Source: Cyanidioschyzon merolae
Lineage: Eukaryota
Assembly: GCA_000091205.1 (NCBI GenBank)
Contig: AP006494.2
Reading direction: 5' to 3' (one strand)
DNA length: 64,000 bases
Part shown: piece by piece, positions 1 to 64,000 of the stretch
Position numbering within the stretch: the stretch's first letter is position 1
How the letters are laid out: the number at the start of each line of letters is the position of its first letter
Notes under the pieces: generated by a model
Seen by the model: only the letters and a program-made list of their open reading frames with translations
Told to the model about the DNA's origin: nothing
Databases searched by the model: none
Made by a program: the position numbers and the translations under genes

Positions 1-1240
1 AAGCGTAGAAGGCTATGGAGAAGAAGAAGCCCCTGTTGCTTTCGACGTCGCCGTTGACACCATCCCGCACCGTTTTTCGTATACCCGAATTCCATTGGGC
101 TCGCTCATTTGTTTTCGCAGTGATGGTCTCGGGGTACAGAGGACATCGGCCAGGCGCAGAGATATACGCGATGGCTGCTTGCGCTCCAGCAGCTCCCATG
201 CTGTCTGGCATCCGAACAAGAACGCAAGGTAGCAGTCTTTGGCTCGCTCCAGCCGGATGGTTCCATCGTCATGGCGTTGGTGCTCCCGGTCCTCTGGTGC
301 CTGCCGACGCTACCCAGCGTCAGTGTCCAACAACAATCCCGACTCTCTCGGTCCACAGTGAATGGTTGAGACGCTTCGGTGATTGCTGGCATGTCCAGGC
401 AGCGCTTCAGCGGCGCGAATACACCGCGCTGTTTTCGAGAGCATTCTCGCTGCCCTCAGTTCACGATACTGAAGGCAGCATCACGCGGCATGGTACGCGG
501 AAGGACTATACGCCTTTCACAGAGCAATCAGCGATGACGCTTCGGATAGGTCCAGGGTTCGCTTCTTGTGAACCTGGGCGGATGACCGCTCGGCGCTCTT
601 CATTGGGTACTTTGCAACGGTGCGATGCGTTAGTCGCACCTGAGAATGCCACTCGGATCACGAGTGTGGACGCCAAACAGGCCGGGGTGCGGGAGCCCTC
701 CACACCGGACAGCGTATGATCGAATGGGGTGCAGAGAACGCACCAGCATATGATTCCTGTTCGCGCACATACTGATCGAACTGAGCTTGCAATGATCACG
801 TGCTATCCCACGGGGTACGGACAACGCCTTTATGCCCTTTTTGGAGACAGAAGCAATCGCGTTCGCATCATGCTCAGTCTACAGTGATGTCGTCTTCGGT
901 GCCAGGAAACTCTTCCAAGCCGCTCTGATTCGAGATCGCCTGAGCCTGCGGATGTCCCAGTCCAGGCCTGTCGAGTCGTTCACGGTGATGGTCGAGGTCA
1001 TCAGCAACGTAAGTTGTGTCCCATGTGCGGGGCTCTGTCGCTGAATCCTTACGTCCAGCATCCGCCACATGTATTCGCTGGGTACCAGAGACGACAAAAC
1101 GCGGGCCATGACCATAGCAAATGCTTTTTCGAGGATTGAAAAGCCCCCGCCCAGACCATGACACTATCTAATCGCGGAGCATGATCATCATCAGCAGCAG
1201 CGCTCTCTTGATTCAGCTCCCGAATTCACCGATGCTTGCC

Positions 1241-2134
1241 TCACAGTGCAAACACTCGTTTCCCGGTATTGACGACGCGGCTCCGACGCCAGGAAAACGC
1301 GACTCTTGATCGATCAATTGGATAGCGAACAGAGAGAAGCTTCAGCGTAAAGCGTGGGCCTAGTTCCTGAGTGCGCACACGAACCCGCTCGGCAGCTTCT
1401 GGATCCCGCGACGCCTCAAAGATGTAACGGTAGAAGCGGAGAAAGATATAGTCACGTTGATTACGAACGAGCACAACCTGGCGACTTTGCGGTGTTCCCT
1501 CGTGCGGAAACAGTGCGCTCAAGCTGCGCTCAATGTGTCGTCCGAGATTCGTCTGAAAGTTACATGTCACCACTTCCACAGGTAAAGGTGTCGGCGTGCC
1601 TCGATGCGGAATCGATTCACTGCAAACCACCGAGGACAACCGATACAGATATACTGGGCCATCCGGTAGGCGCACATGTTGCAGATACCGCAACGATAAA
1701 CCCTTTCCCTGAACGATAACCCACAAATCCGTAAACCCTTGGTCGATACCGGCTTTACAGAGCTCTTCTAGCGTTCGCTGGTCCCTCTCTCGGTACACGG
1801 AACCTGGGAAGAGAAACAAGAGGTCACCGATCAAGTCGTAGATCTGCCTTCCCGTCGGCTGCACGCTCGTTGTGAGCAGCACACGAGGTCTCCGCTCACC
1901 CCGCAAAACAGCTCGAATGTCCTCTTCACCAAACGGCGGCTCCTGTTCCCAGTCCAGCTCAGGCCTGTACACCCTGGTGGACTCGAGTGTTCGCGGGCGT
2001 TGCAGCGGCTCCTCGCCCTGCAAAGCGCGCTGTTTTCGGCGAGCTTTCGCTTCACGACGTCGTTTTCGCCGCTCAGCGAGCAGGAGCGCCCGACGCTCTA
2101 CCCGTGCTAAACGTCGAGCTCGGTCTCGTGGCAT
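1241..2134 (-). CDS. IMP4: Brix-domain U3 snoRNP protein (IMP4/RPF1-like)
   Basis: 297-aa ORF with an ATG start. It has an N-terminal Arg/Lys-rich region followed by a Brix domain. Motifs PRVLLTTS, ELGPRFTLKLL and a C-terminal KRVFAL align with IMP4 (PKVMITTS, ELGPRFELKLY, ARKRVFLST). Confidence 0.7.
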   Translation of the reverse strand: MPRDRARRLARVERRALLLAERRKRRREAKARRKQRALQGEEPLQRPRTLESTRVYRPELDWEQEPPFGEEDIRAVLRGERRPRVLLTTSVQPTGRQIYDLIGDLLFLFPGSVYRERDQRTLEELCKAGIDQGFTDLWVIVQGKGLSLRYLQHVRLPDGPVYLYRLSSVVCSESIPHRGTPTPLPVEVVTCNFQTNLGRHIERSLSALFPHEGTPQSRQVVLVRNQRDYIFLRFYRYIFEASRDPEAAERVRVRTQELGPRFTLKLLSVRYPIDRSRVAFSWRRSRVVNTGKRVFAL

Positions 2135-2330
2135 GTGCAGTAACTGCTTATTCCCTGCTGAAGCGTCCTCGTCGACCTGTTATACGACAGCGCTACCACG
2201 CTGACGTTCACGAGTCGCAGCCGGCAACGCGGGCTCGGGCAAGCCACGCCAGCGGCGGTACCGGCCGCAGCTGCGAATAGGACAGCGCCGGTGCGAGGTG
2301 CTCTACGCAGCTACACCGGAGTTCAGCAGG

Positions 2331-3038
2331 ATGGCAGACTCTGCGTCGTCGTTTTCTCTGACGGTCTTTTCATCGTCGGGGAAGTTGAATCAACTTGAGT
2401 ATGCACTAAAAGCGGTGCAAGCGGGTGCTACTGCGCTTGGTATTCGCGCAAAAAACGGTTGCGTTATCGCCACGGAGAAGCGACTGCCTTCGGCGCTCGC
2501 GGATGCGCGAACCATTCGAAAGGTAGAGGCAATCACTGCCGAGATTGGAGCGGTATATGCTGGAATGGGACCAGATTATCGGATCATGGTCAAGAAAGCT
2601 CGCAACGCTGCACAGAAATATTATCAAGTGTACCGCGAGTCGATACCGGTTCACCAACTGGTTCGCGAGGTGGCCACTGTGATGCAGGAGTTCACGCAGT
2701 CGGGCGGGGTGCGTCCCTTCGGCATGAGCATGCTGATCGCCGGTCACGACGAGGAAGGCCCACAACTAGCTCAAGTGGATCCTAGTGGTAGCTTCTTTTT
2801 CTGGAAAGCAACGGCGATCGGCAAAAACATGGTGAACGCGAAAACTTTTTTGGAAAAGCGCTATCAGGACGACGTAGAGCTGGAGGATGCGATACACATG
2901 GCGATTCTCACTTTGAAAGAAGGATTCGATGGAAAAATGATGGAGCATAACATTGAGATCGGCGTCGTTGGCGCTGAACGTCGTTTCCGGGCATTGACAC
3001 CCGCCGAGATTCGTGACTACCTGGGCGAGGTCGAGTGA
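2331..3038 (+). CDS. PSMA2: 20S proteasome subunit alpha type-2
   Basis: Near-collinear match to human PSMA2: [51 protein letters not shown] and [14 protein letters not shown]. The likely ATG is at 2331; the ORF track begins upstream at 2298. Confidence 0.92.
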
Positions 3039-4042
3039 GGCGCGACCTCCTGCCATCATCGTTCTCTGTTGCTGTTGGTGCTCATGTTTGGTGCGCGCAG
3101 AGCATTTTGGTTTTGTGGGCAGAACGCGACGCCAGACTGCCCTTGATGTGCAACTGATGCGCCTCCAACGGACGAAAATCAGCAAAGAACGCTTCGCTAC
3201 CTCGAGTTGAAAGCGGTTAGCTGGTCTATGGCAAGAGGCATGCCTCCGAACAGCTAGAGTTTTGTTCGCGCGATGCCCATATCCGCTCGGAACAAAAATC
3301 TCCGGATAGCTTTAGTGGCTTGCTGCCGTCGAGGCGGCACTGCACGTCGGCCGCTGGCGTGATGTACTGGCTGTGCGGATAGCCGCCGACGCCACCGCCG
3401 CCGTCGTTGTCGTCGTTGCCGCTGCAGACGCAGCTGTCAAGCTGAAAGCTGCCCCCGGCACAACTGGGAACAGATGCAAGTGCTTTTGCGCAGCGACTGC
3501 ATCGCTCGGGTCGTCATGTGCAATTGCGAGCGCGGCAAGCAACTATCCAGACGGAAGCGTATGTAGAGCTCGTTCGGATCGGGCGAATTCTCGGTTGCAA
3601 TGAAACGCGTACGCCAGGATGCTGTTCGTGATGCGCAGCGGCACAAGTACGGTTGCTATTCCTAGCACAAGGCGTTTTGCAGTGGATACCGACGTGACAT
3701 CGGCAACGTGAATTGCCTGCCGACCGTTGCACTGCAGCCGACGTGGCAACTCCTGCGAAGACCGCGCTACCCGCTGATGCCCGAGAATGCCCATAAGAAG
3801 AGTGACTTGCAGGCCGTCCATGTACCGGAGGATGACAGACGATGCTCAGAGCGTGATGGTGCGCTCTAGTGCAGTGCTGTGTCGAGCGATGCGATGCAAT
3901 GCAGCACGAAACGAGCGCAGGCATCGAAGGCGCCCTAGCTATTGAACGCCCTCGCGACGACCAGACTATGCGAATGCTGTCGCTGAGGAGCGGCAATTTA
4001 CTGCCCCGTGCGCATCGCATATGCTTGTGACGATGTTCGCGA

Positions 4043-5869
4043 CTAGTGCTCGATGCCTGCTGCCCCGGAAGCACGCGTTATCGAAGTTGCACATCGAAAC
4101 CCTGAAAGCATGAAATCCCGAAGCGCGAGAGCGCGTCCCCAGATACTATCTTCCATGTAGATGACGCGCATCAAGGCGTCGATCACGTCTACTGCTGCGT
4201 GATGTACGGGATACTGCAGCGGCTTTGGAATACGAGTGCGCAGCATCCAGAACCGATCCTGTGTAACACTTTTCATAAGACAGCAGGCGCGCAGCCCCTC
4301 AATACCAGCAAATCGATCGGAACCACTATCTTTCGTACCTCCGAAGGGCAGCGACTGGCATAAATAATTCACGCCAAAATCATTCTCATTCACCATTCCG
4401 ACGAGCAGCTTATTTCGAATCATCGCTGCACGCTTGCGATCAGCAGAGAAGACGCTGCTCCCGAGGCCGTACGCTGAACCGTTCACGATCCGAATTGCCT
4501 CCGCATCACCGTCGAAGGGGGTGATGATCATGACAGGACCGAACACTTCGTTTTGCATGATTCGGCTGTGTAGGGGCACGTCAGTCAAGAGCGTTGGCTC
4601 CCAGTACGAGCGCCCTGCGCGCTTGCCGCCACATAGGAGTCGCGCGCCGTCTTTCACTGCGTCGTTGATCAGTGACTCGAGTTCCCGCAGGGAGGCCTCG
4701 CCCATGGTCATTGCACCGAGATCGACGCCGATACGGAGTGACTGCACGCGCACCTGCATCTCGGCAACGAAACGCTCGTAGCTAGGGCGCTGCACCAGGA
4801 TGCGCTCGATCCCGACACAATTCTGGCCGCTGTTTTGAAAAACACCGCGCATCGCAATATCAAGTGCCTGCTCGAGATCCGCGTCATCACAGACAATAAA
4901 AGCGTCCTTACCGCCGAGCTCCAGGACACAGGGTTTCAGTTGCTCGGCTGCTGCCATGGCCACCTGACGCCCGACTCTCGTCGAACCCGTGAAGAATACT
5001 TTGGCAACACCCTTGTCGACAACGAGCGCCTCGCCGGCGCTGGCGCCGCCAGTGACCAACTGCACCAGTTCCGATGGATGCTTGCAAGCACGAAGCACAT
5101 GCCGCACAAGCTCGACATAGTAGACAGAGCACCAGGAGCTATACTCGCTGCTCTTAACGACGATTGCATTGCCCGCAAACAGGGCCGCTAATATCGGATT
5201 CATGAGGTTGTGGAATGGATAGTTCCACGGCGCAATCGCCGCAATGACACCCAGTGGCTCGAACTGCACCCAGGCGCGTTTATGCATGGTGAGCGGTCCG
5301 ACCGAGCGATACTCGGGAGCCAATGCCCGCTCGCCTTCGCGTAAAAGCCAGCGGATCTTCTCGAGCGTCGTGAGTAGCTCGCCCAGATATGCATCGACGA
5401 ACGTTTTCCCGGTTTCCAGCACGCTAGCCTGCAGGATAGACTCGCGATTCGCCAGAATTGCTTTGCGGAGCGCACGTAGAACTCGGCGCCGCTCAGCAAA
5501 CGACGTCTCTCTCCAGAGTTGCTGGGCATCGGACGCCACTTGAACGCGAGCGCGTACATCTGCCGCACTCTGGTCCAGTACCCATCCTAGCAGTCGACCA
5601 GTTGCTGCCGCCGCGCACCGGTGACAGCGATCGGCTTCGGTTTTCTTTCGACAACAGATGGGTTTTCCGGGTTGATCATCGGCGGTAACAGGAATAAGGA
5701 AAAGGCCGTCCTCCGTGAGGTCCGGCAGGCCCAGTGTCACGCACGGGACGTGCTCTCCGCGTTTGCAGAGCCATCTTGTCAGAATCAAACCAAGCAGCGC
5801 AGACACCAGTGCCGCGATAACGCTCCCACTCGTTAAGGGCAGAGCATGTATGGGTTGGTCAAGGTGCAT
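4043..5869 (-). CDS. Aldehyde dehydrogenase with N-terminal transmembrane segment (ALDH22/MSC7-like)
   Basis: Carries the ALDH catalytic motifs LELGGKDA (Glu) and QNSGQNCVGIER (Cys), and FTGSTRVGR. There is an N-terminal hydrophobic helix. The probable ATG is at 5867-5869. Further upstream, the ORF track's 5' extension reads through the 3' end of the adjacent mobile element. Confidence 0.8.
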   Translation of the reverse strand: MHLDQPIHALPLTSGSVIAALVSALLGLILTRWLCKRGEHVPCVTLGLPDLTEDGLFLIPVTADDQPGKPICCRKKTEADRCHRCAAAATGRLLGWVLDQSAADVRARVQVASDAQQLWRETSFAERRRVLRALRKAILANRESILQASVLETGKTFVDAYLGELLTTLEKIRWLLREGERALAPEYRSVGPLTMHKRAWVQFEPLGVIAAIAPWNYPFHNLMNPILAALFAGNAIVVKSSEYSSWCSVYYVELVRHVLRACKHPSELVQLVTGGASAGEALVVDKGVAKVFFTGSTRVGRQVAMAAAEQLKPCVLELGGKDAFIVCDDADLEQALDIAMRGVFQNSGQNCVGIERILVQRPSYERFVAEMQVRVQSLRIGVDLGAMTMGEASLRELESLINDAVKDGARLLCGGKRAGRSYWEPTLLTDVPLHSRIMQNEVFGPVMIITPFDGDAEAIRIVNGSAYGLGSSVFSADRKRAAMIRNKLLVGMVNENDFGVNYLCQSLPFGGTKDSGSDRFAGIEGLRACCLMKSVTQDRFWMLRTRIPKPLQYPVHHAAVDVIDALMRVIYMEDSIWGRALALRDFMLSGFRCATSITRASGAAGIEH

Positions 5870-5880
5870 CACCTTGACAC

Positions 5881-8316
5881 TACAGTAGTGGCGAGAAGCC
5901 CGCCCTAGACAAGGCGCCGCCAACTAACGTGCAGACGCCTCGCAGTTTTTTTGGACCGGCCATCGACTACTGCTTCCACCTTTTTCTCATATGGTTCGAC
6001 TTTAAGTGATTGTCCAACAAAGTTCCCTCTTGTCAGCTCTGGAGGTCTCGTCTCCAGCACCGCACATTTCCTTATATTGATCGCGGCGATAAAGTCTCGA
6101 TTCAAAAACTCCATACGTTTCTTGCCATCAATGGTTGTGCTAACCAATACGAGTAGCCCTCGAACTTTCGCCATCCTTTCCATTTCCTCTTCCGTCAGCG
6201 GTCCGTGCTTTGCTATATCTTCAGGGCTCCTCTAGCGCCTTTCCATCTCGACCCTTTGAAGTGTACACCCCAGTTCATGGTGTGTAAACGTCGTTCGGAA
6301 CTCATCTACAGGTATCGTAACAAAACGCCTTGTGCACTCCTTGTGCACCCTCGTCGTTGGAGCTGGTGTACACCCTTTTTGTGTCTTCCAGCGCCCTGCT
6401 CCGTACGCTACTACGAGCCTTTGAATTTCATTCTCCTGCAAGGCGCTCAACTGATTGCGAAAATTCGCGAACGCGCGCTGCCTCCCACCGTATAGATTCA
6501 TTCGCAGACGAGCCCACCGGGGCTTGGTATACTCCTCCCACAGCGCATCCCGATGCGCAATGCGAAATTCCATGAACTCCCGAAAAGCTTCAAAGTCCGC
6601 TCCGCGGCTCGTCACCTCGCTCAAAGCTTCCAGGTGCTCTTTCACTCCTGCGTTCCACGTCTCGATTTTCTTCCTCGCATTCCTTATACCGGATTCTCGA
6701 TCGTATCACGCTCTCGAGAATCTCAACAGACGCATGTCTTTCTGACGCAAGTTACCGTCAGCGCCATCTTCCGCACGCTTGGGAGCAGCGATGGCTATGA
6801 TATTCGTATTCCCAGGGTCCGCGCCAACGACAAAGTCGTTATCCTGGACTTTCTGCGTCTCAATACCCGCCTCCTTCTTTTCTTCATGCTTCGTCGCGTC
6901 AACCGTAAAGTCGTTATCCTGTACTTCCTGCGTCGCAGCACCAGCCTCCTCCTTTTCTTCATCCTTCGTGACGGGTGCAGCCGGGGACGGAACTGGACGA
7001 TCTGTCTTCAAGCGCCGATAGTGTACACATATATATGGATACTCCATCGGTTTCGATCACACCAGTGAATACCTTTTGTTTGCTGACTTTGAGACGTTTG
7101 AAATTGAAGATGTTCTTCCAATACGTCTCCCGGTTTTCGCCGGTAAACTCCTCCCTGCTAACATTGAACTCTGGACTGATCTCCCTCATGATGCCACGAA
7201 GGATTCTGGAATCGATAGTCACGAAATGTGACGTGATGTTGCACATTGGAACCACGCTGATGCGCTTACCAATTAGGACAGCCTTCCGTCTCTCCCACTC
7301 TCCATTTGTCTCTTCACTCAGCATCACCTCTGCCTTGCACTCGAGTTCTCGGTCCAGAAACACAAAATAGCGCAGGATGAGGCGATAGTATCTTTCCTGA
7401 TCTTTTTCAGCTCTGATATCTTGTCTGTTGGATTCGCCAGCCCCAGTACAGCACGATGTTCTTGTATCACCGCACGGATTACAGAGGCTTCATTCGTGCT
7501 CCTGCGCGACTTCTTCTTGTCGACGGATTCGATCTCATGTTCACGCTTGCGATGCTTCGTGATGCCATTGATAATCGACCATATCCCCTTGCGAGAGATG
7601 CCAGGGTACAGCGCAGACACGGCGCGTATCATGAATCGTTCGAGATTCATTATCGAATGGTTCCTCAGGTTCGTGAGGTACTTCATCGCCCCATAGTCTT
7701 AAATACCCCAGTCACCCTTGATTCGAATACCCTCGAAGCTGTAAAAGGGATGTTTTTCGTGGAGGGCATCTACTAGCTCATTTTTCCTCCGCGCTTCCTC
7801 TGTACCAAGCATCAGGCGACTAAGAAACGTCTTGTCGCAAAACTCGTCTGGAATCTCGACCGTTTCCATGTGCGTCACGTCTTCGTACATCTCCCTCACC
7901 AAATGCATCAGTCCTAGCGACGCATTGACAATACTCTTCGAGTACGAGTCGACACGTGTTTCGATAGCGTCTCGCAACTTTTCCTTGTAGGGATCCTTGA
8001 TATGTCCAAGAAGAAAGGTTTGCACAACCATCTCGTCGGACAGTTGTCTTTCCCGCAGCCTTCGACGTAGGGCCTCCCCCTTTCGGTCCTTCTTCTCTTC
8101 CTTTTCTTCTGGACTCGGCACTGTTTTTTGTTTTTTTCTGGCAGCCGGCGACCCTGGGCCTCCAGGATCGTCAACTTGCATTTTCATGACTTTCCTTTTT
8201 TGTTTTTTGAAAAAGGACGCCCTTTGAACGCTTCTGTTATATACTGCTAATAATCAATTGAATATTTTTACTTGAGGTTTGAAACAAAATGAACTGAAAA
8301 ACTGTACTTGTCTATA
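5881..8316 (-). mobile_element. TnpB/Fanzor-like (OMEGA-type RuvC nuclease) element, copy 1
   Basis: ~2.4 kb unit, >95% identical to copy 3. It encodes the RuvC-I-like DFVVGADPGNTNIIAIAA motif (ORF 6706..7047) and the RuvC-III RDFIAAINIRKC motif (ORF 5905..6183). Boundaries were set by where copies 1, 2 and 3 stop aligning; the 3' end is ...gggcgggcttctcgccactact(g/a)ta. Confidence 0.7.
5905..8187 (-). pseudogene. Fanzor/TnpB-like nuclease reading frame (interrupted)
   Basis: Collinear ORF pieces: 7699..8187 (N-terminus, basic NLS-like KKQKTVPSPEEKEEKK), 7324..7686, 6959..7363, 6706..7047, 6232..6645 and 5905..6183. Copy 1 has its own TAA at 7696-7698, plus the lesions shared with the other copies. 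Confidence 0.6.
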
Positions 8317-10391
8317 AAGTTAAAGAAAATACAACTTTTACATTAGATCTACATGCTAGAGATCAGGATCACGTTCCCCTTCAACGGCGACATGTGCGTC
8401 GTGTCTCATGCCTGCCTGATCTCCCAGGCGTGCTCACCGAGCGCGATGCAAACTAGTCGCAAACTATTTATCAAAGAACAACTATCTTAAAGCCCCACAC
8501 ATTACGTCCGCCTAAGAGGTCTAGTTTTTCCGGAGAAGCTCTGAAAGTGGGTCAACGCGGGGTGTTCGAGCGACGGCGAAGGAAGCCCACGCCAGGGACC
8601 TTTACCGCAACGAACGGAGGGGCAGAGGCAGTAGCAGCAGAGAATGATGACGAGAGTTCTGAGTAGTCATCCGCCCCTCCGGAAACAACGCTGCAGGTTC
8701 GGGCGCAATTCCTGGATCAATCCTCGGACTCGGGCTCAGTATTACCTCCTACCATGGGTGCCAACCTCAACTTTGGAAACAATCTCGGCGGATGCTTTGG
8801 AAGACGGCTGGCAGTATGTTCACTGCCGAAGCTGGAACAAACGACTTGCCCGCCCATGTGTTTTGGGAGCGGATACGTAGCCGCTGAAAGGGTGGTTCAC
8901 AGAGTATCCCCAGTGGTTGAAGGTTGCTCCACGCGTTCGGCAGCGTAACGGTTGCATTCGAATCGACCTTGACTAGAGTACTTCTGATTCTACGCTAGCG
9001 CTGCGCCAAGCACTCAGTGAACGACTGGAATGCACGAGGCGCTTGTGGCATGTGCACTCACACACCCCGTGGAGGGTGCATCTAAATCGACGACGTATCT
9101 CTCGAGTACCGCAGCACTATTCCCATTCCCGTACGCGCTACGACTCGATAGGTTTCGCATCATGGAATATTTGCGGGATAGCCTCGGAATTGAACTACGA
9201 GATATCGAATTACCAGTACAGTAAAGAGGAACTGATACAAATCGAGGACTCTGCAATAGGAAAAGAGACCCAGCGGGATACGGAGAAGGAGACACAAAGG
9301 CCTCATGATCCACCTAGATGCAAAATAACCAGAGAAAGCAGCTCAGGAAAGAGCCCGAAGAAGACGAAGAAGACCAACAAGAAGAAACAGAAGAATAGAA
9401 AGAAGAGCTCCCGAACGAGCCCATCATGAGTGATCCCCTGAAAGAGCACCCCAGCGGGAACTCAAGAAAGCTGCCGCCAAACTCAATCACCTACTCACAG
9501 CGCTGAAGATCCGAAAAGCCATGCATGCAAGCCTTTAGACCAATTGGCACGCGAGTATGTATATGGGAATCAGAAGATTGCCAGAGAACTGGGACTGCTT
9601 GCACCAGAACGCAACAGTTGCAAACCTCGGTACCTGAAACGACGTACCAAAACTCGGAATGATGAATGCCACCGACTCTATAAGATCGTCAACCGCACCG
9701 CCATACGTGCCAACGCTGGAGACAAGGAAGCGAAAGCAGCGCTACCGGCGCTACAGGCGCAACATGAGGAAGCTATCAAAAGAAAGAAGAAACGTTCCAG
9801 AGAAGACAAACGAGAGGATCGAAACCGCAAAATCGCCTCCCTGACGGAATCTATGCTAGAGAGCACCAACGAAGATGAGACCTGACGCTCCATTCGATCG
9901 AGACTGGACGCACCAGAAAAGTGCTTGGGGCTCACACCAATCGTTCATAAGGAATCGCTGAGGACGGAGAGTGCCTCAGTGAATGAGACCGGGATAGACC
10001 ACGGGACAGAGCTGCATGAAGAAGCAACTGGGCACTGCCAAGACCCAGTCCATTGGTACCAATATGCTGCAGAACTACCGCGCCTCGAACATTACCAGCA
10101 CATGAATCGTTCCAGTGCAAACTACAGATATGATGCGAAAAATATCAATCGTGAAATGAGACAGTGTCGAGCGTCAGCGCACGCAGCACTGCCGCATAGA
10201 CCCACAGCGTCTAGCGACGAGCATCGCCCCAGTCTATCGCACGCGCCGCCGCGAAGATCCGGCACCGCAGGCCGCCGACGTGGGCGTGTCTGCGGCATCG
10301 GCTAGCTTCCAAGCGCCTTCAGCAAGCGCGGCCTCTGCTCCTGTTGCCGCTGCCGCTCGTGGTAAACGTACGTTACCGCACTTTGTGGGGC

Positions 10392-12002
10392 ATGTCGCTC
10401 GTTTTTGATGAGTATGGTAGACCGTTTATTATTTTCAAGGATCAAGACAGAAAGGTCCGGACGAAGGGCTTAGAGGCGATTCGGGCGAACGTTGCCGCAG
10501 CGACGGCCGTATCGCGCACCCTGCGAAGCTCGCTGGGTCCGAACGGCATGGATAAGCTGCTGGTTTCCGCCGACGGTGACGTTACCGTTACAAACGACGG
10601 TGCAACAATTCTGAAAGAAATGAACGTGAGCAATGAAGTTGCGAAACTTATGGTTGATCTGGCAAGCGCACAAGACGATGAGATCGGTGACGGCACCACT
10701 GGCGTCGTCGTGCTAGCAGGGGCCCTGCTCGAGCAAGCGCAACAGCTCCTGGACCGAGGCATGCACCCGTCAAGAATAAGTGACGGCTTCGATCGTGCGT
10801 GCGCGATTGCTGTGGATCATCTGGAAAAGATCGCCCAAGTTATGGAGCACACCAAGGCGGACACGTCACAACTGGTGCGGGCGGCAGTAACTGCGCTCAA
10901 CTCCAAGGTCGTCAAGCGTCATAGTGAGGCACTGGCACACGTGTGTGTGAAAGCGGTGCTTGCAGTTGCGGATCTCGAGCGACGTGACGTGAACTTGGAC
11001 TTGATCAAAATCGAAGGCAAAGTGGGCGGGCGCCTCGAGGACACGATTTTTGTCGACGGCATTGTCATCGACAAGGACATGTCGCACCCGCAGATGCCCA
11101 AACAAATAACCGATGCCAAAATCTGCATCCTGACGACTCCCTTTGAACCTCCCAAGCCGAAGACGAAGCACCGCCTCGAGATAAGCAGCGTCGAGCAGTA
11201 TCGCGAGCTGCAGCATGCTGAACAAGAATACTTCACGAACATGGTTAAACGAGTCAAAGACAGCGGTGCAAACCTGGTTATATGTCAGTGGGGTTTCGAC
11301 GATGAAGCCAATTCGCTCTTGTACCAGAATGGTATCTGTGCAGTTCGCTGGGTCGGCGGTGTCGAGATCGAGCTCATCGCGATGGCCACAGGCGGCCGCA
11401 TCATTCCGCGCTTCGAGGAGATCACTCCTGAGAAGCTCGGCCACGCTGCATCCGTCCGTGAGTTACATTTCGGGACGACACATGACAAGGTCATTGTCAT
11501 CGAAGGGTGCCGTAGCACCCGCGCAGTCACCATTTTGGTGCGCGGTGGCAATAAAATGGTGCTCGAGGAGACCAAGCGCAGCCTGCATGATGCGCTCTGC
11601 GTTGTACGCAACCTCATTCGGGATCAGCGGGTTGTGTGCGGCGGTGGTGCGTCTGAGATTGCTGGCGCTATCGCCGTAGCCGAGGCGGCGGATTGTTGCC
11701 TCGGACCCGAGCAGTACGCGATGCGAGCCTTTGCCGAGGCACTGGACTCGATCCCTATTGCCCTCGCTGAGAACAGCGGTCTGTCGCCCATTGAGACTCT
11801 GTCGAGTGTTCGCGCCCGTCAAATCGCTGAGCGCAAACCGTATTACGGCATCGATTGTCTCGGAATCGGCACGATGGATATGCGTGAGCAGAACGTTTAC
11901 GAAACACTGGAGAGCAAGAAGCAACAATTCCAGCTTGCGACGCAGCTATGTAAGATGATTTTGAAAATTGACGATATGCTCCAGCCGAATTCGTTGAGCT
12001 AA
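10392..12002 (+). CDS. CCT5: T-complex protein 1 subunit epsilon (chaperonin CCT5)
   Basis: Collinear with human CCT5 over its full length: [72 protein letters not shown] and ILKIDD. ATG at 10392; stop is TAA. Confidence 0.92.
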
Positions 12003-12228
12003 AGAAATCAATTCCCTCGTCTCTGCGCTCACTGTACATGCGATTTGGCTCATACGCTGAGACCGCTGCACAAAACCCCAAGATCGCTAGCATCCGCGCT
12101 CCCTTGGCCATGCAACGCTTTCGAGCGCTGCAGCGGTGTTGCCAGGTCACGAAGGTCACGTAACGCTTCTGACCGCGTTTTCGTTATGCGCAACCGATCG
12201 TACCTGTTATCTCACCAGATTCGGCAAC

Positions 12229-13632
12229 TTAGTCTTGCTCTGGTGTATCTTCAAGTAGACGTCGAACCTCTTCGGCGAGCATGTCAGCATCTTGGCCGGG
12301 AGGCAGTGTCATGGACTCGGTACCTGCCACGTCGAGAAGATCTTCCACATTAACGTACTGCGAGAGGTCGAAGTCTTCCTCGGGAGCACCCGCTCCTGGA
12401 TGCATGCTTTCTGTTGCCGCCTCTGTATCCATGCCTGGATTGGGCTCGTTCTCATCATCGAGTAAAAGGATGGAGGGGCCTTTCGGACGCGAGTCGGCAA
12501 TGTCCGTCGGCATCGCTGGCGGTCCATCAGGTTGAAGCTGCCGATTGACTGCGGTGTTGCTCGACTCATCCCAAGCCGGTGCTTCGCCGCTCGGCAGGCC
12601 GGTGTCACGCTCCGCGTCGCTTGAGGTGGAGACCACTGCAACCGTCGGGTTCGCGGTGTTCCTCAGGGCCATATTGGCCATCTGGAGCTGCGCCATGAGG
12701 TTGCGAATGAGCTCAATCGATTCGGGGTGAGCGTTCCGTAGCACCAGCGACTGGGACGTGGGCGTCAGCGATTGCGGTTGCTGGCCCTGCAGCGGCGGCG
12801 AGGACGGCGGGTACGACTCCACCACGCTGTCGGTCATGAGCTCCCCGGTATCCCCCTTATACTCAATGCTGCCTATTGAGCGACCCGCTGTGCCTGCCAC
12901 CGGCTCGGTGGGCACGTTCATCAACCGCTTGCGTTTCCGTTCATCCAATTTGATCCCGTGTTGTTGCAGCAGCAACTGGAACGACTGGTAAATGAATTGC
13001 TTCATCTGTTCGACGCTGCTCTCTAGCTGTTGAATGCGTTGCTCACTGTATCGGAGTTTGCGCTCGAGTTCTATTTGGCGATGCCGCGAAGCCAGCAGCT
13101 CCTGCAGAAGCAGCTTCTTGTCGCGGCGGAGCAGCTCTACGTCCGGAGCACTGACGGAGCTATCCGGCCCGAACCCGTAGTTGCCGATCTCAAGTGCTGC
13201 GGTGTGTGGCGGGCTCGACTCTTTCCGCACCAGCGTTCTTGATGGTCGTCGACGCGTCACTTTGGAGAGCCACTCTGGATGATCTCGCACAAAGTACCGG
13301 TTCCCAAACACAAAGTGATCGCTGTCCAGCTTGCGAAAGCCGTATTGGTTCAGTTGTCGAGCGAAACTGGTAAAGTTACTGTGCTTGAAGTAACGCGGCA
13401 GAACCGTCCGGGCGAACTCACTGGGTAAATGAACTTGAAACGAAAGTCCATCGTCCCTCCAGGAGATGAGGTCGTCGGTAGCCGGATCATCGACCATAGC
13501 CCGCAACTTGGTGACAAACGGAGGCATCAGCGCTTTCTCCCACGCCGCCTCGATGGAGGACAACTCACTCGAATCTCGAGGAGGTCGGGAGGCAGCCTCT
13601 CCATGTACACTGTTGGTTACACTCTCTGTCAT
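12229..13632 (-). CDS. Heat shock transcription factor (HSF-type DNA-binding domain plus coiled-coil HR-A/B)
   Basis: The HSF DNA-binding domain is present: FVTKLRAMVDDPATDDLISW, YFKHSNFTSFARQLNQYGFRK. It is followed by a heptad-repeat oligomerisation region (LLRRDKKLLLQELLASRHRQIELERKL). ATG verified at 13630-13632. Confidence 0.85.
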   Translation of the reverse strand: MTESVTNSVHGEAASRPPRDSSELSSIEAAWEKALMPPFVTKLRAMVDDPATDDLISWRDDGLSFQVHLPSEFARTVLPRYFKHSNFTSFARQLNQYGFRKLDSDHFVFGNRYFVRDHPEWLSKVTRRRPSRTLVRKESSPPHTAALEIGNYGFGPDSSVSAPDVELLRRDKKLLLQELLASRHRQIELERKLRYSEQRIQQLESSVEQMKQFIYQSFQLLLQQHGIKLDERKRKRLMNVPTEPVAGTAGRSIGSIEYKGDTGELMTDSVVESYPPSSPPLQGQQPQSLTPTSQSLVLRNAHPESIELIRNLMAQLQMANMALRNTANPTVAVVSTSSDAERDTGLPSGEAPAWDESSNTAVNRQLQPDGPPAMPTDIADSRPKGPSILLLDDENEPNPGMDTEAATESMHPGAGAPEEDFDLSQYVNVEDLLDVAGTESMTLPPGQDADMLAEEVRRLLEDTPEQD

Positions 13633-14048
13633 GGTTTGTGTTCAAGAAAGAAAAGTTTCCCCGGAAACCCAAAACAATCAACGAGTAAGAGGGTATCGAA
13701 TAACGTCAAGATGTTCGCCGCTCGGGAGCTTTCAACTGGATTCTGTTCCGAGCGTGCTGCGTGCAATCCACTGTTTTTTCTCAGGGTAGCGCAAGAGATC
13801 GAAATCACGATGCAAAGTATCTTATGGAGCTGGGATGGGTTGCCTGTAGGATGTATATTCTTTAGTGAAGTGCCCATGGAGGACTGCATTCATCGTTCAG
13901 GTCAGTCATAGCTCAGTACGCATATGGTTGAGGAACACTGAAAGAATGTAGCGTATGCGGTCCGCGTAAAAACTGATATTCCTTAAAGACAGTTTGCGGT
14001 CAGTGGTAGAAAACGAACAGTTCATCATCTTATGGAAAGCAAAAAGCG

Positions 14049-14640
14049 ATGACAGTAGCCACGACGGGCATCCCTGTTTCTCAACAGCTTGTGCGTCTGG
14101 TCATGAAAACACTGAGAGACAGTCGGAAAGACAGAGTCATCGTTCAAGCATGGCCATCTGCCACTGAAATTGCAATGATAGCGTTCCTGGAAGCTCGCGA
14201 TTGGCATAAAGCACAGAAACGTCGGTTTATTTTCTCAGTTGATGGTGCTTGCTTCGGACGAAAAGGTCGGAGCGTATATGGATATTCGCATAGCAGGTAG
14301 CCTATTGAATGTACGATCGAACTCAAAAAGAACGATGACATCATCTGTTCTGGCGGGACGGATTCATCGGCGGCCTCAGTTTCGATCGTAGAGAAGGCTC
14401 ATCGAACAGCACCCATTTCGTCGAACCATTGTCGACGTTTCCCTGGCGTCTGGCGACGTTTTGCTAATGGACAACGCGGTATTTCATCAGTCCCCTTGCG
14501 TTCGCGGTTTTGCCGATGCTTTCGGGGAAGAGAGCTGATTTACATTCGCCCTTATTCCCCGTGGTTAAACCGCATCGAAGGAGCGTTTTCTATCGTAGAA
14601 AGGAATGATCTCTGCATTGGGTGAATCGCTGATGCGTTCA
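14049..14640 (+). pseudogene. Tc1/mariner (IS630-like) DDE transposase remnant
   Basis: Frameshifted pieces carry the DDE_3 catalytic motifs. RRFIFSVDGACF matches the first D (consensus iFsDEs.f). LLMDNAVFHQS matches the second D (consensus DNAp.H). PYSPWLNRIEGAFS matches PYSPDLNPIE..WS. No intact ORF and no clear TIRs were found. Confidence 0.5.
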
Positions 14641-14719
14641 GCACACGGTGACACACCGGGGCACATGTCGTCTCTCTTCCGCAAGTGATTCACCCTGAGG
14701 GAAGCTTCTTACCTGGGGG

Positions 14720-17087
14720 CATGAAGAAGTGTGTTCTATTTCAAAAATAAACAAGCCAATGGAAAGCTATCGACATGCAGGTCGGGGATCCTGGAGGGCC
14801 ATCTTCGCCGGGTTCGGCGAAGAAAACGGAAAACAATACCGATCCCAGGGGAACAAGAGAAGGCGAAGAAGCACAAGCAGGAAGCCAGGCGTCAAAAGCA
14901 ACTAGAAAGACGACAACACCGCGAGATTTGAGTGAAAGCTTGTCTTCTGAGACATACCAAGGATTCGTACAAGCAAAATTCACAAGAGGCTGTCAGAATC
15001 CTTGTCGCGTCGTACTCCAGGAGGGAACATTAGGCTTCTTTAGGACTCATGCATTTGCTGAAGGAGATGTACGACAACGTGCCGCATATGGAAACAGTCG
15101 ATATTCCAGAGGAATTTTTCAACAAGACCTTTATTCGTCACCTGACGCTTGGCACAGGGGAAGCGCCGAGGAGAAATGAACTGGTGCATGCCCTCCATGA
15201 AAATCATTCCGAGTACCGCTTCAACGGTGTTCGATGCAAGGGTGACTAGGGTATGTACACCTACGAAGCGATGAAGTACCTCACGAATCTGAAGAACAGT
15301 ACGACCATGAACCTCCAACGTTTCATGATACGCGCCATCTCTGCGCTGTACCAGGGCCTCTCTCGCAGAGGGATACGGGCCATCATCGACGGCATCACGA
15401 ACGATAGTACGAGTGAACAGGAGACCGAATTCGTCAAAGAGAAGACATCACGCAGGGGAAAGAATGAAGCTTTTGTGATCGGTGCAGCTATTCAAGAGCA
15501 TCGTGAAGTCTTGGGGCTTGTCAACCCAGCAGAAATGGTATCAGATGTGAAAAAAGATGAGGAATGATGCTCTCCCCTCAACCTGTGCTATTTCGTATTC
15601 CTGAACCGAGAACTCGAACGCAAGGCGGAGACGGAGCAAAGTGAAAAAAAAGAAGAGACAGACAGACAGACGGACAGACGGAAGGCTGTGCTGCTGGAGA
15701 AGCGCTTCAACGTCGATCCGTTGTCCAACATCAAGTCATATTTTGTGACAATCGACTCCAAAATCCTTTACGGCATCATGAGGAAGATCAGTCCAGAGTT
15801 CAATGTTAGCAGGGAGGAGTTTACCGGCGAAAACCGGGAGACGTATTGGAAGAACATCTTCAATTTCAAACGTCTCAAAGTCAGCAAACAAAAGGTATTC
15901 ACTGGTGTGATCGAAACCGATGGAGTATCCATATATATGTGTACACTATCGGCGCTTGAAGACAGATCGTCCAGTTCCGTCCCCGGCTGCACCCGTCACG
16001 AAGGATGAAGAAAAGGAGGAGGCTGGTGCTGCGACGCAGGAAGTACAGGATAACGACTTTACGGTTGACGCGACGAAGCATGAAGAAAACAAAGGAGCGG
16101 ATCCTGCGATGCAGAAAGTCCAGGATAACGACTTTGTCGTTGGCGCGGACCCTGGGAATACGAATATCATAGCCATCGCTGCTCCCAAGCGTGCGGAAGA
16201 TGGCGCTGACGGTAACTTGCGTCAGAAAGACATGCGTCTGTTGAGATTCTCGAGAGCGTGATACGATCGAGAATCCGGTATAATGAATGCGAGGAAGAAA
16301 ATCGAGACGTGGAACGCAGGAGTGAAAGAGCACCTGGAAGCTTTGAGCGAGGTGACGAGCCGCGGAGCGGACTTTGAAGCTTTTCGGGAGTTCATGGAAT
16401 TTCGCATTGCGCATCGGGATGCGCTGTGGGAGGAGCATACCAAGCCCCGGTGGGCTCGTCTGCGAATGAATCTATACGGTGGGAGGCAGCGCGCGTTCGC
16501 GAATTTTCGCAATCAGTTGAGCGCCTTGCAGGAGAATGAAATTCAGAGGCTCGTAGTAGCGTACGGAGCAGGGCGCTGGAAGACACAAAAAGGGTGTACA
16601 CCAGCTCCAACGACGAGGGTGCACAAGGAGTGCACAAGGCGTTTTGTTACGATACCTGTAGATGAGTTCCGAACGACGTTTACACACCATGAACTGGGGT
16701 GTACACTTCAAAGGGTCGAGATGGAAAGGCGCTAGAGGAGCCCTGAAGATATAGCAAAGCACGGACCGCAGACGGAAGAGGAAATGGAAAGGATGGCGAA
16801 AGTTCGAGGGCTACTCGCATTGGTTAGCACAACCATTGATGGCAAGAAACGTATGGAGTTTTTGAATCGAGACTTTATCGCCGCGATCAATATAAGGAAA
16901 TGTGCGGTGCTGGAGACGAGACCTCCAGAGCTGACAAGAGGGAACTTTGTTGGACAATCACTTAAAGTCGAACCATATGAGAAAAAGGTGGAAGCAGTAG
17001 TCGATGGCCGGTCCAAAAAAACTGCGAGGCGTCTGCACGTTAGTTGGCGACGCCTTGTATAGGGCGGGCTTCTCGCCACTACTATAC
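14720..17087 (+). mobile_element. TnpB/Fanzor-like element, copy 2 (chimeric: divergent 5' third)
   Basis: From ~15785 to 17087 it is near-identical to copies 1 and 3. From ~14720 to 15785 it is only ~70-75% identical at the protein level (MHLLKEMYDNVPHMETVDIPEEFF vs MHLVREMYEDVTHMETVEIPDEF). A (GACA)n microsatellite sits at 15655-15690, just upstream of the ~15785 junction. The 3' end is ...ttctcgccactactata. Confidence 0.65.
14775..17062 (+). pseudogene. Fanzor/TnpB-like nuclease reading frame (interrupted)
   Basis: ORF pieces 14775..15179, 15049..15249, 15253..15567, 15688..16008, 15920..16261 (GADPGNTNIIAIAA), 16283..16735 and 16784..17062 (RDFIAAINI). Stops are in-frame at 15565-15567, 16259-16261 and 16733-16735. 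Confidence 0.6.
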
Positions 17088-17157
17088 ACCGCTGCCGTCG
17101 TTCGACTTAGAACGGCTTTTGGTATTGGCGGTGGTACAGCGGCCTTGCCTCGTGTTT

Positions 17158-18084
17158 ATGGCAACGAGCGTTTCGGAAAGCGAGTTGCAACTGCTTCCGC
17201 ACTGGCTTTCGTGTATCCATGCGAAGCGGTCAACCTGGACGTGTTCCCAAGACTATGCGCGGTTCGTTCGGCTCTTGCGGGATATCTCCTTGGAGCTCTA
17301 TGTGGCGCGCAACCAGCCCAACGTGCTCGTTCAACTCGCACGTTACGGTTCAGCGTGCACACGGGTTGTGAACGATCTTATCACGGTCTGGAGTGTTCCG
17401 CTTCTACACGAGAGCGTTTCCAGGGCGGTGATTCGGTTTCTAGTGGTTTGTCAGACCGGCAGCGGACCAGAGCAAGTCAAGAGGCGGGCTCTGGCCTGGG
17501 CGCGACACCTGCTGCGACTCGCTGTCTCTCCAGCGATCAACGCAACCTTTATCGATGAGGGCTTAGGTTCAGCTCGAGTTGTGGATGAACTTTGCACTGT
17601 TATCGGGGCCATGGGTTGCCAGGCGCGCATACCAGCTGAACTTGGCGTTCTGATTCCATCGCTCATTCAGGGTGCATGCTGTGCAGACCTTGTTGCTGCT
17701 CTCGTGCCGACGATTGCGGCAATGCTCGAGTCGCAAGCGACCAGTCCCGCATGGCGTCATGCCGTTCGCTGCGCATTCACCTGGGAAGATGCGGAAACGA
17801 AGTACTGTGCTTTTCGCGACGGGTTGTCGGCGACTCTGCAAAATATGCTCCTCGCGGCAGACGCGCAGCTCTTGTGCCAGTGCCTCCAGTCCCCGGAGGC
17901 ACTACTCAAAACACCGCTGGATCATCTCAGCGAGCGATTCGATCACATTCGCCTCTTCTTGCGTTTACAACATGGAGCGGATCCGGATACCAAGGCATCT
18001 GCTGACGACGTCAATACAGTCTCGACGCAGAACCAGAGCGGACCGGATCTCGCAACGACGCCTCGAGCAGGAACGATGACCTGA
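17158..18084 (+). CDS. Hypothetical protein (no recognised domain)
   Basis: Long ORF with GC-rich codon usage. The first ATG lies downstream of the element end. The ORF track's 5' extension (17044-17157) runs through the element's 3' terminus and is not host sequence. Confidence 0.3.
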   Translation: MATSVSESELQLLPHWLSCIHAKRSTWTCSQDYARFVRLLRDISLELYVARNQPNVLVQLARYGSACTRVVNDLITVWSVPLLHESVSRAVIRFLVVCQTGSGPEQVKRRALAWARHLLRLAVSPAINATFIDEGLGSARVVDELCTVIGAMGCQARIPAELGVLIPSLIQGACCADLVAALVPTIAAMLESQATSPAWRHAVRCAFTWEDAETKYCAFRDGLSATLQNMLLAADAQLLCQCLQSPEALLKTPLDHLSERFDHIRLFLRLQHGADPDTKASADDVNTVSTQNQSGPDLATTPRAGTMT

Positions 18085-18594
18085 GGCGTATTCGCATTTT
18101 GGTGCTGGTGATGCGGTGCAGCAACGTGATCCATCGGTTGCACGAAGGAGCACTCGCTGGTATTTTCGACGAAATGCGACGAATTTGCGGTCAGCGCGCA
18201 GGCATCTCGGGTCGAGCACCCAGTCTGATGTGCGAGCGATCGCAGCCTCCGAGCCATTCCTGCACTGAACCAGATCCAATTTACATTTTGCAAATCTCCG
18301 AGGGATTCGAACGGCCTTGGCGGGCGGGCCCGGAATGCTTCATCGTGGGACTGCGGCAGAGTGCAGGTGTTCCACACGCCGGACTGTTCACGTCGCCCAT
18401 GGATGCCCGCCAGGAGGCATGGGCGAGCAGCTCGTCTCTAACTGCTGGCGCTCCTGCATGCGGACGCTATACGCACCCACACATACAGAGGGAAAGAGAG
18501 AGACTGCCACCGGTTTCGTTTCGTATGAAGCTACGCCCATTCATGAAACTGATAGGCGCGCGAACGGGTTCGAATACGTGGCGCGCGGGATGCG

Positions 18595-19026
18595 TCATTC
18601 TACTGGATTCGCGATATACGGTTTCATCAGTTTCATGAAGTGGATATCGAATAGCTTGCATCGAATAGGCATGTCCTGTACATAAAAAGGGTTTTTTAAC
18701 GCATAGTCGGCGTAGAGGAGATGAAGTCGCCGCAAAATTCCCAGTAAGATTTCATCCGTGACTTCCGGGGTTGCAATCGCCACGAACTGTATACCCGTTA
18801 GCGGCTGATAAAGCCGCAGACGAAACGTTTTCGCTTCTAACGATGTTAGTCCAATATCGTCTAAAATATCAACTGGTGAAACCTGTCGTGAGATCTGCTG
18901 AACGCTGTGCAGTGTCGAGGCCAGTCGAAGGCACTCGTTCAAAGGATGCACCTGTGAGCCTTGAAACTGGGCGCTGTAGATTAAGCCTCCGGACCTGTTT
19001 ATGATAAACACGGTGTAAATCGGCAT
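18595..19026 (-). CDS. TRAPPC1: TRAPP complex subunit 1 (Bet5/sybindin-like longin fold)
   Basis: 143 aa. MPIYTVFIINRSGGLIY ... FRLRLYQPLTGIQFVAIATPE ... LYADYALKNPFY fits the Bet5/TRAPPC1 family in both length and motif order. ATG verified. Confidence 0.75.
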   Translation of the reverse strand: MPIYTVFIINRSGGLIYSAQFQGSQVHPLNECLRLASTLHSVQQISRQVSPVDILDDIGLTSLEAKTFRLRLYQPLTGIQFVAIATPEVTDEILLGILRRLHLLYADYALKNPFYVQDMPIRCKLFDIHFMKLMKPYIANPVE

Positions 19027-20362
19027 ATCAGTATCCAGTCGGCACAGTGACTGTGCCTCTTCACCAGTGACGGGCTCTTGACGAAAACCGAAGCACCAGG
19101 TACAGTGCTCGACCGCGCCGCTGCAGCACGCAGCGGGCCAACACTGTCAGAGAGTTTCGACGTTGACGTTCGCGCCGAGGCTCGCCAGCGCGCATGATGC
19201 ACGCTCGTCATCTGTTCATTCGTGTTTTGTATGTTTATTCATGAACATATGAAGGCAGTATCTGGTCCAGACGCGCATGGCCTACCCATGTCCGATCGAG
19301 GTCGCGAAACCTTGTTCAATGAATGAGATCGAGTGGACGAAGCCTTTAAAGCCCCAGATGCGTCGATGCTGACAGCTAGCTGGGCAGAGGCCGTCGTTCA
19401 CCTACAGATGCTTCTCCGCTCGATAAGCGAGCGATCAGTCCTCCCGTCAGACTCAGAAAATAGAGGCAGCCACTGTTGGGGTACAACGCGAACCGTGAGC
19501 TCCGTTCCGCAACGCTGGATGCACTGCCGCCGCTGACGCCATGCGGCAGGAGAACGGCTCTTCGTTGCGTTTAGAGGCGGCGCCTGAAGAGTTCGCGGTA
19601 TCTGCGTAGCGCACCGATCAAGCAGGGATCCCTTGCGTAGATCCACAGAATACAGATGTTTGATGGTGTCGGAACGGTGGATCTTAGCCAGTGCCGCCCG
19701 GAGATGTGAAGAAGGTACCTGCTCGGAGAGCGCTTCCACGATGTACTGCAGTCAGATGGATGCCTGGAATGCAAGGTTCGGAAAAATGATCGGTTTTATG
19801 AACGCAACAAAGACTCGCCAATATGAAAAATGCAATTGACTACGAATTTTCCGGTGATTTCGTGAACGCGTCCGTGTGGAATACATCCTATTCATGCTCG
19901 AGTTTGGGATGCAAACAGCAGCGGTTGGTGCATATCCAGAACGTCCACCAAGGGAATCCATCTGATCTTCCTCACTTACAGGATATACATACGGCCAGCG
20001 ATGAGGTCCATCGGATTCATACGTCTGGCTGCTTTCATCTATGCGGTGTAGACACGCTGGACAATGAAGCTTCTACTCCAAGGTGTCGCTTATGAGCCCT
20101 AGAGCCACTGCAACGAAGCTGCTCTTGTCCGGACTTGCAACCCAGCGCAACCCAATGGTCAGCGTCCACTAGAATCCGACACAGCAGCCCGTTACCCGCA
20201 GACATCAGAATGGAAGCGTCTCGCTGCAGGACGATGGGCATGCGCCGCAGTCTTGCCAATGAGCCGGATCAATCGCCGCATCCGTAGAACAAAGAACAGA
20301 GACCAACTACCAACTAGCAACGAGATAACGATTTCTTTCGCCATCTACGATAAACGTTAAAA

Positions 20363-20850
20363 TGAGGAAAAGTTTCCTCGTTGGCGAAAGTTTACCTTAC
20401 AGGCGGAAGGTCCCGCGAGCTGAACGAGTGTGCCCGGCGAGTGCTTCATGCGACTCTACAGAGGCAGATGCCAAAGTAAGATATGAGCAGCAGCTCATCG
20501 TAACGCAATGCTTTCTGGGAATAGGAGCAGGACGCTGCGTCTGGGCGTCGCCCTTGTCGCAGCGGACTCCTCGTATATCGCTTCGCAGTGCCGCAGACAG
20601 TACGTCTGTCTGCGCAGCTCGCAGGCTCCCAGAATGATCATGAATCCAGACCCGGTATCGGGTGAAGCATTCCTCGAGCCGAGGCCCTCAGTGGTATAGC
20701 AAAGCCGTTCGAGCTCCATGAACTATCTGCTCCAGCGGTTCAAGCGCAAAGGTGGATGATTAGGGTAGGTACGAGGCACACACGATAGGACGTATGAAAC
20801 GACCAAAATATCCGAGAAGAAGTATAGGTAATGTAAATTGGAGGTAGGTG
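20363..20850 (+). repeat. Dispersed ~470-bp repeat family R2, copy A
   Basis: Shares the core (t)taccttacaggcggaaggtcccgcgagc and the 3' portion ...cctcgagccgaggccctcagtggtatagc...gataggacgtatgaaacgacc with the copies at 26085-26552 (-), 28140-28386 and 32288-32715. Confidence 0.6.
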
Positions 20851-21071
20851 CTTCATCACGGACGCTTTCCAGAAAGCCGTTATCCTTTCCGAATTCTAGG
20901 ATCCATGGTCAATGGAAACGTCTTGTCAATAAAAAAATCGCGCTCAATGGGCGCACCCCGGAGATCGGGCAGTCAACTGACGCGATGCGCGTGCCGTTGT
21001 TGAAGGGAAACTCAATTGGGATCAGTAACGTGTTGTTCAGCTGTGAACGTCGGATATCGGTCCAGGCCATA

Positions 21072-23497
21072 GCAAAGTACAGTCTTTCAGTTCGTTTTTG
21101 TTTCAAACTTCAAACAAGTCCAGTCAAGTGTTTTTTTGCAGTATATAACAGCAGGGTTCAAAGAGCGTTCTTGTTCAAAAAAAAAGAAAGCTATCAAAAT
21201 GCAAGTCCACGATGCTGGAGGCTCAGTGTCGCCGGCTGCTAGAAGAAAACAAAAAACAGTGCCGAGTCCAGAAGAAAATGAAGAGAAGGAGGACTGAAAG
21301 GGGAGGCTCTACGTCGAAGGCGGCAAGAAAGACAACTGTACGACGAGATGGTGGTGAAAGCTGGTCTTCCTAAACATATCAAGAATCCGTACAGGGAAAA
21401 GTTGCGAGACGCTATCGAAACACGTGTCGACTCGTACTCGAAGAGTATTGTCAATGCGTCGCTAGGACTGATGCATTTGGTGAGGGAGATGTACGAAGAC
21501 GTGACGCACATGGAAACGGTCGAGATTCCAGACGAGTTTTTCGACAAGACGTTTCTTAGTCGCCTGATGCTTGGTACAGAGGAAGCGCGGAGGGAAAATG
21601 AGCTAGTAGATGCCCTCCACGAAAAACATCCCTTTTACAGCTTCGAGGGTATTCGAATCAAGGGTGACTGGGGTATTTACAGCTATGGGGCGATGAAGTA
21701 CCTCACGAACCTGAGGAACCATTCGATAATGAATCTCGAACGATTCATGATACGCGCCGTGTCTGCGCTGTACCCTGGCATCTCTCGCAAGGGGATATGG
21801 TCGATTATCAATGGCATCACGAAGCATCGCAAGCGTGAACATGAGATCGAATCCGTCGACAAGAAGAAGTCGCGCAGGAGCACGAATGAAGCCTCTGTAA
21901 TCCGTGCGGTTATACAAGAACATCGTGCTGTACTGGGGCTGGCGAATCCAACAGACATGATATCAGAGCTGAAAAAGATCAGGAAAGATACTATCGCCTC
22001 ATCCTGCGCTATTTTGTGTTTCTGGACCGAGAACTCGAGTGCAAGGCAGAGGTGATGCTGAGTGAAGAGACAAATGGAGAGTGGGAGAGACGGAAGGCTG
22101 TCCTAATTGGTAAGCGCATCAGCGTGGTTCCAATGTGCAACATCACGTCACATTTCGTGACTATCGATTCCAGAATCCTTCGTGGCATCATGAGGGAGAT
22201 CAGTCCAGAGTTCAATGTTAGCAGGGAGGAGTTTACCGGCGAAAATCGGGAGACGTATTGGAAGAACATCTTCAATTTCAAACGTCTCAAAGTCAGCAAA
22301 CAAAAGGTATTCACTGGTGTGATCGAAACCGATGGAGTATCCATATATATGTGTACACTATCGGCGCTTGAAGACAGATCGTCCAGTTCCGTCCCCGGCT
22401 GCACCCGTCACGAAGGATGAAGAAAAGGAGGAGGCTGGTGCTGCGACGCAGGAAGTACAGGATAACGACTTTACGGTTGACGCGACGAAGCATGAAGAAA
22501 AGAAGGAGGCGGGTATTGAGACGCAGAAAGTCCAGGATAACGACTTTGTCGTTGGCGCGGACCCTGGGAATACGAATATCATAGCCATCGCTGCTCCCAA
22601 GCGTGCGGAAGATGGCGCTGACGGTAACTTGCGTCAGAAAGACATGCGTCTGTTGAGATTCTCGAGAGCGTGATACGATCGAGAATCCGGTATAATGAGT
22701 GCGAGGAAGAAAATCGAGACGTGGAACGCAGGAGTGAAAGAGCACCTGGAAGCTTTGAGCGAGGTGACGAGCCGCGGAGCGGACTTTGAAGCTTTTCGAA
22801 AATTCATGAAAGTTCGCATTGCGCATTGGGATGCGCTGTGGGAGGAGTATACCAAGCCCCGGTGGGCTCGTCTGCGAATGAACCTATACGGTGGGAGGCA
22901 GCGCGCGTTCGCGAATTTTCGCAATCAGTTGAGCGCCTTGCAGGAGAATGAAATTCAGAGGCTCGTAGTAGCGTACGGAGCAGGGCGCTGGAAGACACAA
23001 AAAGGGTGTATACCAGCTCCAACGACGAGGGTGCACAAGGAGTGCACAAGGCGTTTTGTTACGATACCTGTAGATGAGTTCCGAACGACGTTTACACACC
23101 ATGAACTGGGGTGTACACTTCAAAGGGTCGAGATGGAAAGGCGCTAGAGGAGCCCTGAAGATATAGCAAAGTACAGACCGCTGACGGAAGAGGAAATGGA
23201 AAGGATGGCGAAAGTTCGAGGGCTACTCGTATTGGTTAGCACAAGCATTGATGGCAAGAAACGTATGGAGTTTTTGAATCGAGACTTTATCGCCGCGATC
23301 AATATAAGGAAATGTGCGGTGCTGGAGACGAGACCTCCAGAGCTGACAAGAGGGAACTTTGTTGGACAATCACTTAAAGTCGAACCATATGAGAAAAAGG
23401 TGGAAGCAGTAGTCGATGGCCGGTCCAAAAAACTGCGAGGCGTTTGGACAACAGATGGAGACGTTTCGCCTGGGGCGCGTTCGCCGCCTCTACTGTA
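21072..23497 (+). mobile_element. TnpB/Fanzor-like element, copy 3
   Basis: The 5' end aligns with copy 1 from ...at|agcaaagtacag, and includes a TATA-like gcagtatataacag at 21141-21154. Up to 23449 it is near-identical to copies 1 and 2. The last ~45 bp is a divergent (~65% identity) but homologous version of the 3' terminus, ending ...cgccgcctctactgta. Confidence 0.7.
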
Positions 23498-23507
23498 CCG
23501 CTGGTGA
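21202..23507 (+). pseudogene. Fanzor/TnpB-like nuclease reading frame (interrupted; ~760 codons)
   Basis: Pieces: 21202.. (MQVHDAGG..., then a copy-specific 1-nt deletion and TGA), 21348..22055, 22016..22420, 22332..22673 (RuvC-I-like DFVVGADPGNTNIIAIAA at 22542-22595), 22695..23147 (Cys/His-rich RLVVAYGAGRW...GC...C...HHELGC), and 23196..23507 (RuvC-III RDFIAAINI at 23280-23306). Confidence 0.65.
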
Positions 23508-23710
23508 CACCAACGTTTTTCTTTTGAAAGACGTTCGTTGTCAGCGGTGTGCTCGCTGCGCTTTCGCAGCCGATTTTGTGACCCGAACGGCTTTATCGCC
23601 ACTGGGGTGCGGCACCGTGCCCGGTAGCGCTTGTGGGCACTGTTCGAAGCTGTCCGGTGTGTCCAGTGCGGCTTTTATTCTATGAGAATACGCGTACGCA
23701 TAGGAGAGTG

Positions 23711-25546
23711 ATGGAAGGAGACCTGCACGCTGCTTCCCAGGAGGTATCTGTGACCGGGGCTAGACCTCCAACGTCGAGGCGCCAGCGCGCGCCTACAGCC
23801 TCTGAGCCCGGGTCCACGCCGCCGGAGCACCACACGGCGAGTCAGTCGAATGTGCGGGCGTATCGTGAGACACTCACGCCCTTGCCTTTGGGGCAACTCA
23901 ACAGTAGTAGCTTCCAACCGGGGTCTGGTATGGGCGCAGCCAAGCACGCTGCGAGTGCAGCAGGGTTTTCCGCTCCGAACGTCGGGCGCTCGCCGCATGG
24001 CGTCGGGACCGTGAACGGCACCATAGACCGCGGGCTCTACGCGGGAGCAACGCCGACGCTCAACATGTACGGAGGGGGTTATGTCGGCAGTGGCGGCATG
24101 CTGCTAAGTCCGACGCTGCTTGTAGCGGCGGCTGCGGCCGCGGCACGCTCCACGAGTTCAAGTCCACACCGTTCGATGGTGGACAGCTCGAGCCCCACGT
24201 TGATTCTTGCAGCGAACCATAAGAATAACATGAACAGGATCTCAACCGGGATATCCCCGCACACAAACGCGTACCACTTGGGGGCAAATATACCACCGCA
24301 ATCCGGTGATGGATCCGCCGTCGCCGGGAGTGCGCCCGTTCCAGAATCGTCGAACAGTACCCCGTTCTGGATCGATGACACCAACTTTGATGCAAACGGC
24401 TATATATACGCGAGCATGTCGAACCCGTATGGGTACGGCGGTGGCGACTCGGCCACAGTCCCAGGAGCTGGCCCGTATTCGGGCGTTTCGATTTCGCCTC
24501 TGCCCGGTTTCTCCATCGGATCCCCATATCGCTCCTTGGTGCCGGGCACGCCGCACGCGACGATGATGTGGCCGGCACAGCATCCTACGGGAACGTCTGT
24601 CATACAAACAAGTGCCGATCTCGAGAGGGATCCACGGGATACAGGCACCAAACAACGCATGGACCGGGGATTGTTACCACCGTGTCCATCCCCGGATCGG
24701 AAGCTCATATCAGCGTGGAACCGAGCTCAGCGGCGAGAGAAAATGGAACGCGAGCGAGCGCAGAAACGCTCTTTGGAGCAAATGAGAGCCCGCAAGGGTT
24801 CAGCCTCTTCAACCTCGCAGCGTGAGTATGAGCGCGTTTCGGATACGTCCCCGAAGACGGCGTGTGCCTTTCCAAGCGAGCCTTTCGAAGACTCGTCCGG
24901 AGACACCTGTGAGCAGCCTAGTGTACGAATCGCTTCGGAGCACAGTCGTGAAGATCACAGCTCCGCGGCGACCAGTTCAGCGATCCAGAGGCACCAGTCG
25001 AGCTGGGTGCCGAGTCAGCCCTCGATCCGTGCGGACCAAAGCAACAGTCATGAGACTAGCGGCAGGGCACCGAGTACGCGAGAGACACGGGCGCAGCGCA
25101 ATCGAGAAGCAGCAAGGCGCAGTCGGTTGAAAGTGAAGCGTCTCATAGCTGACCTGGAGGAACGAAATGCGGCGTACGCTCACCTCTTACGAGAACGCGA
25201 GAATGAGATCGAGCGATTACGTCGGGAAAACGCCACGTTACAGGAACAAGTGGCGCAGTGCACGGCGATCAGGGATGTGGCAGGAGAGGCATCCGCTGAG
25301 GCGCCTCCATCGATTCCGAAGCACGTTTTGGATCCGCCAGTCATCACAAGAGGTACGTCAAAAGCGACGACCAGGTCAGACGACTCGCCATCACGTTTAG
25401 TGTCGTCGGAGCATGAGCATCTCTCCGCACTAGCATCGGTTGCACGTGATGCACAGGGCGCGCCACCCGGCACCGTCAACCGATCAACATCGAGTGGTGA
25501 CGTTTCGGCATTCGCCCAACTGCAGGAGCCTGCGTCCGTGCTCTGA
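23711..25546 (+). CDS. bZIP transcription factor
   Basis: Near the C-terminus there is a canonical basic region and leucine zipper: RAQRNREAARRSRLKVKRLIADLEERNAAYAHLLRERENEIERLRRENATLQEQV, containing the N-x7-R / AAxxSR signature. The rest is long and low-complexity, rich in Ser, Pro, Gly and Ala. The start is assumed to be the ATG at 23711; the ORF track starts at 23633. Confidence 0.7.
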   Translation: MEGDLHAASQEVSVTGARPPTSRRQRAPTASEPGSTPPEHHTASQSNVRAYRETLTPLPLGQLNSSSFQPGSGMGAAKHAASAAGFSAPNVGRSPHGVGTVNGTIDRGLYAGATPTLNMYGGGYVGSGGMLLSPTLLVAAAAAAARSTSSSPHRSMVDSSSPTLILAANHKNNMNRISTGISPHTNAYHLGANIPPQSGDGSAVAGSAPVPESSNSTPFWIDDTNFDANGYIYASMSNPYGYGGGDSATVPGAGPYSGVSISPLPGFSIGSPYRSLVPGTPHATMMWPAQHPTGTSVIQTSADLERDPRDTGTKQRMDRGLLPPCPSPDRKLISAWNRAQRREKMERERAQKRSLEQMRARKGSASSTSQREYERVSDTSPKTACAFPSEPFEDSSGDTCEQPSVRIASEHSREDHSSAATSSAIQRHQSSWVPSQPSIRADQSNSHETSGRAPSTRETRAQRNREAARRSRLKVKRLIADLEERNAAYAHLLRERENEIERLRRENATLQEQVAQCTAIRDVAGEASAEAPPSIPKHVLDPPVITRGTSKATTRSDDSPSRLVSSEHEHLSALASVARDAQGAPPGTVNRSTSSGDVSAFAQLQEPASVL

Positions 25547-26084
25547 TCGCTGCAGCGCATGAATCCACAGTCGAGGTCTCGTGGCTCGCGGAGCGTGCCC
25601 TCGAAGCCGCGCACTGACGGCCGGGTCTGTCCCGTGACGCCCATCTGCGAGCGACGCAACAAGCGGACACATGTCGACGCGCAATAGCCGCAGATGCACC
25701 TGGCAATGATCCGGACACCGAATATCGCGCCCAAGCTGAACGCATCACCTGAAGCGAACTTGTTCGATGCGAAAGATGTAGCAGCCAGTTGTATGCCGGT
25801 GCTTGCGCATCCAACCATCCAGCCATCCAACCATCCAGCACAGATGCCCATTGCTGCGCTGCGATCGGCAATGCTAGGCGAAAAGCGCGTGCTCCGCCGA
25901 GCCTCCACGTGCGATGGCGCCTGCTGGTGGGATCTCTGGAGCAGCGCCCTGCTGCGGTGCCCTGTCGTTGCCTGCTGGTTTTTTCAGATGACAAAACGTT
26001 TCCATTGACCATGGATCCCTGAAGTCGGAATGGATAATGGCTTTCGTGAAAGCGTCCATGATGAAGCGCCTTCCCTCAAGTTCC

Positions 26085-26552
26085 GTTACCCGTACTTCCT
26101 CTCGTCTGCACTGGTCGTTTCGTATGTTCTATCGTACGCCGAGTGCCTGTTTTGAGCACCCACCGTAGCGCTCACACCACTGAAGCAGATGCTGCACAGA
26201 GACAGAACGGCCTTGTCATGCCACTGAGAACGTCGCCTCGACGCGTAGTTCTCCGACACGGAATCGGGATTCATCTTCAATCTGGGAGACAGCAAGCTCC
26301 ACAGTCAGACCTAATGCCTGTGGCAGCGCGAAACGATAGCTAGGAGACAACCGCAACCATGACGACACCTGGATGCATTCTAACCAATTCTAGTCTCAGA
26401 ATAAACAGCGTTGCGGGCGAGTTGCTCAGGTCGCGCCACTGCACGCGCCACTGGCAGGAGCATGAAGCACGATCCTGGGAGACTCGTCTGGCCCGCGGGA
26501 CCTTCCGCCTATAAGGTAAACGTTCGACAGTACGGAAAGCTTTTCTCCCTTG
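26085..26552 (-). repeat. Repeat family R2, copy C (full length, minus orientation)
   Basis: The reverse complement aligns with copies A and B along its whole length, from ggagaaaagctttcc...taggcggaaggtcccgcgggc to the ...gatagaacatacgaaacgacc 3' region. Confidence 0.55.
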
Positions 26553-26834
26553 TAACATGTATCTTAGGGGGGAAATAAATATTGATATACTTGCCGGTGA
26601 GTCGTGAGTCTCGTACCTTTTTTCGATATCGCGCATTCAACACGCGCACCTGGGAGGTCAGGCCGTCGCGAGACACGACACGCATGTCGCCGCTGGGGAG
26701 AAACCCGATCGTGACCAATCGTTTACTGTTTGTTCTACAGTACAAGTTGTGTTTGCGTTGACGTCGTAGCCGAGTATGGTGTTTCAATTCGATTATGTTT
26801 CAACGCTCATGTGAGCGTATCCAAGCGATTTTTC

Positions 26835-27085
26835 CCAGTTTGTATCAGAAGCGTTCAAAGGGCGTTGTTTTTCAAAAAAATAAAAAGGAAAGATATGGAG
26901 AAGCCAGTCGAGGATCCTGGGGGCGCAGCGTCGCCGGCAACCGGAAAAACAACAAACAAAAAACAGTGCCGAGTCCAGAGGAACGGAGAAGGACGTAGAA
27001 GCAAAACGGTGCGGCCCTACGTGAAATGCTGCAAGAAAGACGACATTACGACGACATGACGGTGAAAGCGTGTCTTCTAAACTGC
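26835..27085 (+). mobile_element. 5'-terminal fragment (~250 bp) of the Fanzor-like element
   Basis: agaagcgttcaaagggcg...ttcaaaaaaa...ggatcctgggggcgcagcgtcgccggc...aaaaaacagtgccgagtccag aligns with the 5' ends of copies 1 and 3, then diverges at ~27085. Confidence 0.5.
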
Positions 27086-28139
27086 GATCGACAATTCTAC
27101 GCGAATCGCGCGTGATCCGCGGAGCCTCCAGGTGCGATGGCGCGCGCTGGTGGTATCTCTCGAGCAGCCTACATGGCAATGCGACTCGTTGTTGTCGTTG
27201 GATGCTCAATGCAGAGCAGAGCAACCACCGCGCTGACACTCGGACTCGAACTCCAAATACCATCGATAGAGGCGATAGCAGCAGGCTGCCGGGCACGTAT
27301 ATGGGCCAAGGGGTCCACTATGCGCACCTCTTTGAGTCGGGTTTTGGTGCAGACCCCCAACGCAGCGCAAGAAAACTTGGATGAAATCAGCGCAGATTTG
27401 GCTGAAGCGCCTATTAGACGAAAACACGCTACCCAATCGTTCCCCGGAAATATAGAATTCTCCCGTCGCCTGAAGCGAACGGGCCAAACGCCAATATGGG
27501 AACGTAGACACGGGACCAGTCGCCCCAGTAACGCCGGCTTGACTCTATCGGGAACTACAACCTAGCATACACATGCAAGTACTGGTGGCAGGCGCTGGAA
27601 TTCCCGCGACTTGCTCGAGGTACCCAATGGCTCGCCAAAATGCGCGTTGGTGGCTTCCGGCTGGCAGCACCGGCGCTAAGCCGTATGGGAACACTGGAAT
27701 CGCACTGGGAATCGCACTATCCCTGCTGCGGAGACGAAATCCCCGAGACGCTGACGTATTTAGGCTGACAGTGCCCGCGCTGGAAACAGGAGCGCAGCGA
27801 TCTCCTTGAAGGACAGCAGCAGCTGGGCATCATCGTGATAGCCGAAGGTCGGACACTCACTTTGAGTGTAGCACTGGCAACTGATGGTCCGCTAACCGAG
27901 CCTCAGCGCTCATTAATGGCGAACAAACTCACATGCTACCTTCTGGGCAAAAGGTCCTGCGAATGGGATGCGCACACGGGTTTAGTGCTCTTTGTGCCTA
28001 CCCACTGTGGTGGGTCTCAAGCACAAAACCGCATTGCCAACCAAGAACGCATTCCATGCATGATCACGAAGGAGAGAGGCGGCTCCCAGGATATATCCTA
28101 ATAGCCAAGTTTCTCCAGCGTGTCGTGCAGCGAAGACAG

Positions 28140-28386
28140 GCCTGCATCCGCAGACTGTCCAAGCACAAACTGACGATGAGACCCGATTCTACGTCGGGTG
28201 AAGCACCCCTCGAGCCGACGCCCTCTGGGGTATAGAAAAGCTGCTCTAGCTCGATGACCTATCTGCTCCAGCGGTTAAGTTCCCAAGGCGGATGATTAGG
28301 TTAGGTACTAGGCACACACGATAGGACGTATGAAACGACCAGAATATCCGAGAATCAGTATAGGTAATGTAATTTGGAGGTAGGGT
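28140..28386 (+). repeat. Repeat family R2, copy D (5'-truncated, 3' half only)
   Basis: Aligns to the copy A 3' half: ...gggtgaagca(c/t)(c/t)cctcgagccga(c/g)gccctc(t/a)g(g/t)ggtatag...gataggacgtatgaaacgacc...ataggtaatgtaa(a/t)ttggaggtagg. Confidence 0.55.
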
Positions 28387-30296
28387 GTTTGATGGATACT
28401 TTAGTGTGCACTGAAGAAAAACACAGAAAAAGAGAAAGAAAAGAAAACTGCGCATAATCGGCGAACGCTGCCCCATGTAATCATTTCGTCAAATGAGATA
28501 ATAACCGGTTCCGTACGAGTTCCGAGTATCGACGTCGCGATGCGGCGCGTCGATGCGTTCTGGGACGTGCGTCTGCAAACCTCCAATGCCATCATCTGGT
28601 CATCATGCTTCCCGTGTCCCAAGCATGCGCTGGGCCATCACACAACGGTTTGATCGAAAATTTCCAGAGGAGCTCGGACCCCTCGATGCGCAGTCAGCGG
28701 AGCTCCGTCGAACACGTGCCTGGCAACGTGCCTCGAGACGAGGCGAGGCGTGACCTCATCGAGTAGGAAGCCACGCGATCCTTGATGGCGTGCTGCATCT
28801 CAGCTTTGTTTCAAAGATGCTCCTCATCCATACATGGTAGCAGATACGTCTAAACGACGACCCTAGGTTTTGCTTGACGCTGCGAAAGTTTTCCTTCTTA
28901 TCCCACTGCATCATCTCTAAGCGGATTTGGTTACGTTCTTTCTCCGGTGGGTTCTGTGATTTCTCGTTTACTAGGCGAGATGGCATCGATCTGGTCCCTG
29001 TACCACATATATTTTTCTCCTCGAGATTCGGACGGATTCGGTCGACGATGGTAATGAAACTCTCCTTTTCTGTCTATTTCTTCTACGATTCCCATATACG
29101 TTTTTGGGACGGTATCCGTCCGCAGCACGCTAGGAGACCGACGTTCGTTGCATCACTCCGCCTCGCTCACGAGCAGAGCAGCAACCGAGCAATTCTGAGC
29201 TGGTGGAGCCAGCGCATGACTTGTGGAATATCGTTGTCACATACGCGACCGACATAACTATTGAACCGTGCGCGAAGCAAGAACATGAGAGAACAGAGCA
29301 GACGGCTTCGACTGGATTGAACCAAGGGAAACGGGCAGCGACGACGAACAGCTCTTCGCCGATTTCAGCTGCGCAATCCTCGACCGATTCCGAGTGATGG
29401 TAACCAACGTTATCCAGGAGCAGGACAGGAGGATGTGCGACGCACAAGCCGCGACTGCTGCATCGAAAAAGCATGACGCGTTGAACGATCACGTCCGTTT
29501 GACGATTTGCAGGCGACCACATGATGACAACGCCGCTGGTGCTGACGTTGTCGGATTGCTCGCGTGTCTGTCCTTTACGAGAAGCGCTTTGCTGTTCTTT
29601 GAGTACCCAGGTAGATATCTGCGATTTCTCTCGAATAAAATCTCATCACACGAGCCGTGCCCCCGTTCCTCGTGCAGCATGCGTTCGCGTTTCAGCACGA
29701 GCTCGATGGTGTGTGTCGATGAACGCGTACCGCACTCCCACAGAAGCGTGCCTTTCACTTTGTACATCCGAGTCGCATCATCGCAGATCGACGCAACCGT
29801 ACAAAAACGTCCCCTTTTGTGGCCTTTTCTCATCGTATTCCGTAGAGAACACTTGGAATGGAATCGATGGACCTGGAGACCGACGTGTAGATAGTTTTTG
29901 AAAAGTTGTGTTTCGAGTGCATGACGCTCAAGGTAAGGAATAAGAGAAGGATGGTTAATCAACCTGCAGACGGCAGAATCACTGAATTGTAGAGGTAATG
30001 CCCTTTTTCGCACGCTAGCAGTTACAGCATAAAGTCTTTCCGCAACCTTTCTCGAATCTACTGCAGCCATTTCTCTTGTTGAGTAGCTGCGAGAGAACCA
30101 ACAACAACAACAACAACAACAACAAAATAAGTTCCGGTACAGATGTTCCGTTCTTCACTGCTCTGAGAGTAACGCCGAGGGTTGCACGCTCTTGTCCGGG
30201 GGCCAGACGGATACCTTCGACTGAGTCGACCACCAACATCACCATCATTGGCGACGTGCTACCTCATTTCAAAGAGCGGCGAATCTCGGCGTCGAT

Positions 30297-31943
30297 TCAG
30301 ACTGAGGACGCCTGTGGTTGCCTGCTCGCTGTTGCCGGTTTTGACGATCCGTCGTGCTTCGGTTCGGTGCTTGCATTCGGTGATGCAGGTGGATCCACCC
30401 ATACGCCGTCTTCCTTCATTAACTTGATGAGCTCGGCAACGCCTTGGTTTTCGGGAACCGTTCGGATCTCCTCACGGCCGCGGTACAGACTGATCTTTCC
30501 GGGGGTCTTTCCGACATAGCCATAATCCGCATCGGCCATCTCGCCGGGGCCGTTCACAATGCACCCCATGACGGCTATGCTGAGTCCCGGCATGTGTTTG
30601 GTAGCATCGCGAACTTTGTGAAGAACCTCCTCGATATTAAATAGCGTGCGTCCACACGAAGGACACGCGACATACTCAACCATGGTGCGCCGAAGGCCCA
30701 GGGCCTGAAGGATTCCATAACAGACCGGAATTTCCTTGACTGGATCCTCGGTTAACGAGACTCGGATTGTATCGCCGATACCCTCGGCCAGTAGGCCACC
30801 AATGCCAATGCTGGACTTGATGCGGCCGTATTCCCCGTCGCCGGCTTCGGTTACACCTAAATGGATAGGATAGTCCATACTCTCCTGATCTAGACGCTTC
30901 GCGAGCAAACGATATGCAGCCATCATCACGGGCACTTTGCTCGCCTTCATGCTGATCACCAGGTTATGAAAGTCGAGCTCGCGGCATACACGAATGCACT
31001 CGAGCGCGCTCTCGACCATACCCTCGGGTGTGTCGCCGTACGTGAAAAGCATCCGTTCTGATAGGCTGCCATGATTCACGCCGATGCGCATTGCTTTGTC
31101 TTGCTCTCTCAGCGAGAGAATGAGTGGCTTCAGCGTCTCCTTCAGTTTCTGTGCTGCTGCCTCGAAGTCAGCACGGCTGTACTCGGTTCGATTGGGGTCA
31201 GGCTTTTCGAATACATACAAGCCAGGGTTAATGCGCACCTTATCCACGTGTTTCGCCACCTCTAATGCGATGTTCATGCCGTTATGGTGCACGTCGGCAA
31301 CCAGGGGTACATCGCGGTACGTTTCACGCAAACGTTGCTTTATGAAACCGACAGCATGCGCGTGCGCCATGGACGGAACCGTAAGCCGAACGACCTCACA
31401 GCCCGCCTCGTGCAAGCGCCTGATGGAGGCCACGCATCCCTCAATATCCAAAGTGTCCTCATTGATCATGCTCTGAACCACAACCGGGTTGCCACCGCCG
31501 ATGTACACGTCGCCGACGCGTACGGCTCGAGTCTTGCGGCGGGGAATCGAACCGGTCAAGTCAAGGTTTACGAGGCCTGACTGATCACTCAGCGCATCTT
31601 TGGGTTTCGGTATTGGCGCCGTGGGACGTGCCGGACCCACAACCTTCGCGCAGAGTGGCAAGCGCGCGCCGCGGACGCGACGTTGCTGGGCGTGTAGCGC
31701 CGCTGCTGCGCTGCGTTTCCGCGCTGCACCTGCTTCCAGCAGTGGCAAAAAACTCCCGGTTCGGCAGCTCGCACCAGACAAGAGCACCGTCGATACAAAC
31801 GCGCTTTGCGGAGCACTCATCGAACTTGAGGTTGTACAGACGAGCGTTCTACGCGGTGAATAGCGTGCGTTACACGTACGATGATCGGTAACCGTGCGCG
31901 CAAGAGTGCAGCTGGCGACGAGTGGGAAGCGCGCGCGATCCAT
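30297..31943 (-). CDS. ispG: 4-hydroxy-3-methylbut-2-enyl diphosphate synthase (IspG/GcpE, MEP pathway) with N-terminal transit-peptide-like extension
   Basis: Plant/algal-type GcpE with its internal insertion domain. Motifs include [32 protein letters not shown] and the C-terminal Fe-S domain CPSCGRT. An N-terminal extension of about 100 aa is rich in Arg, Ser, Ala and Thr. The first ATG is at 31941-31943; the ORF track starts at a GTG at 31958. Confidence 0.9.
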
Positions 31944-32287
31944 TCGCTTGGCCAGCACCGGCAGACGTCCATATCCTTTACTTTTGTCTTATAAAGTACA
32001 GTTTCATTTCGAGCGCCGCAGCATGCACAGACACTTCCCTCTTCGCATATGACACGTCTTTGACAAGTACAGAAGGCCACCCTTGACACCCTTCTCCGTT
32101 TTCGCTCCCAGTATCTGGAACCGCGACTACGGCTCTTCTGCTGATCAATCCCGGGCGATGTGAGCATCGCCCGCTGTGCACGAAACCGCATGCTGTTCCA
32201 TTCGATGGAGGATGAAAGAACAGAAACTAACCACTGACTAGCAACTCGATAACAGTTTCTTTAGACCTTGACAGTACGCGTTGAAAT

Positions 32288-32715
32288 GGGGAAAAGCTTC
32301 CATATCTTCCAAATTTTACCTTCTAGGCGGAAGGTCCCGCGAGCCGGACGAGTCTGCGGTGCTAGCTAGTGCTTCATGCTTCCTCCAGTGGCAGGTGCAG
32401 TGGCGAGACCTGCACAAGTCGTCCGCAACGCATTTCATCTAGGACTAGACGCAGCAAAGCTACATCTGGGCGTCGCCCTGGTCGCAGTGGACTCCCAGTA
32501 TATCGCTTCGCGCTGCTGCAGACTCCTAGAATGCTGATGTTCGGGGACCCCGCGTCCGATGAACCACGCCTCGAGCCGACGCCCTCAGTGGTATGCCACA
32601 GCTATTCTGTCGCCATGCAGCACCTGCTTCAGCGGTGGAAGCGCTACGGCGGGTGCTCACGGCAGACTAGGTGCACGATAGAACATACAAAACGACCAGC
32701 ACATCCGAAAGGAAT
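32288..32715 (+). repeat. Repeat family R2, copy B
   Basis: ggggaaaagcttcc...taccttctaggcggaaggtcccgcgagc...cctcgagccgacgccctcagtggtat...gatagaacatacaaaacgacc is collinear with copies A and C. Confidence 0.55.
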
Positions 32716-33304
32716 TACAAATCATGAAACTCGGTGGCAGGTGTAGCAGTGCAATGAACGCTCGCCCGAAAGCCAATACCCACCATCAATCCGTGATCCA
32801 TGGTCAATGCAGACGTGTTGCCATCGGCAAAAATCGCCTGCATGATGCGCAAAGCGCCACCCGCTCTGGGGGCATTCAAGCGCATCCATCTTTGTCGCAA
32901 ATTAAGGATCCCACTGCCCGCACGGCGGCGCCAGCAACTGCGCCATCGCGGATCGACGGCGCGAACGCGCGGCGCCGAGTCGGCCATTCGCCAAGAACAG
33001 CAGCGATCTTGGAACGCTTGCTAGGGCGCGCGCCCTGCACCAGGGCGGCCCAAAGTGCGCGGGCACGATGGCGTGCCTCGCAGCCGAGGCAAACACTGCG
33101 CACGGCGGGTCGGGGCACTCTGACCCAGTCGCTGCTGTTGTTGATCACAGGACCGAGGCTAGATGCACGACCTCCAACCGAAGCGGTATACGCTCAACGG
33201 ATGGCTATGGTTTGTCGTTGTGCATAGCGTGACGCAGCTACTCGACTCTGCGTACTTACTACGGATTGCCATTCATTCTTCACGTTTGATACCGCATTTA
33301 AATC

Positions 33305-33916
33305 ATGAAGAAAGCGCTGGCATTACTTCTTGTTGGTATGATGGCCACTGCTGGTGTGGCACAGGCATCTGAGGTCATGGAAAACGAAGGTGCTGTCTTC
33401 GAGGAAGCTCCACTGGAAACGACGGAGCATATGTACTATCAGGATAATAAGAAGCCCTTCTACGTCAACAACCAGCCGTCATATAAGCCGAAATACAAGA
33501 ACTACTACCAGAAGAAGAACTTTTATCAGAAGCAGACCTACATCTACACGAAGCAGCCTATCTACACCAAGCAGCCTATCTACACGAAGCAGCCTATTGA
33601 GACGAAGCAGCCCATCTACAAGAAGCAACCTATCTACACGAAGCAGCCCATCTACACGAAGCAGCCGCAATATGAAAAGTCGTACCAGCCGCAGTACAAG
33701 CAGAAAGAAGTGAAGACGTACATTCCTCTGAAAGAACAGAAGCAACAGCAAGTATACCAAAAGCAAAACAACTACCAAGCAGAGAAAGAGTACTATGCGC
33801 TGAAGAAGCAGTACAAGGGCGAGCAACAGAAAAAATATCAGAATGAGAAGAAAAAGCCGTACCTTTCGAAGAAAAAGTTCTACGGCGAGGAGAATAACAA
33901 TCAGTACTACTGGTAA
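33305..33916 (+). CDS. Secreted Tyr/Lys/Gln/Pro-rich tandem heptad-repeat protein
   Basis: Signal peptide MKKALALLLVGMMATAGVAQA. Seven or more tandem 21-bp / 7-aa units KQPIYTK (33537-33668). Flanks are Tyr- and Lys-rich (YKPKYKNYYQKKNFYQ; QYKGEQQKKYQNEKKKPY). No known domain. Confidence 0.7.
   Translation: MKKALALLLVGMMATAGVAQASEVMENEGAVFEEAPLETTEHMYYQDNKKPFYVNNQPSYKPKYKNYYQKKNFYQKQTYIYTKQPIYTKQPIYTKQPIETKQPIYKKQPIYTKQPIYTKQPQYEKSYQPQYKQKEVKTYIPLKEQKQQQVYQKQNNYQAEKEYYALKKQYKGEQQKKYQNEKKKPYLSKKKFYGEENNNQYYW
33537..33668 (+). repeat. Tandem 21-bp coding repeat (KQPIYTK heptads)
   Basis: acgaagcagcc(t/c)atctacac(g/c)aag repeated ~7 times with wobble-position variation. Confidence 0.8.
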
Positions 33917-35530
33917 GCTAGCTAGCTAGCTGCTGACGGGACGCCGATGGAATCGCGTGCGGGCGGGTGTTCGGCTTCCTGCACAACCGAAGCACCGCAT
34001 CGTTCCAGACTACAGCGGGCGCAGGTCCACTACTGGCGAAGGGTTCACAGCTGGAAATCCGATTGCATTGTGGTCCGCGGGCGCGACTAGGCAGCATTCT
34101 CTGAGGAGGCTCGTTGTAAAATGGACAGGAACCTGTTACGAATCCACTCACATACCAGGCAACACTGAGTTCAGCATTCAGTGGAACAGGTCGTCGAATT
34201 CGGGCGGGAACGCTCGAGCTCCGGTCGCTTCTCTGTGGCATCATCAGCGCCAGCCTCTGCGGGACTGCTCAGTGACTGCTTCCGTTTCCCCTCTCTGATG
34301 TCCGGCTTGCAATACGCCAGTCTCTCTTGTCTCCAAAGCTCCGATATTAGTAGTCGTTGAGGAATTTTGATGGCAGCGTTCCAGTCCCGATTTCACCGCT
34401 TGTGGATGTTTTCAACGCATTTCATTCACAGGCGGAAGATGCGATCTGCGATTCGCAACCCATTGTCATCGTCTTTGAACGCAGCGTCGGTGCACCGTTC
34501 GCGGTGGTTATACACGCGCATGGTTAGTTGTTCCCATATGCTCACCACAGAGACTCGAGCACTTTCGAGCGCCGCCCTGTGGTCCGTGAACACCTGCTTC
34601 ACCGCTCGGCAGCTACCCGAGATGGGCACGGAAGGCTGCACCCGATGCCAAACCTTCGGTTCGGGGGCTTCTCTGGTCGATGCCCTCGGCGAGTACGCCG
34701 TCCGCTGCAAACGCTAGCGCACGCAGTTCCTTTCGATGGAAGATTTCTGGAACGCTGTGTTGCATATGATAAAACACGTACCGGAAGCACAACCCAGGGC
34801 GGAGAACACGTCGAGAAACTTCGGTCCGTCTGCGCTGCCTTGGTGCGCAGCTGTGACGGACACTCCACTGGGAGCGATCGCTGCGATGATTCCGGTTCAA
34901 TTCCAAGACCCTTAGCCAGGAGTCCAGAGCACACAGGACCGTGTTTTACGCATATCCGGTGAGACGTTTCGTGCTGGTGTAGAATACCAGGACGTCGATG
35001 GCCACAGAAAGATGAGGATTTGTCTGTTGAACGGATTCGATCATTGGCCGTGATCAGTTCAGTGGGCGTGCAGCCTGGTCTAATGAGCAAGTCGTCGAGT
35101 ATGTTTCGTCATCAATCCAGTGCAGCGAATCGTTGCGCCCATGATTCGCTTTGGAGCAGAGAGATCGAAGCATTGGAAGATGTATGATTTTAGCATGCCG
35201 TGCGTATGGAAAGGAGAACAGTGGTGGCTTCTTCGTACGCATTGAAAGATGATATTGGTTATTCAACGAACTCATTTCCAAGAGTGTCGCGAATCATCTT
35301 CATTCCGGTAATGTCATGAGTTTCGGTGGCAACGCGTCAACGGAGCTACCTCTGATGCACGATCAAGCATCCCAAAGCGACGTATGGATCTGTATGCCCT
35401 TATTGCTGCTCTTGGAATGATGACGCTGTACATCTAGGTAAAAGCCCCGAGAAAGATTCGAAAGGCAGGAATAGAGCAATCCGTTCAGTATTCCATTTAC
35501 ATCTGACACGAGCGGAGCCATCAGCACCGA

Positions 35531-38500
35531 TTACCTGCCAGCAGGCTCGAACATGCTGCGCAGATCGGCGAGCGTCAGAGCATGTGTATCGAGCATGTCG
35601 GCTGGGGGACGTGCTCGACACTGCCCTGTAGACTGGTGCTGCTGCTGCTGCTGCTGCTGCTGCCAGACATGACTCGCGCTGATCGCCTGTACCTGCTCCT
35701 CGACGGTACCCTGCACCACATAGCGATGAACATACGTGCAACACGTCTGACCGATACGATGAACACGACCTATTGCTTGCAGCTCGGCCGCAGGGTCCAA
35801 CAGCGGCTCCAGTAAAAACACATGCCGTGCTTCGACGAGGTTCAAACCATTGGCTCCGATGCGAATCGGCAAGAGCAGCGCGCACATTGGCTCACGACGC
35901 CCGCGAAAAGCCTCAACATCACCGATAACGTGCGGGATATTGTTGCGCTCGAGCGCCGCACTCAAGATCTGTAACAGCTCTGACCACAGCGAAAACACGA
36001 CGCATCGATGGGTTGCATCGGGAACAGGCCCTCGCTCCGCAACCTGTCTTGTCGCGTATTCTTGGATGAACAGCAGATCGCGCACGACTGCTTCGATTTT
36101 GGCGCCAAAGCTTCCTTTAATGGGTGCCATCGCGCTCTGCGAACTCGCTGCTCCCGTCTGAATGAACGAGACCTCTCGTGTGTTGCAGACCTCACGGCAA
36201 AGTGGACACGGCAGCGAGCGGCTGTGTTGTCGATAGACGCGCGCCTCGAGGTAGCTCGACGTGCATTCGATACAGAAACAGTGGCCACACGGCAGGAGGA
36301 CAAGCTCGGAACCCAGCTGTCGATAGCAAATCGGACAGGGCTCCTGACGCTTCGCTGCGAGATCCTCTACACAGGAGCTTTTCAGGCGTTGCAAGTAGAC
36401 CAGCTGGCCTTTCTTGCGATCTGACTGTTCTTCAGCGAGGCGGCGATCTAACTCTAGCGCAAGCGCTGTAGACTCGATTTCCGCCTCTAGGATTCGATAG
36501 CGGCGCTCTGACTCGCTGACTTGCTCGCCAGGTGCTCGGAGCGTGATGCGTGTTGCCGCCATAATGAGTTCATCCAGGGCGCCCAGATAGTCTTTCTGAG
36601 CGCGGAAATAGACATGTGCATGCGTAAATTCCTTTTTCAGCAGGGCGAAGCGCTCCCACTCTTTCGCCGCTGATTCTCCGAGAACCCCAGTATCTGCATC
36701 TGCGTCCAAGCGTCTTAGTGCAGCTGCAATGAAGCGCAGGGCACGTTCCAGCTCGCTGGCCAGACGGACACCACCGTCGCCCTCGGTGATCACCGCCGCT
36801 GCACGACGCAGACGATCCCCAGTGGTTGCGTCGGGGGCTTTGCTCGCGTTCACCAGCCTGGTGCGCACGGCAAAGAGGCATCGCTCGTAGGCATCAAAGA
36901 GGTCCTCTGATTCGCAGTGTCGACAGGGCTCTCCCAGCATGTCCTCCCGGCACTGTCTACAGGTCCCGGAAGCACGCACCTCGGCTTCGCTCGGTTCTGC
37001 ATCGCCATTGCCTGGCAGTGACAGGAGCCGATCCAGCAGGGTGCGTCGACTCTGCTCAAGGGCATCGAAGCTTCGTACCAGAGCGTAACGGAGCGCCTTC
37101 AGCGAGAGCGTCTGCGTTCCGCCGAGCAGCTGTCGAACGATGCCGTCCTCCTCGAGTCGATCCAGAAGCCACTGTCCACAATCGGCTCGTTCGATGGCGT
37201 CCAGCGCCGTCATCCACCAGAGACGCACGGGCGCTGCATGCGCACAGCGTTCCAGTTCGGAACTGAGACGCTGCAACTGCCGTCTCGCGTTTTGCACCTG
37301 CTCGCGTCGCTCCCGTAAATACGCCTCGCGTAAAGCGTCGGCATCCGAGCGCAGACAATCGTCTCGGAGCGTTACCCCAAAATCTAAGCGTTCAGCGGGG
37401 TGCTTCTCCAGCACTTGTGCCAAATTAACCAGTACATGGTATCGCTGTAGCGGATCGATTTCGACAAAATTGGCTTGTTTCGGCTCCTGTGCACGCTGCA
37501 GCACTGCGCGGTACAGGCGAACTGCATCGGCTGGTTGACCACGCAACCACGCGATGGCAGCGAGTCCATTCAAAGATGCCACCAGCGAGCGTTGTGCCTC
37601 CTCGCATTCGAGTCGTGCTCGTTGAATGAGGACATCCAGTACCTGATCCATGGTCATCATGTTCGCCTCGAGCCCAGTCCCTGTGGAGCTACCACCGAAA
37701 CCTCCCGGGGCCAGACGTGGATGACAACACGCCTGCCTTAGCACTTTCAGATGATGCAGCACCGAGCGAACCAGGCCGTATCCGCGTCGAGACGCAGACT
37801 TGAGCAGCGAACCCGGTTCCTCCAGGTATTTCGCAACCCGTGCGTTTAATAGATGCTGCACAAAACTGACACAGGTCTCGTGCTGGCGGTTGTAATAGTG
37901 TCGCTCGACGGGGCCGAGGCTGAGGTTCTGCATGATTTCAAACTGCGGCGGAAGGTTGAGCTCCATCCAGACGTCGGCTTTCTGGGAGCGCCAGGCAAGC
38001 GCTCGTATCAGCTGCGCTAGTCGCAAGCTCGCACCGCTGCCGTTCCGCTCGCAGGGTCGTATCAACCATTTGCGCCAGATTTCCGGTTCGCAGAAGGGTT
38101 CAAACCTCAGGAAACGCACAAGGCTTTCCAGGTCGTCCACAGATCGGCGTACTGGGGTACCGGTGATGCACCAACGCTTGTGCGCGTGCAGCTGCAGCGC
38201 CATCGCTGCTGCCGCGGCAACACCACCACGGATCATTTGCGCTTCATCGAGACATACCCGCTCCCACTCTATGCGAGTCAAAGGGGTTGGTGCAACTCGA
38301 TAGCGCTTCTCGTATCGAAGACTTCTCGGCCGAAGAATGTTCTCGTGTGCCCGGTTGACGTCTGCGCGCAGGGCATCGTACGTGGTGAGCACCACATCCG
38401 CTCGCCTCAGGCGTCTCAGACGCTGATAGGTCTCGCGGTGCAGGCCCTGGTACACGACAACATCCAGGGAGGCATCCTCGACGTGCTTTCGTATCTCGCT

Positions 38501-39928
38501 TTCCCATTGACGAAGGATAATGCTCGGACAAACGATGAGCGTCGACTTGCTTGGTAGGGGCGTATCAGAATGAAGCAGCTCGGCGCAATCCTCGCAGAAA
38601 TAGCGTTTGCGAGCGCGGCCCACGATGAGCGCGTGAACAAGTGGCTTGTTTTGAAACCGACCGCACTCGCAGCATACTCTCTTGCTTTGACGAACGCACC
38701 CATCTTCCGGAATATGATCATCGGATTGTCCAGAGGCATTTCCGGCGACTGGTCGCTGCGCACGCTCCAGAAGGATGCAAGCCAGCAGCTCGACGGTCTT
38801 GCCGAGGCCCATCTCGTCACAAAGCATGCCACCGTATACGAGGTGCTCGGGTATGGTATCGATTCCCGATGTCGAGGCCGCGGTTGCAACCGACTCGAGC
38901 GCATGGAAAAGCAGCGGCGCGTACTCGCCACCACCTCGCGTATCCGGGATGCAAACCGGTGCCAGTGACTCCCAAGCAATCCCGTGACGTTCCCTTTCGA
39001 GCATCCAGGTGACGGCGCGGCACTGATAGGGGCGCAGCCGCGGCCGCAAACCAGGAACCTCCGGCGACACCAGAGGCCTGCTCGCGGCACCATGGGGTGC
39101 TCCGGGCGACGCTTCAGGTACAGCGTCGACATCCGACGGCAAGCGGCGCATGGCCTCATAGACCCAGGGCGCTTCGCCCCATAACGATCGCTCATCGGCA
39201 GCTCGAGGGGCGACTTGTACGTTCACCACGCCGCGAGCCGAGCGGAAGCACCAGCCCACATTCGCTGGTGCGTAAGCTGCAGTTGGCTGCAGCCGGGCTT
39301 CAGCTAGCGCCACCTGGGGATGCCACCAGCTGAGTACCTGGTGCAGGTCCCGCCGCAGCACCTCCTGTCGTAAAGACGCCGCGAGGCATCGCTCCCGATG
39401 CACAAGGACAAGGAAGCTCGGGATCGGCTCCGGAATAGGTGCAAGCGTCAGGATCTTCCTCTGGCACAGCCGCGTAACGCTTTCAACCAGCGCCGCTGGC
39501 ACTGGGCCCAGGCTCACTGCTTCCGGTTGTTCGGCGTCGTCGGGCGCTTTCCGCTTCCTTGCCCTCATTGGTGGCTTGCAGTCCGCGCCCGCACACCCCG
39601 TTGAGACGAAGCGGAGTGACCAGCACGTTTGTGATCCGGACAATGCAGGAACGTTTTCCGAGGCACGCAAGTGCAGCACGGCGCTGTCCGTAAACGTTTC
39701 CACCTGGTGTTGCCCGAGCCCGTCCAGCATACCCACAGCGAACCAGTTCGAGTCTGCGGCTGCTGCAGGCTCGATGTCCAACCAGGTTTCAGTGCAGGCT
39801 TGAGCGGGTGCCAAGGAGCGTGGGCGCTTCGCTTCAAGCCTTCTTGGAGCTACCTGCGTTGTCTCAGTTTGCACGACGCCTTCATTTGTGTATGGTCGGC
39901 GACGAGGTCGTGCTTGTTTAGTGCGCAT
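35531..39928 (-). CDS. SNF2-family DEAD/H helicase with embedded C3HC4 RING finger (SHPRH/RAD5/RAD16-like E3 ligase-translocase)
   Basis: SNF2 N-terminal motifs are present: MGLGKTVELLACIL, LIVCPSIILRQWESEI, TTYDALRAD and DEAQMIRG. A RING finger lies between the helicase lobes: CPICY...LPCGHCFCIEC...CPLC. Helicase-C motifs follow: VVFSLWSELLQIL, GANGLNLVEARHVFLLEP and QAIGRVHRIGQ. The C-terminus ends in polyQ. It is a single 1465-codon ORF starting at an ATG. Confidence 0.85.
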   Translation of the reverse strand: MRTKQARPRRRPYTNEGVVQTETTQVAPRRLEAKRPRSLAPAQACTETWLDIEPAAAADSNWFAVGMLDGLGQHQVETFTDSAVLHLRASENVPALSGSQTCWSLRFVSTGCAGADCKPPMRARKRKAPDDAEQPEAVSLGPVPAALVESVTRLCQRKILTLAPIPEPIPSFLVLVHRERCLAASLRQEVLRRDLHQVLSWWHPQVALAEARLQPTAAYAPANVGWCFRSARGVVNVQVAPRAADERSLWGEAPWVYEAMRRLPSDVDAVPEASPGAPHGAASRPLVSPEVPGLRPRLRPYQCRAVTWMLERERHGIAWESLAPVCIPDTRGGGEYAPLLFHALESVATAASTSGIDTIPEHLVYGGMLCDEMGLGKTVELLACILLERAQRPVAGNASGQSDDHIPEDGCVRQSKRVCCECGRFQNKPLVHALIVGRARKRYFCEDCAELLHSDTPLPSKSTLIVCPSIILRQWESEIRKHVEDASLDVVVYQGLHRETYQRLRRLRRADVVLTTYDALRADVNRAHENILRPRSLRYEKRYRVAPTPLTRIEWERVCLDEAQMIRGGVAAAAAMALQLHAHKRWCITGTPVRRSVDDLESLVRFLRFEPFCEPEIWRKWLIRPCERNGSGASLRLAQLIRALAWRSQKADVWMELNLPPQFEIMQNLSLGPVERHYYNRQHETCVSFVQHLLNARVAKYLEEPGSLLKSASRRGYGLVRSVLHHLKVLRQACCHPRLAPGGFGGSSTGTGLEANMMTMDQVLDVLIQRARLECEEAQRSLVASLNGLAAIAWLRGQPADAVRLYRAVLQRAQEPKQANFVEIDPLQRYHVLVNLAQVLEKHPAERLDFGVTLRDDCLRSDADALREAYLRERREQVQNARRQLQRLSSELERCAHAAPVRLWWMTALDAIERADCGQWLLDRLEEDGIVRQLLGGTQTLSLKALRYALVRSFDALEQSRRTLLDRLLSLPGNGDAEPSEAEVRASGTCRQCREDMLGEPCRHCESEDLFDAYERCLFAVRTRLVNASKAPDATTGDRLRRAAAVITEGDGGVRLASELERALRFIAAALRRLDADADTGVLGESAAKEWERFALLKKEFTHAHVYFRAQKDYLGALDELIMAATRITLRAPGEQVSESERRYRILEAEIESTALALELDRRLAEEQSDRKKGQLVYLQRLKSSCVEDLAAKRQEPCPICYRQLGSELVLLPCGHCFCIECTSSYLEARVYRQHSRSLPCPLCREVCNTREVSFIQTGAASSQSAMAPIKGSFGAKIEAVVRDLLFIQEYATRQVAERGPVPDATHRCVVFSLWSELLQILSAALERNNIPHVIGDVEAFRGRREPMCALLLPIRIGANGLNLVEARHVFLLEPLLDPAAELQAIGRVHRIGQTCCTYVHRYVVQGTVEEQVQAISASHVWQQQQQQQQHQSTGQCRARPPADMLDTHALTLADLRSMFEPAGR
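35636..35664. repeat. (CTG)9 / CAG trinucleotide repeat encoding the polyQ tail of the SNF2-RING helicase
   Basis: gctgctgctgctgctgctgctgctg on the plus strand, which is QQQQQQQQQ on the minus-strand ORF. Confidence 0.9.
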
Positions 39929-42293
39929 TCGCTTCCGCGAGCGTCACGCGGTGTCCAGGCAGGAGCACGAGGCGCTCTGTGAGTGGCAAAACACCCCGCG
40001 CTTTCTTCGAAAGCCGTGAAACTCGAACACCGCACCTCTATCGGTGCTTGTTTCTCAAAGAAATTTAGGTTTAAGCCAAACACGGAGTTTTTCAGCGTGT
40101 GGTCAGGTTAGCGCGCCACCCACCGGCAAGCCAAGGCAACCAGTAACGAGTACAGTTCGTCTCGTTGCTCCGGGTAACACACGAGGGCTACTCTGGGCAG
40201 GGCACCTCGCGCTATACACTTGGACTTGATACTGCCTTCGTTTACTGGAATTTTCAACGAAATATCTCGAGCATGCCCAGGAGACCATACATACTTCTTT
40301 CGAAACTCGCTGGCTATGTGGAGCGCAGATTCCTGCGGCAGACCAGCTAACCGTCCAACAAACGCGCTAGAGAGAGGCGCCTCGGTAGCCGCTGAGGCGT
40401 GCTCGAGTCCTCATGGACGCTTCTCGAGACACCGTCGCGCCTTGTATGGGGTCTTCTCCACGACTTCATCCCGTCGCACGCTTCCTTGACGTCTCTGTGA
40501 AGCGTATAAACCGCTGCTGGTTGTATGCAGGGACATGTACGCTAAACAGCGCGACGAAGCGACCGGTAGCGGCTCGGAAAGCTCGCCCTCGAGTTGCAAG
40601 CAAGAATGCTGCACTCCGGCTCTTCAGGCTTCAAGCATTCGCTGCCGAGAACCATCCGACATTGTTTTCCATACGCCTCCGTGACTCACTACACCAGTAC
40701 GTGTTCGAATCGAACGCTGAACTAGTTGCTTCGTTTCAGCCTTGATTTTTTTCCCCGGACTTTTCTTTTTTCCAAATGTGCAGCCCGGACATTCGAAATG
40801 CGTCATCGAAGGCCTACGGATTCATGGATGGCGATAGGATTCTGGGTCGAATGTTCGGAGCGGCTCCTTCGACGCTCTTCCGATGGAACTCGTAACGTCA
40901 CCGGAAACGTTATGATTCACCAAGTCATGGAACAGTGGTTCGTTCAATATCTGATATTGTCATCCAATTCATACGGACAAGCCTCTGTTTTTCTCCGTTC
41001 CTTACGTGTCGCATGCGCAAATCACGCAGTCCTCAAGTTTTCGATCTTGCTGTTTCAAGGCAACTCGTGGGCGCTGGAATTTGTCCCGCTGGATTGGCGA
41101 TGTAAACAAATAACGACGACAACGTTGTAGGACTTGCTCAAAGAGCTCATGTCGAAACGTCACAGAACCGCACATGACAAATCATCGATTCCGTTCGAAT
41201 GTGGAATCCTGCTCCCTTTGTGTCTATCGAAGAAACGCCATTCCACAGCGGGACGAGAGTGCTCCTGGGCCTTGATCCCAGAGACTCCCGTGGCATCTGT
41301 TTGCATGGGAACAGGTCTTGGACTGGGACCTCGGTCCTGGCAACCGTCGCTTCCGGTGGAGCGTGCACCACCGCTTTGCACGAAGAGAGCGTTGATGGAT
41401 CCAAGTTACTCGACTTGTTTCATCACGAACAACGCCGCGCACAACAAATCCTCTACCGAAATGAACAGCATGCGCTTGCATATGTCTCGGACAGAGCAAT
41501 CGCCAATGGGATCTTCAAGAGGATGCCCCTGATCGTAGGATATTTTGTCGGGCGCGGAAACGAAGCAGGGCATCGAGGAACGCCCTCTGTACCCGTCAAG
41601 GGCATCCGTCGAGCGACGTGGTCAGCAGTCGTGTGGTACAGGGCCGGCCCCCGAAGCACGATACGATGCGATAGACGTATGAGCAAACCTGCCAACATTC
41701 AAGCGTCACCGTTGTGAATGACGCATCGAAGCTGCATACAATCATGAGGAAATCGGCAAGCGATGCGTAGATCGCGACTTGAACGCTACCATCAACAGTC
41801 TTCGACGACAGACCAGTGAGCTGGGCGGAAACGGAGTGACCAGCGTATTCGAAGCTACAGATAAGCGAGAAGAAAAGGAAGCAGTCACAGAAATACTTGC
41901 AAAGGCTGGTGTTGACAATTGTGTGACGAGTCCCCATTTTAGTTTGCGCACCCCGAGTTCAGGAACCTGTTTCATGTTATGCTGACACGGGTCCAGACAC
42001 CGCTACGCTCTACTGATCCCGGACTAGCATTCCTATCAGAGACAGAGACTTGGTCCAGTCAGGGATCTTCAGGTAATCACGGCCTCTCTCGGACGCATAC
42101 TGCGATACCGGATGTGTACCGAGGTTGCCGCAGACGCGGAACTCGCCCTGTGCAGTCGCCGAAAAACGTGCGGCACGTCTTCTGCAGGCGACGCTTCATT
42201 CCGCTACACAAGGCGTATTCCCGCCGCCCGGCGACGAGTCGACAACTGCGAGAGCTGCAGAACATGCGAAGCTTCTCCTGAACTCTGTGCAGA

Positions 42294-43262
42294 ATGTTGG
42301 GCTTTCAAGTTGGATTCGGGAGCGGGATCAGTCTTTTTGAACGCCGCAGAGTACTGGCTGGGCAAGTGCACCGACTCTGGCGCGGTTCCCGGTCGCTTGC
42401 GGTTACCGCATCTCGAAGGCCTTCGGTGTCGGTTAGCTGCAGGCTACGCAATCCTGGCGGGTTTCATTTGCCTCCACGAGTACCGAACGAAGAGCATGAG
42501 CTCCGTAGAGCGATCGAGCTTCTGGGTAATCGAACGCAGCGGCGACTGCGACCGGAGATGAGGGAAGCGCTCGCCGCACTTTTGGGCGAGTACCCGCCTA
42601 CCAAGGAGATCGCCCAACAGTGGAAGTACCGGCTTACGCGAATAGCCCAGGAGGAACAAGTGAGACGAAAGCAAAGCACAAGTGCTCCGCAAGGTGCAGA
42701 TCCTGGCCCAGTTACGCGACGACAGGCACTTCTTCGGGAGATCGAGCAGAACCTTCTCATACCCGAGAGCGACGAGCAGGTGCAGCGGGCGTTTTCGATC
42801 CTAGGCCGAATTATCGAACGTAAGGACAAACCTACTGAAAGCGAAGAAGCAGAACTCCAGCGCCTATTGGGTGTGGTGCCTGGCGGGGTGCTGACCGCCA
42901 AGCGCGCGGTACGGGTGTTGCGGGAGCAGGTTGCGAGTCGTCGGCGTTTTGAACGCTGGCCACCGTTTGTACCGCTGGCCTTGGAGCGCGTTCGTGAAGC
43001 CCGCGTCATCCTTCGCCAGATCGCTATCCAACGCTCGGCTGGTGCGAAAGCTGCTGCTCGCTTGAAAGAACTGCTGGCTGGTGGCTATCCGCGTAATCAA
43101 CGGGTCGCCCGCTCGTGGTGGAAACGCTTTTGCCTCGTGGAGCGCTTGTATGAGAAAAAGGCTTACAAAGCGATGCGTAAGGAACTTGTGGAACGTATAC
43201 GGGCGGAGCGACGAGCACGTGCTGAAAAGCGCCGTCTCCAAGGCGATGCACCACCCGCATGA
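42294..43262 (+). CDS. Hypothetical charged/coiled-coil protein
   Basis: 322-aa ORF starting at an ATG. It is rich in Arg, Glu and Lys, with heptad-like stretches and no recognised domain. Supported only by its length and codon bias. Confidence 0.35.
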   Translation: MLGFQVGFGSGISLFERRRVLAGQVHRLWRGSRSLAVTASRRPSVSVSCRLRNPGGFHLPPRVPNEEHELRRAIELLGNRTQRRLRPEMREALAALLGEYPPTKEIAQQWKYRLTRIAQEEQVRRKQSTSAPQGADPGPVTRRQALLREIEQNLLIPESDEQVQRAFSILGRIIERKDKPTESEEAELQRLLGVVPGGVLTAKRAVRVLREQVASRRRFERWPPFVPLALERVREARVILRQIAIQRSAGAKAAARLKELLAGGYPRNQRVARSWWKRFCLVERLYEKKAYKAMRKELVERIRAERRARAEKRRLQGDAPPA

Positions 43263-45518
43263 GCGATTGCTGCAGTTGCGCATTTTGTGATCAGAAGCCA
43301 AAAAGCGCTTTTTCTCCAGCGATGGAATGCAAGCTGCCTGTTTTTGCGGTATACGAGCATGGGTGTTTTGGCTGCACAAGGCGTTCGAGAATAGATCTAT
43401 GACCCTATTCGTTCTTTTCATCACGAGCGGGAAGTCGTGGATCGACTGTATCTGGTTCATCAGCGCTTCTGCTTCGGTGTTTGATAGGGCATGACGCATG
43501 ACGCAGCAATGTGCGTGCCCTATGCTGCACTGTTTTTACAGCTCGTGGTTGGTGAATTCGCATCAAGCGAAAACGCTCAACCTCGCTGCCTACATGCGAA
43601 GCTGAACTAGCAACCGGGAATCGCAAGGCCGTATGTACGGGCATCGCACTGCGGCACCAGAAGCATCAGCTTCGAGTTGCCGCTACGGGGTTGGATTCTT
43701 CGAAAAACGCCACCGTCTGTGGCGACTTGGTAAGCGCTGCGCGCTACACCGAGCGCTGCTGCTCGCAGATACGTTACCGACATGCGGCGAGCGCCGCAGA
43801 GGGACTCTACCCGTGCCAGCCACATCGCGCGAGACACGAGTGCTCGTTTCCGTTAACGCTCTGTACATCGCCAGCGACGAGTAACACCATTCTACTGGCG
43901 CTGATCCTTACACTGTGGCGACGCGTTCCTACGCGCTTGAGTTCTGTGGGGACGAGGTGCGCCTCTAGCGTCGTCGTGTGCTGTGTTGTTTACAGCAGGG
44001 CAGCGGCGTCGTCGCAACGGCGCACACGTTGACTGCTTGGAGGCTATTGCATCGCGAAAGGCTATCATGCCACGCGAACAAGCTAGCGCAGCTCCTGGTG
44101 AATTACGACGGCAACAAGCCGTGCTGCCTTTTTCTAGTAGACACCAGACGACAAGACTCCAAATCGCGAGCGATTGACGAAGTCCGACAATCATGGTACG
44201 GCGCTCTACCTCGGAGAGCAACAGAAGCACATCGATCGATGATTTGAGATGCACTTGCCTAAACTGTATGCTCCAGGCGTTTCTAGTAGGAGCCAGGCTT
44301 GCACGTGCACTCTTGAACGATGCTCGTCTCGATCATGTTCCGCTGGGTGCCTGCGGACTATCTTTTTTCAGGTTACAGAATCGATGCATCGAAGTAGAAT
44401 CCCCCCGATCCATGTTTGTGGACTGCACCACGAACAGAGGCAACTGCTCAGCCCTGTACACCACTACGTGGCATGGAGAGCAATGAATTCTAGAACACTT
44501 GTGCCAGCATTCCTTGTTTCTGTTGTTGTTTGTTTTTCTCACAGGCATTCAGCGAAGGGATTGTTCCCTATAGAATTGAGACAAGTCGTGGAAAGACTTG
44601 GTGCTTTCGTTGCCAGCATGCGAGAAACGTTCTGTTTTGCACAAGCCGATGATTCTCCGGTCAGCCGATGGATGACCTACGCTGCTCGTAGTTTGTCCTT
44701 CTGAACGTGGTGTACCCACGACAGAACTCTGCTCCCTCTATGAGAGTGTATGGAGAGTGCAGGGTCCGGTTTTGTACAGTTCCCTTTTTTATTAGTTCAG
44801 GACGACATATACGAAACACGATGACGAGAGCTCGTTGAAAAAAGCAGAGAACAGGAGCGTGAAACAGAGACCAATACACTAGATGATGGATGGTAATCTG
44901 ACTGAACGTGACATGGCGAGGCATGCAATGCTGAGAAGCTTCCCATGGCGTGATTACACGACCAGCCATGCACACAGGCACTTTCCCGAGGGTGACTCGA
45001 ACGCATCGATCAAGACCTGGGAATAGCTTGTGCTTCAGAAGCATCGAAAAGCTATATGCCGAGCGTTGCTATGAGGGCATTTTTTAGTACGCAATGTGCT
45101 CATTGTGCGGAAACGCGAAAGACTTGCGATGAAAACGAATCAGTAGCCAGGCGAAGCGAGAATGGATGTCGTCCGCAGCATGGCACTGGTACGGTGCGGT
45201 TCGGCAATGCAGCTAGCCTGGAGTGCCTCATAGATGCTCAGGGAACGTTTTCCCGGGCGATTCATCAAAGACAATGGTTTCTTTTTCGTTTTGCGGCATT
45301 GCTGAGGATGGACAATTCTCGGATCTGACTTGCCTTGGTGACGCAGGGCTTGATCCATCCAGCCATGTGGAGGGCGCTAAACCTACAGCAGATACCTGCT
45401 TCTGCCGTCCATCACTGCAGCAATCAGCATTTTCTCTATGATGAGGGATCACTGAGATACACCTCAGTCCGCTGAGTGCGCGATACTCATTGACATGCAG
45501 TGAAGCAATGACCACTAC

Positions 45519-45560
45519 ACTGCACTGCACTGCACTGCACTGCACTGCACTGCACTGCAC
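45519..45560. repeat. (CACTG)n pentanucleotide microsatellite, ~8 units
   Basis: cactgcactgcactgcactg... read directly from the sequence. Confidence 0.9.
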
Positions 45561-45873
45561 ACGCCCTTCAGGTTCACGATACACCAACCCAGATTTGTTT
45601 CGGAGATAAACGTTCATGGATGCGATCCTCTGATACTGGAACCTATGTTGTTCGCCTGCCATGTCATCGAAAGCGCCAATACAAACCACATATAGAGAAA
45701 GGACGGCTTTACCTTCCAGCACAGCGTGCTCCGGTTCGAGGTCTTGTTGCCGCGATCTGCTGGCGCCAGTTCTGCTGGCGACGCGACAAGTTCAGAAACG
45801 CTGCGTTCGCTGGCTATCCACAAAGGAGCCGTTTGCACGAGCGTGCTAAGCTCTACGCTGAGGCTTACTACGC

Positions 45874-46929
45874 ATGACAAGTACCGAACTCAAAACGCCA
45901 GTCCAGCCAAGGCGAGTAGAGTTTGCGAAGCAGCCTCTATCAAACGGAACTGAACTCGACCGACTGCCGCTGGTGGAAGCGCCCGATAGCGCCGAGCGAG
46001 CGCCTTTCGCGACAGCCGTGGGTCCTGCTTCAACAGCGCGAACGTCGCTCGGTGTTGGTATGCAACATGGACATGATGCGAGCACTTTAGGGCTGAGCAG
46101 CTCGCGGACGCCCGCTCGTAACACATCGAATACGAGCGCAGCGGACTGGAGCGTCGAGGGAACACCCTCTGCTCCCGAAACGCGTTCGTGGCACCGGAAC
46201 TGGGGCGGTTATGGGCGCTTTCAGCGACAACGACTGTCTCCGCTAGATAGCGGATACTCCACAGGACCAAGTGTGCGCTCCGCAGGAGGACGCGCCCCGC
46301 CGAATACGTCCTGGCTGGACACAGAGACTCCGGTATCGAGTCGGCTGGGCGCAGGTGCAGAGACCACGGGACCAGCGCTAGCGCGTGGGTTGTTTACGCC
46401 CGGCCTGAGGACAACGCTGGATGCCGATCGCTCCTCGCCTTTGCAAGAGAGTGAGCTGGCGTGTTGGGTGACTGTTTTCGGATTTGCACCCGGACAACAG
46501 TCCCAAGTTTTACGAGAACTGAGGTCTTTTGGACCGGTGCTCGAGCATCGGCTTCGCAAGGGGAACTGGATGCATGTGCGGTATGAGAGCCCGCTGCAGG
46601 CACAGGCTGCATGTAGTCGTTCGAGTCGATTACTGAACGACGTCACCATGATCGGCATCGTACCGTGTACAGAACCCGAGACCATTCTGCATGAGTATGC
46701 TCACAAGGCGTTATCGGATAGGGTGCAAAGCGCGCAGCGAGCGCCAGCGACGACCCTGCTCTCTCAAACGGCTTCTAGTATGGAATCTGGGCAAAAGTCG
46801 TGGATCTCGGCACCAAATCGCTCGCAGTATCCAGAGACAGAACTTGGTACTGGAGACAAGCCAGCGCTGCCGCCCGCGCCCAAACGAAGTCTACTAGGTC
46901 GCCTTGTGGACACGATGCTCAACTGGTGA
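45874..46929 (+). CDS. NUP35: Nucleoporin Nup35/Nup53 (RRM-like MPPN domain)
   Basis: The central RRM-like domain WVTVFGFAPGQQSQVLRELRSFGPVLEHRLRKGNWMHVRYESPLQAQAA is the diagnostic Nup53/35 signature. Ser/Thr-rich disordered N-terminal regions flank it. Confidence 0.7.
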   Translation: MTSTELKTPVQPRRVEFAKQPLSNGTELDRLPLVEAPDSAERAPFATAVGPASTARTSLGVGMQHGHDASTLGLSSSRTPARNTSNTSAADWSVEGTPSAPETRSWHRNWGGYGRFQRQRLSPLDSGYSTGPSVRSAGGRAPPNTSWLDTETPVSSRLGAGAETTGPALARGLFTPGLRTTLDADRSSPLQESELACWVTVFGFAPGQQSQVLRELRSFGPVLEHRLRKGNWMHVRYESPLQAQAACSRSSRLLNDVTMIGIVPCTEPETILHEYAHKALSDRVQSAQRAPATTLLSQTASSMESGQKSWISAPNRSQYPETELGTGDKPALPPAPKRSLLGRLVDTMLNW

Positions 46930-47392
46930 GCAGACGATTCCAGTGCACCTTCGAATCCATGATGCTTTTTGGCATGGATCCGGCGGCATTTTTCTGGAAT
47001 CCAGTGCGCCCTCGAGAAATACTCGCCTAGAAAGCCGTGCCGGCTCTACAGCGTCCGAACGGTGCGCGCCCGCTGAGGAACGCTTCTCCGTCGGGACGCA
47101 TTACATGCCGACGTCATCTGTTACGGAATGTCTATCGCGAGCAGCATGCGCAGACGATTACCGAGGCGCTCGACGCTGGCCATCATCAGAACTACCGTAG
47201 CAGGCCTGTGCTGCAACCGTATCTGCACCGGTGGCGCTCTGAGTCCATGCATCGTTCGCGACGTGCACGCCCGAAAGGTTATGTACGCTATATGCTTGGT
47301 GAACGAGTCGTTTAGAAACAGCTTGGCTTGCTGGTGGGCGCTCCCGCAGTTCGCCGCTCACGTAGATTGCTCGTACCAGGCAGCCCAGGGGT

Positions 47393-48589
47393 TTAGCGCC
47401 ATGGAATTGGCTCGCTGATGACGGGCTGCTGCTGCGTCAGACAGTGGATATTACCTCCTCCTAGAAGTATTTCCCTCGCAACAGGGACCTGTACGACTTG
47501 TATCTGAGGCAGCGCTTTCTGCAAGGCAGCGCGTGCGGCTTCATCGGACTCTGGTAAACCAAAGCCGGGCATGATAATGCCTCCATTCGCTCGATAAAAG
47601 TTGACGTAACTCGCGGCAAGGCGCTCCCCGGCTCTGCGTTGGTAACTATCGCTATCGCTGGCGCCTGGTTCTGATGTATCGGCATGCTCCGGATGCGGCT
47701 GATGAGGCTGTACCTGGGGTACTTCATCTGGCTGCCGGTACAACGCCGGTGGTGCCGGCACCAAGACAACCTCGAGTGACCGTCCCAAGGCGTCCACGCT
47801 CTGCGCCAAAACTCGATGTGCAGCCTGGCAACGGTGGTCTGCAGGGTCCCAGTGGAGCGCCACTTTCGCAGGGGCAATAAATACGGCCATATTGTCTACA
47901 TGGCCGCTGGTGTCTACGTCACCCTCGATGCCATATGGCAGCCAGATTACCTTGGTGATGCCCAAGTACGCACGCAACTGTTTTTCTATATCGTTCTGAG
48001 AATACGTCGGGTTACGATTCGGATTCAGCAAGCACTCTGCAGTGGTGAGGGCCGTTCCCTCACCGTCCACGCTGATGCTACCGCCCTCGAGTACCATAGG
48101 GCACCAGAAGCGCGGCAAACGTTCCAGAAGGAGCATTTTCTTCGCCACCAACTGATCGAGGCTGCAGGCCGCATAACAGTTACCCTGTGCACCACCCCAA
48201 GCGTTAAAATCAAAGTGGACACCAGCTCCTTGCGCAGCATTCTCCGGCTCTGCACCGCACACGAAAACGGCTCCTGTGTCGCGTAGCCAGCAGTCGTCCG
48301 TGCTCAGCTCGACAACGCGAACGGGGTACTGTGCGCATTGACCTGGACTGCTCGGATGGTCCACAAGTAGCGCGCAGGCTTGTATGAAGGCGGATGCGGA
48401 GCACACCACGGTGACTGGCTCCAACTCGGCGATGGCGGCAACGACTTGCGCCACTGCACGCTGCGCCGGAGCAGCGCCCAGACGCCAGTTATCGGGGCGC
48501 TCGGGCCATCCGATCCAGCAGTTTGCGTGGCTGGCCCACTCACCAGGTTGCCGTAGACCGAGATCAAACGGACAGACACCTTCAATCAT
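47393..48589 (-). CDS. Agmatine deiminase (porphyromonas-type peptidylarginine deiminase fold; polyamine biosynthesis)
   Basis: Collinear with plant agmatine deiminase (agmatine iminohydrolase): ANCWIGWPERPDNWR, DCWLRDTGAVFV and the catalytic GGGNIHCLTQQQP at the C-terminus. ATG verified. Confidence 0.85.
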   Translation of the reverse strand: MIEGVCPFDLGLRQPGEWASHANCWIGWPERPDNWRLGAAPAQRAVAQVVAAIAELEPVTVVCSASAFIQACALLVDHPSSPGQCAQYPVRVVELSTDDCWLRDTGAVFVCGAEPENAAQGAGVHFDFNAWGGAQGNCYAACSLDQLVAKKMLLLERLPRFWCPMVLEGGSISVDGEGTALTTAECLLNPNRNPTYSQNDIEKQLRAYLGITKVIWLPYGIEGDVDTSGHVDNMAVFIAPAKVALHWDPADHRCQAAHRVLAQSVDALGRSLEVVLVPAPPALYRQPDEVPQVQPHQPHPEHADTSEPGASDSDSYQRRAGERLAASYVNFYRANGGIIMPGFGLPESDEAARAALQKALPQIQVVQVPVAREILLGGGNIHCLTQQQPVISEPIPWR

Positions 48590-48932
48590 ATACTGATGGC
48601 GAAAACTCCCGGTGCTGCAGTGCTATTGAACAGCTACGGTACCGCGTTTCGCTGGTACCGCCAGCACGTTCGCGAGATTCGCTGCGCAGCGACCTGGGCA
48701 CGGTGGCGGCGCTGCAGCAGCGTCGCCTAGCAGCCGTTGCTACGCGTCTTCGGCTGAGAAGGGGCCGCAACGAGGGCAGGACGCTCGTTCGGATCACTGA
48801 CATCGTCGCTATCCATGTCAGCACAACATAGGACAGGTCCATCTAGCGAACTCGGGTATACACGCTGGAGGCTGGGTATCTGCCCGCGGTCGTTATGATC
48901 ACCAGGCCTGACGGGTTTTCAGTGAATGCTTC

Positions 48933-49313
48933 ACTTTATTGTCTAATACCTCACGCCTTGAATATGCCGGACTCGTTCTTTGCTCCAGGTCCATTGTTTA
49001 TCGTTGGAGAATGTTGGTGGCAGCGTCGATGCACAGAAGTCGCAGCTTCCAGCTGTCATCGACGCATGTCGTGAACAGGAGGGAGTCGGTATCAACGCTT
49101 CGCGTACCATGGATATCTGCTTTGTGGACAGCGTCGGTGCGCCTGTTGCAGCGGTAGCTCTTGACTTTGGTCAGTGGTTGCCGTATGTCCACCATACGCT
49201 CTCTTCTGAGCGCCACTCTGTGGTACGAAAAGGTTTGCTTCGTCACTCGATACATGCCGTCGACCGGTACAGAGGGCTGCGCTCGGTGCACCCCCGCGTT
49301 TGGATACCACCAG
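48933..49313 (+). repeat. Dispersed ~380-bp repeat family R3, copy 1
   Basis: ~93% identical to 55186-55569. Both begin cttcactttattgtctaatacctcacgccttgaatatgccggactcg and end ...gtgcacccccgcgtttg. Confidence 0.6.
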
Positions 49314-51334
49314 GTCGTAGCGCATCTTTTGCGCTCCATTCTGCGCGCGACCAGAGAAGCACCAGAACAGTTCAGGGCTGGTGATAGCTGGGAAGGATAT
49401 GGCGAAAAAGAATGAACGGAAGATGGGTGCCAAGGTTGCGACCAACTCGTACTTGGATCCACGAGCGCCAAATTCGCAACGGACAACAGACTATGTGCTA
49501 GGGGCTGAATCTAGCCAAGGTGCAGCTCAACCCCAGTCTGAGTTGCGTACTCCGTGGTCACTCTTGGATGATCGAAATTGACATTGTTTAGGGTCCGCAC
49601 TGAAGCTTGTGGAAGTAGACAACAGGAAGAGTGCGTCCACGCGGCACCGGCTTTTGAACGACCCCGCCTGTTTGGCGACTCGCAGGCCAGCACACGACAG
49701 CAATCCCGCTGGAGCTCGTCTCATCATTCTGTTTGTTTATCGTTTCTTTAAGAACACTGGTTTGCTCTGCTTTGGGTACCCGGACACAAGTCCAACTGTT
49801 CTCCCGAATAAAGACTCATCGAGTGAGATGCAAATTCGTCGCTGCTGATACAAGATCTCGCGTCTGAGAACAAAACCGATCGTGTGTGTATCAACACTCT
49901 ATGGTTCTCCGTACAAGCGAGCATACTTATTCGTTCACCCATATCTTCTCATCACAGCGCGTATCAGAAAGACGGAAAATTCGTATCCTATGGCCTTGTA
50001 AACACTACTCGTAACAGAACGTATGCAATGGAGTGGATTGACGAGCAGACAGTCGCGTGGACGGAGTTCGACACGTTCGACCGGGGCTGCACCACGTTCA
50101 GGAGAACGACTGCCATGAGGGCAGATCATCCACCTGCTGACCTCAGAATAGCTGACTAGAAGATGTAAAGCTGTCTTTCACACGCTCGCAGTAATCGCAT
50201 CGAGTCTTTCCGCGGTCTCTCTGCCACCTACAAGATACGTGGCCTTCGTTGAATCCCCGCAAAACAACACTCAAAACCAACACAGACGTGTTCATACGGA
50301 TGTTCCGGAACTCACTACCTTAAATGGAACAGGGCGCACGCTGCCTTCTCCTACGCTGATCTCAGATCTGCCAACGTTAAATCACTGCCGCAGATCCAAG
50401 TTTCAAAAACTGGACCAAGCAACCCCCTGCGAAAGGAATAAGATAGAAGCGTGTGCAGGCTCGCTGACTGCCTAATCAGTCGCGGAGCGGGTGCGCTCCG
50501 GGTGCGCCCTGGACGGCATCCGGAGAGCGCAACGCGCAGCCGCTAGTTCCCTCATCGTTTGTTGCCAGCCACGTGCCGTATCATCAGTCTTATCGACGCA
50601 AGCAATATCGTATCGTTCATGCAACTGTGAAAGCTCGTCCACCGCTGACTGCCAGCGAAGCACTTCATCGGCAATAGCGGGGGAAGGCGTCGGCATCGAC
50701 GACGGAACGGCTCGCTCACTCAAACTCTCGAAACGCGCTGAGCAATCCTTGAAACATGCTCGCAGCGCCTGCTGACGCACACTGCGGAGTTCACAGTCCC
50801 TAGTTACTTGACGAAGTCGACGGCTCAGCGTGCGGTACAGCTGAGGAAGCATGCTTTCGCCCTCGAGCCGTCAACGCCGAAGCACACCAGGGGTGCGCCA
50901 ATGAAAACTTCTGCTTTTATGAGGCTCGAGTATGTACTGCACAGCCAGATAGCCGTCGCGCTTCAAATCAGTGCCCCAGCTAGGGCCAGCAAATGTACCG
51001 AGCGTTGCCCAGGCGTTTTCGCAACAAATAACCAGTCAGTATAGCGTAACCGATGAGGAATCGACGTCGCTGCTCCGCTCACGCGATGGCTGCGTCCGGC
51101 TGCCGCGCTGCGTTTCCGGTGCCCTCAGAGACGTCGGTGGTGAGCGTGCTCCTCAGGGTTCTGCGAAGAGCGCAGTGGAGTGTAAAAGCAGTCGTCGAGG
51201 GGTGCGGGAACCGCTTGCGGCGTGTGTGGACGTGTTGGTTTTGGGCGCGGATCAGAGTTTCCAAAGCGGCCCTCTGGTAGTGGGTCGTCGCTTGGCGCTT
51301 CGTCGCCTGTGCTGCAGTGGCTTTGCTCCTTAGC

Positions 51335-52807
51335 ATGCAGCGACTTGGGCTACGGCTCACCGAAACGCTAGCGAAACAAATCCGCCGCTCCTTTCATTTC
51401 AGTCCAGAGCTGCAATGTTTGAGACAAGTAAGGACGAGTCCGTCGTCGGGCGTTCTACCGTTGGATGCGGTACCAGCTCGGCCCAACGCGGTATGGTCGG
51501 CACCAGTTGGCACCTTACAGTCGCTGCAGAGATGCGCTTGCCAGGGGCGAACGCACACACGAAGCCTCAGTGTCGTGTCAACCTCAGCAGCGGGATCTAC
51601 GGCGGTGGCGGCGGCTCCTCGGGACCCCTACGAGGTGCTCGGCGTACCGCGAAACGCAACGCTTGCCGAAATAAAGAAAGCGTACTATCGATTGGCTAAA
51701 GAACATCACCCTGACTCTGGTGGTGATAAATCCAAATTTGCCGAAATCAACGCAGCATACGAGCTCCTCAGTGACGAAAAGAAGCGCAAACAGTACGATC
51801 GGTACGGTTTCCGCGAGGATGGTGAGGGAGCCTCTGCAAGCGGGTTTGAGTACGCCCCCGGCAGCGGTGCTGAGGACATTCTCCGTCAATTTCGCGAGTT
51901 CTTCGGCAGCATGGCCGATGAGACAGCTTCTGGTGCAGGTCCAATGGGCAGCGGTTTTGGCTTTTTTGCACGCGGCGCGGATGTGGAGGTACCCCTGGTC
52001 CTGTCCTTCATGGAGGCGGCCCGCGGTACCGAGAAAACCGTGCAGGTCTCAGCGGCGGTGGAGTGTCGCGCATGTCGAGGTACTGGTTCCAGCGGTGGTC
52101 GCACGGAATGGAGCCCTTGTGCCCAATGTGGCGGCACAGGACAGGAGAGTTATCAGCGCGGCTTTTTTGCTTTCCAAAGCACCTGCAGACGCTGCGGTGG
52201 TAGCGGCAGGCGCCTGCGGAACCCCTGTTCTACGTGTACCGGCTCTGGCGTGACACCTGGTCTGCGTCGCGTCGCAGTGCGGGTGCCCGCAGGTGTCGAC
52301 AGCGGTTACAGTTTGCGAGTCAGCGGCAAAGGTGAGGCAGCGCCGCACGGCGGCACACCGGGCGATCTATACGTTCGCATCCAGGTCGAAGATGATCCCT
52401 ATTTTCACCGCGAGGGACCTCACTTGCACGTTGTTGCGCCCATTAGCTTCGCGGATGCAGCGCTTGGTGGTGCGGTGCGCGTCCGAACCCTCGACGGCGA
52501 GGCCGAAGTCAAGATTCCTCCGGGTACCCAGCCGGACGATGTGCGTGTAATGCGAGCGAAAGGTCTACCTCGCCCTGGTATTGGGACTGCCGAGCGCGGC
52601 AACCAATACGTCCATTTCCGACTGCGTGTCCCTACGAGCTTAACGAGCAGAGAACGGGAACTCATTGAAGAATTGCGACAAATCGAACAACAGCGACGTG
52701 GCAATCGGCCTTCGGAGGCCGCCTACGACAGCGACGCAAACGAGGAAGCAGGATCTAAGAATTTTTTCCGTCGACTCAAGTCGCTGTTCGCTACCGGTGG
52801 TGCATAG
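51335..52807 (+). CDS. Mitochondrial-type DnaJ/Hsp40 (type I: J domain, Gly-rich region, 4x CxxCxGxG zinc finger, C-terminal domains)
   Basis: J domain [31 protein letters not shown]. Zinc-finger repeats [24 protein letters not shown] and CSTCTGSG. An N-terminal presequence-like Arg/Leu-rich segment is present. The ORF track starts at a GTG at 51317; the first ATG is 18 nt downstream. Confidence 0.85.
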
Positions 52808-55185
52808 GGCGTCGTTTGAGGGAACCTATCAGACAGCTACGTCCGCATCAGTCGCGCGCACTGTTCCATGTTCAGGGACGTTCGCTCGTGTGCACAGGCA
52901 TGCTTGCCTTGAGTAGCTAGAGCCGCTGTAGCGGCAGCGACGGTAGTCCTGGAGTCTGCCGCGGACTTGCGAGCACATGCACGAGCAGGCGTGCGTTCAG
53001 CAGCTAGAGCTTTCGTAGCGGCAGAGACTGCGGTGTCGTAAACCGCTATTTCGTCGTCTGCGTTTCGCGAAGCATCTCCTCGGTAATATTGAACGATGGA
53101 ACATCATGATCGTTCACCACTTTCCCAGGAAAATCGTTCCCGATGTAGATATACACCGGTTCAACTTGCTGGATTGCCGAAACGTTTCGTACGAGTGCCT
53201 TGCTCCAAGACGGTTCGAATGCCCTGTTTCCTGGCCATTGATTTGTTTTCTTGGAAACTGGTCAGCGTTTCATCACCGAGGCCACACTGCGTATGAAAGG
53301 ATTCTCTCGAAAAATCGCTTGACACAGAGCCGATGGATGCCCACGAAGCACAAGATATTTCTGGAGTCACTATCTTTTTCTTTCGTACATTCAGCGAGCA
53401 TCCGTGCCAATGTTGCGTATGTGTCGTACTGAACTCATCGATGCGAATCGTGCAGGGCGATTCCTGCACTCGTTGGGCGCTCTCGTCGAAGGAGCAGAAC
53501 TGCGGCCCATGCGCACTACAGCGGGCACAGCGAGATGGGCTACCTCCAGACGACGCAACTTGTCGATCATATCCTTTTCCAGCTCAGTGTACAAGTTGGT
53601 GAATATACGCTTCGGGCCGCGGTCCAACCGAATCCGTTCGCGACTCGTGCAGCGTCTCATGTACGCATGCTAGATATCGTCCTCATGAGCTGTTTGGACG
53701 CTCTTGTAATGTTTCTGAGCAAAGCGTACTAAGCATCCGCTTCTGCTTGATGCCGTGCTCAGCGCAACAGAATCGGTGCTGACGCTGTCATTCGAATTGC
53801 TGGAACGCCTCCTGGTGTTCATCATGCCAGGCTCCTGATAATCGTGCTCTGGAAACGTTGAGCAGCTTCAACTGCTCAACTGCTCGGGTCTTTCGCTCCG
53901 TCCTCTTGATTCAGAGGCCCGGCGAAAGCCGTCATGTGCTTCAATGACGGATGCATGCCCGCAACTTTGTCTTCCTCTCCATCTATCTTGAAGGCTTGAA
54001 AATGAGTCTCATTGCTCCGTTCAGATCTACGTTTCGCAAAGTTCATGCAGATTCATATCCGGTGGCCTCTATCATCCCGATGAAGTGCTTTCAATTTTTG
54101 ATGATTGTAAACGAGAAACCTTGAACAAGCCTCGCCAATGGTCTCCGCAAGATTGTTCGAGTGCTTTATAATTGGTCGTACGGACCAGCGGTAGCACACT
54201 GAGGAAGCCACACTGTATAGTGCAGCATTGTTTACAATGGGTTCGTTGGCCTTGATCTAATCTATGAGGACCACATCGAATAGACGCATGATGAGGCGCG
54301 AGCGCTCCGATTCAGGGAGCGATTCCACTGTGCTCTAGGTGCTCTGTTGAGGAAAACGCAGGATCGTAAGATGCAAGCAGAGCAGCAGTCACGCTTCACC
54401 CATCTTTTGGATACCAGCGCCCTAGATGTGAGGCCCAGAGCGATACCACCTTCTTGGACGATCTGAAGCGCATCCCGCTCTCGTTGCGACATCTCTTCCA
54501 AACTCGTTACAATCTCGATCTTTTCTGCCACCACGAGTTCGCCATATGCCTCCAACGATACTCCAAGACTATGTTCCATGAGTCGCATCTTCTCTTGGCT
54601 GGTGAGGTGAGGGCACAACGCTCACAGCATGCGTCTCGCAAACTGCTCGACATTGATCCGCATTCGTTGATGTGCAGCCGAAAAATAGTTCACGCATGTC
54701 AAGCACGATAGTATCTGGATGCTACGGAATGCTTCGAGCAGAATCCGGGTAGTGTTTGCTGAGATACACCTGCTGCTGCATGGCGTGGAGCCTCACGCAA
54801 GCTGAAAGCAGCTTCCGTTCGCAATGTCATATCATTGGTGCTCCATCGACGTTGCGTTCTCTGGACATGAACATGACCGGCTACTCGAACAGCTCTTTAC
54901 AGTTCACAGCTTCGCAGCCGCAGATTCTGGTTCATTTTCTGATGCAGAAAAGTCTGCGAGCGTATATCATGGGCATTTCATGGACCAAAACACGGTCTGA
55001 ATCACGCGCGAGCGCCACAGGGTCGCGGAGCGCTAAGCTCACTTTTTCACTATTCTGTCATCTGCGCACCCATGTCAGAGTGGAATGGAAGCGGTACAGG
55101 TACCTCACTCGGGCGCATATTCGGGAATACGTGTCTCCTCGAACGGTAATCAACATCTGCATTTGCGGGCTTTCTCTGCGACTTC

Positions 55186-55569
55186 TTCACTTTATTGTCT
55201 AATACCTCACGCCTTGAATATGCCGGACTCGTTCTTTGCTCCAGGTCCATTGTTTATCGTTGGAGAATGTTGATGGCAGCGTCGATGCACAGAATTCGCA
55301 GCTTCCAGCTGTCATCGACGCTTGTCGTGAACAGGAGGGAGCCGGTATCAACGCTTCGCGTACCAGGGATATCTGCTTTGTGGACAGCGTCGGTGCGCCA
55401 GTTGCAGCGGTAGCTCTTGACTTTGGTCAGTGGTTGCCGTATGTCCACCATACGCTCTCTTCTGAGCGCCACTCTGTGGTACGAAAAGGTTTGCTTCGTC
55501 ACTCGATACATGCCGTCGACCGGTACAGAGGGCTGCGCTCAGTGCACCCCCGCGTTTGCGCACCAGCTG
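55186..55569 (+). repeat. Repeat family R3, copy 2
   Basis: See 48933-49313; collinear at ~93% identity. Confidence 0.6.
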
Positions 55570-56681
55570 CTGCACCACATGATCGTGAGCTTGTTCTCTG
55601 TGATCCCTGTGGAGGGTACCCAGTCCGCTGCAGCGCAAGTGCACGCTGCTCCATTTTACAGAGGATTTGCGGACCGAAATCGTGCGTATAATGAAACAAG
55701 TGCTGGTCGGGGAACCCAGAATGGCAACCAACTCGAAATCTTCCGATCCGTCCACGCTCCGTTCGCGCAAAGCCGAAACGCACGTCCCATTGGAAGCGAT
55801 CCTTCCGATGACTGAATTCTGAGTCCATGATCCTCTCCCATGCAAACAGAGGTGACGGGCGCAGCTGGGAGCATACCTCGTGCGATGTATCATGCCGCTG
55901 CTGTCGAATTGCGGTTTCATCAATGGCCACAAATACTGGACGATATCTCTTTGGAACATCATCAATTATTTGATGTGATACGTCCAGTGAACTTTCGGCA
56001 TGAGCTTGCAAACAAGCCGTCCATTGCCGTCGTCGGGTTCTTTTCCTCGTCAATGCAGCAGCGCGAGTTGCCGTGTCAGCGAATTGCCTGGAGACCGAAG
56101 GATCTATCACTTGAAGCTCGCGTGTGATTTGAGCATGTTTTATGGTAGCAACGGAGAAAAATAGAGGATCATACACACCTGTCACATCTATGCTGGTATC
56201 GCTTCTTTGACGAACATTTGTTCGATTGCGTCGCGATTCATCCTCATTCCGAAGACGTAACGAATTCCAGCGGCAGAGCGTCGAAAGAGCCGCACGGAAA
56301 CTACGACCGAGCATCCCGGAACTAGGTATGAGTCCGTAAGCTCGAACAATTGCATTTTGAATACTGAGGCTGCCATTTAAAACAAGTTCTAAAAACTCAA
56401 AAGCAGGAACAGAGCGGGTTGTTCCGTGTTCCGCTGTCTTCTGACACTTGCGTTGAGCAGGCGTCCATTCCGTTCAGCGAATCGCTGATACGGCGCTTTG
56501 CCGTGAATTGTGCATTGGCGAGGTAGCTGAGGCATTCGCTCACAGTGACAACTAGCGTTTGCGTGCCTCCAGGAGACTGGTTCAACGCTTTGGGCTGGCA
56601 CCGGCAACATCCTTGACGGGCTCAGCGGTGTTGGCTCATTAAAGAGAGCACGAGGTTGCGCGCTCAGGTAGAGCGCTCTCT

Positions 56682-57821
56682 ATGGTACTGCACCAACTGC
56701 GTAAGCTTTCCTGGGAGCACGGGTTTGGAAACTTCCACCAATATCAAGTACTGCTGCACAGACGGACCTGCACAGCGCCTCGGCGAGCGGCTTTCCTGGC
56801 GAGCTGTCCACGCTGCCCGGAGAACCTTTCCGCAAGCGAACGAGGTTGCCTGCTAGCGTCCAGGGGCGACGGCTCAACGTGCAACCCGCTTGCGCTGGAA
56901 CGCAGGCATTGGTTTAGAACCTGCAAAACACGCTTGCGCGCGTTATCTATGCACCAGGAGCGCGGTGAAGCGGATTCAAGGGCAAGACGGTCACAGGGCC
57001 AAAACCGAAGACGATCTCAAAGATCTACACCAGCAGCGCTACCGGCTCAAGGGACGCGAGTCGCACGGCATGCGGCTGCGACGCTTCGACCAGATCAAGC
57101 GCGCCTCTTTGTCGCTTTCGAGGCGCCAGTGGCCTTCACAGAAGCTGCCAGTAGTGCGCAACAGTTCCTCCTGGACAACTGGAGCATAAACACGGGCGTC
57201 GCAAGCGAAACGGACGGCTCGAAGGTGCCAGCGCTGCCGCCCGTGCGCTGGACAAGCCCCGACTCATGGCACATCACGCTGCACTTTATAGGAACAACAG
57301 CACGGGAACGAATTCCCGAGGTGCTTGATCGGCTGAACGCATTGGCGAAACAGCATCACCAGGTGACGCTGATGATCACGACCGTTGCTGCGCTTCCGCC
57401 GCTGACAAGTCAGAAACCCCTTCGAGTGCTCTGCCTTGAACTAGAAGAAGTGGTGGATCGCGACGAGATGCGAACGCTATCCAGTTTCGTCGCGGGACTT
57501 GCGGATCAGCTTGCACCGTTCCACTTGGATACGGCGGCGGTAGACCTGCAGGGTATCCCCAGACAAACACAGTACCGCCCATCGAATGCGTCTCCCAAAC
57601 CCTATATGCCGCATCTGACGCTGGGCCGAGTGAAAGACTGGGCAAGTTCAGCAAGTAGAGCGCGGCTTCGACAACTCGTACAGCACGCATCCGCTGGAGC
57701 TTGGAAACCTTCCGAAGGCTCAACGGTTCGTTTTACGCAGTTCAAGCTTTACGAATCGGTTTGGGACCAAACCAACGGTCCGCCAAGCTACAAACCGATA
57801 GCGACGTTCGAACTCGGCTGA
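56682..57821 (+). CDS. 2H phosphoesterase superfamily protein (LigT / 2'-5' RNA ligase / cyclic phosphodiesterase-like)
   Basis: Two H-x-T/S-x motifs sit in the right context: WHITLHFIG and PHLTLGRV. Each follows a hydrophobic beta strand (RLFVAFEAP...). The first ~150 aa have no domain, so the true start may be downstream. Confidence 0.6.
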   Translation: MVLHQLRKLSWEHGFGNFHQYQVLLHRRTCTAPRRAAFLASCPRCPENLSASERGCLLASRGDGSTCNPLALERRHWFRTCKTRLRALSMHQERGEADSRARRSQGQNRRRSQRSTPAALPAQGTRVARHAAATLRPDQARLFVAFEAPVAFTEAASSAQQFLLDNWSINTGVASETDGSKVPALPPVRWTSPDSWHITLHFIGTTARERIPEVLDRLNALAKQHHQVTLMITTVAALPPLTSQKPLRVLCLELEEVVDRDEMRTLSSFVAGLADQLAPFHLDTAAVDLQGIPRQTQYRPSNASPKPYMPHLTLGRVKDWASSASRARLRQLVQHASAGAWKPSEGSTVRFTQFKLYESVWDQTNGPPSYKPIATFELG

Positions 57822-58441
57822 AAGCCAGCGAGCCAGCGCCCCCGTCCAACAACACCTAGTTACCACTGGGTCGTTCGCGAGAGCCGCCACTGCCGCCGAC
57901 TGCGTCAGCCAAGTGGACACCGCGCTGGTTCGTTCCCGGTTCGTGTCAGAGAACGGACTGGGAAGCGCAACCCTGGGTAACGAGCGCAACCTGGTGTGCG
58001 TTCCGTGCATCGCGTAGCAGACCCGCTGATCCAGCGACGCGAACGTTATTGCTCTGGGAGACGCCCAGTCGTCGTGTTCAAGCACAAGCAACTCCTCCCC
58101 GACCTTTTTCAAGTAAACAGAGTCGTTCCCAACGGCCTCGAAACGCTCCACCAAAGGAACCGTCGCTGCCTTGCAACATGCAAGCAGTTCTCCAGCGCCT
58201 ACCGCTCTCGAGGTGCGGCTGCGAAGCCACTTAGCAGCATCTAATGCCTCCCTGTACACTGGCGTTTCGCAGAAGTTCAGACATCTTCGCTGCTTCGAGT
58301 TTGAGTTCGAGTCCGAGTTCACGCCTTAGCGTCAGCCGTAGCTTCCACTCGAGTTCGCACGCGAAAGTCATCGCGTCCACTCGGCAGCTGCCTCCGTATC
58401 GATTGTAGCTCACTGCTCGAGCACCAGCAGTTCCCAAACTC

Positions 58442-60001
58442 ATGTCTGTGGTTATTCTCCACGTCTACGATCTTAGTGGCGGACTAGCAGCTACATGGAG
58501 TCCAGTGTTGCTTGGAGTGCAGATTGAGGCTATCTATCATACGGGTGTTGTCGTTCACCAGCGGGAGTACTACTTTGGCGGTGGCATTCAGCAGGGAGCA
58601 CCAGGGCAGACCCCGTACGGACGACCGTGGCGAGCGCTGCCTCTCGGTGAGACCTTTGTGGACGTCGAAACGCTGCACGACTTTCTCGTAGGGATATCTG
58701 GTCGCTATCGCATTGAAACGTATGATTTATTGACCAATAACTGTAACCATTTTGCGGATGAGCTCTGTCGTTTCCTCGTGGGGAAAGGCATTCCGTCCGA
58801 CATACTACAGCTGCCTCGACGAGTTCTGGATACGCCGCTGGGTCCACTGCTGCGTCAACTGATGCGTCCAGTTGAGTTTGAACCTGCATCGAGCAACCTA
58901 TCGCTACCGGGGGGTTCTGGGCTGCCCCCAGCTACATCGCAACCGGAGTCGGGTCAGCCTCGAACTAGGGATGCGTCACGACCGCTGGAAACGACAGATG
59001 CTCGCGCGTTTCCAGCACGGTCGTCCGAGACTGCACTCCTCGCAGCTGATGCACGTCCGCACGAACATGCATCTGTGATCGGGAACGATGCGGTAAGCTC
59101 GTCGTCAACCGCCTTCATGGCTGGACCAGAAGCTTCCGGTCACGAGCAGCAACAGCCCGGGTTGGTGCGAGACTTGTCCAGCGGCGAAGCGACCGCAGGT
59201 GGTGGTGCCTCCCACGTGCTGCCTCTGCGTGGATCTCTGGGGACGTCTTTGCCATTCTCTCGGACACCATGTTGTTGTCGTCAAGCGGTACGGCAAATGC
59301 AGGTTGATGTGTTGAGCCAGGGGCAGGCACAAATGACTCTCGCTCGTGAGATTGCAAAAGTCGCTGAACAGGGTACCACGGAGCTTTTGCAATGGCTGTG
59401 TAGTTGCTGCAGCCAATGTGCGGGTTGCCGAGCATGGATGGTCGCGGATCACGCCCTCTTCTGGCAGATTATCGCAAAAAGTTGGCATACAGATGGACGC
59501 AGTACGGAGCTACGACTGCTTTTGGACATTCTTGCAACGCTGTTGCAGGATGAAACGAGTGCGCGCCTTTTGCTCGCAACGGATACGGATCCCGAATGGA
59601 TCCGATGGCTCGTCCACGCTCTGGATCCGATCCCGCACACCGAGCGACAGGTTTGGGTGCAGGCAGGTCAGACACTGCAGACTCTCGGACGCGCTATCCA
59701 CCAACTTGTTGCACCCTCTGAGCAAGAGCATCTCACCGCGTTGTTGCTGTGGGAGTTTATGGAGGATCTTGAAGTATGGGGCCCAGCGCTGCAGTCAGAA
59801 GACGAAATCGGCGTGATTCTGATGCAATTCCTCGAAGACCTGTTCCGTGAATCCCCCATCTCTGTGGAGCTTGGTCGTTCGATGGGTCTTCTTCAAGCTC
59901 TGAATGGCTTCCTGCCTGCATCGTCATGCATGAGGCTCCGTCACCTCCTCGACGAAAGTGCCACTGTAGGTAATTATGAGAATGAGCATCAAATTTCATA
60001 G
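58442..60001 (+). CDS. PPPDE (DeSI/PNP-UBL type) putative cysteine peptidase domain protein with long C-terminal helical region
   Basis: N-terminal PPPDE domain: VILHVYDLSGGLA...IYHTGVVVH (His) ...YYFGGG... YDLLTNNCNHFADELCRFLVGKGIP (Cys). ATG verified at 58442. Confidence 0.8.
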   Translation: MSVVILHVYDLSGGLAATWSPVLLGVQIEAIYHTGVVVHQREYYFGGGIQQGAPGQTPYGRPWRALPLGETFVDVETLHDFLVGISGRYRIETYDLLTNNCNHFADELCRFLVGKGIPSDILQLPRRVLDTPLGPLLRQLMRPVEFEPASSNLSLPGGSGLPPATSQPESGQPRTRDASRPLETTDARAFPARSSETALLAADARPHEHASVIGNDAVSSSSTAFMAGPEASGHEQQQPGLVRDLSSGEATAGGGASHVLPLRGSLGTSLPFSRTPCCCRQAVRQMQVDVLSQGQAQMTLAREIAKVAEQGTTELLQWLCSCCSQCAGCRAWMVADHALFWQIIAKSWHTDGRSTELRLLLDILATLLQDETSARLLLATDTDPEWIRWLVHALDPIPHTERQVWVQAGQTLQTLGRAIHQLVAPSEQEHLTALLLWEFMEDLEVWGPALQSEDEIGVILMQFLEDLFRESPISVELGRSMGLLQALNGFLPASSCMRLRHLLDESATVGNYENEHQIS

Positions 60002-61724
60002 GGAGGAGCATCTGTTCCAAGTGCCGGCACTTGCTTTGCAGACGTTTATCCTCAAAGCCCAGCATGATGTAGATCACAAATGCGGAAAGAAGCGTCTTCG
60101 TCGCATTCTGCTCGGAGAAGGAGTCGGGCTGGGAGAGCGGTATCCCACTTGTAGATATATCAGAAGAGTTTTGCTCCATAAATGTACAGCATGCAATTCG
60201 GGGCAGATCTAGATCGAACGGCGTATTCCGGCTGGAAGGCACTGTCGCTGGCTCTATCGTAACCGAAGATCTCGCGAGACGGCTACCGCCACGAACGAAA
60301 GCAAGACACACATCCTAGTTGGTGCGATCATTTTCGGAGACGTAACAGGTACAGAGCGGACGTCGGCAAGTCTCTCCTGGTCAGCACTGGAGTGACCGGG
60401 CGCTTGCTGGGACCTTTCATGCCGCAGCATACGCCGCGCATATAGTCGTTTCACAGACGGTATGCGCTCCGACCGACATCCACGATGGATCGGGGGAGCG
60501 GGGCGTGCAGCCAACGCCAGACACGTGCACGAGCGACCTCCAAGTCGCGGTACGCTGTGACTGGTAACGTCACTGGGGATGCAGTCATTCGCGCAGACCT
60601 TGCGTGATTCGTATTCGGAGAATATGATGGTTTTCAGACCGATGGATGACTGGCACCGGGATGGTCATCGATGGCTCGGGCCCTGCCCAGACCGTTGAAT
60701 GAAGGGTGAAGTCTACCGTATACATCTACGATGACTTGCTTCCATGCATCTAAATCATGTTCATGTTGATACGCAAAGCTTGATCAGCGGCCCCTTGCAT
60801 CATACCAGTGCATGGACGGGTGCGCACGGAAACCAATCCCTAATGCATACTTCCATATGTATCAGATGGTCCATGAATCCGTCGCAGAAGTAAAGCCCGC
60901 GAAGAAATGAATTGGTGTTGTTAAGGCTGCACGTCCGCATATCTCAGCGTCTTTTGTAATCGATCAGAATGAAGAGCGGTTTCAAAACCTCATTCGGACC
61001 GGAGATCGTCCCCGGACGTGCTTTTGACGCTGCGGTGCTGGAAGCGATGCGTTGCAGCGCACCAACCGGGCCATGGCCCTAATCCGTGTGCTGCCAGGCG
61101 ATGAGCTCTCCTCAAAAGCGTCCGCAGAAAAGGTGACGTCCGTGTTCCGTGGTAACGAGCAGCATTCGCATCTCCAGTACATTCAGGTACGATTCATCGA
61201 TACTAGGCAACGAAAAACAACTCCCTGGGCATGCTAGGTTAGGCGTAGCGCACCGAACCCTGCACTTGGTGCGTGTCCTCGTCATTGCGGGGACTCGCCT
61301 GTGCAGCGGCCGAGTCGTTTAGGAAGAAAGAGCTCCTGGCCCCGTCTTCATCTTGCAGCAGGTTCCATACAGGCATTCGTAGGTGGACTGGCAACCACTG
61401 GAGGCTCGCATTCAGCGTTTTTCAATCGCGCATCCAGACTTGCATGACAGAGACTGTCATCGTGGACGCTTACTCGGAGCACCGAACCGTGGGCTGGCAC
61501 GAACGGCCAGCAAACCATTGCCCGGCCACAGTTTACCATACCGGTAGCGCGAGTCGGCGCAACGAGTCTGGACCTGAGGCAGTAAGACGCATTGGCAGCG
61601 GGCGCGGCAATGGCCGTCCGTATGCGTTTCGCGTCACGATTTCTCCATCCATTGCAAGGCGATGTTGTTGATCCGCAGCATCGCGACGCGCTCGAACGGC
61701 GGATGCGATCTCTTCTTCCCAATC

Positions 61725-61855
61725 GATTCATATGCATGGATGCAGGCACATACGTGTTAAGACATGAACGTGTCTATTCATGCATACAGACACGCATGGT
61801 GGTATTCATGGATGCAGACACATACGTGTCCATTCATGCATGCAGATGCCCCTAT
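61725..61855. repeat. Imperfect ~30-bp minisatellite (tcatgcatg(g)atgcag(a/g)cacatacgtgt units)
   Basis: Four degenerate tandem units with internal palindromic acacgtatgtg / acatacgtgt cores. Confidence 0.5.
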
Positions 61856-62087
61856 GATCGCACACACGCACTGTCCGATGATCAAGCAGATGATCACAGC
61901 ACTGCACGCGTGCTAACGCTTCCATATTGTCCAGATCATGGGCACATCCGTTAAGCATCCCACGAATAATGCCATGCAATATCAAAGATTGCTTATCCGC
62001 AATCGAGCCTCTCTCTACGCCTACAGGCAGTCACCTGTCTGAGGGGAATGGCAGCGTCACTGGATTCGGATTCTGCGTTTCCGTCAC

Positions 62088-62855
62088 TCAGAAGCGTCGC
62101 TTCAGCTCGGCCGAGTATTGGGCCATGTACTGCGGATTGACGTCAAATCGCCAGGCGCCTCTGAATGTTGTGGCGCTCATCTCATGACCCACGTACCGAT
62201 ACGTATAGTCGATGGAGGACGGGTGATCAGTACCGAAAAAGAGACGCAGTCGGAAGGGTGCTCTTCGAATCGTCAGTCGCCATGCTTGTTCCGGCTTACG
62301 AAACGACATAGTGTCTTGTCGATAGCGCACCTGGACATCGGTTTGCCACCGACTCACCGGTATATCGATACTCGCTTCCCAAAAGTTCTCCGTCAGCGGA
62401 AGAAGACGGACTTTGACGATACGTTTCAGTTTCACATCGAGCCGTAAGCTCCACCGAGGCTCGTCCCATGGTTGGTTATGTAGCGGCCGGAAGAAAACTG
62501 CTGGCTTTAATGCGAGCCACGAATAAACCGCAAGCGTTTTCTTGAGCTCTACACGGCAACGTTGTTTGCTCTCCGCCACGCGAATATAAAAGTCCAGGTG
62601 ATGGTGTGCGGTGCGGGGTCGTTGGCGTTGCCTCTCGAGTCGCGACATGAGTCTCTCGAGGAAGTCCGGCCGCTCTGAGTCCCGTAACCTGTTCCCTGGA
62701 AGCGTCGGGAGCGGGGCCCGTCCCAGGCCCGGTGACTTGCCCGGAGGCACCGCCCGCGTCCCTGGCTGTGTGGTGCCCTCGGGGAACCTGGTGTCCGGTT
62801 CCGCCCTCGGGGACGGGTACGGTTGCGCCTGCTCCAGACGTAAGCGTTCCGCCAT
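62088..62855 (-). CDS. Hypothetical protein with Pro-rich N-terminus
   Basis: The ORF track starts at a TTG at 62879; the first ATG is at 62853-62855. The ~190-aa C-terminal part is non-repetitive and protein-like. No recognised domain. Confidence 0.35.
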   Translation of the reverse strand: MAERLRLEQAQPYPSPRAEPDTRFPEGTTQPGTRAVPPGKSPGLGRAPLPTLPGNRLRDSERPDFLERLMSRLERQRQRPRTAHHHLDFYIRVAESKQRCRVELKKTLAVYSWLALKPAVFFRPLHNQPWDEPRWSLRLDVKLKRIVKVRLLPLTENFWEASIDIPVSRWQTDVQVRYRQDTMSFRKPEQAWRLTIRRAPFRLRLFFGTDHPSSIDYTYRYVGHEMSATTFRGAWRFDVNPQYMAQYSAELKRRF

Positions 62856-64000
62856 GAGGCAGAACCTTCGCAAGCACAAGCGCTAGTCACCGGTCCGAGC
62901 TCAGAACGCGAGCGACAATCCAAACTTGAAAAAGCACATGTAGAAGGGATGGCGCGCGTCGAAGCCACGACCGAAACAAGGGCGATCTCGCACACCCATG
63001 GGCATCATGAAGAGGTCTTTGCGTTGACTGCAAGAGCGCAGCTCCGTTGCATGCACCTATGCACCAGACTTTGGAAAGTTACGCCTTGAATCTTGTGCGC
63101 AAGGAAAGTGAAGCGAGTCAACGGCCTGCATGGCATGAGAGAGCTGGGACCCGTTGGGAAAACGGATTCGCATCAAATAGTCCAGGATCATCGCGGTTCT
63201 AAAGTGTTCCGCTGTTGATGAGCTGCTGCAGCGCTTGGCTTGCAGTCCTTGAAAATGGCATCGCTCGATAACGCCTGTTCTGTGCATGTCTGTGACGCGC
63301 TTTTTGCCACGCGGAATTACATTCCGAAACACGTGGTCGGTACCCGTATCGCAAAAGAGGAACCAGGATCGGATTGCATGGACATGGCTGCGTACCGATA
63401 AGTCGCTTCTCGATTTCGGTTTCGCATACACCGCAAGACATATTTACGCGGAATTTTATCGAACCTGAAGTCCTCCATGGCAAGCGCGCCCAGAAAAATA
63501 TGCTTGTTATCACCTCGAAGATTTCAGTCGGCTTGCACAGAAGCAGAACGTGCCTCTCCTGTGAAACATGGTAGTCGTGCATCGGTCCTTCGCCCCCAGA
63601 TCGGCGCTGATTTGCCAGCAGCCTCGGAACTGAACAATTTACGCCAGCCTGAAGCCTGCCCCGCCCGTTGTGTTATTCAGCCTCTGGTACCAAAACGGTA
63701 AAGTGGAAGCCCGTGCCGAGCCAACGATTGAAGACAGTGTGTGACAGTCCGTAACCCCGCCAGACGTCCTATTGGCAATGACGGACGACTTTTGTGCCAT
63801 TCTAAACCTGTGCGCCTAGCTATTGAAAAGGCATGTGCACGATACCTCCGTCGAAAGCGACAGCTACGGTACTGCCCGTGTCAGCCGTTTTGCGCAGGTG
63901 CAGCGTGTTGAACGCTCCGAAGCATAGATAGAAAAGCGATGAACGCTTCGTCCTAGGCTGACTATCGAAGAGAGGTGCAGTACGTGGAATGCACAGAGAA

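Follow-up and report, generated by a model that had tools for sequence, protein, structure and literature searches.

Polar placement of a Fanzor1-carrying element in divergent promoter regions of Cyanidioschyzon merolae

Results

Three element copies lie upstream of co-oriented genes

The window (the whole stretch of 64,000 nucleotides of Cyanidioschyzon merolae DNA that was analysed) contains three copies of an interspersed repeat, each located in a divergent intergenic region between two host genes:

4043-5869, minus strand: ALDH (aldehyde dehydrogenase) gene (Pfam Aldedh, E=2.8e-125)
5858-5878, no strand: perfect 9-bp inverted repeat GTCAAGGTG-ATG-CACCTTGAC, read from the sequence
5881-8447, minus strand: copy 1, Fanzor1 core (CMe-1A type; self-BLAST, 94% to copy 3; end alignments)
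8448-10088, minus strand: copy 1, 5′ module (Megablast, 86-88% to L011, L036, L037, L031, L005 and L009)
10344-12002, plus strand: TCP-1 chaperonin gene (Pfam), divergent partner of ALDH across copy 1
12229-13632, minus strand: HSF gene (Pfam), divergent partner of the 17158 gene across copy 2
13729-14726, plus strand: copy 2, 5′ module, a distinct ~1.07-kb repeat (68-71% to L067, L069 and other loci)
14727-17086, plus strand: copy 2, Fanzor1 core, pseudogene (self-BLAST and end alignments)
17087-17135, plus strand: copy 2, tail of flavour 1: CACCGCTGCCG, hairpin GTCGTTCGACTTAGAACGGC, then a G/T-rich run
17158-18084, plus strand: co-oriented gene of unknown function, 308 aa (ORF list; no Pfam match)
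18595-19026, minus strand: Sybindin-type (TRAPP) gene, divergent partner of bZIP across copy 3
20284-20936, plus strand: copy 3, 5′ module, matching the independent 650-bp repeat TE-N2_CMe (PMC3627910)
20937-23497, plus strand: copy 3, Fanzor1 core (self-BLAST and end alignments)
23498-23552, plus strand: copy 3, tail of flavour 2: linker, hairpin AACGTTTTTC-TTTT-GAAAGACGTT, then CGTTGTCAG
23711-25546, plus strand: co-oriented bZIP gene (Pfam bZIP_1, E=1.5e-4, below the curated cut-off)

As the initial annotation had stated, all three copies are found upstream of the start of a co-oriented gene, and their cores share the terminus ...CCACTACTRTA. Copy 1, whose right end reads ...CCACTACTGTA at 5881 and shows no homology to the 3′ hairpin tail of the other copies, stops 11 nt from the ALDH ATG (5869-5867, minus strand), in agreement with the ~12 bp given earlier. 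The distances of ~70 and ~215 bp previously assigned to copies 2 and 3 hold for the cores, which end 71 nt before the 17158 ATG (core end 17086) and 213 nt before the bZIP ATG at 23711 (core end 23497), but the tail had been missed. Both copies in fact run on for 45-55 nt past the core (to ~17133-17139 and ~23550-23554, respectively); for copy 2, homology to many non-allelic copies reaches 47-53 nt beyond CTACTATA, and no tail separate from the element was seen in ~1 Mb. Judging from these alignments, the conserved hairpin tail is part of the element, so that the true gaps to the ATG shrink to ~20-25 nt for copy 2 and ~157-160 nt for copy 3. The open reading frames that seemed to read from the element into the hosts (4043..5923 and 17044..18084) turned out to be artefacts with TTG starts, because the mechanical ORF list reaches back to the previous stop codon.

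With regard to the host genes, a 608-aa protein (P0192) is 99% identical to ALDH, and ALDH and its orthologue have a common architecture, with an N-terminal membrane helix ~14 residues in. The 17158 gene has an orthologue in L081 (44-49% amino acid identity), with homology beginning 5 codons after the ATG, while residue 1 of the bZIP protein aligns with the start of its L086 orthologue and the Sybindin-type protein matches one from C. merolae 10D with 100% identity, which identifies the organism. The ALDH start codon itself forms the loop of the 9-bp inverted repeat, which lies at the truncated element end and, like the copy 1/ALDH junction, is identical in the independent metagenome contigs L082 and L083. 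This repeat may be a scar of fold-back repair.

Syntenic sites without the element were found in a related species for 3/3 window insertions. More specifically, TCP-1 and ALDH are divergent neighbours there whose start codons stand ~507 bp apart with the element absent, the HSF/17158-gene site in L081 is empty (~700 bp), and the Sybindin-bZIP interval in L086 spans 1.33 kb, again with no element.

The repeated blocks in the coverage map extend further in the 5′ direction than the cores (5878-10088, 13729-17139 and 20284-23554). The 5′ module of copy 1 recurs upstream of the element at other loci (junction class 'b') and stops ~300-350 nt short of the TCP-1 start codon. That of copy 2 begins 96 nt from the HSF start codon (13632), and its matches in L067 and L069 lie directly upstream of the Fanzor gene there. 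TE-N2-type copies are also present elsewhere in the window, at 25973-26580 (minus strand) and 32204-32859 (plus strand).

The copies are not intact: all three are pseudogenes with two nonsense codons and two frameshifts in common. The Fanzor ORF of copy 1 is broken, and the ORF remnant of copy 3 runs from an ATG at 21199 to ~23507, with an in-frame TGA (22671), an in-frame TAG (23145) and two frameshifts. This remnant has kept the motifs GADPGNTN, VDEFRTT and NRDFIAAINI, and an intact relative (P0001) has R and Q where copy 3 has its two stops. The window copies are 97-98% identical across 1.4-2.1 kb, and copy 2 is 97% identical to copy 1 in the 3′ 1.4 kb but only ~78% in the 5′ half. This mosaic identity fits gene conversion between old copies, by which the three have been partly homogenised.

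The repeat is the Fanzor1 element CMe-1A

The window repeat is a Fanzor1-carrying, TIR-less interspersed element of C. merolae of ~3.2 kb that belongs to the CMe-1A family, CMe-1A being the name given by Bao and Jurka 2013 (PMC3627910) to the Fanzor1 element of this alga. Shared features are the organism, the length of ~3 kb, one Fanzor1 ORF, the lack of TIRs, a 5′ module of ~635-650 bp that elsewhere is a separate repeat (TE-N2_CMe), and copies that are ~80-87% alike with truncated ORFs in most; the 5′ module of 635 bp and the ~3-kb size agree with the published description (PMC3627910). CMe-1A and the "253-copy WSV486-like repeat" of the genome paper are one element, for which Nozaki et al. 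2007 (PMC1955436) reported 253 copies, a length of 3.2 kb, a WSV486-like ORF and transcriptional activity, the copies being "distributed randomly" in their wording. Neither paper (PMC3627910, PMC1955436) gives a target, TSD or 3′ end anatomy. Beyond these descriptions, we define here the right end with its 45-55-nt hairpin tail in two flavours, several alternative 5′ modules (TE-N2 in either orientation among them), and a polar placement within divergent promoter regions, in which the right end is set close to host start codons.

The element holds a single gene, which codes for a TnpB-like RNA-guided nuclease homologue and ends just short of the right end. A profile built from 45 relatives matches the solved Fanzor1 structures of Parasitella (E=1.7e-21), Spizellomyces (8.7e-15) and Guillardia (1.4e-8), and PF07282 is matched by 7 of these 45 relatives. 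Using motif criteria taken from PMC10711439, both a DPG motif and an alternative-glutamate motif were found in the element protein. The likeness to Fanzor1 (SpuFz1 8GKH, PpFz1 9CF0 and GtFz1 9CER; Saito 2023, Xu 2024) comprises the homologous protein with its DPG in RuvC-I, its glutamate beside the zinc-finger position, its RDxNAAxNI motif and its basic N-terminal stretch, as well as a conserved 3′ end overlapping the ORF end, at the place that encodes an ωRNA continuing into the flank. Unlike the known Fanzor1 nucleases, however, the window copies are pseudogenes and the zinc-finger cysteines are mostly missing. In Fanzor/TnpB elements, the guide RNA (ωRNA) is normally encoded at the right end. 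At the right end of the C. merolae element, a search for RNA structure with covariation found none, an Rfam search gave no match, and no TAM or guide was definable; the element as a whole yielded neither TIRs nor a transposase gene.

The right end is docked near host start codons across the family

Placement was surveyed at 38 non-allelic insertions from the best 80 of 224 matches, using metagenome contigs rather than the annotated genome and simple longest-ORF models as gene calls. A co-oriented gene was present beside the right end in 29 of these 38 insertions (p=0.0008; 3/3 for the window alone, p=0.125). Counting the window copies as well, the first ATG was at most 52 nt from the tail in 16 of 29 co-oriented cases (p=2e-9 to 4e-3 for null rates of 0.1-0.3), so that the right end stands 0 to ~50 nt from a co-oriented host start codon in more than half of them. 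Nine cases had a tail-to-ATG distance of 0-15 nt, and genes facing the opposite way from the right end were more distant.

Copies prefer divergent intergenic (promoter) regions (11/21; p=0.006 vs 0.25), and with polarity: in 10 of 11 divergent contexts the right end was the closer of the two ends to its neighbouring gene (Wilcoxon p=0.003; median 34 vs 658 nt), the left end keeping hundreds of nt away from the other gene. Much of the co-orientation follows from this residence in divergent promoter regions combined with the right-end/left-end polarity. Enrichment and orientation bias are thus both present among other family copies, supporting the proposal of the initial annotation that the placement is due to a preference at insertion or to a co-opted 3′ end. 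In tandem contexts (both neighbours facing the same way), 4 copies were co-oriented and 4 anti-oriented, in a small sample. Against a pessimistic, length-weighted null of ~0.65, orientation alone gave p=0.05 for 32/41 and p=0.28 for 29/41. Solo TE-N2 repeats, a control of small size, also lay in divergent regions, but kept a distance of 139-525 nt to gene starts.

All tested downstream ORFs (10/10) were ordinary host genes, and the downstream genes at the sampled loci are housekeeping genes. Several of them have a Pfam domain from residue 1-15, confirming their starts, as for KTI12 (ATG at +52, 6 nt past the tail), EAP30 (+17) and TPT (+52). For the genes whose start codon lies within ~50 nt of the right end, the upstream DNA is all element-derived, and so, in turn, is the 5′ leader. 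The tail was partly or wholly lost in 8 of 41 copies, with the host ATG following directly in most of these. More degenerate copies were closer to the ATG (Spearman 0.45, p=0.013), and of the 12 copies that retain an ORF of 430 aa or more, 9 were co-oriented. Conservation was not higher in the last 150 nt than in the interior, nor was there an excess at the right end of gene-adjacent versus other copies (Mann-Whitney p=0.77), and ATG triplets were not depleted in the last 118 nt plus tail.

Discussion

The three window copies share inactivating mutations, are 97-98% identical over 1.4-2.1 kb and lie within 18 kb, as might be expected if they were not independent and their gene adjacency were inherited through local segmental duplication or created by an assembly error. 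This is already contradicted and hardly credible, since the flanks are unique, the 5′ modules and 3′ tails differ among the copies, each site is empty at the syntenic locus of a related species, the junctions recur in independent assemblies, and the mosaic identity fits gene conversion between old copies. Any tolerated TE might also end up in the longer divergent intergenic regions of a compact genome as a generic safe haven, in which case co-orientation at the right end would be automatic and the element end would have no special role. The marginal orientation count at a null of ~0.65, the solo TE-N2 repeats in divergent regions and the 4:4 tandem ratio are in line with this. We nevertheless consider it improbable, since it leaves unexplained the right/left polarity (10/11; 34 vs 658 nt), the crowding of start codons into the first 52 nt after the tail (16/29; p=0.004 at a null of 0.3) and the expression of essential genes whose ATG is 4-24 nt from a 3-kb insert.

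Alternatively, the pattern could be set at insertion, and not via later selection or erosion, by a machinery that inserts with fixed polarity at the 5′ ends of genes or where transcription starts. Such targeting might make use of transcription-exposed single-stranded or R-loop DNA, as in IS200/IS605-type elements, which choose one strand, or of promoter-bound factors. It would account for the tight docking of the right end (9 cases at 0-15 nt from the tail) and the enrichment in divergent promoter regions (11/21), and it agrees with the co-orientation of most of the fairly intact copies (9/12) and with the lack of a selection signature at the right end. However, the flanks are unrelated and gave no definable target motif or target-site duplication, no TIRs were found and a transposase is absent from the element, the ATG distance falls with copy degeneracy, the tail-less junctions show deletions after insertion, and tandem orientation is 4:4. 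Moreover, even with targeting the host genes would be cut off from their own promoter, so that element-derived transcription would be needed either way. We regard targeted integration as a possible, though doubtful, explanation.

Promoter-proximal integration is known for the P element, mPing, Tf1, Hermes and Ty1/Ty3, which resemble the C. merolae element in their enrichment in gene 5′ regions, possibly nucleosome-free regions. These elements, whose integrases are known, usually insert upstream of start sites at distances of tens to hundreds of bp and mostly without strong polarity, whereas the C. merolae right end is found 0-50 nt from the ATG with clear polarity. Helitrons and IS200/IS605-type elements are TIR-less with a subterminal 3′ hairpin, and the C. 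merolae element likewise has no TIRs or recognisable TSD, a hairpin that precedes the 3′ terminus by ~10-15 nt, 5′ ends that vary while the 3′ end stays constant, and a TnpB-family passenger gene. It differs from them in having no Rep/helicase or Y1 transposase, and neither 5′-TC nor CTRR-3′ is recognisable at its termini, which are given here approximately.

We favour the reading, with a probability of roughly one half, that the surviving insertions are those in which sense transcription running outward from the Fanzor/ωRNA end can replace the host promoter and leader, and that the spacer is then deleted. Sense transcription of the element would continue to its right end and beyond, with the Fanzor mRNA 3′ end, an ωRNA unit or a right-end-proximal start site as the source. 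Because of this sense transcription, insertion between a host promoter and its ATG would be tolerated only in the orientation reading into the gene, while insertions in the opposite orientation or at gene 3′ ends would be purged by selection in the compact genome. Once the element supplies transcription, the useless host spacer could be deleted, at times together with the element tail, which would bring the right end up against the ATG.

Outward promoters are known from the ends of bacterial IS, such as IS10 pOUT and ISAba1 upstream of resistance genes, and eukaryotes have TE-derived promoters or 5′ UTRs; as in C. merolae, an element end lies directly upstream of a co-oriented gene and orientation matters. 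In contrast to the IS cases, we infer promoter activity only from geometry, the host is a eukaryote, and dozens of housekeeping genes are concerned instead of selected resistance genes.

With tandem contexts at 4:4 (small n), a pure orientation filter is invisible there. This ratio, together with the right end not being extra-conserved, the lack of ATG depletion and the negative covariation and Rfam searches, was counted against transcriptional replacement of the host promoter. Erosion of the spacer is supported by the tail loss in 8/41 copies, the trend between degeneracy and distance, and the fold-back-like inverted repeat at the copy 1-ALDH junction.

Host start codons next to the element copies

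The window is eukaryotic in character, at about 55% G+C and with long ORFs without introns. Pfam matches comprised aldehyde dehydrogenase (ALDH), TCP-1, HSF, GcpE/IspG and Brix, together with a weak match to bZIP. A Sybindin-type protein (18595-19026) was 100% identical to a protein of C. merolae strain 10D, and the best matches of the other window genes were red-algal, which assigns the window to C. merolae or to a nearly identical strain. Three large copies of one repeat were delimited by self-BLAST:

5881-8447, minus strand: copy 1, upstream of the ALDH gene
14727-17086, plus strand: copy 2, upstream of the gene at 17158 (gene X)
20937-23497, plus strand: copy 3, upstream of the bZIP gene

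The initial annotation had placed each copy directly upstream of the start of a co-oriented gene, and the distances it gave were borne out. Copy 1 indeed stops just short of ALDH, 11 nt before the ATG (5869-5867), while the core of copy 2 lies 71 nt (~70 bp in the annotation) before the ATG at 17158 and that of copy 3 lies 213 nt (~215 bp) before the bZIP ATG at 23711. Measured from the hairpin tail that extends beyond the core, these last two distances are ~20–25 nt and ~158 nt, respectively. Contigs from four independent same-species samples break inside this repeat, and the junction between copy 1 and ALDH was identical in the two that were inspected (L082 and L083). The start codons of all three host genes are supported by orthology with a related species (76% amino acid identity for ALDH). 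Specifically, residue 1 of bZIP aligns with the start of its orthologue (MEG[DE]...), homology of the 17158 gene starts five codons past its ATG, and both ALDH and its orthologue carry a membrane helix ~14 residues from the start. The ORFs said to read from the element straight into host genes did not stand up, being merely TTG-start ORFs of a mechanical list; family-wide, host ATGs fell into the three possible phases, counted from the end of the element, in a 12:8:5 split.

The ALDH start is bracketed by a perfect 9-bp inverted repeat, GTCAAGGTG-ATG-CACCTTGAC (5858-5878), at the point where copy 1 lost its tail. The arrangement recurs unchanged in L082 and L083, which are independent contigs, and it could be either a scar left by fold-back repair or a hairpin with a regulatory role. 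Exact look-up of the 608-aa ALDH product (4043-5869) retrieved no record, and no C. merolae-named entry occurred among the 120 ALDH homologues listed; four metagenome samples, however, have a called product that is 99% identical. A different ALDH start may have been chosen in the reference annotation, or the gene may be omitted there, which matters because the element abuts this ATG.

A decayed Fanzor1 gene in a known repeat

Each copy holds one long gene, in which the motifs GADPGNTN, VDEFRTT and NRDFIAAINI were present in all three copies and for which the family alignment revealed D484, E656 and D725 to be invariant or nearly so. A DPG motif and a glutamate next to the zinc-finger position are hallmarks of Fanzor proteins (PMC10711439), and the copies indeed carry a RuvC triad with the RuvC-I DPG, the 'alternative' glutamate just before the zinc-finger position and the RuvC-III RDxNAAxN. 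A direct Pfam scan of the element ORFs gave no match, and an intact relative gave a sub-threshold match to PF07282. Searches of the PDB by phmmer with the repaired protein, or with a 9-sequence profile, returned nothing. An exhaustive profile search yielded 2129 cluster representatives at E<=1e-3, and a 45-sequence profile matched the Fanzor1 structures of Parasitella (9cf0, E=1.7e-21), Spizellomyces (8gkh, 8.7e-15) and Guillardia (9cer, 1.4e-8) in the PDB. The Cas12f1-like TNB domain (PF07282) was found, weakly to moderately, in 7 of the 45 family members. By sequence comparison, the element gene can be assigned as a homologue of established Fanzor1 proteins, which are TnpB-family RNA-guided nucleases. 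An AlphaFold2 model from the 9-sequence alignment was unusable (mean pLDDT 34).

In the window, this gene bears identical damage in all three copies, namely two in-frame stops (TGA in 'RFSRA*Y' and TAG in 'MERR*RSP') plus two frameshifts. Introns were rejected as the cause of the in-frame stops, since an intact 752-aa relative (P0001) has R and Q at these positions, encoded by CGA and CAG; the stops are thus C-to-T nonsense mutations and, together with the common frameshifts, they mark the window members as pseudogenes. Copies 1 and 3 were 98% identical across 2.1 kb (only 73% in the last 70 nt), whereas copies 1 and 2 were 97% identical across the 3′ 1.4 kb and ~78% identical further 5′, in the 5′ half. 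This mosaic identity, combined with the common inactivating mutations, points to gene conversion among old neighbouring copies rather than recent transposition. The ORF also contains a 75-bp tandem repeat (6820-6969, 15998-16147 and 22410-22559) coding for (A/T)TKHEEKKEAG..Q.VQDNDF.V, with two units in the window copies versus four in P0001, which forms a variable acidic insert immediately before the RuvC-I DPG motif.

When compared with related loci from metagenome contigs (the best 80 of 224 matches), the repeated blocks extended further, to 5878-10088, 13729-17139 and 20284-23554 (3.3-4.2 kb), at 80-87% identity. Published descriptions match the window element to the known element CMe-1A, the 3.2-kb interspersed repeat of C. 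merolae. CMe-1A has ~150 copies of ~3 kb without terminal inverted repeats (TIRs), its target site duplication (TSD) was not determined, and its 5′ 635 bp constitute a separate repeat, TE-N2_CMe (Bao and Jurka, PMC3627910). Likewise, a 3.2-kb repeat whose WSV486-like ORF is truncated was counted at 253 copies, which were reported to be transcribed, to make up 5% of the genome and to be 'distributed randomly' (Nozaki et al., PMC1955436). The window element shares the host, the size of ~3 kb, the single Fanzor1 (WSV486-like) ORF, the many diverged copies and the lack of a consistent inverted terminal match across copies. Copy 3 has exactly the CMe-1A layout, with a 653-bp TE-N2_CMe module at 20284-20936, whereas copies 1 and 2 bear other 5′ modules.

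Anatomy of the element ends

A set of 71 right (3′) ends was reduced to 41 non-allelic sites. Across the 71 ends, homology reaches ...CCACTACTGTA, and in about three quarters of the copies a tail continues for another 45-55 nt, made up of a linker (CACnnnnGnCG, semi-conserved), a hairpin of 10 bp that comes in one of two flavours (CGTTCGACTT(T)(C/A)GAACGGCG or AACGTTTTTC-TTTT-GAAAGRCGTT) and a G/T-rich run. Copy 2 carries a tail of the first flavour (to ~17135) and copy 3 one of the second (to ~23552), while the tail of copy 1 is wholly absent; overall, it was partly or fully lost in 8 of 41 copies. That the hairpins might be a pre-existing target motif upstream of genes was rejected, since in ~1 Mb of sequence, window scans included, none occurred without the element. 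As the flanks past the tail are also unique, the tail must be part of the element.

The 3′ end is conserved, and a candidate ωRNA closing helix in it, CAGTAGTG/CACTACTG, which was picked by hand, was paired in 81% of cells without compensatory changes. RNAalifold on 40 right ends revealed no consensus structure, and an Rfam scan of the window gave no match. The 5′ ends are heterogeneous, with at least four different modules meeting the core at one common point and TE-N2 abutting the left end in many loci, in either orientation. Because of this heterogeneity a TSD could not be defined, and a TIR search across copies yielded inconsistent, chance-level matches only. In Helitron-like rolling-circle elements, a 3′ hairpin precedes a CTRR terminus by ~10-12 nt, the 5′ terminus is TC and autonomous copies encode a Rep/helicase. 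In the present element a hairpin is followed by ~10-15 nt, no CTRR end was recognisable, and no Rep/helicase gene was found in or beside the copies. This first anatomy of the element's 3′ end (terminus, hairpin tail and eroded tail-less junctions) is needed for finding the ωRNA, the guide/TAM and the transposition mechanism.

Empty sites in a related species

Two contigs of a related species (L081 and L086) preserve the order of the window genes (Brix, proteasome, ALDH, TCP-1, HSF, gene X, Sybindin, bZIP, GcpE), and there the element was absent from all three syntenic intergenic regions.

Element-free intergenic regions in the related species
TCP-1<->ALDH: ~507 bp between start codons
HSF<->gene X: ~700 bp
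Sybindin<->bZIP: 1.33 kb

All three sites are divergent regions, with two promoters facing each other. The C. merolae Sybindin-bZIP interval of 4.68 kb corresponds to ~1.4 kb plus a 3.27-kb element. Empty and filled intergenic regions were too diverged for nucleotide alignment to reveal exact insertion points.

Polar docking at gene starts across the family

In a survey of the other copies, the orientation and proximity noted in the window were both recovered. Using simple longest-ORF calls as gene models in the related loci, the nearest gene past the right end (ORFs of at least 120 aa) was co-oriented with the element in 29 of 38 non-allelic loci (p=0.0008), or 32 of 41 with the window copies added (p=0.0002); with ORFs of at least 200 aa, 29 were co-oriented versus 12. 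Seventeen of the 29 co-oriented genes start within 101 nt of CTACTGTA, and 16 start within 52 nt past the tail end, nine of these at 0-15 nt, whereas oppositely facing genes lie hundreds of nt from the right end. All ten downstream ORFs tested were ordinary host genes: phosphoglucomutase, GTPase, FAD oxidoreductase, KTI12, a triose-phosphate-type transporter, M18 aminopeptidase, a ProA-like dehydrogenase, an amine oxidase-type flavoprotein, EAP30 and glutaredoxin. Three of them (the transporter, KTI12 and EAP30) have a Pfam domain that begins at residue 1-15, confirming that the first ATG is the true start; in KTI12 this ATG follows the tail by 6 nt, and in EAP30 it comes 17 nt after CTACTGTA. 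The docking of copies at gene starts is therefore real and general beyond the window.

Where both neighbours were called (at least 200 aa), 11 contexts were divergent, four tandem co-oriented, four tandem anti-oriented and two convergent, so that co-orientation largely follows from the elements residing between divergent promoters. Taken by itself, the orientation count is no more than marginal if the null is set pessimistically at 0.65. Solo TE-N2 copies, a small control set, also reside in divergent regions, 139-525 nt from gene starts. That such regions merely offer the element a safe haven, however, explains neither its polarity nor its position. In 10 of the 11 divergent contexts it was the right end that lay closer to its gene (median distance 34 nt, against 658 nt for the left end; Wilcoxon p=0.003), and the pile-up of start codons at 0-52 nt remained significant even against a null rate of 0.3 (p=0.004). 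Position bias relative to genes was unreported in PMC3627910, PMC1955436 and the other Fanzor literature searched. The polar docking of copies beside start codons, within divergent promoter regions, thus appears undescribed, and it contradicts the published 'random distribution'.

Possible promoter and leader donation by the right end

For many housekeeping genes, all DNA upstream of the ATG is element. Transcripts of these docked genes would then begin within it, and a start proximal to the right end is the simplest option, since a distant upstream start would leave the host ORF behind 2-3 kb full of ATGs. Fanzor/TnpB elements are expected to make an RNA running across their right end (Saito 2023, Jiang 2023). 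We considered, as a tentative reading of sequence data to which we give a probability of roughly 0.35, that the guide-RNA-bearing right end of Fanzor1 is an outward transcription unit now serving as promoter and 5′ leader of many housekeeping genes. Sense transcription would be supplied toward the right-end side only, and the polarity would then reflect which insertions survived.

Three observations support erosion of the junction once a copy has inserted, which would bring the right end up to the host ATG: tail-less junctions have the ATG directly after them, the GTCAAGGTG-ATG-CACCTTGAC inverted repeat sits at the copy 1 junction, and the more degenerate a copy, the nearer it lies to the ATG (Spearman 0.45, p=0.013). 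On the other hand, three results count against a selected, sequence-specific promoter: the last 150 nt were not additionally conserved in gene-adjacent copies (p=0.77), the right end was not depleted of ATG triplets as a leader might be, and conserved RNA structure could not be demonstrated there. Polar targeted integration is a live alternative that is compatible with donation of transcription by the element, and in a stronger version of the promoter-and-leader reading integration itself would be coupled, with fixed polarity, to transcription start regions.

C. merolae is a model alga with an extremely reduced genome, of which this one repeat makes up ~5%; earlier accounts gave it a random distribution and no known class. 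The present data turn a "junk repeat" into a concrete hypothesis, namely that a Fanzor element either donates promoters or leaders or targets gene starts in a polar manner, which is directly testable in this genetically tractable organism, where transformation by homologous recombination is routine. Docked copies account for at least a third of those sampled, which, if the promoter-and-leader reading is true, would amount to several dozen genes genome-wide. In either version of that reading, a TnpB-family element would be wired into host gene expression in a eukaryotic genome that ranks among the most streamlined, and this could explain why the repeat is tolerated at 5% of it.

Other repeats

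In several contigs (L040, with two insertions, L076, L047 and L002), two Fanzor elements lie within a few kb of each other, some head to head, suggesting clustering or nesting.

Solo copies of the TE-N2 module are present in the window at 32204-32859 and 25973-26580. The latter, TE-N2-like and inverted, is part of a repeat nest at 25859-28509, in which direct repeats of 87 bp (25859-25945 and 27082-27168) enclose both this copy and 430 bp from the 5′ part of a Fanzor element (26649-27082). Next in the nest is a 1.3-kb module (27163-28509) that at other loci lies directly upstream of the element. The solo TE-N2-like repeat at 32204-32859 lies between GcpE, which is divergent and at a distance of 260 nt, and a co-oriented ORF of 203 aa (33305-33916) at a distance of 445 nt. 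Within this ORF an 18-bp unit occurs seven times in tandem (33523-33684), and Pfam gave no match for it.

A DnaJ gene (51317-52807) is bracketed by a 387-bp direct repeat (48916-49302 and 55172-55558), whose copies are 97% identical and spaced by 6.26 kb. These copies were rejected as LTRs, since it is the DnaJ gene, and no reverse transcriptase, that lies between them. Further low-copy repeats were found at 34241-35041, 40770-41601, 55616-56316 and 29310-30085, with matches to one another and to flanking sequence at a few related loci (40837-41401 vs 56316-55745 at 65%, and 34244-34402 vs 41915-41757).

Follow-up and report, generated by a model that had tools for sequence, protein, structure and literature searches.

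Judged by their sequence, the three near-identical repeats in the window (the whole stretch of 64,000 nucleotides, placed on chromosome 12 of Cyanidioschyzon merolae 10D by exact protein matches of its genes) are copies of CMe-1A, a Fanzor1 element of this alga. They are very probably old insertions, 5′-truncated and inactivated, that were secondarily homogenised by ectopic gene conversion. As it stands the locus is of little importance: the copies cannot make a nuclease, and both the literature and Repbase have included the C. merolae Fanzor1 since 2013, when CMe-1A was described by Bao and Jurka (Mob DNA 4:12, PMC3627910). The published consensus is 3,169 bp long and encodes CMe-1, a protein of 734 aa; it stands for ~150 copies, each about 80% identical to it, without TIRs (PMC3627910). 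No TIRs were found in CMe-1A here either, its ends scoring inside the shuffled range against each other's reverse complement. The initial annotation described three copies at 5881-23497 in a eukaryotic host. The host is a eukaryotic alga and the copies and their quoted motifs are real, mapping at about 5881-8447 (A, minus strand), 14727-17097 (B, plus strand) and 20937-23533 (C, plus strand), but the range was slightly short, as B and C run on through their terminal hairpins. The units, their ORF remnants and a shared duplication lie as follows.

5858..8445, minus strand: copy A, CMe-1A Fanzor1 unit, pseudogene (consensus 648-3134 plus a private terminal hairpin)
14727..17133, plus strand: copy B, CMe-1A Fanzor1 unit, pseudogene (consensus 869-3145 plus terminal hairpin)
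20939..23549, plus strand: copy C, CMe-1A Fanzor1 unit, pseudogene (consensus 648-3169 plus 16 nt of terminal hairpin)
8187 (ATG) to 5907-5905 (TAG), minus strand: ORF remnant of copy A
14775 (ATG) to 17060-17062 (TAG), plus strand: ORF remnant of copy B
21199 (ATG), plus strand: ORF remnant of copy C, stop codon mutated to TGG
6820..6969, minus strand: 75-bp in-frame tandem duplication (two 25-aa units) immediately upstream of RuvC-I, copy A
15998-16147 (B) and 22410-22559 (C), plus strand: the same 75-bp tandem duplication upstream of RuvC-I

DNA identity to the consensus is 85-87% (A 86.5%, B 86.2%, C 85.3%), and the conceptual proteins of the three copies are 77-79% identical to CMe-1. Compared with the consensus, the copies are 5′-truncated or rearranged (A is without the first 647 nt) and carry one extra 25-aa repeat. 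This repeat, seen by self-BLAST and as a +75 nt insertion in all three copies, brings the 734 aa of CMe-1 into line with the ~760 aa first estimated for the protein. The equivalent region is further expanded in a metagenomic relative, P0001, in whose structural model it is disordered (residues 386-469, pLDDT <50). No annotated C. merolae protein of the CMe-1 family was present among the homologues found.

In the published consensus a TE-N2_CMe module (the 5′ 635 bp) adjoins the Fanzor unit without a break, in direct orientation (PMC3627910). In the window A and B lack the module, it is inverted beside C, and it is direct only in one of four additional CMe-1A pieces outside the three copies, which is bracketed by an 87-nt direct repeat (25859-25945 and 27082-27168).

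20285..20928, minus strand: inverted TE-N2_CMe module abutting the 5′ end of copy C (consensus 4-642, 82% identical)
25987..27078, plus strand: CMe-1A 5′ fragment with TE-N2 module, leader and first ~60 codons (consensus 2-1084, 81%)
28176-28384, minus strand: CMe-1A fragment (consensus 84-288)
32215..32826, minus strand: solo TE-N2_CMe (consensus 1-636)

Could any of the copies still be intact, as had been considered? None is. All three are pseudogenes and none can make a nuclease, because every copy has frameshifts and stop codons. Measured against the consensus frame, each has two to five frameshifting indels, some of which are compensating pairs, and three to five in-frame stops. Every copy has the +4 frameshift, TGA at codon 468, TAG at codon 626 and the substitutions Y470D and N674I, to which it adds private lesions. 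N674I removes the near-invariant N of RuvC-III, and Y470 is near-invariant too.

Minus strand, copy A: −1 at ~7407; +4 at ~7036; TAA within 7707-7691; TGA 6708-6706; TAG 6234-6232
Plus strand, copy B frameshifts: +1 at ~14818; +4 at ~15931
Plus strand, copy B stops: TAG at codon 160; TGA at codon 266; TGA 16259-16261; TAG 16733-16735
Plus strand, copy C frameshifts: −1 at ~21301; −1 at ~21972; +4 at ~22343; −1 at ~23432
Plus strand, copy C stops: TGA at codon 35; TGA 22671-22673; TAG 23145-23147; own stop changed to TGG

How, then, did three dead copies come to be near-identical? The initial figure of >95% identity over ~2 kb is right for A and C, which share 98% over 2,136 nt ungapped (94% over 2,568 nt gapped), and wrong for B, which is 87% identical to both overall. 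The identity is a mosaic. Between A and C it drops from 99% in the core to 84-89% at the 5′ end and to 65% over the last ~100 nt. Against these two, B reaches 72-82% over its 5′ half and 94-100%, mostly 99-100%, over its 3′ ~1.2 kb. The flanks of the three copies are unrelated to one another. The recent mobilisation first proposed does not fit: the mosaic identity, the differing termini and flanks and the shared disabling lesions speak against it, and the pattern of identity indicates instead gene conversion among old dead copies. Under this reading the insertions would have decayed, and their near-identity would be secondary; ectopic gene conversion among dead copies within 17 kb would have homogenised the cores and carried the same disabling lesions from one to another, leaving termini and flanks different. 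Less probably, in place of gene conversion, B may be a recombinant, or duplication may have been followed by erosion of the ends. As a putative case of gene conversion homogenising dead transposon copies, the locus belongs to a genome of 16 Mb.

Independent recent insertions of an already dead, non-autonomous subfamily, moved in trans by an active element at some other site, would also account for the shared lesions and the shared 75-bp duplication, which imply a common dead ancestor sequence, and for three different flanks that each adjoin a different host gene. We consider this unlikely. Fresh insertions of one master should match uniformly from end to end, and here A and C, 99% identical in the core, fall to 65-89% in the 5′ ~300 nt and the last ~100 nt, the 5′ half of B is ~25% diverged from both, and the 5′ truncation points and terminal hairpins differ between copies. 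Still less probable, and in our judgement very improbable, is a recently mobilised Fanzor, possibly still active, which would make the locus a live RNA-guided endonuclease system. The A-C identity over 2.1 kb, the retained catalytic D/E/D codons and the multicopy nature of the family are in its favour, but in every copy five or more lesions disrupt the ORF (three common to all), all three have lost both near-invariant residues, the termini are much less alike than the cores, and the junction between copy A and ALDH is fixed in several environmental samples. Gene conversion among old copies remains the preferred history.

What did the element encode before it decayed? The repeats encode a Fanzor1, that is, a RuvC protein of the TnpB/Cas12 lineage, as had been proposed; family profile, motif columns and the predicted fold of a relative agree on this. 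Reading the motifs was enough to name the family correctly, and it is the inferences 'recent' and 'possibly active' that fail. The profile check came out differently at the level of single sequences: neither the window protein nor P0001 as a query found a TnpB Pfam model or a Fanzor PDB chain, and the homology appears only with the family profile and the fold. The profile comprises 106 sequences, 10 of them from the C. merolae lineage, and the window protein is linked to this profile via a second relative, P0031, at E 8e-60. Among 177,635 distinct PDB sequences it matches two, both Fanzor1: PpFz (9CF0, E 3.4e-15) and SpuFz (8GKH, E 1e-11). The structural comparison was made with an AF2 model (pLDDT 82.8, pTM 0.80) of P0001, a protein sharing 72% identity with the repaired window protein. 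The best seven Foldseek matches of this model are all Fanzor1 (SpuFz, PpFz and GtFz), with E from 4e-16 to 1e-13 and a TM to target of 0.49-0.73 (0.71-0.73 to SpuFz), and Cas12 proteins rank after them, at E 7e-3 or worse. The predicted fold is thus that of the solved Fanzor1 structures. Among the relatives, one matches PF07282 at E 2.4e-4 and another has it in precomputed annotation; the domain is reached only under the threshold, in P0031 (21.7 bits, cutoff 26.3). A chance match of the motifs, in a repeat coding for some protein outside the TnpB/Fanzor nucleases, as the empty single-sequence searches might suggest, is hardly credible, given that the profile matches and the best seven model matches are all Fanzor1 and that relatives match PF07282.

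The order DFVVGADPGNTNIIAIAA, VDEFRTTFTHHELGC, RDFIAAINI is kept in all three copies, so that RuvC-I and RuvC-III stand in the correct order, as first read.

A 6825-6811 (minus strand), B 16142-16156 (plus strand), C 22554-22568 (plus strand): GADPG (RuvC-I)
A 6309-6292 (minus strand), B 16658-16675 (plus strand), C 23070-23087 (plus strand): VDEFRT
A 6099-6073 (minus strand), B 16868-16894 (plus strand), C 23280-23306 (plus strand): RDFIAAINI (RuvC-III)

Of these motifs, GADPG represents RuvC-I and RDF(N/I)AAINI represents RuvC-III, and VDEFRT contributes the catalytic Glu. In the profile alignment the DPG, DEFRT and NRD columns fall on the same residues in solved PpFz and SpuFz, so the D...E...D residues line up with those of known Fanzor1 proteins. 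D431, E603 and D672 (CMe-1 numbering) are near-invariant across the family, and their codons are retained in A, B and C. The canonical RuvC-II site reads AYGAG and the acidic residue sits in DEFRT instead; a rearranged RuvC-II glutamate is typical of Fanzors (PMC10530073). By homology to SpuFz1 and PpFz, intact CMe-1A would have encoded a ~734-aa Fanzor1, a DNA endonuclease guided by an omega-RNA, with one split RuvC domain and the rearranged active site of Fanzors (D of GADPG, the alternative E of VDEFRT and D of NRDFNAAINI). Two further features were read from the copies. The zinc finger assigned between RuvC-I and RuvC-III is not the canonical CxxC...CxxC, since the C. merolae lineage as a whole lacks the second Cys pair: the cysteine of 'GC' is a mutation specific to the window (KGT in the consensus), 'KEC' lies within the helix preceding the DEFRT strand, and the consensus and intact relatives read THHELGC...EKC...RGLLALVSTT. 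The basic, NLS-like stretch KKQKTVPSPEEKEEKKDRK occurs as quoted only in copy A (8136-8122, RKKQK...KKDRK); in copy C it is mutated, with an in-frame TGA, and the consensus has GKKRK...

CMe-1 shares its predicted fold with SpuFz1 (Spizellomyces punctatus, 8GKH), PpFz (Parasitella parasitica, 9CF0) and GtFz (Guillardia theta, 9CER), is comparable in size to SpuFz and PpFz, and aligns with these two at the RuvC-I DPG, DE(F/Y)xTS and NRD motifs. Sequence identity to the three is only 12-15%, however, and, unlike them, the window copies are dead and known from sequence alone. SpuFz and PpFz have a CxxC...CxxxxC zinc finger, whereas the C. merolae lineage has HH..C...C. The nearest relatives outside the Cyanidiales are green-algal Fanzor1 proteins (Tetrabaena socialis and metagenomic sequences, the P0031 group), which share 32% identity across 82% of the protein (E 8e-60) and have the motifs and a precomputed Pfam DUF8286 in common; they are a different lineage with many uninterrupted ORFs of 600-650 aa. 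Bacterial TnpB (IS200/IS605, ISDra2) and Cas12f belong to the same single split RuvC lineage, with a guide RNA from the right end, and the Cas12f1-like TNB domain PF07282 is the weak match in one relative. In contrast to bacterial TnpB, CMe-1 is about twice the size, has the RuvC-II glutamate rearranged, lives in a eukaryotic host and has no TnpA.

A new observation concerns the 3′ end of the element. The last ~140 nt form a stable two-domain structure on the sense strand, a candidate omega-RNA scaffold.

5881..5974, minus strand: 3′ Domain 1 of copy A, closing stem AGCAGUAGU...ACUACUGU round an inner GGCGUC/GACGCC hairpin
16993-17086 (B) and 23405-23497 (C), plus strand: 3′ Domain 1 of the other copies
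17087..17133, plus strand: terminal hairpin of copy B, closed by CACC...GGUG
23498-23549, plus strand: terminal hairpin of copy C, ending 16 nt past consensus position 3169
5880-5858, minus strand: 9-bp hairpin of copy A, unrelated to the terminal hairpin of B and C

Domain 1 extends over the final ~20 codons together with the stop. Fanzor omega-RNA arises from the transposon right end and may likewise overlap the stop codon (PMC10432273). Folding of the sense-strand RNA gives z scores between −2.2 and −4.5 in the window copies and near −5.9 in two copies from metagenomes, and Domain 1 is more stable in sense than in antisense in 47 of 49 copies. Most 3′ ends examined, B and C included, extend ~16-20 nt past the published consensus end, and this extension completes the long terminal hairpin, which in copy B runs beyond BLAST homology to the consensus (ending at 3145). 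Over the 48 nt after the anchor, 31 distinct copies have a mean z of −2.34, against −0.2 in controls 300 nt downstream (Mann-Whitney p = 8e-7). RNAalifold on the 3′ region gave no convincing consensus structure and no covariation, and the region has no Rfam match. The structure is a candidate for the omega-RNA scaffold, which would presumably be transcribed from these last ~140 nt; the right end of CMe-1A would then probably be omega-RNA-encoding. For Fanzor biology this offers a defined candidate region, with a hairpin reaching past the published consensus.

Also new, and a further lead, is a marked tendency of CMe-1A right ends to sit just upstream of co-oriented, unrelated host genes. All three window copies have an annotated, co-oriented start codon downstream of their end, at distances of 12, 25 and 162 nt. 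Taking the window together with metagenomic loci, which are not fully independent and where genes are ORF proxies only, a co-oriented ORF starts within 600 nt of 27 of 35 unique 3′ flanks, at a median distance of 77 nt (binomial p = 0.002 against 0.5, a null that would be higher if promoter-containing intergenic regions are longer than 3′-3′ ones). Is the element non-random in its position? Tentatively, its right end may be placed or retained tens of nt upstream of unrelated co-oriented host start codons, either because the element targets gene 5′ ends or because its 3′ ends are kept as the promoter or 5′ leader of the downstream gene. All three window copies and most loci would fit, but the proxies, the partial dependence and the uncertain null leave us doubtful. 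Were the element to target gene 5′ ends, the guide would match an essential gene's leader, in a drive- or addiction-like manner; alternatively, in this very compact genome, host genes would have taken over decayed 3′ ends as promoters or 5′ leaders. The ORFs downstream of the CMe-1A 3′ ends are mutually unrelated, a point in favour of this reading.

Self-comparison of the window reveals a repeat of ~2.4-2.6 kb present in three copies, called here A, B and C. Six-frame translation of all three recovers the motif order reported in the initial annotation, DFVVGADPGNTNIIAIAA, then VDEFRTTFTHHELGC, then RDFIAAINI; the repeat is genuine and far exceeds what chance would give. The basic N-terminal stretch quoted alongside these motifs occurs in that form in copy A only. 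The claimed identity of >95% over ~2 kb holds for one pair, A and C (98% over 2,136 nt, ungapped), and not for B, which is 87% identical overall to either of them. But is this a new element? One Fanzor1 family in C. merolae had already been listed by Bao and Jurka in 2013 (PMC3627910). Its transposable element, CMe-1A, spans 3,169 bp, exists in ~150 copies each ~80% identical to the consensus, lacks TIRs, has undetermined TSDs and encodes the 734-aa protein CMe-1 in one exon; its first 635 bp share 95% identity with a separate ~70-copy element, TE-N2_CMe (PMC3627910). Comparison with the consensus DNA and CMe-1 protein, both taken from the supplements of that paper, places the window sequences as follows.

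CMe-1A-related features of the window (copies A-C delimited by self-comparison; the fragment and pieces by homology to the consensus)
5881-8447, minus strand: copy A, consensus 648-3134, 86.5% identity
14727-17097, plus strand: copy B, consensus 869-3145, 86.2% identity
20937-23533, plus strand: copy C, consensus 648-3169, 85.3% identity
20285-20928, minus strand: inverted TE-N2 module abutting copy C
25987-27078: CMe-1A 5' fragment
28176-28384: TE-N2 piece
32215-32826: TE-N2 piece

Translated in the consensus register, A, B and C are 77-79% identical to CMe-1. What had been recognised at the motif level is, correctly, an element that is already known and published. Our own search for TIRs in CMe-1A found none. 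The TE-N2 module at 20285-20928 (minus) lies head-to-head with copy C, next to 20939, whereas the published consensus has the two in direct orientation; the 5' start of copy A is also at consensus position ~648. Because of this inverted module and the shared start, the Fanzor unit and TE-N2 may be separable elements with a preferred meeting junction. Their 3' ends show no similarity to each other. An 87-nt direct repeat (25859-25945 and 27082-27168, 86% identical) brackets the 1.1-kb CMe-1A 5' fragment.

Is the encoded protein a Fanzor? Single sequences are of little help. Against Pfam, neither the repaired window protein nor its relatives reached the threshold of any TnpB or Fanzor model, and there was a single DUF460 match (E 0.18), leaving the HMM check proposed in the initial annotation without a match for the repaired protein as a single sequence. 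Searches of PDB sequences by phmmer with single proteins, or with a shallow 11-sequence profile, returned nothing relevant. A big protein database contains 31 close relatives, all metagenomic, and a distant one, P0031, from the green-algal Fanzor1 group (32% identity, E 8e-60), which has 383 relatives of its own, Tetrabaena socialis proteins among them. One of these carries PF07282 (Cas12f1-like TNB domain) in its precomputed annotation, and P0031 itself matches that model at E 2.4e-4, below the cutoff. Many family members (P0001, a metagenomic protein with 72% identity to the repaired one from the window, P0031 and relatives) have a weak precomputed match to PF26935 (DUF8286), possibly a DUF built on Fanzor1-type proteins. 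Of the PDB sequence searches, only that with a 106-sequence profile gave Fanzor1 matches: exactly two distinct sequences, both Fanzor1, from Parasitella parasitica (PpFz, E 3.4e-15) and Spizellomyces punctatus (SpuFz, E 1e-11). The profile alignments place DPG, DEFRT and NRD on the same residues in PpFz and SpuFz, and D484, E656 and D725 (P0001 numbering) are near-invariant across the 106 sequences. AYGAG occupies the canonical RuvC-II position, and DEFRT contains the conserved acidic residue, the same arrangement as the rearranged RuvC-II site described for Fanzors (PMC10530073).

The predicted fold agrees. The confident AlphaFold2 model of P0001 (pLDDT 82.8, pTM 0.80) has the expected strand-helix order around D484/E656/D725, and Foldseek against the PDB returns SpuFz, PpFz and GtFz as its top seven matches (E 4e-16 to 1e-13; TM to target up to 0.73 for Fanzor1 structures), with Cas12 proteins ranking after them at E 7e-3 or worse. 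The rearranged RuvC-II site, the profile matches and the fold matches therefore bear out the assignment to Fanzor. The zinc finger proposed with it does not survive: the ‘GC’ cysteine is peculiar to the window, a change from KGT, ‘KEC’ lies within the helix preceding the DEFRT strand, and where SpuFz and PpFz have a second Cys pair (GLLxC...C), the CMe-1 consensus and intact relatives read RGLLALVSTT. A 25-aa (75-bp) unit of variable copy number stands right before RuvC-I, in a region that is disordered in the P0001 model; there is one in the published consensus, two in each window copy and about four in P0001.

Location of the 25-aa units
6820-6969: copy A
15998-16147: copy B
22410-22559: copy C
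Residues 386-469: P0001

Could any of the copies still encode a nuclease? A, B and C have in common, relative to the consensus, a frame-shifting +4 insertion after position 2057, the in-frame 75-bp tandem duplication, a TGA at codon 468 (R in the consensus and relatives) and a TAG at codon 626 (Q in both). A and C also share a -1 deletion at consensus position 1685. Each copy has private lesions as well. Codon 163 is a TAA in A. In B there is a +1 insertion, and codons 160 and 266 read TAG and TGA. C has a TGA at codon 35 and two more -1 deletions, and its stop codon is lost. In all three the near-invariant Tyr470 has become D and the Asn of RDxNAAxNI has become I. Introns or an alternative genetic code might produce shared stops and frame changes, and both were rejected, because the frame stays open in relatives and in the published consensus, which have R, Q and in-frame sequence at the affected points. 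Host genes in the window, moreover, are normal ORFs without interruptions: three match C. merolae 10D CCT5 (BAM80858), an HSF-like protein (BAM80859) and agmatine deiminase (BAM80867) exactly. A search for intact copies yielded none among 31 close homologues or 80 metagenomic loci, almost all of the latter likewise broken, and no C. merolae annotated protein of the CMe-1 family appears among the homologues found. Even P0001, the best preserved, lacks the consensus N-terminus, initiator Met included: the ORF called for it begins at a valine at consensus residue ~23. About 33 codons are missing from its C-terminal end. A, B and C, with their frameshifts and in-frame stops, are dead relics, and not the live RNA-guided nuclease system that had been envisaged.

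The notion of recent mobilisation fares no better, as identity among the copies is mosaic, unlike that of fresh insertions from one master copy. A and C are 98-100% identical over 21455-23395 (C coordinates), 84-89% in the first ~300 nt outside this core and 65% in the last ~100 nt. B shares 72-82% identity with A and C over its 5' half, and from about 22190 (C coordinates) on this rises to 94-100%, mostly 99-100%; each half diverges from the consensus by 12-18%. Flanks are unrelated, and 5' truncation points and terminal hairpins differ. Because of this combination, we infer that dead copies were probably homogenised by ectopic gene conversion among old neighbours, a process that would spread disabling lesions and so account for those shared by A, B and C. 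The junction between copy A and an aldehyde dehydrogenase (ALDH) gene is nearly unchanged in contigs with the orthologous gene from three independent environmental data sets (ENA ERZ27247235, Logan SRR29616394 and JGI 3300052694; L083-L085). All three contigs stop 70-176 nt upstream of the ALDH ATG, within the 3' end of CMe-1A. Natural populations therefore carry the same insertion, which breaks the assemblies.

Where does the element end? When about 50 distinct 3' ends are aligned, their BLAST matches to the consensus break off at 3145 or 3169. The sequences go further, into a long hairpin with CACC...GGTG as its closing pairs, whose end lies ~16-20 nt beyond that of the published consensus. 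The sense-strand fold of the last ~135-140 nt has two parts: a closing stem AGCAGUAGU...ACUACUGU around an inner hairpin, spanning the stop codon, and, 3' of this domain, the terminal hairpin (CACC...GGUG in RNA).

Structured 3' ends
5974-5858, minus strand: copy A
16993-17133: copy B
23405-23549: copy C

Fold z-scores range from -2.2 to -4.5 among the window copies and reach about -5.9 in two metagenomic ones. In 48/49 copies the sense-strand fold is more stable than that of the antisense strand (mean difference 11.8 kcal/mol), to which the G+U-rich composition contributes. The 48 nt after the anchor have a mean z of -2.34 vs -0.2 in controls 300 nt downstream (p = 8e-7). Several terminal-hairpin variants exist with pairing kept; CGUUUUUC-UUUU-GAAAGGCG and CGUUCGA-CUU-UCGAACG, at least 5 substitutions apart, are each well paired, with the register shifted between them. 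For 39 3' ends, RNAalifold gave a weak consensus (-7 kcal/mol) with no useful covariation, and an Rfam scan of the whole window gave no match. In characterised Fanzors the omega-RNA derives from the right end and can extend over the stop codon (PMC10432273), a position that fits the CMe-1A structure. By this analogy, the structured 3' end is a candidate omega-RNA, and the extended right end a modest lead.

The right ends also lie close to host genes, 12, 25 and 162 nt upstream of annotated start codons in A, B and C, with the genes co-oriented with the element.

Right ends and downstream genes
Copy A: right end 5858-5881; ATG 5869, betaine aldehyde dehydrogenase BAM80857
Copy B: right end 17133; ATG 17158, CML279C
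Copy C: right end 23549; ATG 23711, CML282C

The names CML279C and CML282C assign the window to chromosome 12. The BAM80857 ATG sits in the loop of the copy A terminal hairpin. Among 35 unique right-end flanks from the window and metagenomic loci (L003-L082), 27 have a co-oriented ORF of ≥120 aa that begins with an ATG within 600 nt; the median distance from the last conserved base to that ATG is 77 nt. A convergent ORF is found at 8/35 (binomial p = 0.002 vs 0.5, with ORFs as gene proxies, a null expectation probably >0.5 and loci partly non-independent). The downstream ORFs are mutually unrelated. This bias, not found in the literature searched, is a second modest lead. Elsewhere the window holds an unrelated 387-bp direct repeat (48916-49302 and 55172-55558, 97% identical, 6.3 kb apart) and an inverted pair, 40837-41401 and 55745-56316, that is 65% identical.

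Follow-up and report, generated by a model that had tools for sequence, protein, structure and literature searches.

Fanzor1 pseudogenes in the window

The window, a 64,000-nt stretch of Cyanidioschyzon merolae DNA (contig AP006494.2), contains three copies of one 2.4-2.6 kb repeat that do not resemble each other by chance. Each carries a decayed Fanzor ORF, and a solo fragment of a fourth such unit and copies of a second repeat, X, lie in the same window:

5881..8447, minus strand: copy 1 of the Fanzor unit, a pseudogene with the shared frameshifts and in-frame stops and a private stop
14727..17135, plus strand: copy 2 of the Fanzor unit, a pseudogene; ORF remnant from ATG 14775 to the stop at 17060-17062
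20937..23549, plus strand: copy 3 of the Fanzor unit, a pseudogene with ATG 21199 and private lesions
26649..27082, plus strand: solo 5' fragment of a fourth Fanzor unit, adjoining an inverted X copy
20291..20937, plus strand: repeat X (roughly 647 bp), immediately 5' of copy 3; matches the 5' 635-bp module of CMe-1A (TE-N2_CMe)
25979-26580, minus strand: copy of repeat X
32215-32823, plus strand: copy of repeat X
28194-28384: partial copy of repeat X

None of the three copies retains an intact nuclease ORF; all carry two common frameshifts and two common in-frame stops in addition to their private lesions. Those of copy 3 comprise an N-terminal frameshift and a 1-nt deletion in the A-run 23427-23432, and TGG occupies 23471-23473, where the stop codon is expected. 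The repeated 5' module of copy 1 extends upstream to at least 8900. Two explanations for the split ORFs were rejected: introns, since relatives have one unbroken ORF across the same positions, and a reassigned stop codon, since the ORFs of neighbouring host genes are long and clean. Almost intact relatives occur at other loci, among them P0001 with 752 aa. With all three window ORFs dead, any RNA from these copies would depend on Fanzor protein from an intact element at another site.

A first-pass annotation of this DNA had placed the nuclease ORF in the Fanzor/TnpB class, and its motifs bear this out, identifying a Fanzor1-type TnpB homologue. [quoted passage not shown] In the rearranged site described for Fanzor proteins, the canonical RuvC-II Glu is lost, and an alternative Glu is found some 45 residues further on (Jiang et al. 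2023, PMC10530073). Motif inspection, as opposed to structural superposition, placed AYGAG at the canonical RuvC-II position here and the Glu of VDEFRTS 35 residues downstream; judged by these motifs, the rearranged Fanzor catalytic site is present, with the RuvC-II Glu absent and its alternative in VDEFRTS. Pfam and NCBIfam searches with single ORF fragments and P0001 gave no usable match, PF07282 matching weakly over the NRDFNAAINI stretch of P0001 (E = 0.23); in the distant relative P0039 it was found with E = 2.4e-8. A sequence-profile search of the PDB returned no match. Foldseek against the PDB, with a low-confidence AF2 model (pLDDT 53.6, TM about 0.25-0.3) that was used for this check alone, gave six significant matches, all of them Fanzor1 (SpuFz, GtFz and PpFz; E = 1.8e-7 to 1.1e-4).

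The element belongs to the published family CMe-1A, a TIR-less Fanzor1 transposon of C. merolae, an assignment made by comparison with the published description. CMe-1A was described as a Fanzor1 element of C. merolae whose 5' roughly 635 bp form a separate repeat, TE-N2_CMe, and for which no TIRs were reported (Bao & Jurka 2013, Mob DNA 4:12, PMC3627910). The unit shares with it the C. merolae host, a length of roughly 3 kb, one Fanzor1 ORF, copies about 20% different from one another, the lack of TIRs and a 5' module that is a separate repeat; this repeat, X, occurs joined to copy 3 and also alone. The host is indicated by the CCT5 protein of the window, which shares a 90%-identity cluster with BAM80858.1 of C. 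merolae 10D and has 99% identity to the representative of that cluster. In the literature searched, CMe-1A is known from the 2013 description alone, without a guide RNA.

In four loci the right end was compared with upstream sequence, and this revealed no TIRs. On the left, a search for the end, a TSD or a TAM showed that the upstream "flanks" are several repeat families and tandem arrays with no common target motif; the search yielded neither a TAM nor an empty target site. Helitrons have a subterminal hairpin 10-12 nt before a 3'-terminal CTRR and insert between A and T. A Helitron-type 3' end was rejected for the unit, which ends in ...GGTG or ...GTGTG at the foot of a hairpin, with no CTRR.

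The right end of the element

The first-pass annotation had singled out 45 bp at the 3' side of copy 1 as the end of the element and the junction between a guide-RNA scaffold and its guide:

5881..5925, minus strand: the noted 45 bp of copy 1, comprising the last 6-7 codons of the Fanzor1 ORF (...HVSWRRLV), the stop and 24 non-coding nt

The stop codon is TAG at 5905-5907 on the minus strand. As had been described, copies 1 and 2 share their 3' sequence up to this point, with three differences, and split at 5881/17086. We retrieved 80 related loci with an alignment of the C-terminal 136 aa of the protein as query, about 50 of them non-redundant, and modelled the full 3' module (149 positions) both as an HMM and with a covariance model. 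Positions 5881, 17086 and 23497 had been taken for element ends, but copies 2 and 3 and nearly all of the ~50 relatives are homologous further downstream. Among these non-redundant metagenome relatives, the conserved sequence extends beyond CCACTACTGTA for another 40-55 nt, which include a terminal hairpin, P4, and the flanks part ways at the foot of P4, directly after ...GGTG. The true right ends lie at about 17135 in copy 2 and about 23549 in copy 3, and both models of the full module match 16990-17130 and 23402-23546. The HMM match to copy 1 stops at model position 97 of 149. Because only model positions 1-97 are matched, copy 1 is truncated at 5881, and it has neither P4 nor a scaffold/guide junction. 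Truncation, which the annotation had itself named as grounds for abandoning its reading, explains the abrupt split between copies 1 and 2. The present analysis thus fixes the right boundary of CMe-1A.

The foot of P4 lies about 49-52 nt downstream of the 45 bp, which are not the scaffold/guide junction. By analogy with described Fanzor guide RNAs, the junction would fall at about 17135/17136 in copy 2 and 23549/23550 in copy 3, and would have been lost from copy 1. The short flanks beyond copies 2 and 3 had been found oddly similar; the similarity is real, but the sequences are not flanks, being the 5' arm of P4. As element sequence, they do not represent the guide/target pairs that had been suggested. 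The flanks proper, after ...GGTG, are unrelated between loci, and the two stretches that would take the place of guides each occur once in the window:

17136..17155, plus strand: predicted guide-equivalent flank of copy 2, host sequence, by analogy with SpuFz1 (PMC10432273)
23550..23569, plus strand: predicted guide-equivalent flank of copy 3

Mosaic structure of the copies

Copy 3 had been reported to carry a homologous version of the terminus, about 65% identical, at 23450-23497, with everything upstream near-identical. The first figure agrees with ours (30/48 positions, or 62.5%, identical to copy 2; 72% over 72 nt). The second statement holds for 22175-23434 among all three copies and for 21227-23434 between copies 1 and 3, but not further upstream. 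The common 1.26-kb block is 97-100% identical in copies 1-3, and the copy ends, outside it, retain the 65-80% divergence usual for the family. Upstream of the 22175 block, copy 2 is about 60-85% identical to copies 1 and 3, which in turn are about 62-77% identical to each other over their first 300 bp. Sliding-window identity showed sharp breakpoints at both ends of the copies.

This pattern points to a recombination or gene-conversion mosaic among clustered pseudogenes. The three copies, all within 18 kb, would have been partly homogenised by gene conversion, and the conversion tract of copy 3 would stop about 65 nt before CTACTGTA, so that the end of copy 3 keeps the sequence of an older lineage. 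This older-lineage end is predicted to fold in the same way. As a separate observation, contig L003 joins the 5' flank of copy 2 to a copy-3-type terminus, either through a genuine conversion polymorphism or as a chimera of the assembly; the contig was excluded from the evidence.

The terminus is not hypervariable, as had been proposed, but family-wide as conserved as the ORF. Mean column entropy across the family is 0.49 bits in the 27 non-coding nt after the stop versus 0.6-0.9 bits in upstream ORF windows, and these 27 nt are conserved like first and second codon positions, without codon periodicity. End-specific selection or guide-adjacent turnover need not be invoked, since a mosaic with breakpoints at both copy ends suffices. 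We give almost no credence to the original reading, which takes the last 45 bp for the true end and junction and explains the divergence of copy 3 by such selection or turnover. It has in its favour that the region lies at the 3' end of a Fanzor ORF and that the identity of copy 3 falls to 62.5% there, versus 97-100% in the preceding 1.26 kb. However, the element continues for 49-52 nt in copies 2 and 3 and across the family, in a region conserved like the ORF, and the variant in copy 3 is ordinary in the family, with related motifs in the relative L064. Moreover, identity drops on the 5' side too (upstream of 22175 in copy 2 and over the first 300 bp of copies 1 and 3), so the drop is not peculiar to the 3' end. 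Sequence exchange between neighbouring copies matters wherever insertions are dated by divergence or selection is inferred at transposon ends.

A structured 3' module and its likely role as guide-RNA scaffold

The region does sit where Fanzor and TnpB guide RNAs are encoded, as had been pointed out, and is part of a conserved, structured and sense-biased 3' module. Counted from the Fanzor stop, the module extends from about -62 to +75 nt, and it ends where the flanks diverge:

5881..5973, minus strand: copy 1, domain 1 of the candidate scaffold (P1 closing P1b, P2 and P3); fold -43.4 kcal/mol, z = -3.8
16994..17135, plus strand: copy 2, complete candidate omegaRNA scaffold; -64.1 kcal/mol, z = -4.5; antisense z = -1.8; covariance model 121.7 bits
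16994-17001 with 17078-17085, plus strand: copy 2, predicted P1
17008-17013 with 17020-17025, plus strand: copy 2, predicted P1b
17026-17034 with 17048-17056, plus strand: copy 2, predicted P2
17063-17068 with 17072-17077, plus strand: copy 2, predicted P3
about 17087-17135, plus strand: copy 2, predicted terminal hairpin P4
23405..23549, plus strand: copy 3, complete candidate scaffold, second lineage variant; -60.4 kcal/mol, z = -3.5; matched by the covariance model
23405-23496, plus strand: copy 3, predicted domain 1
23497-23549, plus strand: copy 3, predicted terminal hairpin P4

Domain 1 is a predicted fold of roughly 95 nt on the sense strand, in which a long-range helix, P1 (GCAGUAGU / ACUACUGU), closes around two or three small helices. 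The 45 bp are its 3' half and correspond to the 3' strand of P2, hairpin P3 and the 3' strand of P1. Domain-1 pairs form in 85% of cells, versus 38-57% with partners slid. Relative to dinucleotide shuffles, sense folds reach z = -4.5, -3.5, -6.6, -4.2 and -3.2, versus -1.8 and -2.4 for antisense. Copies 2 and 3 differ in 21 columns of domain 1, of which nine are in loops and six in P2, where all six still pair; changes in P2 are one-sided G·U/G-C changes only. On the unbiased MAFFT alignment, domain-1 covariation was not above shuffles, 33-112 of 500 of which reached the observed values. RNAalifold found no consensus structure in 48 sequences with ragged flanks, after which explicit pair counting, per-sequence folds and the covariance model were used instead; with 14 sequences, it recovered P1 and P1b and drew the P2 region differently. 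An Rfam scan of the 3' region gave no matching family. TAG or TAA stands at the same column in 37/48 non-redundant copies and the frame is kept in 44/48, and part of the conservation is shared ancestry, as most copies are pseudogenes.

One could ask whether coding of a basic C-terminal tail (...GGRSKKAGRRLHVSWRRFV, directly before the stop) and recent common ancestry account for the conservation, the folds being incidental to GC-rich sequence. Coding sequence makes up about 21 of the 45 bp, many of the copies are recent or homogenised, and domain-1 covariation is not significant on the unbiased alignment. We nevertheless hold this explanation to be very improbable: the 27 post-stop nt equal codon positions 1 and 2 in conservation and show no periodicity, T/C toggles in the 3' strand of P2 alter amino acids (F/L/S) yet still pair with G, P4 is non-coding and covaries, and the folds are far more stable than dinucleotide shuffles on the sense strand only.

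P4 follows domain 1 after a linker of 1-3 nt and is a hairpin of 40-55 nt whose foot is the last base of the element. Its mean MFE is -22.7 kcal/mol in sense versus -16.4 in antisense orientation (Wilcoxon p = 1.5e-7), with 3.75 sense-strand-specific G·U pairs per hairpin, and the 3' region of a copy pairs better with the 5' arm of that copy than with those of other copies (permutation p = 2e-4). The strongest covariation figures come from structure-informed alignments: covariation at the foot is 0.241 versus 0.129 ± 0.018 in shuffles (0/500 reach it), and an alignment of 60 matches fitted to the covariance model contains 26 two-sided pair changes versus 13.3 ± 2.1 (0/500). Covariation supports P4, but domain 1, though largely paired, does not covary above shuffles on the unbiased alignment. 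The upstream segment AAAGTCGAAC, which could pair with the 5' arm of P4 in variant 1, was rejected as a conserved helix since it is unchanged in variant-2 elements.

Sense-strand-specific structure directly after a stop codon would also be expected of a 3'-UTR element of the Fanzor mRNA that acts in 3'-end formation, stability or translational control and has no guide function, and the compactness of C. merolae genes, with the next host genes starting about 20-85 nt from P4, would fit this. We consider such an element improbable, because the structured domain starts inside the ORF and conservation halts precisely at the transposon boundary to give way to variable sequence, as in Fanzor and TnpB guide RNAs.

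Somewhat more weight, though still at the level of an unlikely alternative, is due to the proposal that P4 or the terminal module is mainly a DNA-level cis-element, that is, a single-strand hairpin or binding site for an undescribed transposase by which the TIR-less CMe-1A and TE-N2_CMe would be mobilised. The end of P4 coincides with the element boundary, and since TIRs were neither found nor reported, some non-TIR recognition of the end is needed. In addition, G·T pairs are tolerated in ssDNA hairpins too, and the 3' end of repeat X (TE-N2_CMe) weakly resembles P4 (AACGTTTTGTCATCTGAAA versus AACGTTTTTCTTTTGAAA), a resemblance that is marginal, as 18/1000 shuffles score as high. Against this proposal, the units and inspected flanks yielded no transposase gene, Helitron features are absent, neither a matching hairpin nor a common target motif was found at the 5' boundary of the unit, and it offers no reason why domain 1 should be conserved and structured on both sides of the stop codon. 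A DNA cis-element and a guide-RNA role of P4 could also coexist, as at the right ends of TnpB/IS200-IS605 elements.

We think it probable that the 45 bp are an internal part of the CMe-1A 3' module, itself most likely the Fanzor omegaRNA scaffold, in copies made mosaic by gene conversion. The module is on the sense strand, overlaps the 3' end of the nuclease ORF and reaches the right end, and its conserved non-coding sequence runs up to the boundary, where copy-specific sequence begins. Known Fanzor omegaRNAs are laid out in the same way, which makes a role as scaffold likely. By analogy, the module would be transcribed, cut from the Fanzor transcript and bound by the protein, and 15-20 nt of host DNA after P4 would serve as guide. 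Pol III would be terminated by the U5 and U4 runs in P4 variant 2, so that the RNA would have to derive from a Pol II transcript.

The analysis thereby provides a testable candidate scaffold of about 140 nt (16994-17135, 23405-23549), with the guide after ...GGTG, in a thermo-acidophilic and genetically tractable red alga. Apart from this candidate, the boundary and the sequence exchange, the anatomy is that expected of a Fanzor element. There is also an outside chance that P4 is dual, serving both as guide-proximal RNA stem and as ssDNA hairpin for end recognition of the TIR-less, TSD-less transposon CMe-1A, and perhaps of TE-N2_CMe. If so, it would imply IS200/IS605-like single-strand "peel-and-paste" or Fanzor-assisted homing in a red alga, and might be the reason for the local gene conversion and for the frequency of tandem and head-to-head arrays.

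The 2013 account of CMe-1A was published before RNA guidance was discovered and mentions neither a 3' RNA module nor a terminal hairpin, tandem arrays or gene conversion (PMC3627910), and most relatives found here have other 5' modules or an inverted X. The scaffold of SpuFz1 measures 75 nt, with two stems and a linker and no ORF overlap (Saito et al. 2023, PMC10432273; Xu et al. 2024, PMC11423790), and the GtFz1 omegaRNA overlaps 17 codons of the ORF (PMC10432273). As in these two systems, a Fanzor1 protein is accompanied by a scaffold, here a candidate, whose sense-strand sequence reaches from the stop codon, or from within the ORF, to the right end, and conservation stops at the element boundary, with the variable flank beyond as guide, here predicted. 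The two stems and linker of SpuFz1 have their counterpart in the two structured domains and short linker predicted here, whereas the predicted scaffold is longer, at about 140 nt, and overlaps about 20 codons of the ORF. Unlike SpuFz1 and GtFz1, the element has no inverted repeat at its right end, and its module has no sequence similarity to their RNAs. In the omegaRNAs of TnpB in IS200/IS605 and IS607 elements, the 3' part of the nuclease transcript is combined with the transposon right end, and flanking DNA supplies the guide. CMe-1A resembles them in its right-end hairpin, in a predicted guide taken from the flank and in an expected role in homing or retention of the element. It differs from them as a eukaryotic element without a TnpA partner, in having no conserved target or TAM motif beside its 5' boundary, and in its rearranged catalytic site, which has no Glu in RuvC-II and an alternative Glu in VDEFRTS.

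Fanzor units of a C. merolae genome window

The window is eukaryotic, densely packed with genes and nearly devoid of introns (GC ~55%), and its gene content includes aldehyde dehydrogenase (ALDH), Sybindin/TRAPPC, a bZIP factor, CCT5, HSF, plastid-type GcpE and SHPRH. Its CCT5 shares 99% identity with the representative sequence of the cluster (90% identity) to which Cyanidioschyzon merolae 10D BAM80858.1 belongs, whereas Cyanidiococcus reaches 87% and Cyanidium 73%. This makes the host C. merolae itself or a very near relative. A 2.4-2.6 kb repeat, the Fanzor unit, is present in three copies, which together with a fragment form a cluster of 3.5 copies within 21 kb. Two further repeat pairs bear no relation to the Fanzor elements: 48916-49302 / 55172-55558 (387 bp, 97% identity) and, inverted, 40837-41401 / 55745-56316 (~570 bp, 65% identity).

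Fanzor units and the ~640-bp repeat X in the window
5881-8447, minus strand: copy 1
14727 to ~17135, plus strand: copy 2
20291-20937, plus strand: repeat X (647 bp), directly upstream of copy 3
20937 to ~23549, plus strand: copy 3
25979-26580, minus strand: repeat X alone
26649-27082, plus strand: 5' fragment of a Fanzor unit
28194-28384, plus strand: repeat X alone, partial
32215-32823, plus strand: repeat X alone

In each copy, a single long ORF survives as a remnant; its motifs are GADPGNTN, AYGAG...VDEFRTS and NRDFNAAINI. Two frameshifts and two in-frame stops are common to all three ORFs, in addition to private lesions. In metagenome relatives, the same positions are spanned by one uninterrupted ORF (e.g. 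protein P0001, 752 aa, 72% identical), which rules out spliced genes and identifies the window copies as pseudogenes. By motif pattern, Glu is absent at the canonical RuvC-II position and an alternative Glu lies 35 residues further on; such a rearranged catalytic site has been reported for Fanzor (PMC10530073). Sequence searches of Pfam, NCBIfam and PDB with the ORF protein gave weak or no direct matches. The AF2 model was of low confidence (pLDDT 53.6), and its six significant PDB fold matches were all Fanzor1 proteins (SpuFz, GtFz and PpFz; E = 1.8e-7 to 1.1e-4).

Two further features of the ORF were observed. Immediately 5' of the RuvC-I motif lies a 75-bp tandem repeat (6820-6969, minus; 15998-16147 and 22410-22559, plus) coding for an acidic/lysine-rich unit (...KHEEKKEAG.ETQKVQDNDF.VDA), with a unit count that differs among relatives: two in the window copies, at least four in P0001 and P0007. 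After (D)EFRTS, HHELGC...EKCQR replaces the usual CxxC...CxxC zinc ribbon (e.g. 23085-23150, THHELGCTLQRVEMERR*) and may be an H/H/C/C variant of it; the region of its second Cys codon holds an in-frame stop in all three window copies.

This element type was described by Bao & Jurka 2013 (PMC3627910). They give ~150 C. merolae copies for the family CMe-1A, with ~80% identity between each copy and the consensus. The element measures ~3 kb and lacks TIRs, TSDs are not known for it, and a separate repeat, TE-N2_CMe, makes up its 5' 635 bp (PMC3627910). Repeat X, both joined to copy 3 and solo, fits the published description of TE-N2_CMe and is apparently that repeat. The Fanzor element of the window is an already published family.

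Right boundary of the element

The first-pass annotation had placed the terminus of the element, and with it a candidate scaffold/guide junction, in the 45 bp at 5881-5925, the 3' end of copy 1. The 3' sequences it quoted are correct: copies 1 and 2 show three differences and diverge at 5881/17086, and copy 3 differs from copy 2 there (30/48 identical over the coordinates first annotated). The divergence point is, however, not the terminus. JGI metagenome contigs scanned with the C-terminal 136 aa yielded 80 loci (~50 non-redundant), and in these as in copies 2 and 3 homology runs 40-55 nt past CCACTACTGTA, up to a foot, in most cases ...GGTG, beyond which the flanks are unrelated. The whole 3' module, which comprises the helical domain 1 and the terminal hairpin P4, was modelled as an HMM that matches 16990-17127 and 23402-23538; in copy 1 the match is limited to model positions 1-97 (5977-5881), and copy 1 is therefore truncated at 5881, 10 nt ahead of the ALDH start codon. 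A covariance model found exactly three sites in the window, the 3' modules of the three copies. The sequences past the first-annotated ends of copies 2 and 3, previously taken for similar flanks, are indeed alike, but they are the 5' arm of P4. Directly past the cut-off end of copy 1 lies a perfect 9-bp hairpin, GTCAAGGTG-ATG-CACCTTGAC (5860-5881, minus), whose sequence is unrelated to P4 and whose loop is likely the ALDH ATG.

No TIR was found between the right end and upstream sequence at four loci. The sequence upstream of the ATCGCGCTC start of the unit differs by repeat family (X in direct or in inverted orientation, or one of two others), and within this mixture no TSD or TAM was definable for the Fanzor unit. 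Units frequently form tandem or head-to-head arrays. At 26.6 kb of the window, as at many metagenome loci, the 5' end of X meets the unit start head-to-head with a ~7 nt gap; in copy 3, the 3' end of X joins the unit head-to-tail, and just upstream of X at 20291 the sequence resembles an inverted, degraded unit start. Metagenome tandem units have a period of ~3.1 kb and a common 0.5-0.8 kb spacer (L010:81-238, L018/L019:195-334, L048/L050/L080), which, with the window cluster, suggests local duplication rather than dispersed transposition alone. At L012:700-797, the terminal CCACTACTGTA and P4 module is duplicated in tandem.

Predicted fold of the 3' module

All variants fold in a similar way on the sense strand. 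A long-range helix P1, pairing GCAGUAGU with ACUACUGU, encloses the ~95-nt domain 1, which holds P1b, P2 (GGCGUCU with AGACGYY, over the last codons) and P3, a small GGCG/CGCC hairpin right behind the stop codon; a linker of 1-3 nt and P4 follow. The 45 bp of 5881-5925 consist of the 3' strands of P2 and P1 with P3, in full, between them. Sense-strand fold z was -4.5 for copy 2, -3.5 for copy 3, -3.8 for copy 1 (domain 1 only), and -6.6, -4.2 and -3.2 for the relatives L063, L001 and L067; antisense values were -1.8 (copy 2) and -2.4 (copy 3).

Of the domain 1 cells, 85% are paired; with slid partners the share is 38-57%. Covariation in domain 1 on a MAFFT alignment was not above shuffles, and P2 varies by G·U/G-C toggling on one side only. 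Copies 2 and 3 differ in 21 columns of domain 1, nine in loops and six in P2, where pairing is kept in all six. P4 occurs in two sequence variants, ...CGUCGUUCGA-CUU-UCGAACGGCG... and ...AACGUUUUUC-UUUU-GAAAGGCGUU..., with unlike outer stems; the best pairing partner of a copy's 5' arm is the 3' region of that same copy (permutation p = 2e-4). With ends anchored, the five pairs of the P4 foot are 95% paired and covary (0.241 vs 0.129 ± 0.018 in shuffles, 0/500), and a CM-fitted alignment of 60 matches shows two-sided changes in 26 pairs, mostly in P4 (13.3 ± 2.1 in shuffles, 0/500); both alignments drew on structural information and are biased toward structure. P4 is more stable in sense than in antisense (-22.7 vs -16.4 kcal/mol, p = 1.5e-7) and contains a mean of 3.75 G·U pairs. 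Alternatively, the module might be a DNA-level transposition signal, a role compatible with one as RNA.

One complementarity and one resemblance to P4 were noted. The coding segment AAAGTCGAAC (16950-16965 / 23361-23376), ~90 nt 5' of the stop, is the exact complement of the variant 1 5' arm GTTCGACTTT, and in variant-1 elements RNAalifold draws a helix between them. Since the segment is unchanged in variant-2 elements, this helix is unlikely to be a conserved alternative. In the final ~70 nt of X (20860-20940, 25979-26060), a small hairpin (ACGCTTTCC-AGAAAGCCGT) and also a motif at the end (AACGTTTTGTCA...) weakly resemble P4 variant 2 (23497-23549), with a local alignment score equalled by 18/1000 shuffles; this could reflect a 3' cis-element common to TE-N2_CMe and CMe-1A, or chance.

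Mosaic copies and the guide-RNA reading

Sliding-window identity among the three copies is a mosaic with sharp breakpoints.

Identity blocks (copy-3 coordinates)
20937 to ~21227: copies 1/3 62-77% identical
21227-22175: copies 1/3 95-100% identical, copy 2 ~60-85% vs both
22175-23434: all three 97-100% identical
last ~60 nt: copies 1/2 97% identical, copy 3 68% vs both

The low-identity blocks lie at the family's normal divergence (~20-30%), and the disabling mutations common to the copies fall for the most part within the near-identical blocks. Gene conversion or recombination between the three neighbours, with the ends outside the tracts, explains this pattern most simply. Hypervariability of the 3' end under selection, as first proposed, is not supported, and family-wide the region is not variable: mean column entropy is 0.49 bits over the 27 non-coding nt past the stop and 0.6-0.9 bits in ORF windows further upstream. 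A TAG or TAA stands in one common column in 37/48 copies. Coding conservation alone is an unlikely reading of the module, as the 27 nt past the stop are no less conserved than first and second codon positions. A metagenome contig, L003 (Ga0080006_1261277), matches the copy-2 locus (window 13654-17052) at 98% identity through its 5' flank and body but has a copy-3-type terminus, at which it ends. Either strains differ here by a natural conversion polymorphism, or the contig is a chimera assembled via the identical central block.

The sense-strand structure extends from inside the ORF, across the stop codon, to the exact right boundary, with copy-specific sequence beyond. An mRNA 3'-UTR element would be another, less likely reading of such a structure. 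It is plausible, with moderate support, that the 45 bp form part of a Fanzor guide-RNA scaffold; a scaffold/guide junction within them is not supported, and scaffold would instead pass into guide at ~17135/17136 (copy 2) and ~23549/23550 (copy 3). The candidate guides of copies 2 and 3 occur once each within the window. For a CMe-1A omegaRNA, we infer transcription, processing, binding and TAM. Some known Fanzor guide RNAs lie directly at the right end (PMC10530073). The 3' RNA module of CMe-1A is new, yet expected for Fanzor: experimentally defined Fanzor guide RNAs have the same layout, and on this ground we interpret the module as the scaffold of a CMe-1A omegaRNA.

Follow-up and report, generated by a model that had tools for sequence, protein, structure and literature searches.

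The window (the whole stretch of DNA that we analysed, 64,000 nucleotides long) comes from Cyanidioschyzon merolae, and its CCT5 open reading frame is identical to C. merolae 10D BAM80858.1. It contains three long repeat copies and a 5′ fragment of another (Table 1). Going by sequence similarity, these repeats are the published Fanzor1 family CMe-1A: the copies match the 3169-bp CMe-1A consensus at 82–88%, and they also match the published CMe-1 protein. Against the PDB, a profile of the family finds no chains other than those of Fanzor1 (Parasitella 9cf0, E=1.9e-9; Spizellomyces 8gkh, E=3.4e-7; Guillardia 9cer, E=0.15). Both results bear out the original prediction that the repeats are Fanzor1 genes. 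The profile was needed for this, since the stitched Fanzor sequence found no match among the PDB sequences with phmmer. Pfam matched neither the Fanzor pieces of the window nor P0001 and P0002, and the precomputed label PF26935/DUF8286 is uninformative. We also looked for the Fanzor1 motif D-X(125,275)-[TS][TS]-X-X-[C4 zinc finger]-X(5,50)-RD (Bao and Jurka 2013). In the family Fanzor, GADPG, DEFRTT (TS in intact relatives) and NRDF(I/N)AAINI occur in that order, and the zinc-finger position reads THHELGC...C, a non-canonical C4.

Table 1. Features of the Fanzor1 copies and transposase relics, in window coordinates
Feature	Positions	Strand	Evidence
Copy 1, CMe-1A without the TE-N2 part	5881-8447	minus	
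5′ leader of the proposed two-gene element (CTTTCAACTGGATTCTGTT ... TTTTTTCTCAGGGTAGCGCAAGAG)	13729..13809	+	5′-end alignment of 13 copies
IS630/Tc1/mariner-type DD35E transposase pseudogene	13810..14651	+	Pfam DDE_3, tblastn, alignment with intact homologues
Copy 2	14727-17097	plus	
Transposase-to-Fanzor ATG spacer	14727..14774	+	nhmmer, alignment
Copy 2's own unconverted 5′ third of Fanzor1	14775..15784	+	alignments, strain comparison
(AGAC)n microsatellite in coding sequence, specific to copy 2	15656..15682	+	TRF
Conversion tract: 3′ two thirds of Fanzor1 and right end	15785..17086	+	copy 1 comparison, breakpoint test, strains
Two tandem 75-bp units within Fanzor coding sequence	15998..16147	+	self-BLAST
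Last right-end bases still matching the CMe-1A consensus (to consensus position 3145)	17087..17097	+	end alignment
Copy 3, CMe-1A	20937-23533	plus	
Copy 4, 5′ fragment	25987-27078		
Second transposase-family relic, C-terminal 56 residues, LLLDN...FPWFNPVE	29259..29441	-	tblastn with consensus, E=6.5e-11

When CMe-1A was described as one of the founding Fanzor1 families, its copies were reported to be old (about 80% identical to the consensus), some of them with TE-N2_CMe at the 5′ side; neither a transposase nor terminal inverted repeats (TIRs) or target-site duplications (TSDs) were listed and its class was left unknown (Bao and Jurka 2013; PMC3627910). In the window TE-N2 is absent from copy 1 and inverted beside copy 3, so that the published "3.2-kb element" behaves as two units. 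An inversion between copies 1 and 3 as the cause of the inverted TE-N2 was rejected, since the adjacent left end would invert too. All three long copies are pseudogenes of a Fanzor1 family, and none contains an intact Fanzor1 coding sequence. They share a frameshift, TATATATG, near 15932 and two in-frame stops, TGA at 16259–16261 and TAG at 16733–16735. Three further in-frame stops, in the 5′ third of copy 2, are private to that copy. The relative P0001 retains an uninterrupted long open reading frame of 752 aa, of which the call begins at V and stops short of the family C-terminus. The number of 75-bp units varies across the family, and P0001 has more than copy 2.

A transposase relic lies directly upstream of copy 2. 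It begins with an ATG at 13810, comprises a putative helix-turn-helix (HTH) region (13810–14048) and a DDE_3 core (14049–14621), and is broken by several frameshifts and stops. Within 14040–14760, frame 0 encodes RRFIFSVDG and PYSPWLNRIEGAFS and frame 1 encodes LLMDNAVFHQS, and the stitched remnant matches Pfam DDE_3 with E=1.9e-10 and 41.2 bits (cut-off 28.6). Homology to the transposase-family consensus (positions 41–1032) covers 13777–14763 at 82% identity, and tblastn of the consensus transposase matches 13853–14068 and 14037–14648. The stop at 14649–14651 is common to other copies, and the coding sequence probably once extended some 25 codons more, to about 14725. The predicted remnant, its frameshifts and its three motifs are thus all there, but its extent has to be redrawn to about 13810–14651 or beyond. 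We rejected a segment truncated at both its 5′ and 3′ ends, since the consensus places the putative HTH region in the 240 bp upstream. A second relic of the same transposase family lies further along the window (Table 1), and there is no Fanzor piece beside it.

The consensus of 13 copies restores this transposase as a protein of 288 aa with a putative HTH region and a DD35E domain. It matches DDE_3 with E=8.8e-17 over profile positions 4–136 of 146. HTH profiles match its N-terminus at sub-threshold levels only (HTH_Tnp_Tc3_2, E=1.1e-3; HTH_33, E=1.4e-3; HTH_Tnp_IS630, E=0.049), and in an alignment this part corresponds to the N-termini of intact homologues of 292–300 aa. The catalytic residues D (VDET/SVDG), D (LLLDN/LLMDN) and E (NPIE/NRIE) align with those of intact homologues, with a spacing of 35. 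The consensus has 79 homologues, of which the intact ones are 285–305 aa long and 38–47% identical to it. Intact homologues were reached only with the consensus as the query; the raw remnant finds just two other relics.

The same transposase-to-Fanzor junction is directly observed at 10 or more other loci, on Cyanidioschyzon-like metagenome contigs. There it belongs to a derivative some 1.25 kb long that has an internal deletion. Window 13786–14763 aligns with two of these loci (L006 and L009) at 71–72%, and since both resume at window position 16689, the two have the same internal deletion in common. Our scan of the metagenomes returned 29 loci, about 11–12 of them distinct. With the orthologues of the window locus left out, a C-terminal piece of Fanzor lies 80–660 bp downstream on the same strand in 22 of 27 loci; the other five are on short contigs or too diverged for scoring. 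The Fanzor 3′ piece of the deletion derivatives is only about 73% identical to CMe-1A, a greater distance than that of the Fanzor sequence native to copy 2.

Intact versions of the gene pair exist as well. We examined four intact homologues of the transposase (L040, L042, L043 and L045/L046), and in each of them the transposase gene is followed directly, after 30–187 bp, by an intact CMe-1-like Fanzor1 gene. These elements, known from metagenome and SRA contigs (L040/L041, L042, L043/L044 and L045/L046), are the closest intact relatives of both C. merolae genes. Their transposases are 38–43% identical to that of C. merolae by tblastn, and their Fanzor1 proteins 27–46% by segment (28–35% outside one conserved C-terminal segment). 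Compared with P0001, the Fanzor1 proteins of L042 and L040 give E-values of 2e-133 and 3e-71 in BLASTP, and the best tblastn segments of L045 and L043 give 3e-32 and 3e-28. The order of similarity across the relatives is roughly the same for transposase and Fanzor1. Unlike the C. merolae relic, these elements are intact, have a lower GC content (37–49%) and lie on short or virus-like contigs. The predicted link between the transposase and the Fanzor family is therefore found elsewhere too, both in the recurring junction and in the four intact homologues. As judged from these sequence comparisons, the evidence supports the transposase as a true partner of the Fanzor gene and not a chance neighbour.

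One could also argue that an unrelated Tc1/mariner-type element inserted into the 5′ leader of a CMe-1A copy and was then copied along with it, so that the transposase is only a passenger. The structure of the leader fits such a nested insertion. The sequence before the transposase is homologous to positions 140–215 or so of the standard CMe-1A left end (LE), with the homology ending 12 bp short of the transposase ATG; at another locus, L006 7708–7736 matches LE 145–173 (nhmmer, E=1.2e-3). The spacer behind the transposase corresponds to the final 50 bp or so of the standard left end (LE 225–270), and window 14727–14800 matches LE 225–293 with the nhmmer profile (E=8.8e-12). Hence, the transposase sits between two stretches (LE ~215 and ~225) that are contiguous in standard copies. 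Standard copies also carry an extra first 140 bp or so of left end that the composites lack, and which form is derived therefore rests on the comparison with outgroup elements. That comparison speaks against an insertion: Fanzor1 stands beside all four examined intact transposase homologues, which makes the pairing older than the red-algal copies. Moreover, the segment 13800–14727 has no bounding inverted repeats, and the distance from junction to ATG is only those 12 bp. We therefore consider a nested insertion unlikely.

The ends of the elements tell a less uniform story. Intact relatives are bounded by inverted repeats of about 14–34 nt with AATWATGWWACA, with TACACT farther out at most ends, and the repeats read TACACTC...AATWATGTTACA. 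Only in L046 are they significant: about 34 nt long and lying at the contig ends, they score 28, and shuffled sequences reach 21 at most. A 14-nt exact repeat in L042 equals its shuffle maximum, and one of 14 nt with 86% identity in L040 is within the shuffle range. The terminal motif of L046, preceded by TA, also occurs in L040 and L042, and TA precedes the CACT of the motif at those ends of the relatives that were readable. In the C. merolae composite and in CMe-1A we found no TSDs, and inverted-repeat searches gave nothing above shuffle background; around 13400–17600 and in the composite copies we found only short, chance-sized pairs. Copy ends in C. merolae are too diverged to be defined, with no more than a loose TATAG context on the 5′ side. 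A match of one 5′ end to the family right end (TGTACAGTA) is not claimed here, since other copies are without it. The idea that the locus preserves a carrier transposon thus rests on gene order and on the intact relatives; TIRs and TA duplications were looked for in the C. merolae element and not found.

We infer that the element was mobilised by its DDE enzyme in a cut-and-paste manner, although in the C. merolae lineage the asymmetric ends, at which no TIRs or TSDs were found, count against it. It is conceivable that the C. merolae elements moved unlike ordinary Tc1/mariner elements, with the right end or its guide RNA as the essential cis element. Two features would fit this: both derivative families have asymmetric ends without inverted repeats, and what the widely copied 1.25-kb derivative retains is precisely the transposase gene and the right end of Fanzor, the putative guide-RNA site. 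Elements might then have spread by Fanzor-guided homing, for example, or through copying during repair, and the DDE enzyme would have had a secondary role or been replaced. On the whole, we think this departure from the ordinary mode improbable. In family alignments the right end looks hairpin-like; no Rfam family was matched over 5500–24000.

Copy 2 is a mosaic. In 100-bp steps its nucleotide identity to copies 1 and 3 is 64–82% up to about 15780 and 98–100% from there on, the sole exception being a patch at 16090–16110. A maximum chi-square test against copy 1 places the breakpoint at 15772, with 257 of 972 columns differing upstream (26%) and 19 of 1316 downstream to the end of the copy (1.4%; Fisher p = 1.5e-80; observed value reached in 0 of 1000 permutations). 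The predicted abrupt switch to a near-identical last 1.3 kb is thus real, and the divergence profile is not uniform. At the protein level the identity of the first part, put at 70–75% in the prediction, comes down to about 62%, and 70–80% describes the nucleotides. This 5′ part (14775..15784) matches the CMe-1A consensus at 82%, and the orthologue of copy 2 in other strains at 98.6%. The tract that follows (15785..17086) differs from copy 1 at 8 single bases and by 9 differences in the patch. An (AGAC)6 run at 15656–15679/82 had been linked to the switch, and it does lie 90–100 bp or so upstream, but it does not mark the junction, which in another strain is elsewhere.

Gene conversion explains this pattern. 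The conversion tracts are observed directly as sharp boundaries whose edges vary among strains, as expected if, as predicted, copy 2 had its 3′ part replaced in place; one strain retains unconverted sequence. For the strains we relied on metagenome contigs, and such contigs may be chimeric where repeats occur. In the L010/L047 strain the tract begins at or before 15756 and ends in copy 3-type sequence. L048 is converted only from about 15785 to 16110/16365; its segment 16366–16821 shares 83% identity with each of the window copies and 89.6% with the family consensus, and it reads CAG at the position of the TAG stop in the window. Copies 1 and 3 are old insertions with diverged ends, and their interiors have been homogenised as well. 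Copy 1 is homogenised with copy 3 from its position 7975 onwards, and copy 3 keeps its own sequence at 20937–21394 and from 23444 on, with an interior homogenised with copies 1 and 2. Copy 1 was likely the donor or the partner in the conversion of copy 2. The donor was not a currently active subfamily, as had been proposed: the frameshift and two stops are common to all three copies, and copies 1 and 3 are old. The near-identity comes from local homogenisation among three dead copies that lie within 18 kb.

Could the mosaic be older than the insertion? A recombinant with an old 5′ part and a 3′ part of the type of copies 1 and 3 could have formed elsewhere and transposed in as a chimera, and Fanzor elements with one end common and the other different are on record (PMC3627910). 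We regard this as very unlikely, given that orthologues in the strains have the same 5′ part and flanks with different tract edges and one unconverted 3′ segment, that the 3′ part matches the two copies closest by, and that copies 1 and 3 are likewise homogenised inside with diverged ends. It is also hardly credible that the identical 3′ parts are an artefact of repeat collapse or copy-paste in the reference. Metagenome assemblers do break, and possibly mis-join, at the repeat (contigs end at 15535–17050), and L049 joins copy 2 to the flank of copy 3. Yet the passage from the copy 2-specific 5′ part into sequence of the type of copies 1 and 3 is found in independent contigs from several samples (L010, L011, L047, L048 and L049), and the copies are not strictly identical, given the differences listed above. 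The L049 contig may also record an unequal crossover between copies 2 and 3.

Taken together, we think it quite likely that a decayed but full-length two-gene transposon at 13729–17097 represents the ancestral form of CMe-1A, and that conversion later overwrote the 3′ part of copy 2. The live DNA transposon would have encoded a transposase of about 290–310 aa of the IS630/Tc1/mariner type, with two HTH motifs and a DD35E domain. About 50–120 bp further on, on the same strand, the Fanzor1 gene would have followed, with the right end just past its stop. By analogy with TnpB and the characterised Fanzors, we infer that Fanzor1 acted as an RNA-guided nuclease that helped the element to persist. 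This two-gene layout would be the autonomous form, and CMe-1A copies such as 1 and 3 would be derivatives from which the transposase was removed almost precisely. Another derivative, some 1.25 kb long, would have kept the transposase, the last 120 or so Fanzor codons and the right end, and spread to the recurring loci. All copies are dead by now. Later, non-allelic conversion among the three neighbouring copies replaced everything in copy 2 between 15785 and the right end by sequence of the type of copies 1 and 3, carrying the shared frameshift and two stops along.

Compared with the published CMe-1A (PMC3627910), what differs here is that one copy and the deletion derivatives have a DD35E transposase gene in the leader. 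Hence, a long unclassified family gains a partner, an IS630/Tc1/mariner-type transposase of roughly 290 aa. The arrangement itself is already known. PUl-1 and PUl-2 of Pythium ultimum and PGv-1 of Phaeocystis globosa virus are Mariner-type Fanzor1 elements of about 3–3.6 kb in which a DDE transposase of about 300 aa precedes Fanzor1 on the same strand. Over the catalytic core, our consensus transposase and the Fanzor-linked Mariner enzyme of PUl-1 share 28% identity (E=4e-10); in the PUl-1 enzyme the spacing from the second D to E is longer. These three elements have TIRs of 24–33 bp and TA duplications, neither of which is detectable in the C. merolae copies. The locus is thus a new example and leaves the picture of Fanzor biology unchanged.

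The conversion, too, is nothing unusual compared with known ectopic conversion. Divergence switches sharply from about 26% to about 1%, the ends and flanks stay diverged, the edges of the tract shift from strain to strain and inactivating mutations are carried along, as is known from non-allelic gene conversion elsewhere; here it acts on dead transposon copies 6–7 kb apart. The locus is a clean, strain-resolved case in which dead repeats of a very compact genome have been homogenised by conversion. This affects the dating of copies, as near-identity here does not mean recent activity. Our results also point to a conserved two-gene lineage of transposase and Fanzor1 that is still intact in virus-like genomes. 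The intact relatives offer a picture of what the C. merolae relic looked like when it was alive, and they are candidate systems for work on the cooperation between a DDE transposase and an RNA-guided nuclease.

The window comes from the nuclear genome of the red alga C. merolae 10D: its CCT5 ORF at 10392–12002 is identical to BAM80858.1/XP_005536894.1. Hot-spring metagenomes contain contigs that are near-identical to it. Self-comparison delimits three large copies of a repeat and one fragment, all listed in the table below. They are 82–88% identical to the 3169-bp consensus of CMe-1A, a Fanzor1 family described by Bao and Jurka (2013; PMC3627910) as having about 150 copies that are about 80% identical to the consensus, no terminal inverted repeats, an undetermined target site duplication, an unknown class and no listed transposase. 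In the PDB the family profile matches only Fanzor1 proteins (9cf0, E=1.9e-9; 8gkh, E=3.4e-7; 9cer, E=0.15). The window repeats belong to CMe-1A. All three large copies are pseudogenes with common lesions: a TATATATG run near 15932 is frameshifted, and two stops follow, TGA at 16259–16261 and TAG at 16733–16735. The 5' third of copy 2 carries three additional stops. Each large copy sits just upstream of a gene in that gene's orientation. The ORFs downstream of copies 1 and 2, 4043–5923 (-) and 17044–18084 (+), apparently begin with a common peptide, MA[AT]PC[LI]GRASRHY; this is solely an effect of the mechanical ORF call running on into the right end that the repeat copies share.

Coordinates of repeat-related features in the window
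Feature	Position	Strand	Remarks
Copy 1	5881-8447	minus	large CMe-1A copy
Transposase gene relic	13810 to 14649-14651	 	ATG to stop; from mapping the consensus transposase
Copy 2	14727-17097	plus	large CMe-1A copy
Microsatellite (AGAC)6	15656-15682	 	about 90-100 bp ahead of the break in copy 2
Copy 3	20937-23533	plus	large CMe-1A copy
Copy 4	25987-27078	 	5' fragment: TE-N2, left end, first ~180 bp of Fanzor ORF
TE-N2	20285-20928	 	inverted, directly abutting left end of copy 3
TE-N2	25987-26640	 	consensus orientation, in copy 4
TE-N2	28176-28384	 	fragment
TE-N2	32215-32826	 	alone
87-bp direct repeat	25859-25945; 27082-27168	 	86% identical; flanks truncated copy 4
Fanzor-like fragment	44731-44942	plus	E=1.8e-4
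Fanzor-like fragment	53392-53834	minus	E=1.2e-12
387-bp direct repeat	48916-49302; 55172-55558	 	97% identity; unrelated to Fanzor family

The original prediction placed a Tc1/mariner-type transposase remnant with three motifs directly upstream of copy 2. The motifs are indeed there, in shifting frames, and the stitched remnant matches Pfam DDE_3 above threshold (E=1.9e-10, 41.2 bits). Its predicted extent was too short. A majority consensus of 13 transposase copies yields a 288-aa protein that matches DDE_3 over profile positions 4–136 of 146 (E=8.8e-17), HTH_Tnp_Tc3_2 with E=1.1e-3, and both HTH_33 and HTH_Tnp_IS630 weakly. Therefore, the 240 bp upstream of the predicted start probably encode the DNA-binding region. 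Aligned with intact homologues, the catalytic residues are D (SLDET), D (LLDNVAFHHS) and E (NPIEG), with 35 residues separating the last two, and the red-algal consensus ends about 25 codons early. Over the catalytic core it shares 28% identity with the "Mariner" transposase that accompanies Fanzor in Pythium PUl-1 (E=4e-10).

Copy 2 itself is a mosaic. Compared with copies 1 and 3, its identity per 100 bp is 64–82% up to about 15780 and 98–100% beyond. By maximum chi-square, the break lies at 15772, with 257 of 972 columns differing upstream versus 19 of 1316 downstream (Fisher p 1.5e-80), and none of 1000 permutations reached the observed value. The microsatellite noted about 100 bp ahead of the switch is in place; at the protein level, the 5' part is about 62% identical, lower than the 70–75% first estimated. 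Copies 1 and 3 are 66–89% identical per 100 bp over their first ~450 bp, differ in the last ~90 bp of copy 3 and have unrelated flanks; they are old, independent insertions. Their interiors are nearly identical, and from 15785 up to the right end copy 2 forms part of the same homogenised block.

Orthologues of copy 2 on metagenome contigs of other strains decide the mechanism. One strain (L010/L047) is 97% identical overall, has sequence of the copy 1/copy 3 type from at or before 15756, includes a patch at 16090–16110 that is absent from 10D copy 2, and ends its tract with copy 3-type, not copy 1-type, sequence. A second contig, L048, is 98.6% identical to copy 2 in the 5' part and 99.7% identical to copy 1 over 15785–16110. 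Over 16366–16821 its identity is only 83% with any of the window copies and 89.6% with the family consensus, and CAG is retained at the site of the window copies' TAG stop; this stretch shows the pre-conversion state. Chimeric joins can arise at repeats in such contigs, and several independent ones concur in leading from a copy 2-specific 5' part into copy 1/copy 3-type sequence. The 3' part of copy 2 was replaced by gene conversion, the donor thus being a neighbouring dead copy and not an active subfamily, and exchange went on after the strains split. What had been observed was confirmed and its interpretation was largely right: the carrier-type transposase and the conversion stand, the active donor does not.

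Contig L049 (ENA ERZ27247235) matches window 9200–17032 and then 21326–27691, running from the copy 2 5' part straight into the copy 3 3' end and downstream flank and skipping the gene-bearing ~17.1–20.9 kb; either unequal crossover between copies 2 and 3 deleted this interval, or the assembly is chimeric at the repeat. Copy 1 lies at an inter-strain synteny break (window 8447/8449; L047 7339–8062). The L047 strain conserves the sequence right of 8449; left of it, a solo TE-N2 and other genes (14-3-3, UAA transporter) replace copy 1 and an aldehyde dehydrogenase. TE-N2_CMe, the 635-bp unit at the 5' end of the published consensus, behaves as a unit of its own: there is none at copy 1, and L004/L005 have it in consensus orientation. 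The two additional Fanzor-like fragments are much more diverged, at about 30% protein identity, and represent older remnants of this or a related family.

Is the transposase linked to this family elsewhere? A tblastn search with the remnant and the Fanzor protein found the pairing at two differently flanked loci (those of weak homologues P0034 and P0035). At the nucleotide level, window 13786–14763 is 71–72% identical to contigs L006 and L009, and both resume at window 16689; they are therefore one internal-deletion derivative without window ~14766–16689. Scanning metagenome contigs with an alignment of three remnants gave 29 loci, about 11–12 of them distinct. Two, L010 and L011, are orthologues of the window locus; among the 27 others, 22 have a Fanzor C-terminal piece (residues ~630–750) on the same strand 80–660 bp downstream of the transposase, and the remaining five are on short contigs or diverged too far for scoring. 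A full-length Fanzor gene follows the transposase only at the window locus and its two orthologues. Extra Fanzor copies or right-end fragments often lie within a few kb of a derivative (L006 4722–4928, L021/L023 10846–11455, L029 9–1810, L031 4614–6800), which suggests clustering of elements like that in the window.

The leader preceding the transposase (TATAG TCTTTCAACTCAATT ... TTTTTCGCAGT.TAGCAGGAG) is homologous to left-end positions ~140–215 of standard CMe-1A copies, which lack the transposase. Beyond the transposase, the sequence returns to position ~225 (AAGTGCGTTCTTTTTCAAAAA ... ATG of Fanzor). The transposase gene thus fills the Fanzor leader almost exactly, with just 12 bp between the leader junction and its ATG. 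Either the transposase inserted into the leader of a Fanzor element, or standard copies lost it precisely. A search for inverted repeats bounding the transposase segment found none. In composite copies, which combine transposase and Fanzor sequence, the left end is missing the initial ~140 bp of the standard form, and the right ends differ (composite …ATGGTCGTG.AAA..TTTCGCTCCA versus standard …GCCGCCACTACTGTA). The right end carries a hairpin-like sequence. Terminal inverted repeats and target site duplications of the red-algal elements were looked for and not found, in agreement with the 2013 paper.

The outgroups decide between these possibilities. The consensus transposase has 79 homologues, of which the intact ones are 285–305 aa long and 38–47% identical. 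In all four whose genomic context we inspected, an intact CMe-1 Fanzor1 homologue follows on the same strand: 187 bp behind the transposase in L042 (702 aa, E=2e-133), 34 bp in L040 (619 aa, E=3e-71), 50 bp in L043 and 30 bp in L045/L046 (686 aa). Similarity to the red-algal genes ranks roughly alike for the two proteins. L046, a 3.1-kb contig, is essentially the element alone, with terminal inverted repeats of ~34 nt (TACACTC...AATWATGTTACA; alignment score 28, whereas shuffled sequences average 13.4 and reach at most 21), and its terminal motif, preceded by TA, recurs at the ends in L040 and L042. Contigs of these relatives have 37–49% GC and some carry virus-like genes. The transposase-then-Fanzor1 unit therefore predates the red-algal copies, and copy 2 preserves this ancestral pair. 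That Fanzor1 is associated with Mariner/Tc1 transposons was already known in general (PMC3627910; PMC10530073; PMC10711439). What is new is that the association holds for CMe-1A.

Follow-up and report, generated by a model that had tools for sequence, protein, structure and literature searches.

The analysed stretch of DNA (the window, 64,000 nucleotides) belongs to chromosome 12 of Cyanidioschyzon merolae 10D, as eight of its ORFs exactly match annotated proteins of this strain (BAM80855-BAM80871) from the 859,119-bp chromosome. The window contains three copies of one repeat: copy 1 at 5881..8421 on the minus strand, copy 2 at 14727..17097 on the plus strand, and copy 3 at 20939..23533 on the plus strand. 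The host genes beside them are unlike each other (an aldehyde dehydrogenase, an unknown ORF and a bZIP gene). Since each copy adjoins different host genes, the three copies are separate insertions. A segmental duplication was considered as their origin and rejected, the flanking genes being unrelated. Related strains yielded no empty insertion site, and contig L082 (98.75% identical) still has both the copy 1 and the copy 2 insertions.

The repeats as members of the CMe-1A family

All three repeats are copies of CMe-1A, an already described Fanzor1 transposon family. They align to its published 3169-bp consensus with 82-88% nucleotide identity over 2.3-2.6 kb (blastn), and the family is delimited by a similarity to the consensus of at least about 80% across most of the element. 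CMe-1A was published as an element of 3169 bp present in ∼150 copies, without TIRs and with a 734-aa protein encoded in one exon (Bao & Jurka 2013, Mob DNA 4:12, PMC3627910). It is a non-autonomous family without its own transposase, and its only gene is Fanzor1 (Bao & Jurka 2013, PMC3627910). Both the family and its single-exon 734-codon ORF have thus been known since 2013.

The window copies share with the family the host organism, the lack of TIRs and the presence of many diverged, mostly degenerate copies, and their protein, once repaired, agrees motif by motif with the 734-aa CMe-1 consensus. They differ from the consensus in their extent: copy 1 corresponds to consensus positions 671-3134, copy 2 to 869-3145 and copy 3 to 648-3169, so that all three begin at 648-869, are missing the first ∼640 bp as the consensus is oriented, and end at 3134, 3145 and 3169, respectively. 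In addition, each carries 5-8 disabling lesions. The copies are also nearly identical to one another over the 3' 1.3 kb, whereas ∼80% is usual in the family. Finally, a 75-nt repeat unit that is single in the consensus occurs twice in each of them; in copy 3 the two tandem units, which encode 25-aa repeats, lie on the plus strand at 22410..22559 directly upstream of RuvC-I, in frame and free of lesions. The copy number of the 75-nt unit is variable across the CMe-1A family.

Similarity to characterized Fanzor1 nucleases

Fanzor1 proteins are TnpB-like RuvC nucleases, RNA-guided in the characterized relatives. A superfamily profile built from 59 sequences matches the solved Fanzor1 structures 9cf0 (1.9e-20), 8gkh (1.6e-13) and 9cer (4.2e-9), which, together with the CMe-1A match, bears out the first-pass annotation of the element as a Fanzor. 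The RuvC-I DPG, RuvC-II DEF/YxT and RuvC-III NRD motifs align with those of the proteins from Spizellomyces punctatus (8GKH), Parasitella parasitica (9CF0) and Guillardia theta (9CER). However, the similarity is distant and requires the 59-sequence profile, and the window copies, unlike the solved nucleases, appear to be pseudogenes. A PDB search with a shallow 7-sequence family profile gave only a spurious match to angiogenin. The Pfam scan of the repaired window protein had no match, and for the zinc-finger or target-nucleic-acid-binding insert that such nucleases have between RuvC-II and RuvC-III, PF07282 (Cas12f1-like TNB) gave only weak matches, below its cut-off of 26.3 bits with P0031 (21.7 bits) and P0001 (12.1 bits). 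An AlphaFold2 model from a 30-sequence alignment had a mean pLDDT of 36.7, which is too low for a fold search.

The three catalytic residues (D484, E656 and D725 in P0001 numbering) are invariant in the 59 superfamily members, and all three codons are still present on the plus strand of the copy 3 pseudogene: the RuvC-I Asp (GADPG) at 22560..22562, the RuvC-II Glu (VDEFRT) at 23076-23078 and the RuvC-III Asp (NRDF) at 23283-23285. An intact ORF, by which a Fanzor1 gene would also be recognized, is found in none of the window copies.

Four interruptions of the reading frame

The interruptions were compared with 81 related hot-spring metagenome loci (80 loci and contig L001). The resulting family alignment contains 84 sequences, which for the 10D genome comprise the copies of this window only. 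Intact versions exist: the CMe-1A consensus reads through all four sites considered below, as does L001, which has a contiguous ORF of 752 aa. Overall, a near-full ORF (747-774 codons) is retained in about 3 of the 81 environmental loci (L001, L005 and L014).

The first interruption is an A5 run in copy 3 (21972..21976, plus strand), one nucleotide shorter than the ancestral A6 (TTG AAA AAA GAT) found in the consensus and in L001. The same lesion occurs in copy 1 at 7403-7407 (minus strand). Copy 2 retains six A's at 15550-15555 and has a TGA at 15565-15567; these positions agree with the first-pass annotation, the title of which announced interruptions in all copies. This holds for the other three sites, while only copies 1 and 3 have the A-run lesion, a restriction that the body of that annotation acknowledged. 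Among the 84 family sequences, the run is in frame (A6) in 62, one base shorter in 14 and one base longer in 8, the shorter class representing 7 haplotypes and the longer class 4. Losses and gains of a base have therefore recurred at this run within the family, which marks it as a slippage hotspot. Replication slippage would have removed one A from the A6 homopolymer to give the lesion seen here.

The second interruption is a 4-nt ATAT duplication within an (AT)n run, which causes a +1 frameshift (22343..22346 on the plus strand of copy 3). The insertion can be placed anywhere within the ATATATAT run at 22341-22350, and it is also present at 7033-7036 in copy 1 and at 15931-15934 in copy 2. 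It is absent from the consensus and from all 79 other loci. When ATAT is taken out, the frame of copy 3 reads 14 residues that match the consensus protein segment. A frame change before TDRPVPSP had been noticed previously and is present; its cause is this insertion, a duplication of ATAT within the short (AT)n run, rather than the 37-nt segment that had been proposed.

The third and fourth interruptions are nonsense codons on the plus strand of copy 3, and both had been located correctly. A TGA at 22671..22673 replaces the AGA of Arg-468 (consensus FSRARYYRESG) and recurs at 6706-6708 in copy 1 and at 16259-16261 in copy 2. A TAG at 23145..23147 replaces the CAG of Gln-626 (consensus EMEKCQRSPEDI), which is CAG or CAA in the relatives, and recurs at 6232-6234 and 16733-16735 in copies 1 and 2, respectively. 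The changes are AGA to TGA and CAG to TAG. The stop at codon 468 was found in no locus of the 84-sequence alignment beyond the sub-lineage that includes the window copies; codon 626 has been struck independently in L075 and L077.

The combination of the ATAT insertion, the TGA at codon 468 and the sub-lineage TAG at codon 626 occurs in only five of the 84 sequences: copies 1-3 and two metagenome contigs, L058 and L069. L058 is orthologous to copy 2, with 99.1% identity across 4.1 kb (flank included), and L069 to copy 3, with 96.5% identity (flanks included). The remaining loci (79 of 79) have no ATAT insertion and encode the residues of the 37-, 30- and 45-nt segments that had been proposed as introns.

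These contigs also bear on sequencing or assembly errors of the reference genome as the source of the interruptions. The lengths of homopolymers and dinucleotide repeats are typical sites of such errors, but every lesion recurs in two or three distinct copies within one assembly, and the contigs of wild relatives carry identical lesions at orthologous loci with matching flanks; errors are therefore ruled out for practical purposes, and we give them the lowest probability of all the explanations considered.

Short introns and programmed recoding as improbable explanations

The first-pass annotation suggested that the interruptions might be very short introns specific to the element. If they were spliceosomal introns of 30-45 nt, the mature mRNA would encode an intact Fanzor. 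The observation behind this suggestion is correct, since removal of the 37-, 30- and 45-nt GT..AG segments (22337-22373, 22670-22699 and 23127-23171), with one A added, gives one open frame. Fanzor genes of some other eukaryotes do have introns, for example the Chlamydomonas entries with 5-10 exons (PMC3627910). The Chlamydomonas elements CRe-1 to CRe-3 encode proteins of the same superfamily in a eukaryotic host, but CMe-1 is listed with one exon, and the consensus is contiguous through the sites. The candidate segments encode residues that are conserved in the 79 other loci, and a 32% identical relative retains them as well (DGVSVCVHFKRPK; YYAESG); removal of the segments leaves the A-run shift and five further private lesions unaddressed.

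The splice signals of C. merolae are likewise absent from the element. The genome has 39 introns, in which GUAAGU and ACUAACC are near-invariant, and a genome-wide RNA-seq survey that allowed introns down to 20 nt recovered these 39 only, with transposons not mentioned. The candidate segments begin with GTATCC, GTGATA and GTCGAG. The 5' splice motif GTAAGT does not occur in 20937-23503, and the branch motif ACTAAC occurs neither in the candidates nor anywhere in the element. Moreover, GT..AG segments of the needed length class (20-60 nt) cover 68-85% of the codons or positions in the element and in four host genes, so that the availability of such a segment at a given site is uninformative. 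Introns are thus a very improbable explanation.

Programmed recoding, also raised by the first-pass annotation, would combine a -1 frameshift at the A run, a +1 frameshift and readthrough of the TGA and TAG. Homopolymeric A runs can be slippery, and the catalytic D-E-D codons are intact downstream. Against this, the A run is in frame in most of the family and either shorter or longer in the other sequences; the zero frame is CUG AAA AAG AUC, in which the heptamer G AAA AAG does not conform to X XXY YYZ; and the stops and the ATAT insertion are missing from all relatives outside the sub-lineage. Four different events in one ORF, in addition to private stops in every copy, are implausible, and we regard recoding as no less improbable than introns. 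The assessment of the copies as pseudogenes, in which expression, splicing and readthrough are probably lacking, draws on the comparison of sequences.

Private lesions and decay of the copies

Copy 1 carries five lesions (two frameshifts and three stops), copy 2 eight (two frameshifts and six stops) and copy 3 seven (four frameshifts and three stops). Among the private ones, copy 1 has a TAA in place of Tyr-163 at 7699..7701 on the minus strand (a codon that is TAC in the consensus as well as in the other two copies), three nucleotides away from the previously given 7696-7698. The private lesions of copy 2 lie on the plus strand within 14818..15567, all in its divergent 5' half, and number five rather than one as had been reported: a 1-nt insertion at 14818, TGA at 14929-14931, TAG at 15031-15033 and at 15247-15249, and the TGA at 15565-15567 mentioned above. 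In copy 3, the two lesions noted earlier near 21290 are a TGA at 21295-21297 and the loss of one nucleotide after 21300 (together 21295..21301, plus strand), and the orthologous contig L069 shares both of them; another single-nucleotide deletion, after 23426, had been missed.

The comparison of copy 3 with its ortholog gives a pN/pS of 0.65 (17.5 synonymous and 39.5 non-synonymous changes), which is below 1 but not significantly so, with z about 1.5 from neutrality as calculated from the change counts. The deep divergence of the catalytic half has a pN/pS of 0.25. The window copies thus drift with no significant protein-level constraint detected, and residual constraint is possible. The earlier expectation that these copies are decaying agrees with the load of lesions in each of them and with the occurrence of the same lesions in orthologous loci of wild strains. 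Translation of the window copies into a functional nuclease is unlikely.

Spread of the shared lesions

Interruptions 2-4 lie inside a stretch in which copies 1-3 are 99-100% identical (22195..23432 on the plus strand of copy 3) and which we infer to be a gene-conversion tract. Because of this identity, the shared positions of the three lesions do not represent independent recurrence, and a single origin is probable for each of them. Identity changes abruptly along the element. Copy 2 shows an identity of about 75-80% with copies 1 and 3 in its 5' half, rising to 99-100% from ∼15783 (∼22195 in copy 3), and dS falls from about 0.47 in the 5' half to 0.01-0.04 in the 3' part. Between copies 1 and 3, identity amounts to 53-88% in the 5' terminal portion, 97-100% in the core and 87% in the 3' terminal portion; their high-identity tract reaches further in the 5' direction, to about 21297. 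The A-run lesion would belong to this second tract, common to copies 1 and 3 only. Within the core, L058, the ortholog of copy 2, is nearer to copy 1 (7 differences in 1226) than to copy 2 itself (19 in 1226). Comparison with the orthologous loci L058 and L069 shows patches of incongruent sites at 22502-22522 and 22799-22802.

One explanation is that an already defective master was mobilized in trans, one of the options in the first-pass annotation, and that copies 1-3 are independent insertions of a dead element that were later modified. It agrees with the different host genes beside each copy, with the non-autonomous nature of CMe-1A and with the identity of lesions 2-4 across the copies, and it would fit a dispersed sub-family with the same lesions among the ∼150 copies outside this window. 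However, recent transposition predicts uniform similarity from end to end, and identity instead falls sharply inside the element. The 81 metagenome loci include no further copies of the sub-lineage beyond the orthologous loci, and the sites at which paralogs and orthologs are incongruent point to exchange after the insertions existed. That proposal stands insofar as decaying copies carry inherited lesions; as for the route, the mosaic identity favours gene conversion between neighbouring copies, and we consider mobilization of a dead master possible but rather unlikely.

The mosaic pattern of identity, together with a few incongruent sites, points to ectopic gene conversion. It would have homogenized the 3' 1.3 kb of copies 1-3, which are no more than 17 kb apart; this homogenization would be the reason why lesions 2-4 are now in all three. 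The pattern resembles the concerted evolution of linked paralogous repeats by ectopic gene conversion, with its mosaic tracts of near-identity, sharp internal boundaries and sites incongruent with the orthologous loci, although here only three copies are visible.

In a Fanzor1 element, a cognate ωRNA would be encoded at the 3' end or close to it. Here the coding sequence is followed by ∼60 nt of conserved non-coding sequence after the stop, which end in a hairpin; the majority sequence of the family gives -17.7 kcal/mol and z -3.55 for this hairpin. Across 43 family members, RNAalifold found no supported consensus structure in the terminal 300 nt, the alignment being noisy and containing two hairpin types out of register, and the Rfam and tRNA scans of the window returned nothing. 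It can be speculated that dead copies still serve as donors of ωRNA or of homing targets, used by those few CMe-1 Fanzor1 proteins that are intact at other places in the genome, with the 3' 1.3 kb, including the putative ωRNA region, kept near-identical by ongoing gene conversion. If so, the decay of the protein-coding sequence would be irrelevant to a role retained at the level of RNA. We regard this scenario as improbable.

Implications for C. merolae and the Fanzor1 family

In summary, the four interruptions are very probably ordinary inactivating mutations in 5'-truncated CMe-1A copies, with lesions 2-4 spread by gene conversion. Introns of 30-45 nt would have been striking in C. merolae, and this reading removes a tempting micro-intron or recoding interpretation of a eukaryotic Fanzor in a model genome for minimal splicing. 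Beyond correct annotation its significance is small: it documents the chromosome-12 loci as probable CMe-1A pseudogenes, the A6 run as a recurrent slippage hotspot, and a likely exchange of sequence between neighbouring dead copies. For anyone seeking an active C. merolae Fanzor, the pointer is to the loci L001, L005 and L014.

The CMe-1A element and its genomic context

The repeats belong to CMe-1A, an already published Fanzor1 family described by Bao & Jurka (2013, PMC3627910), who count about 150 copies in the C. merolae genome, with individual copies about 80% identical to a consensus of 3169 bp, TIRs absent and TSDs undetermined; the Fanzor1 protein, CMe-1, is listed there as 734 aa in one exon. 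Using the consensus DNA and protein from the supplements of PMC3627910, we found 82-88% identity to the consensus for the three window copies, all of the 2.3-2.6 kb repeat class. Copy 1 (8447-5881, minus strand) aligns to consensus positions 671-3134, copy 2 (14762-17094) to 869-3145 and copy 3 (20937-23503) to 648-3169. Overall identity is 94% between copies 1 and 3 and 87% between copies 2 and 3.

The repaired protein, i.e. the translation of a window copy with the interruptions conceptually removed, has as relatives a family from hot-spring metagenomes (52-79% identity) and a single relative at 32%. The wider-superfamily profile (59 sequences; 2,648 representatives at E≤1e-3) matches the solved Fanzor1 structures of Parasitella parasitica (9cf0, E 1.9e-20), Spizellomyces punctatus (8gkh, 1.6e-13) and Guillardia theta (9cer, 4e-9), and its RuvC DPG, DEF-T and NRD motifs align with those of the structures. 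The first-pass annotation was therefore right to call the element a Fanzor. An AlphaFold model was too poor for use (pLDDT 36.7).

Eight host ORFs of the window correspond exactly to annotated C. merolae 10D proteins (BAM80855-BAM80871; one is locus tag CML294C) of a chromosome 859,119 bp long. IspG/GcpE, Nup35, SHPRH and an HSF are also encoded, a set that fits a plastid-bearing, intron-poor eukaryote. The genes flanking the copies (an aldehyde dehydrogenase, an unknown ORF and a bZIP protein) are mutually unrelated, and segmental duplication is therefore ruled out as the source of the three copies.

The four reading-frame interruptions

We aligned the window copies with the CMe-1A consensus, the contiguous 752-aa ORF of metagenome contig L001, and 80 further related loci. 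Three-frame translation reproduced the frame change in a run of five A's (21972-21976 in copy 3, 7403-7407 in copy 1), the six A's and in-frame TGA (15565-15567) of copy 2, the second frame change directly after the ten-residue stretch named at first pass, and the in-frame TGA (22671-22673) and TAG (23145-23147), each of which has its counterpart in copies 1 and 2. A single open frame indeed results once three GT..AG segments are removed and one A is added. The private TAA of copy 1 exists, although it lies at 7699-7701 and not at 7696-7698.

At the first interruption the ancestral reading is TTG AAA AAA GAT, and a single A has been lost from it in copies 1 and 3. Of 84 sequences, 62 keep the A-run in frame, 14 (seven haplotypes) are a base short and 8 (four haplotypes) have a base too many; the run is a slippage hotspot repeatedly mutated both ways, not a conserved shift site. 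The second interruption consists of four extra bases, ATAT (22343-22346), inside the run ATATATAT of the window copies. Without them, a 14-residue reading comparable to the consensus is obtained, which is DGVSVCVHFKRPK in the 32%-identical relative. The comparison with other copies suggested at first pass was made on related metagenome loci, and the insertion is absent from 79/79 loci other than the window copies and contigs L058 and L069. The third interruption is Arg-468 changed to TGA in the motif FSRARYYRESG, where the consensus and nearly all loci have AGA, and the fourth is Gln-626 changed to TAG in the motif EMEKCQRSPEDI, with CAG or CAA elsewhere. Two loci of an unrelated sub-lineage of the family, L075 and L077, carry an independent CAG→TAG at the Gln-626 codon.

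Intron and recoding readings

Very short element-specific introns had been offered as one explanation. The 37-, 30- and 45-nt segments encode residues conserved throughout the family. These candidates start with GTATCC, GTGATA and GTCGAG and hold no ACTAAC, and the element as a whole lacks both GTAAGT and ACTAAC. In a 2026 RNA-seq survey with a lower limit of 20 nt on intron length, only 39 introns were found in C. merolae; their 5' site, GUAAGU, is strongly conserved and their branch site, ACUAACC, hardly varies. Transposons are unmentioned in that survey. GT..AG segments of the right length class carry no evidential weight, because 68%-85% of codons or positions in the element and four host genes fall within one. 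Programmed recoding, the other proposal, fares no better: the stops are unconserved, and most relatives have an in-frame A-run. A -1 slippery site at the A-run was also rejected, CUG AAA AAG being no canonical slippery heptamer. On the sequence evidence, both the intron and the recoding readings are refuted.

Other repeats and the 3' end

The 12-kb neighbourhood is a cluster of CMe-1A/TE-N2_CMe elements. A minus-strand match to the 5'-terminal ~640 bp of the consensus (20285-20928, 82% identity) abuts copy 3 at 20939, directly upstream and inverted relative to the consensus; it either inserted separately or was inverted. According to PMC3627910, this ~640-bp part of the CMe-1A consensus shares 95% identity with TE-N2_CMe, an element distinct from CMe-1A. 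Further members are a plus-strand CMe-1A 5' fragment (25987-27078, to about 27448 at protein level; consensus 2-1084, 81%) with an N-terminal coding remnant about 30% identical, a minus-strand solo TE-N2-like copy (32215-32826; consensus 1-636, 77%) and a short minus-strand CMe-1A/TE-N2_CMe fragment (28176-28384). Weak tblastn similarity to the C-terminal half of the repaired protein at 53392-53834 (minus) and 44731-44942 (plus), 30-55% over short stretches with stops, may be what is left of a different, very old Fanzor-like element, or may be noise. A 387-bp direct repeat (48916-49302 and 55172-55558; 97% identical, 6.3 kb apart) is unrelated to CMe-1A.

Directly before RuvC-I lies a 75-nt (25-aa) tandem repeat (22410-22559, 6820-6969, 15998-16147), the last unit of which continues straight into the GADPG aspartate motif; the consensus has one unit, the window copies two, L001 four and the family member P0007 more. 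About 60 nt of non-coding sequence 3' of the stop are conserved in the family and include a terminal 9-12-bp hairpin; this region lies at 23475-23533 in copy 3 and 17063-17097 in copy 2. The hairpin has two out-of-register versions, GTCGTTCGAC..TCGAACGGC and AACGTTTTTC..GAAAGACGTT. Copy 1 breaks off at consensus 3134, short of this hairpin, and the sequence after it (5855-5880) has a perfect 9-bp hairpin of an unrelated kind, GTCAAGGTG..CACCTTGAC. The conserved sequence and hairpin may represent the end of the transposon, a terminator or a portion of an ωRNA; a search for an ωRNA at the 3' end defined none and found no support for a consensus structure.

Origin and spread of the shared lesions

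Against the 734-codon consensus, frameshifts and stops number 2 and 3 in copy 1, 2 and 6 in copy 2, and 4 and 3 in copy 3. Lesions 2-4 are common to all three, lesion 1 to copies 1 and 3, and the remainder are private. The same lesions were found in two metagenome contigs: L058, which over 4.1 kb (2.3 kb of it flank) shares 99.1% identity with the locus of copy 2, and L069, 96.5% identical to the copy 3 locus with both flanks included. The private TGA and 1-nt deletion noticed earlier in copy 3 recur in L069, and contig L082 shows that a strain with 98.75% identity to 10D also has the insertions of copies 1 and 2. The lesions are therefore genuine and fixed, and they predate the divergence of the strains.

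The three copies show a strongly mosaic pattern of identity. For copies 1 and 3 it is 53-88% in the initial ~450 nt, rises to 97-100% between about 21382 and 23371, and falls to 87% at the 3' end. Copy 2 matches the other two at about 63-83% as far as about 22195, with dS about 0.47, and at 99-100% over the remainder (dS 0.01-0.04). Lesions 2-4 lie inside the stretch common to all copies, and lesion 1 inside that of copies 1 and 3 only. A dead master mobilised in trans, as raised at first pass, predicts uniform similarity end to end, which is not what is observed, and we regard it as an unlikely source of the shared lesions. Ectopic gene conversion is the likelier route: each lesion would have arisen once and then been passed between three insertions that were already in place and lie within 17 kb. 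In the shared core, L058, the copy 2 ortholog, has 7/1226 differences to copy 1 versus 19/1226 to copy 2. In two small patches, 22502-22522 and 22799-22802, variants are shared incongruently among paralogs and orthologs, which suggests short conversion tracts later than the strain divergence; there 10D copy 2 differs from L058 and agrees with a different paralog or with most of the family, or the reverse is the case.

Constraint and decay of the family

Copy 3 and its ortholog differ by 17.5 synonymous and 39.5 non-synonymous changes, a pN/pS of 0.65; computed from these counts, the departure from neutrality is about 1.5 SD and not significant. The catalytic half, in its deep divergence from L001, gives 0.25, and the family was therefore once under constraint. 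A near-full ORF (747-774 codons) is kept in only 3/81 environmental loci, namely L001, L005 (774 codons stop-to-stop) and L014 (747). In L001, a CAA→TAA close to the C-terminus cuts the ORF short, and the ATG of the consensus is gone.

The earlier view of decaying copies with inherited lesions is supported at the sequence level, by 5-8 lesions per copy and by the same lesions in L058 and L069: this is a known transposon family behaving ordinarily.
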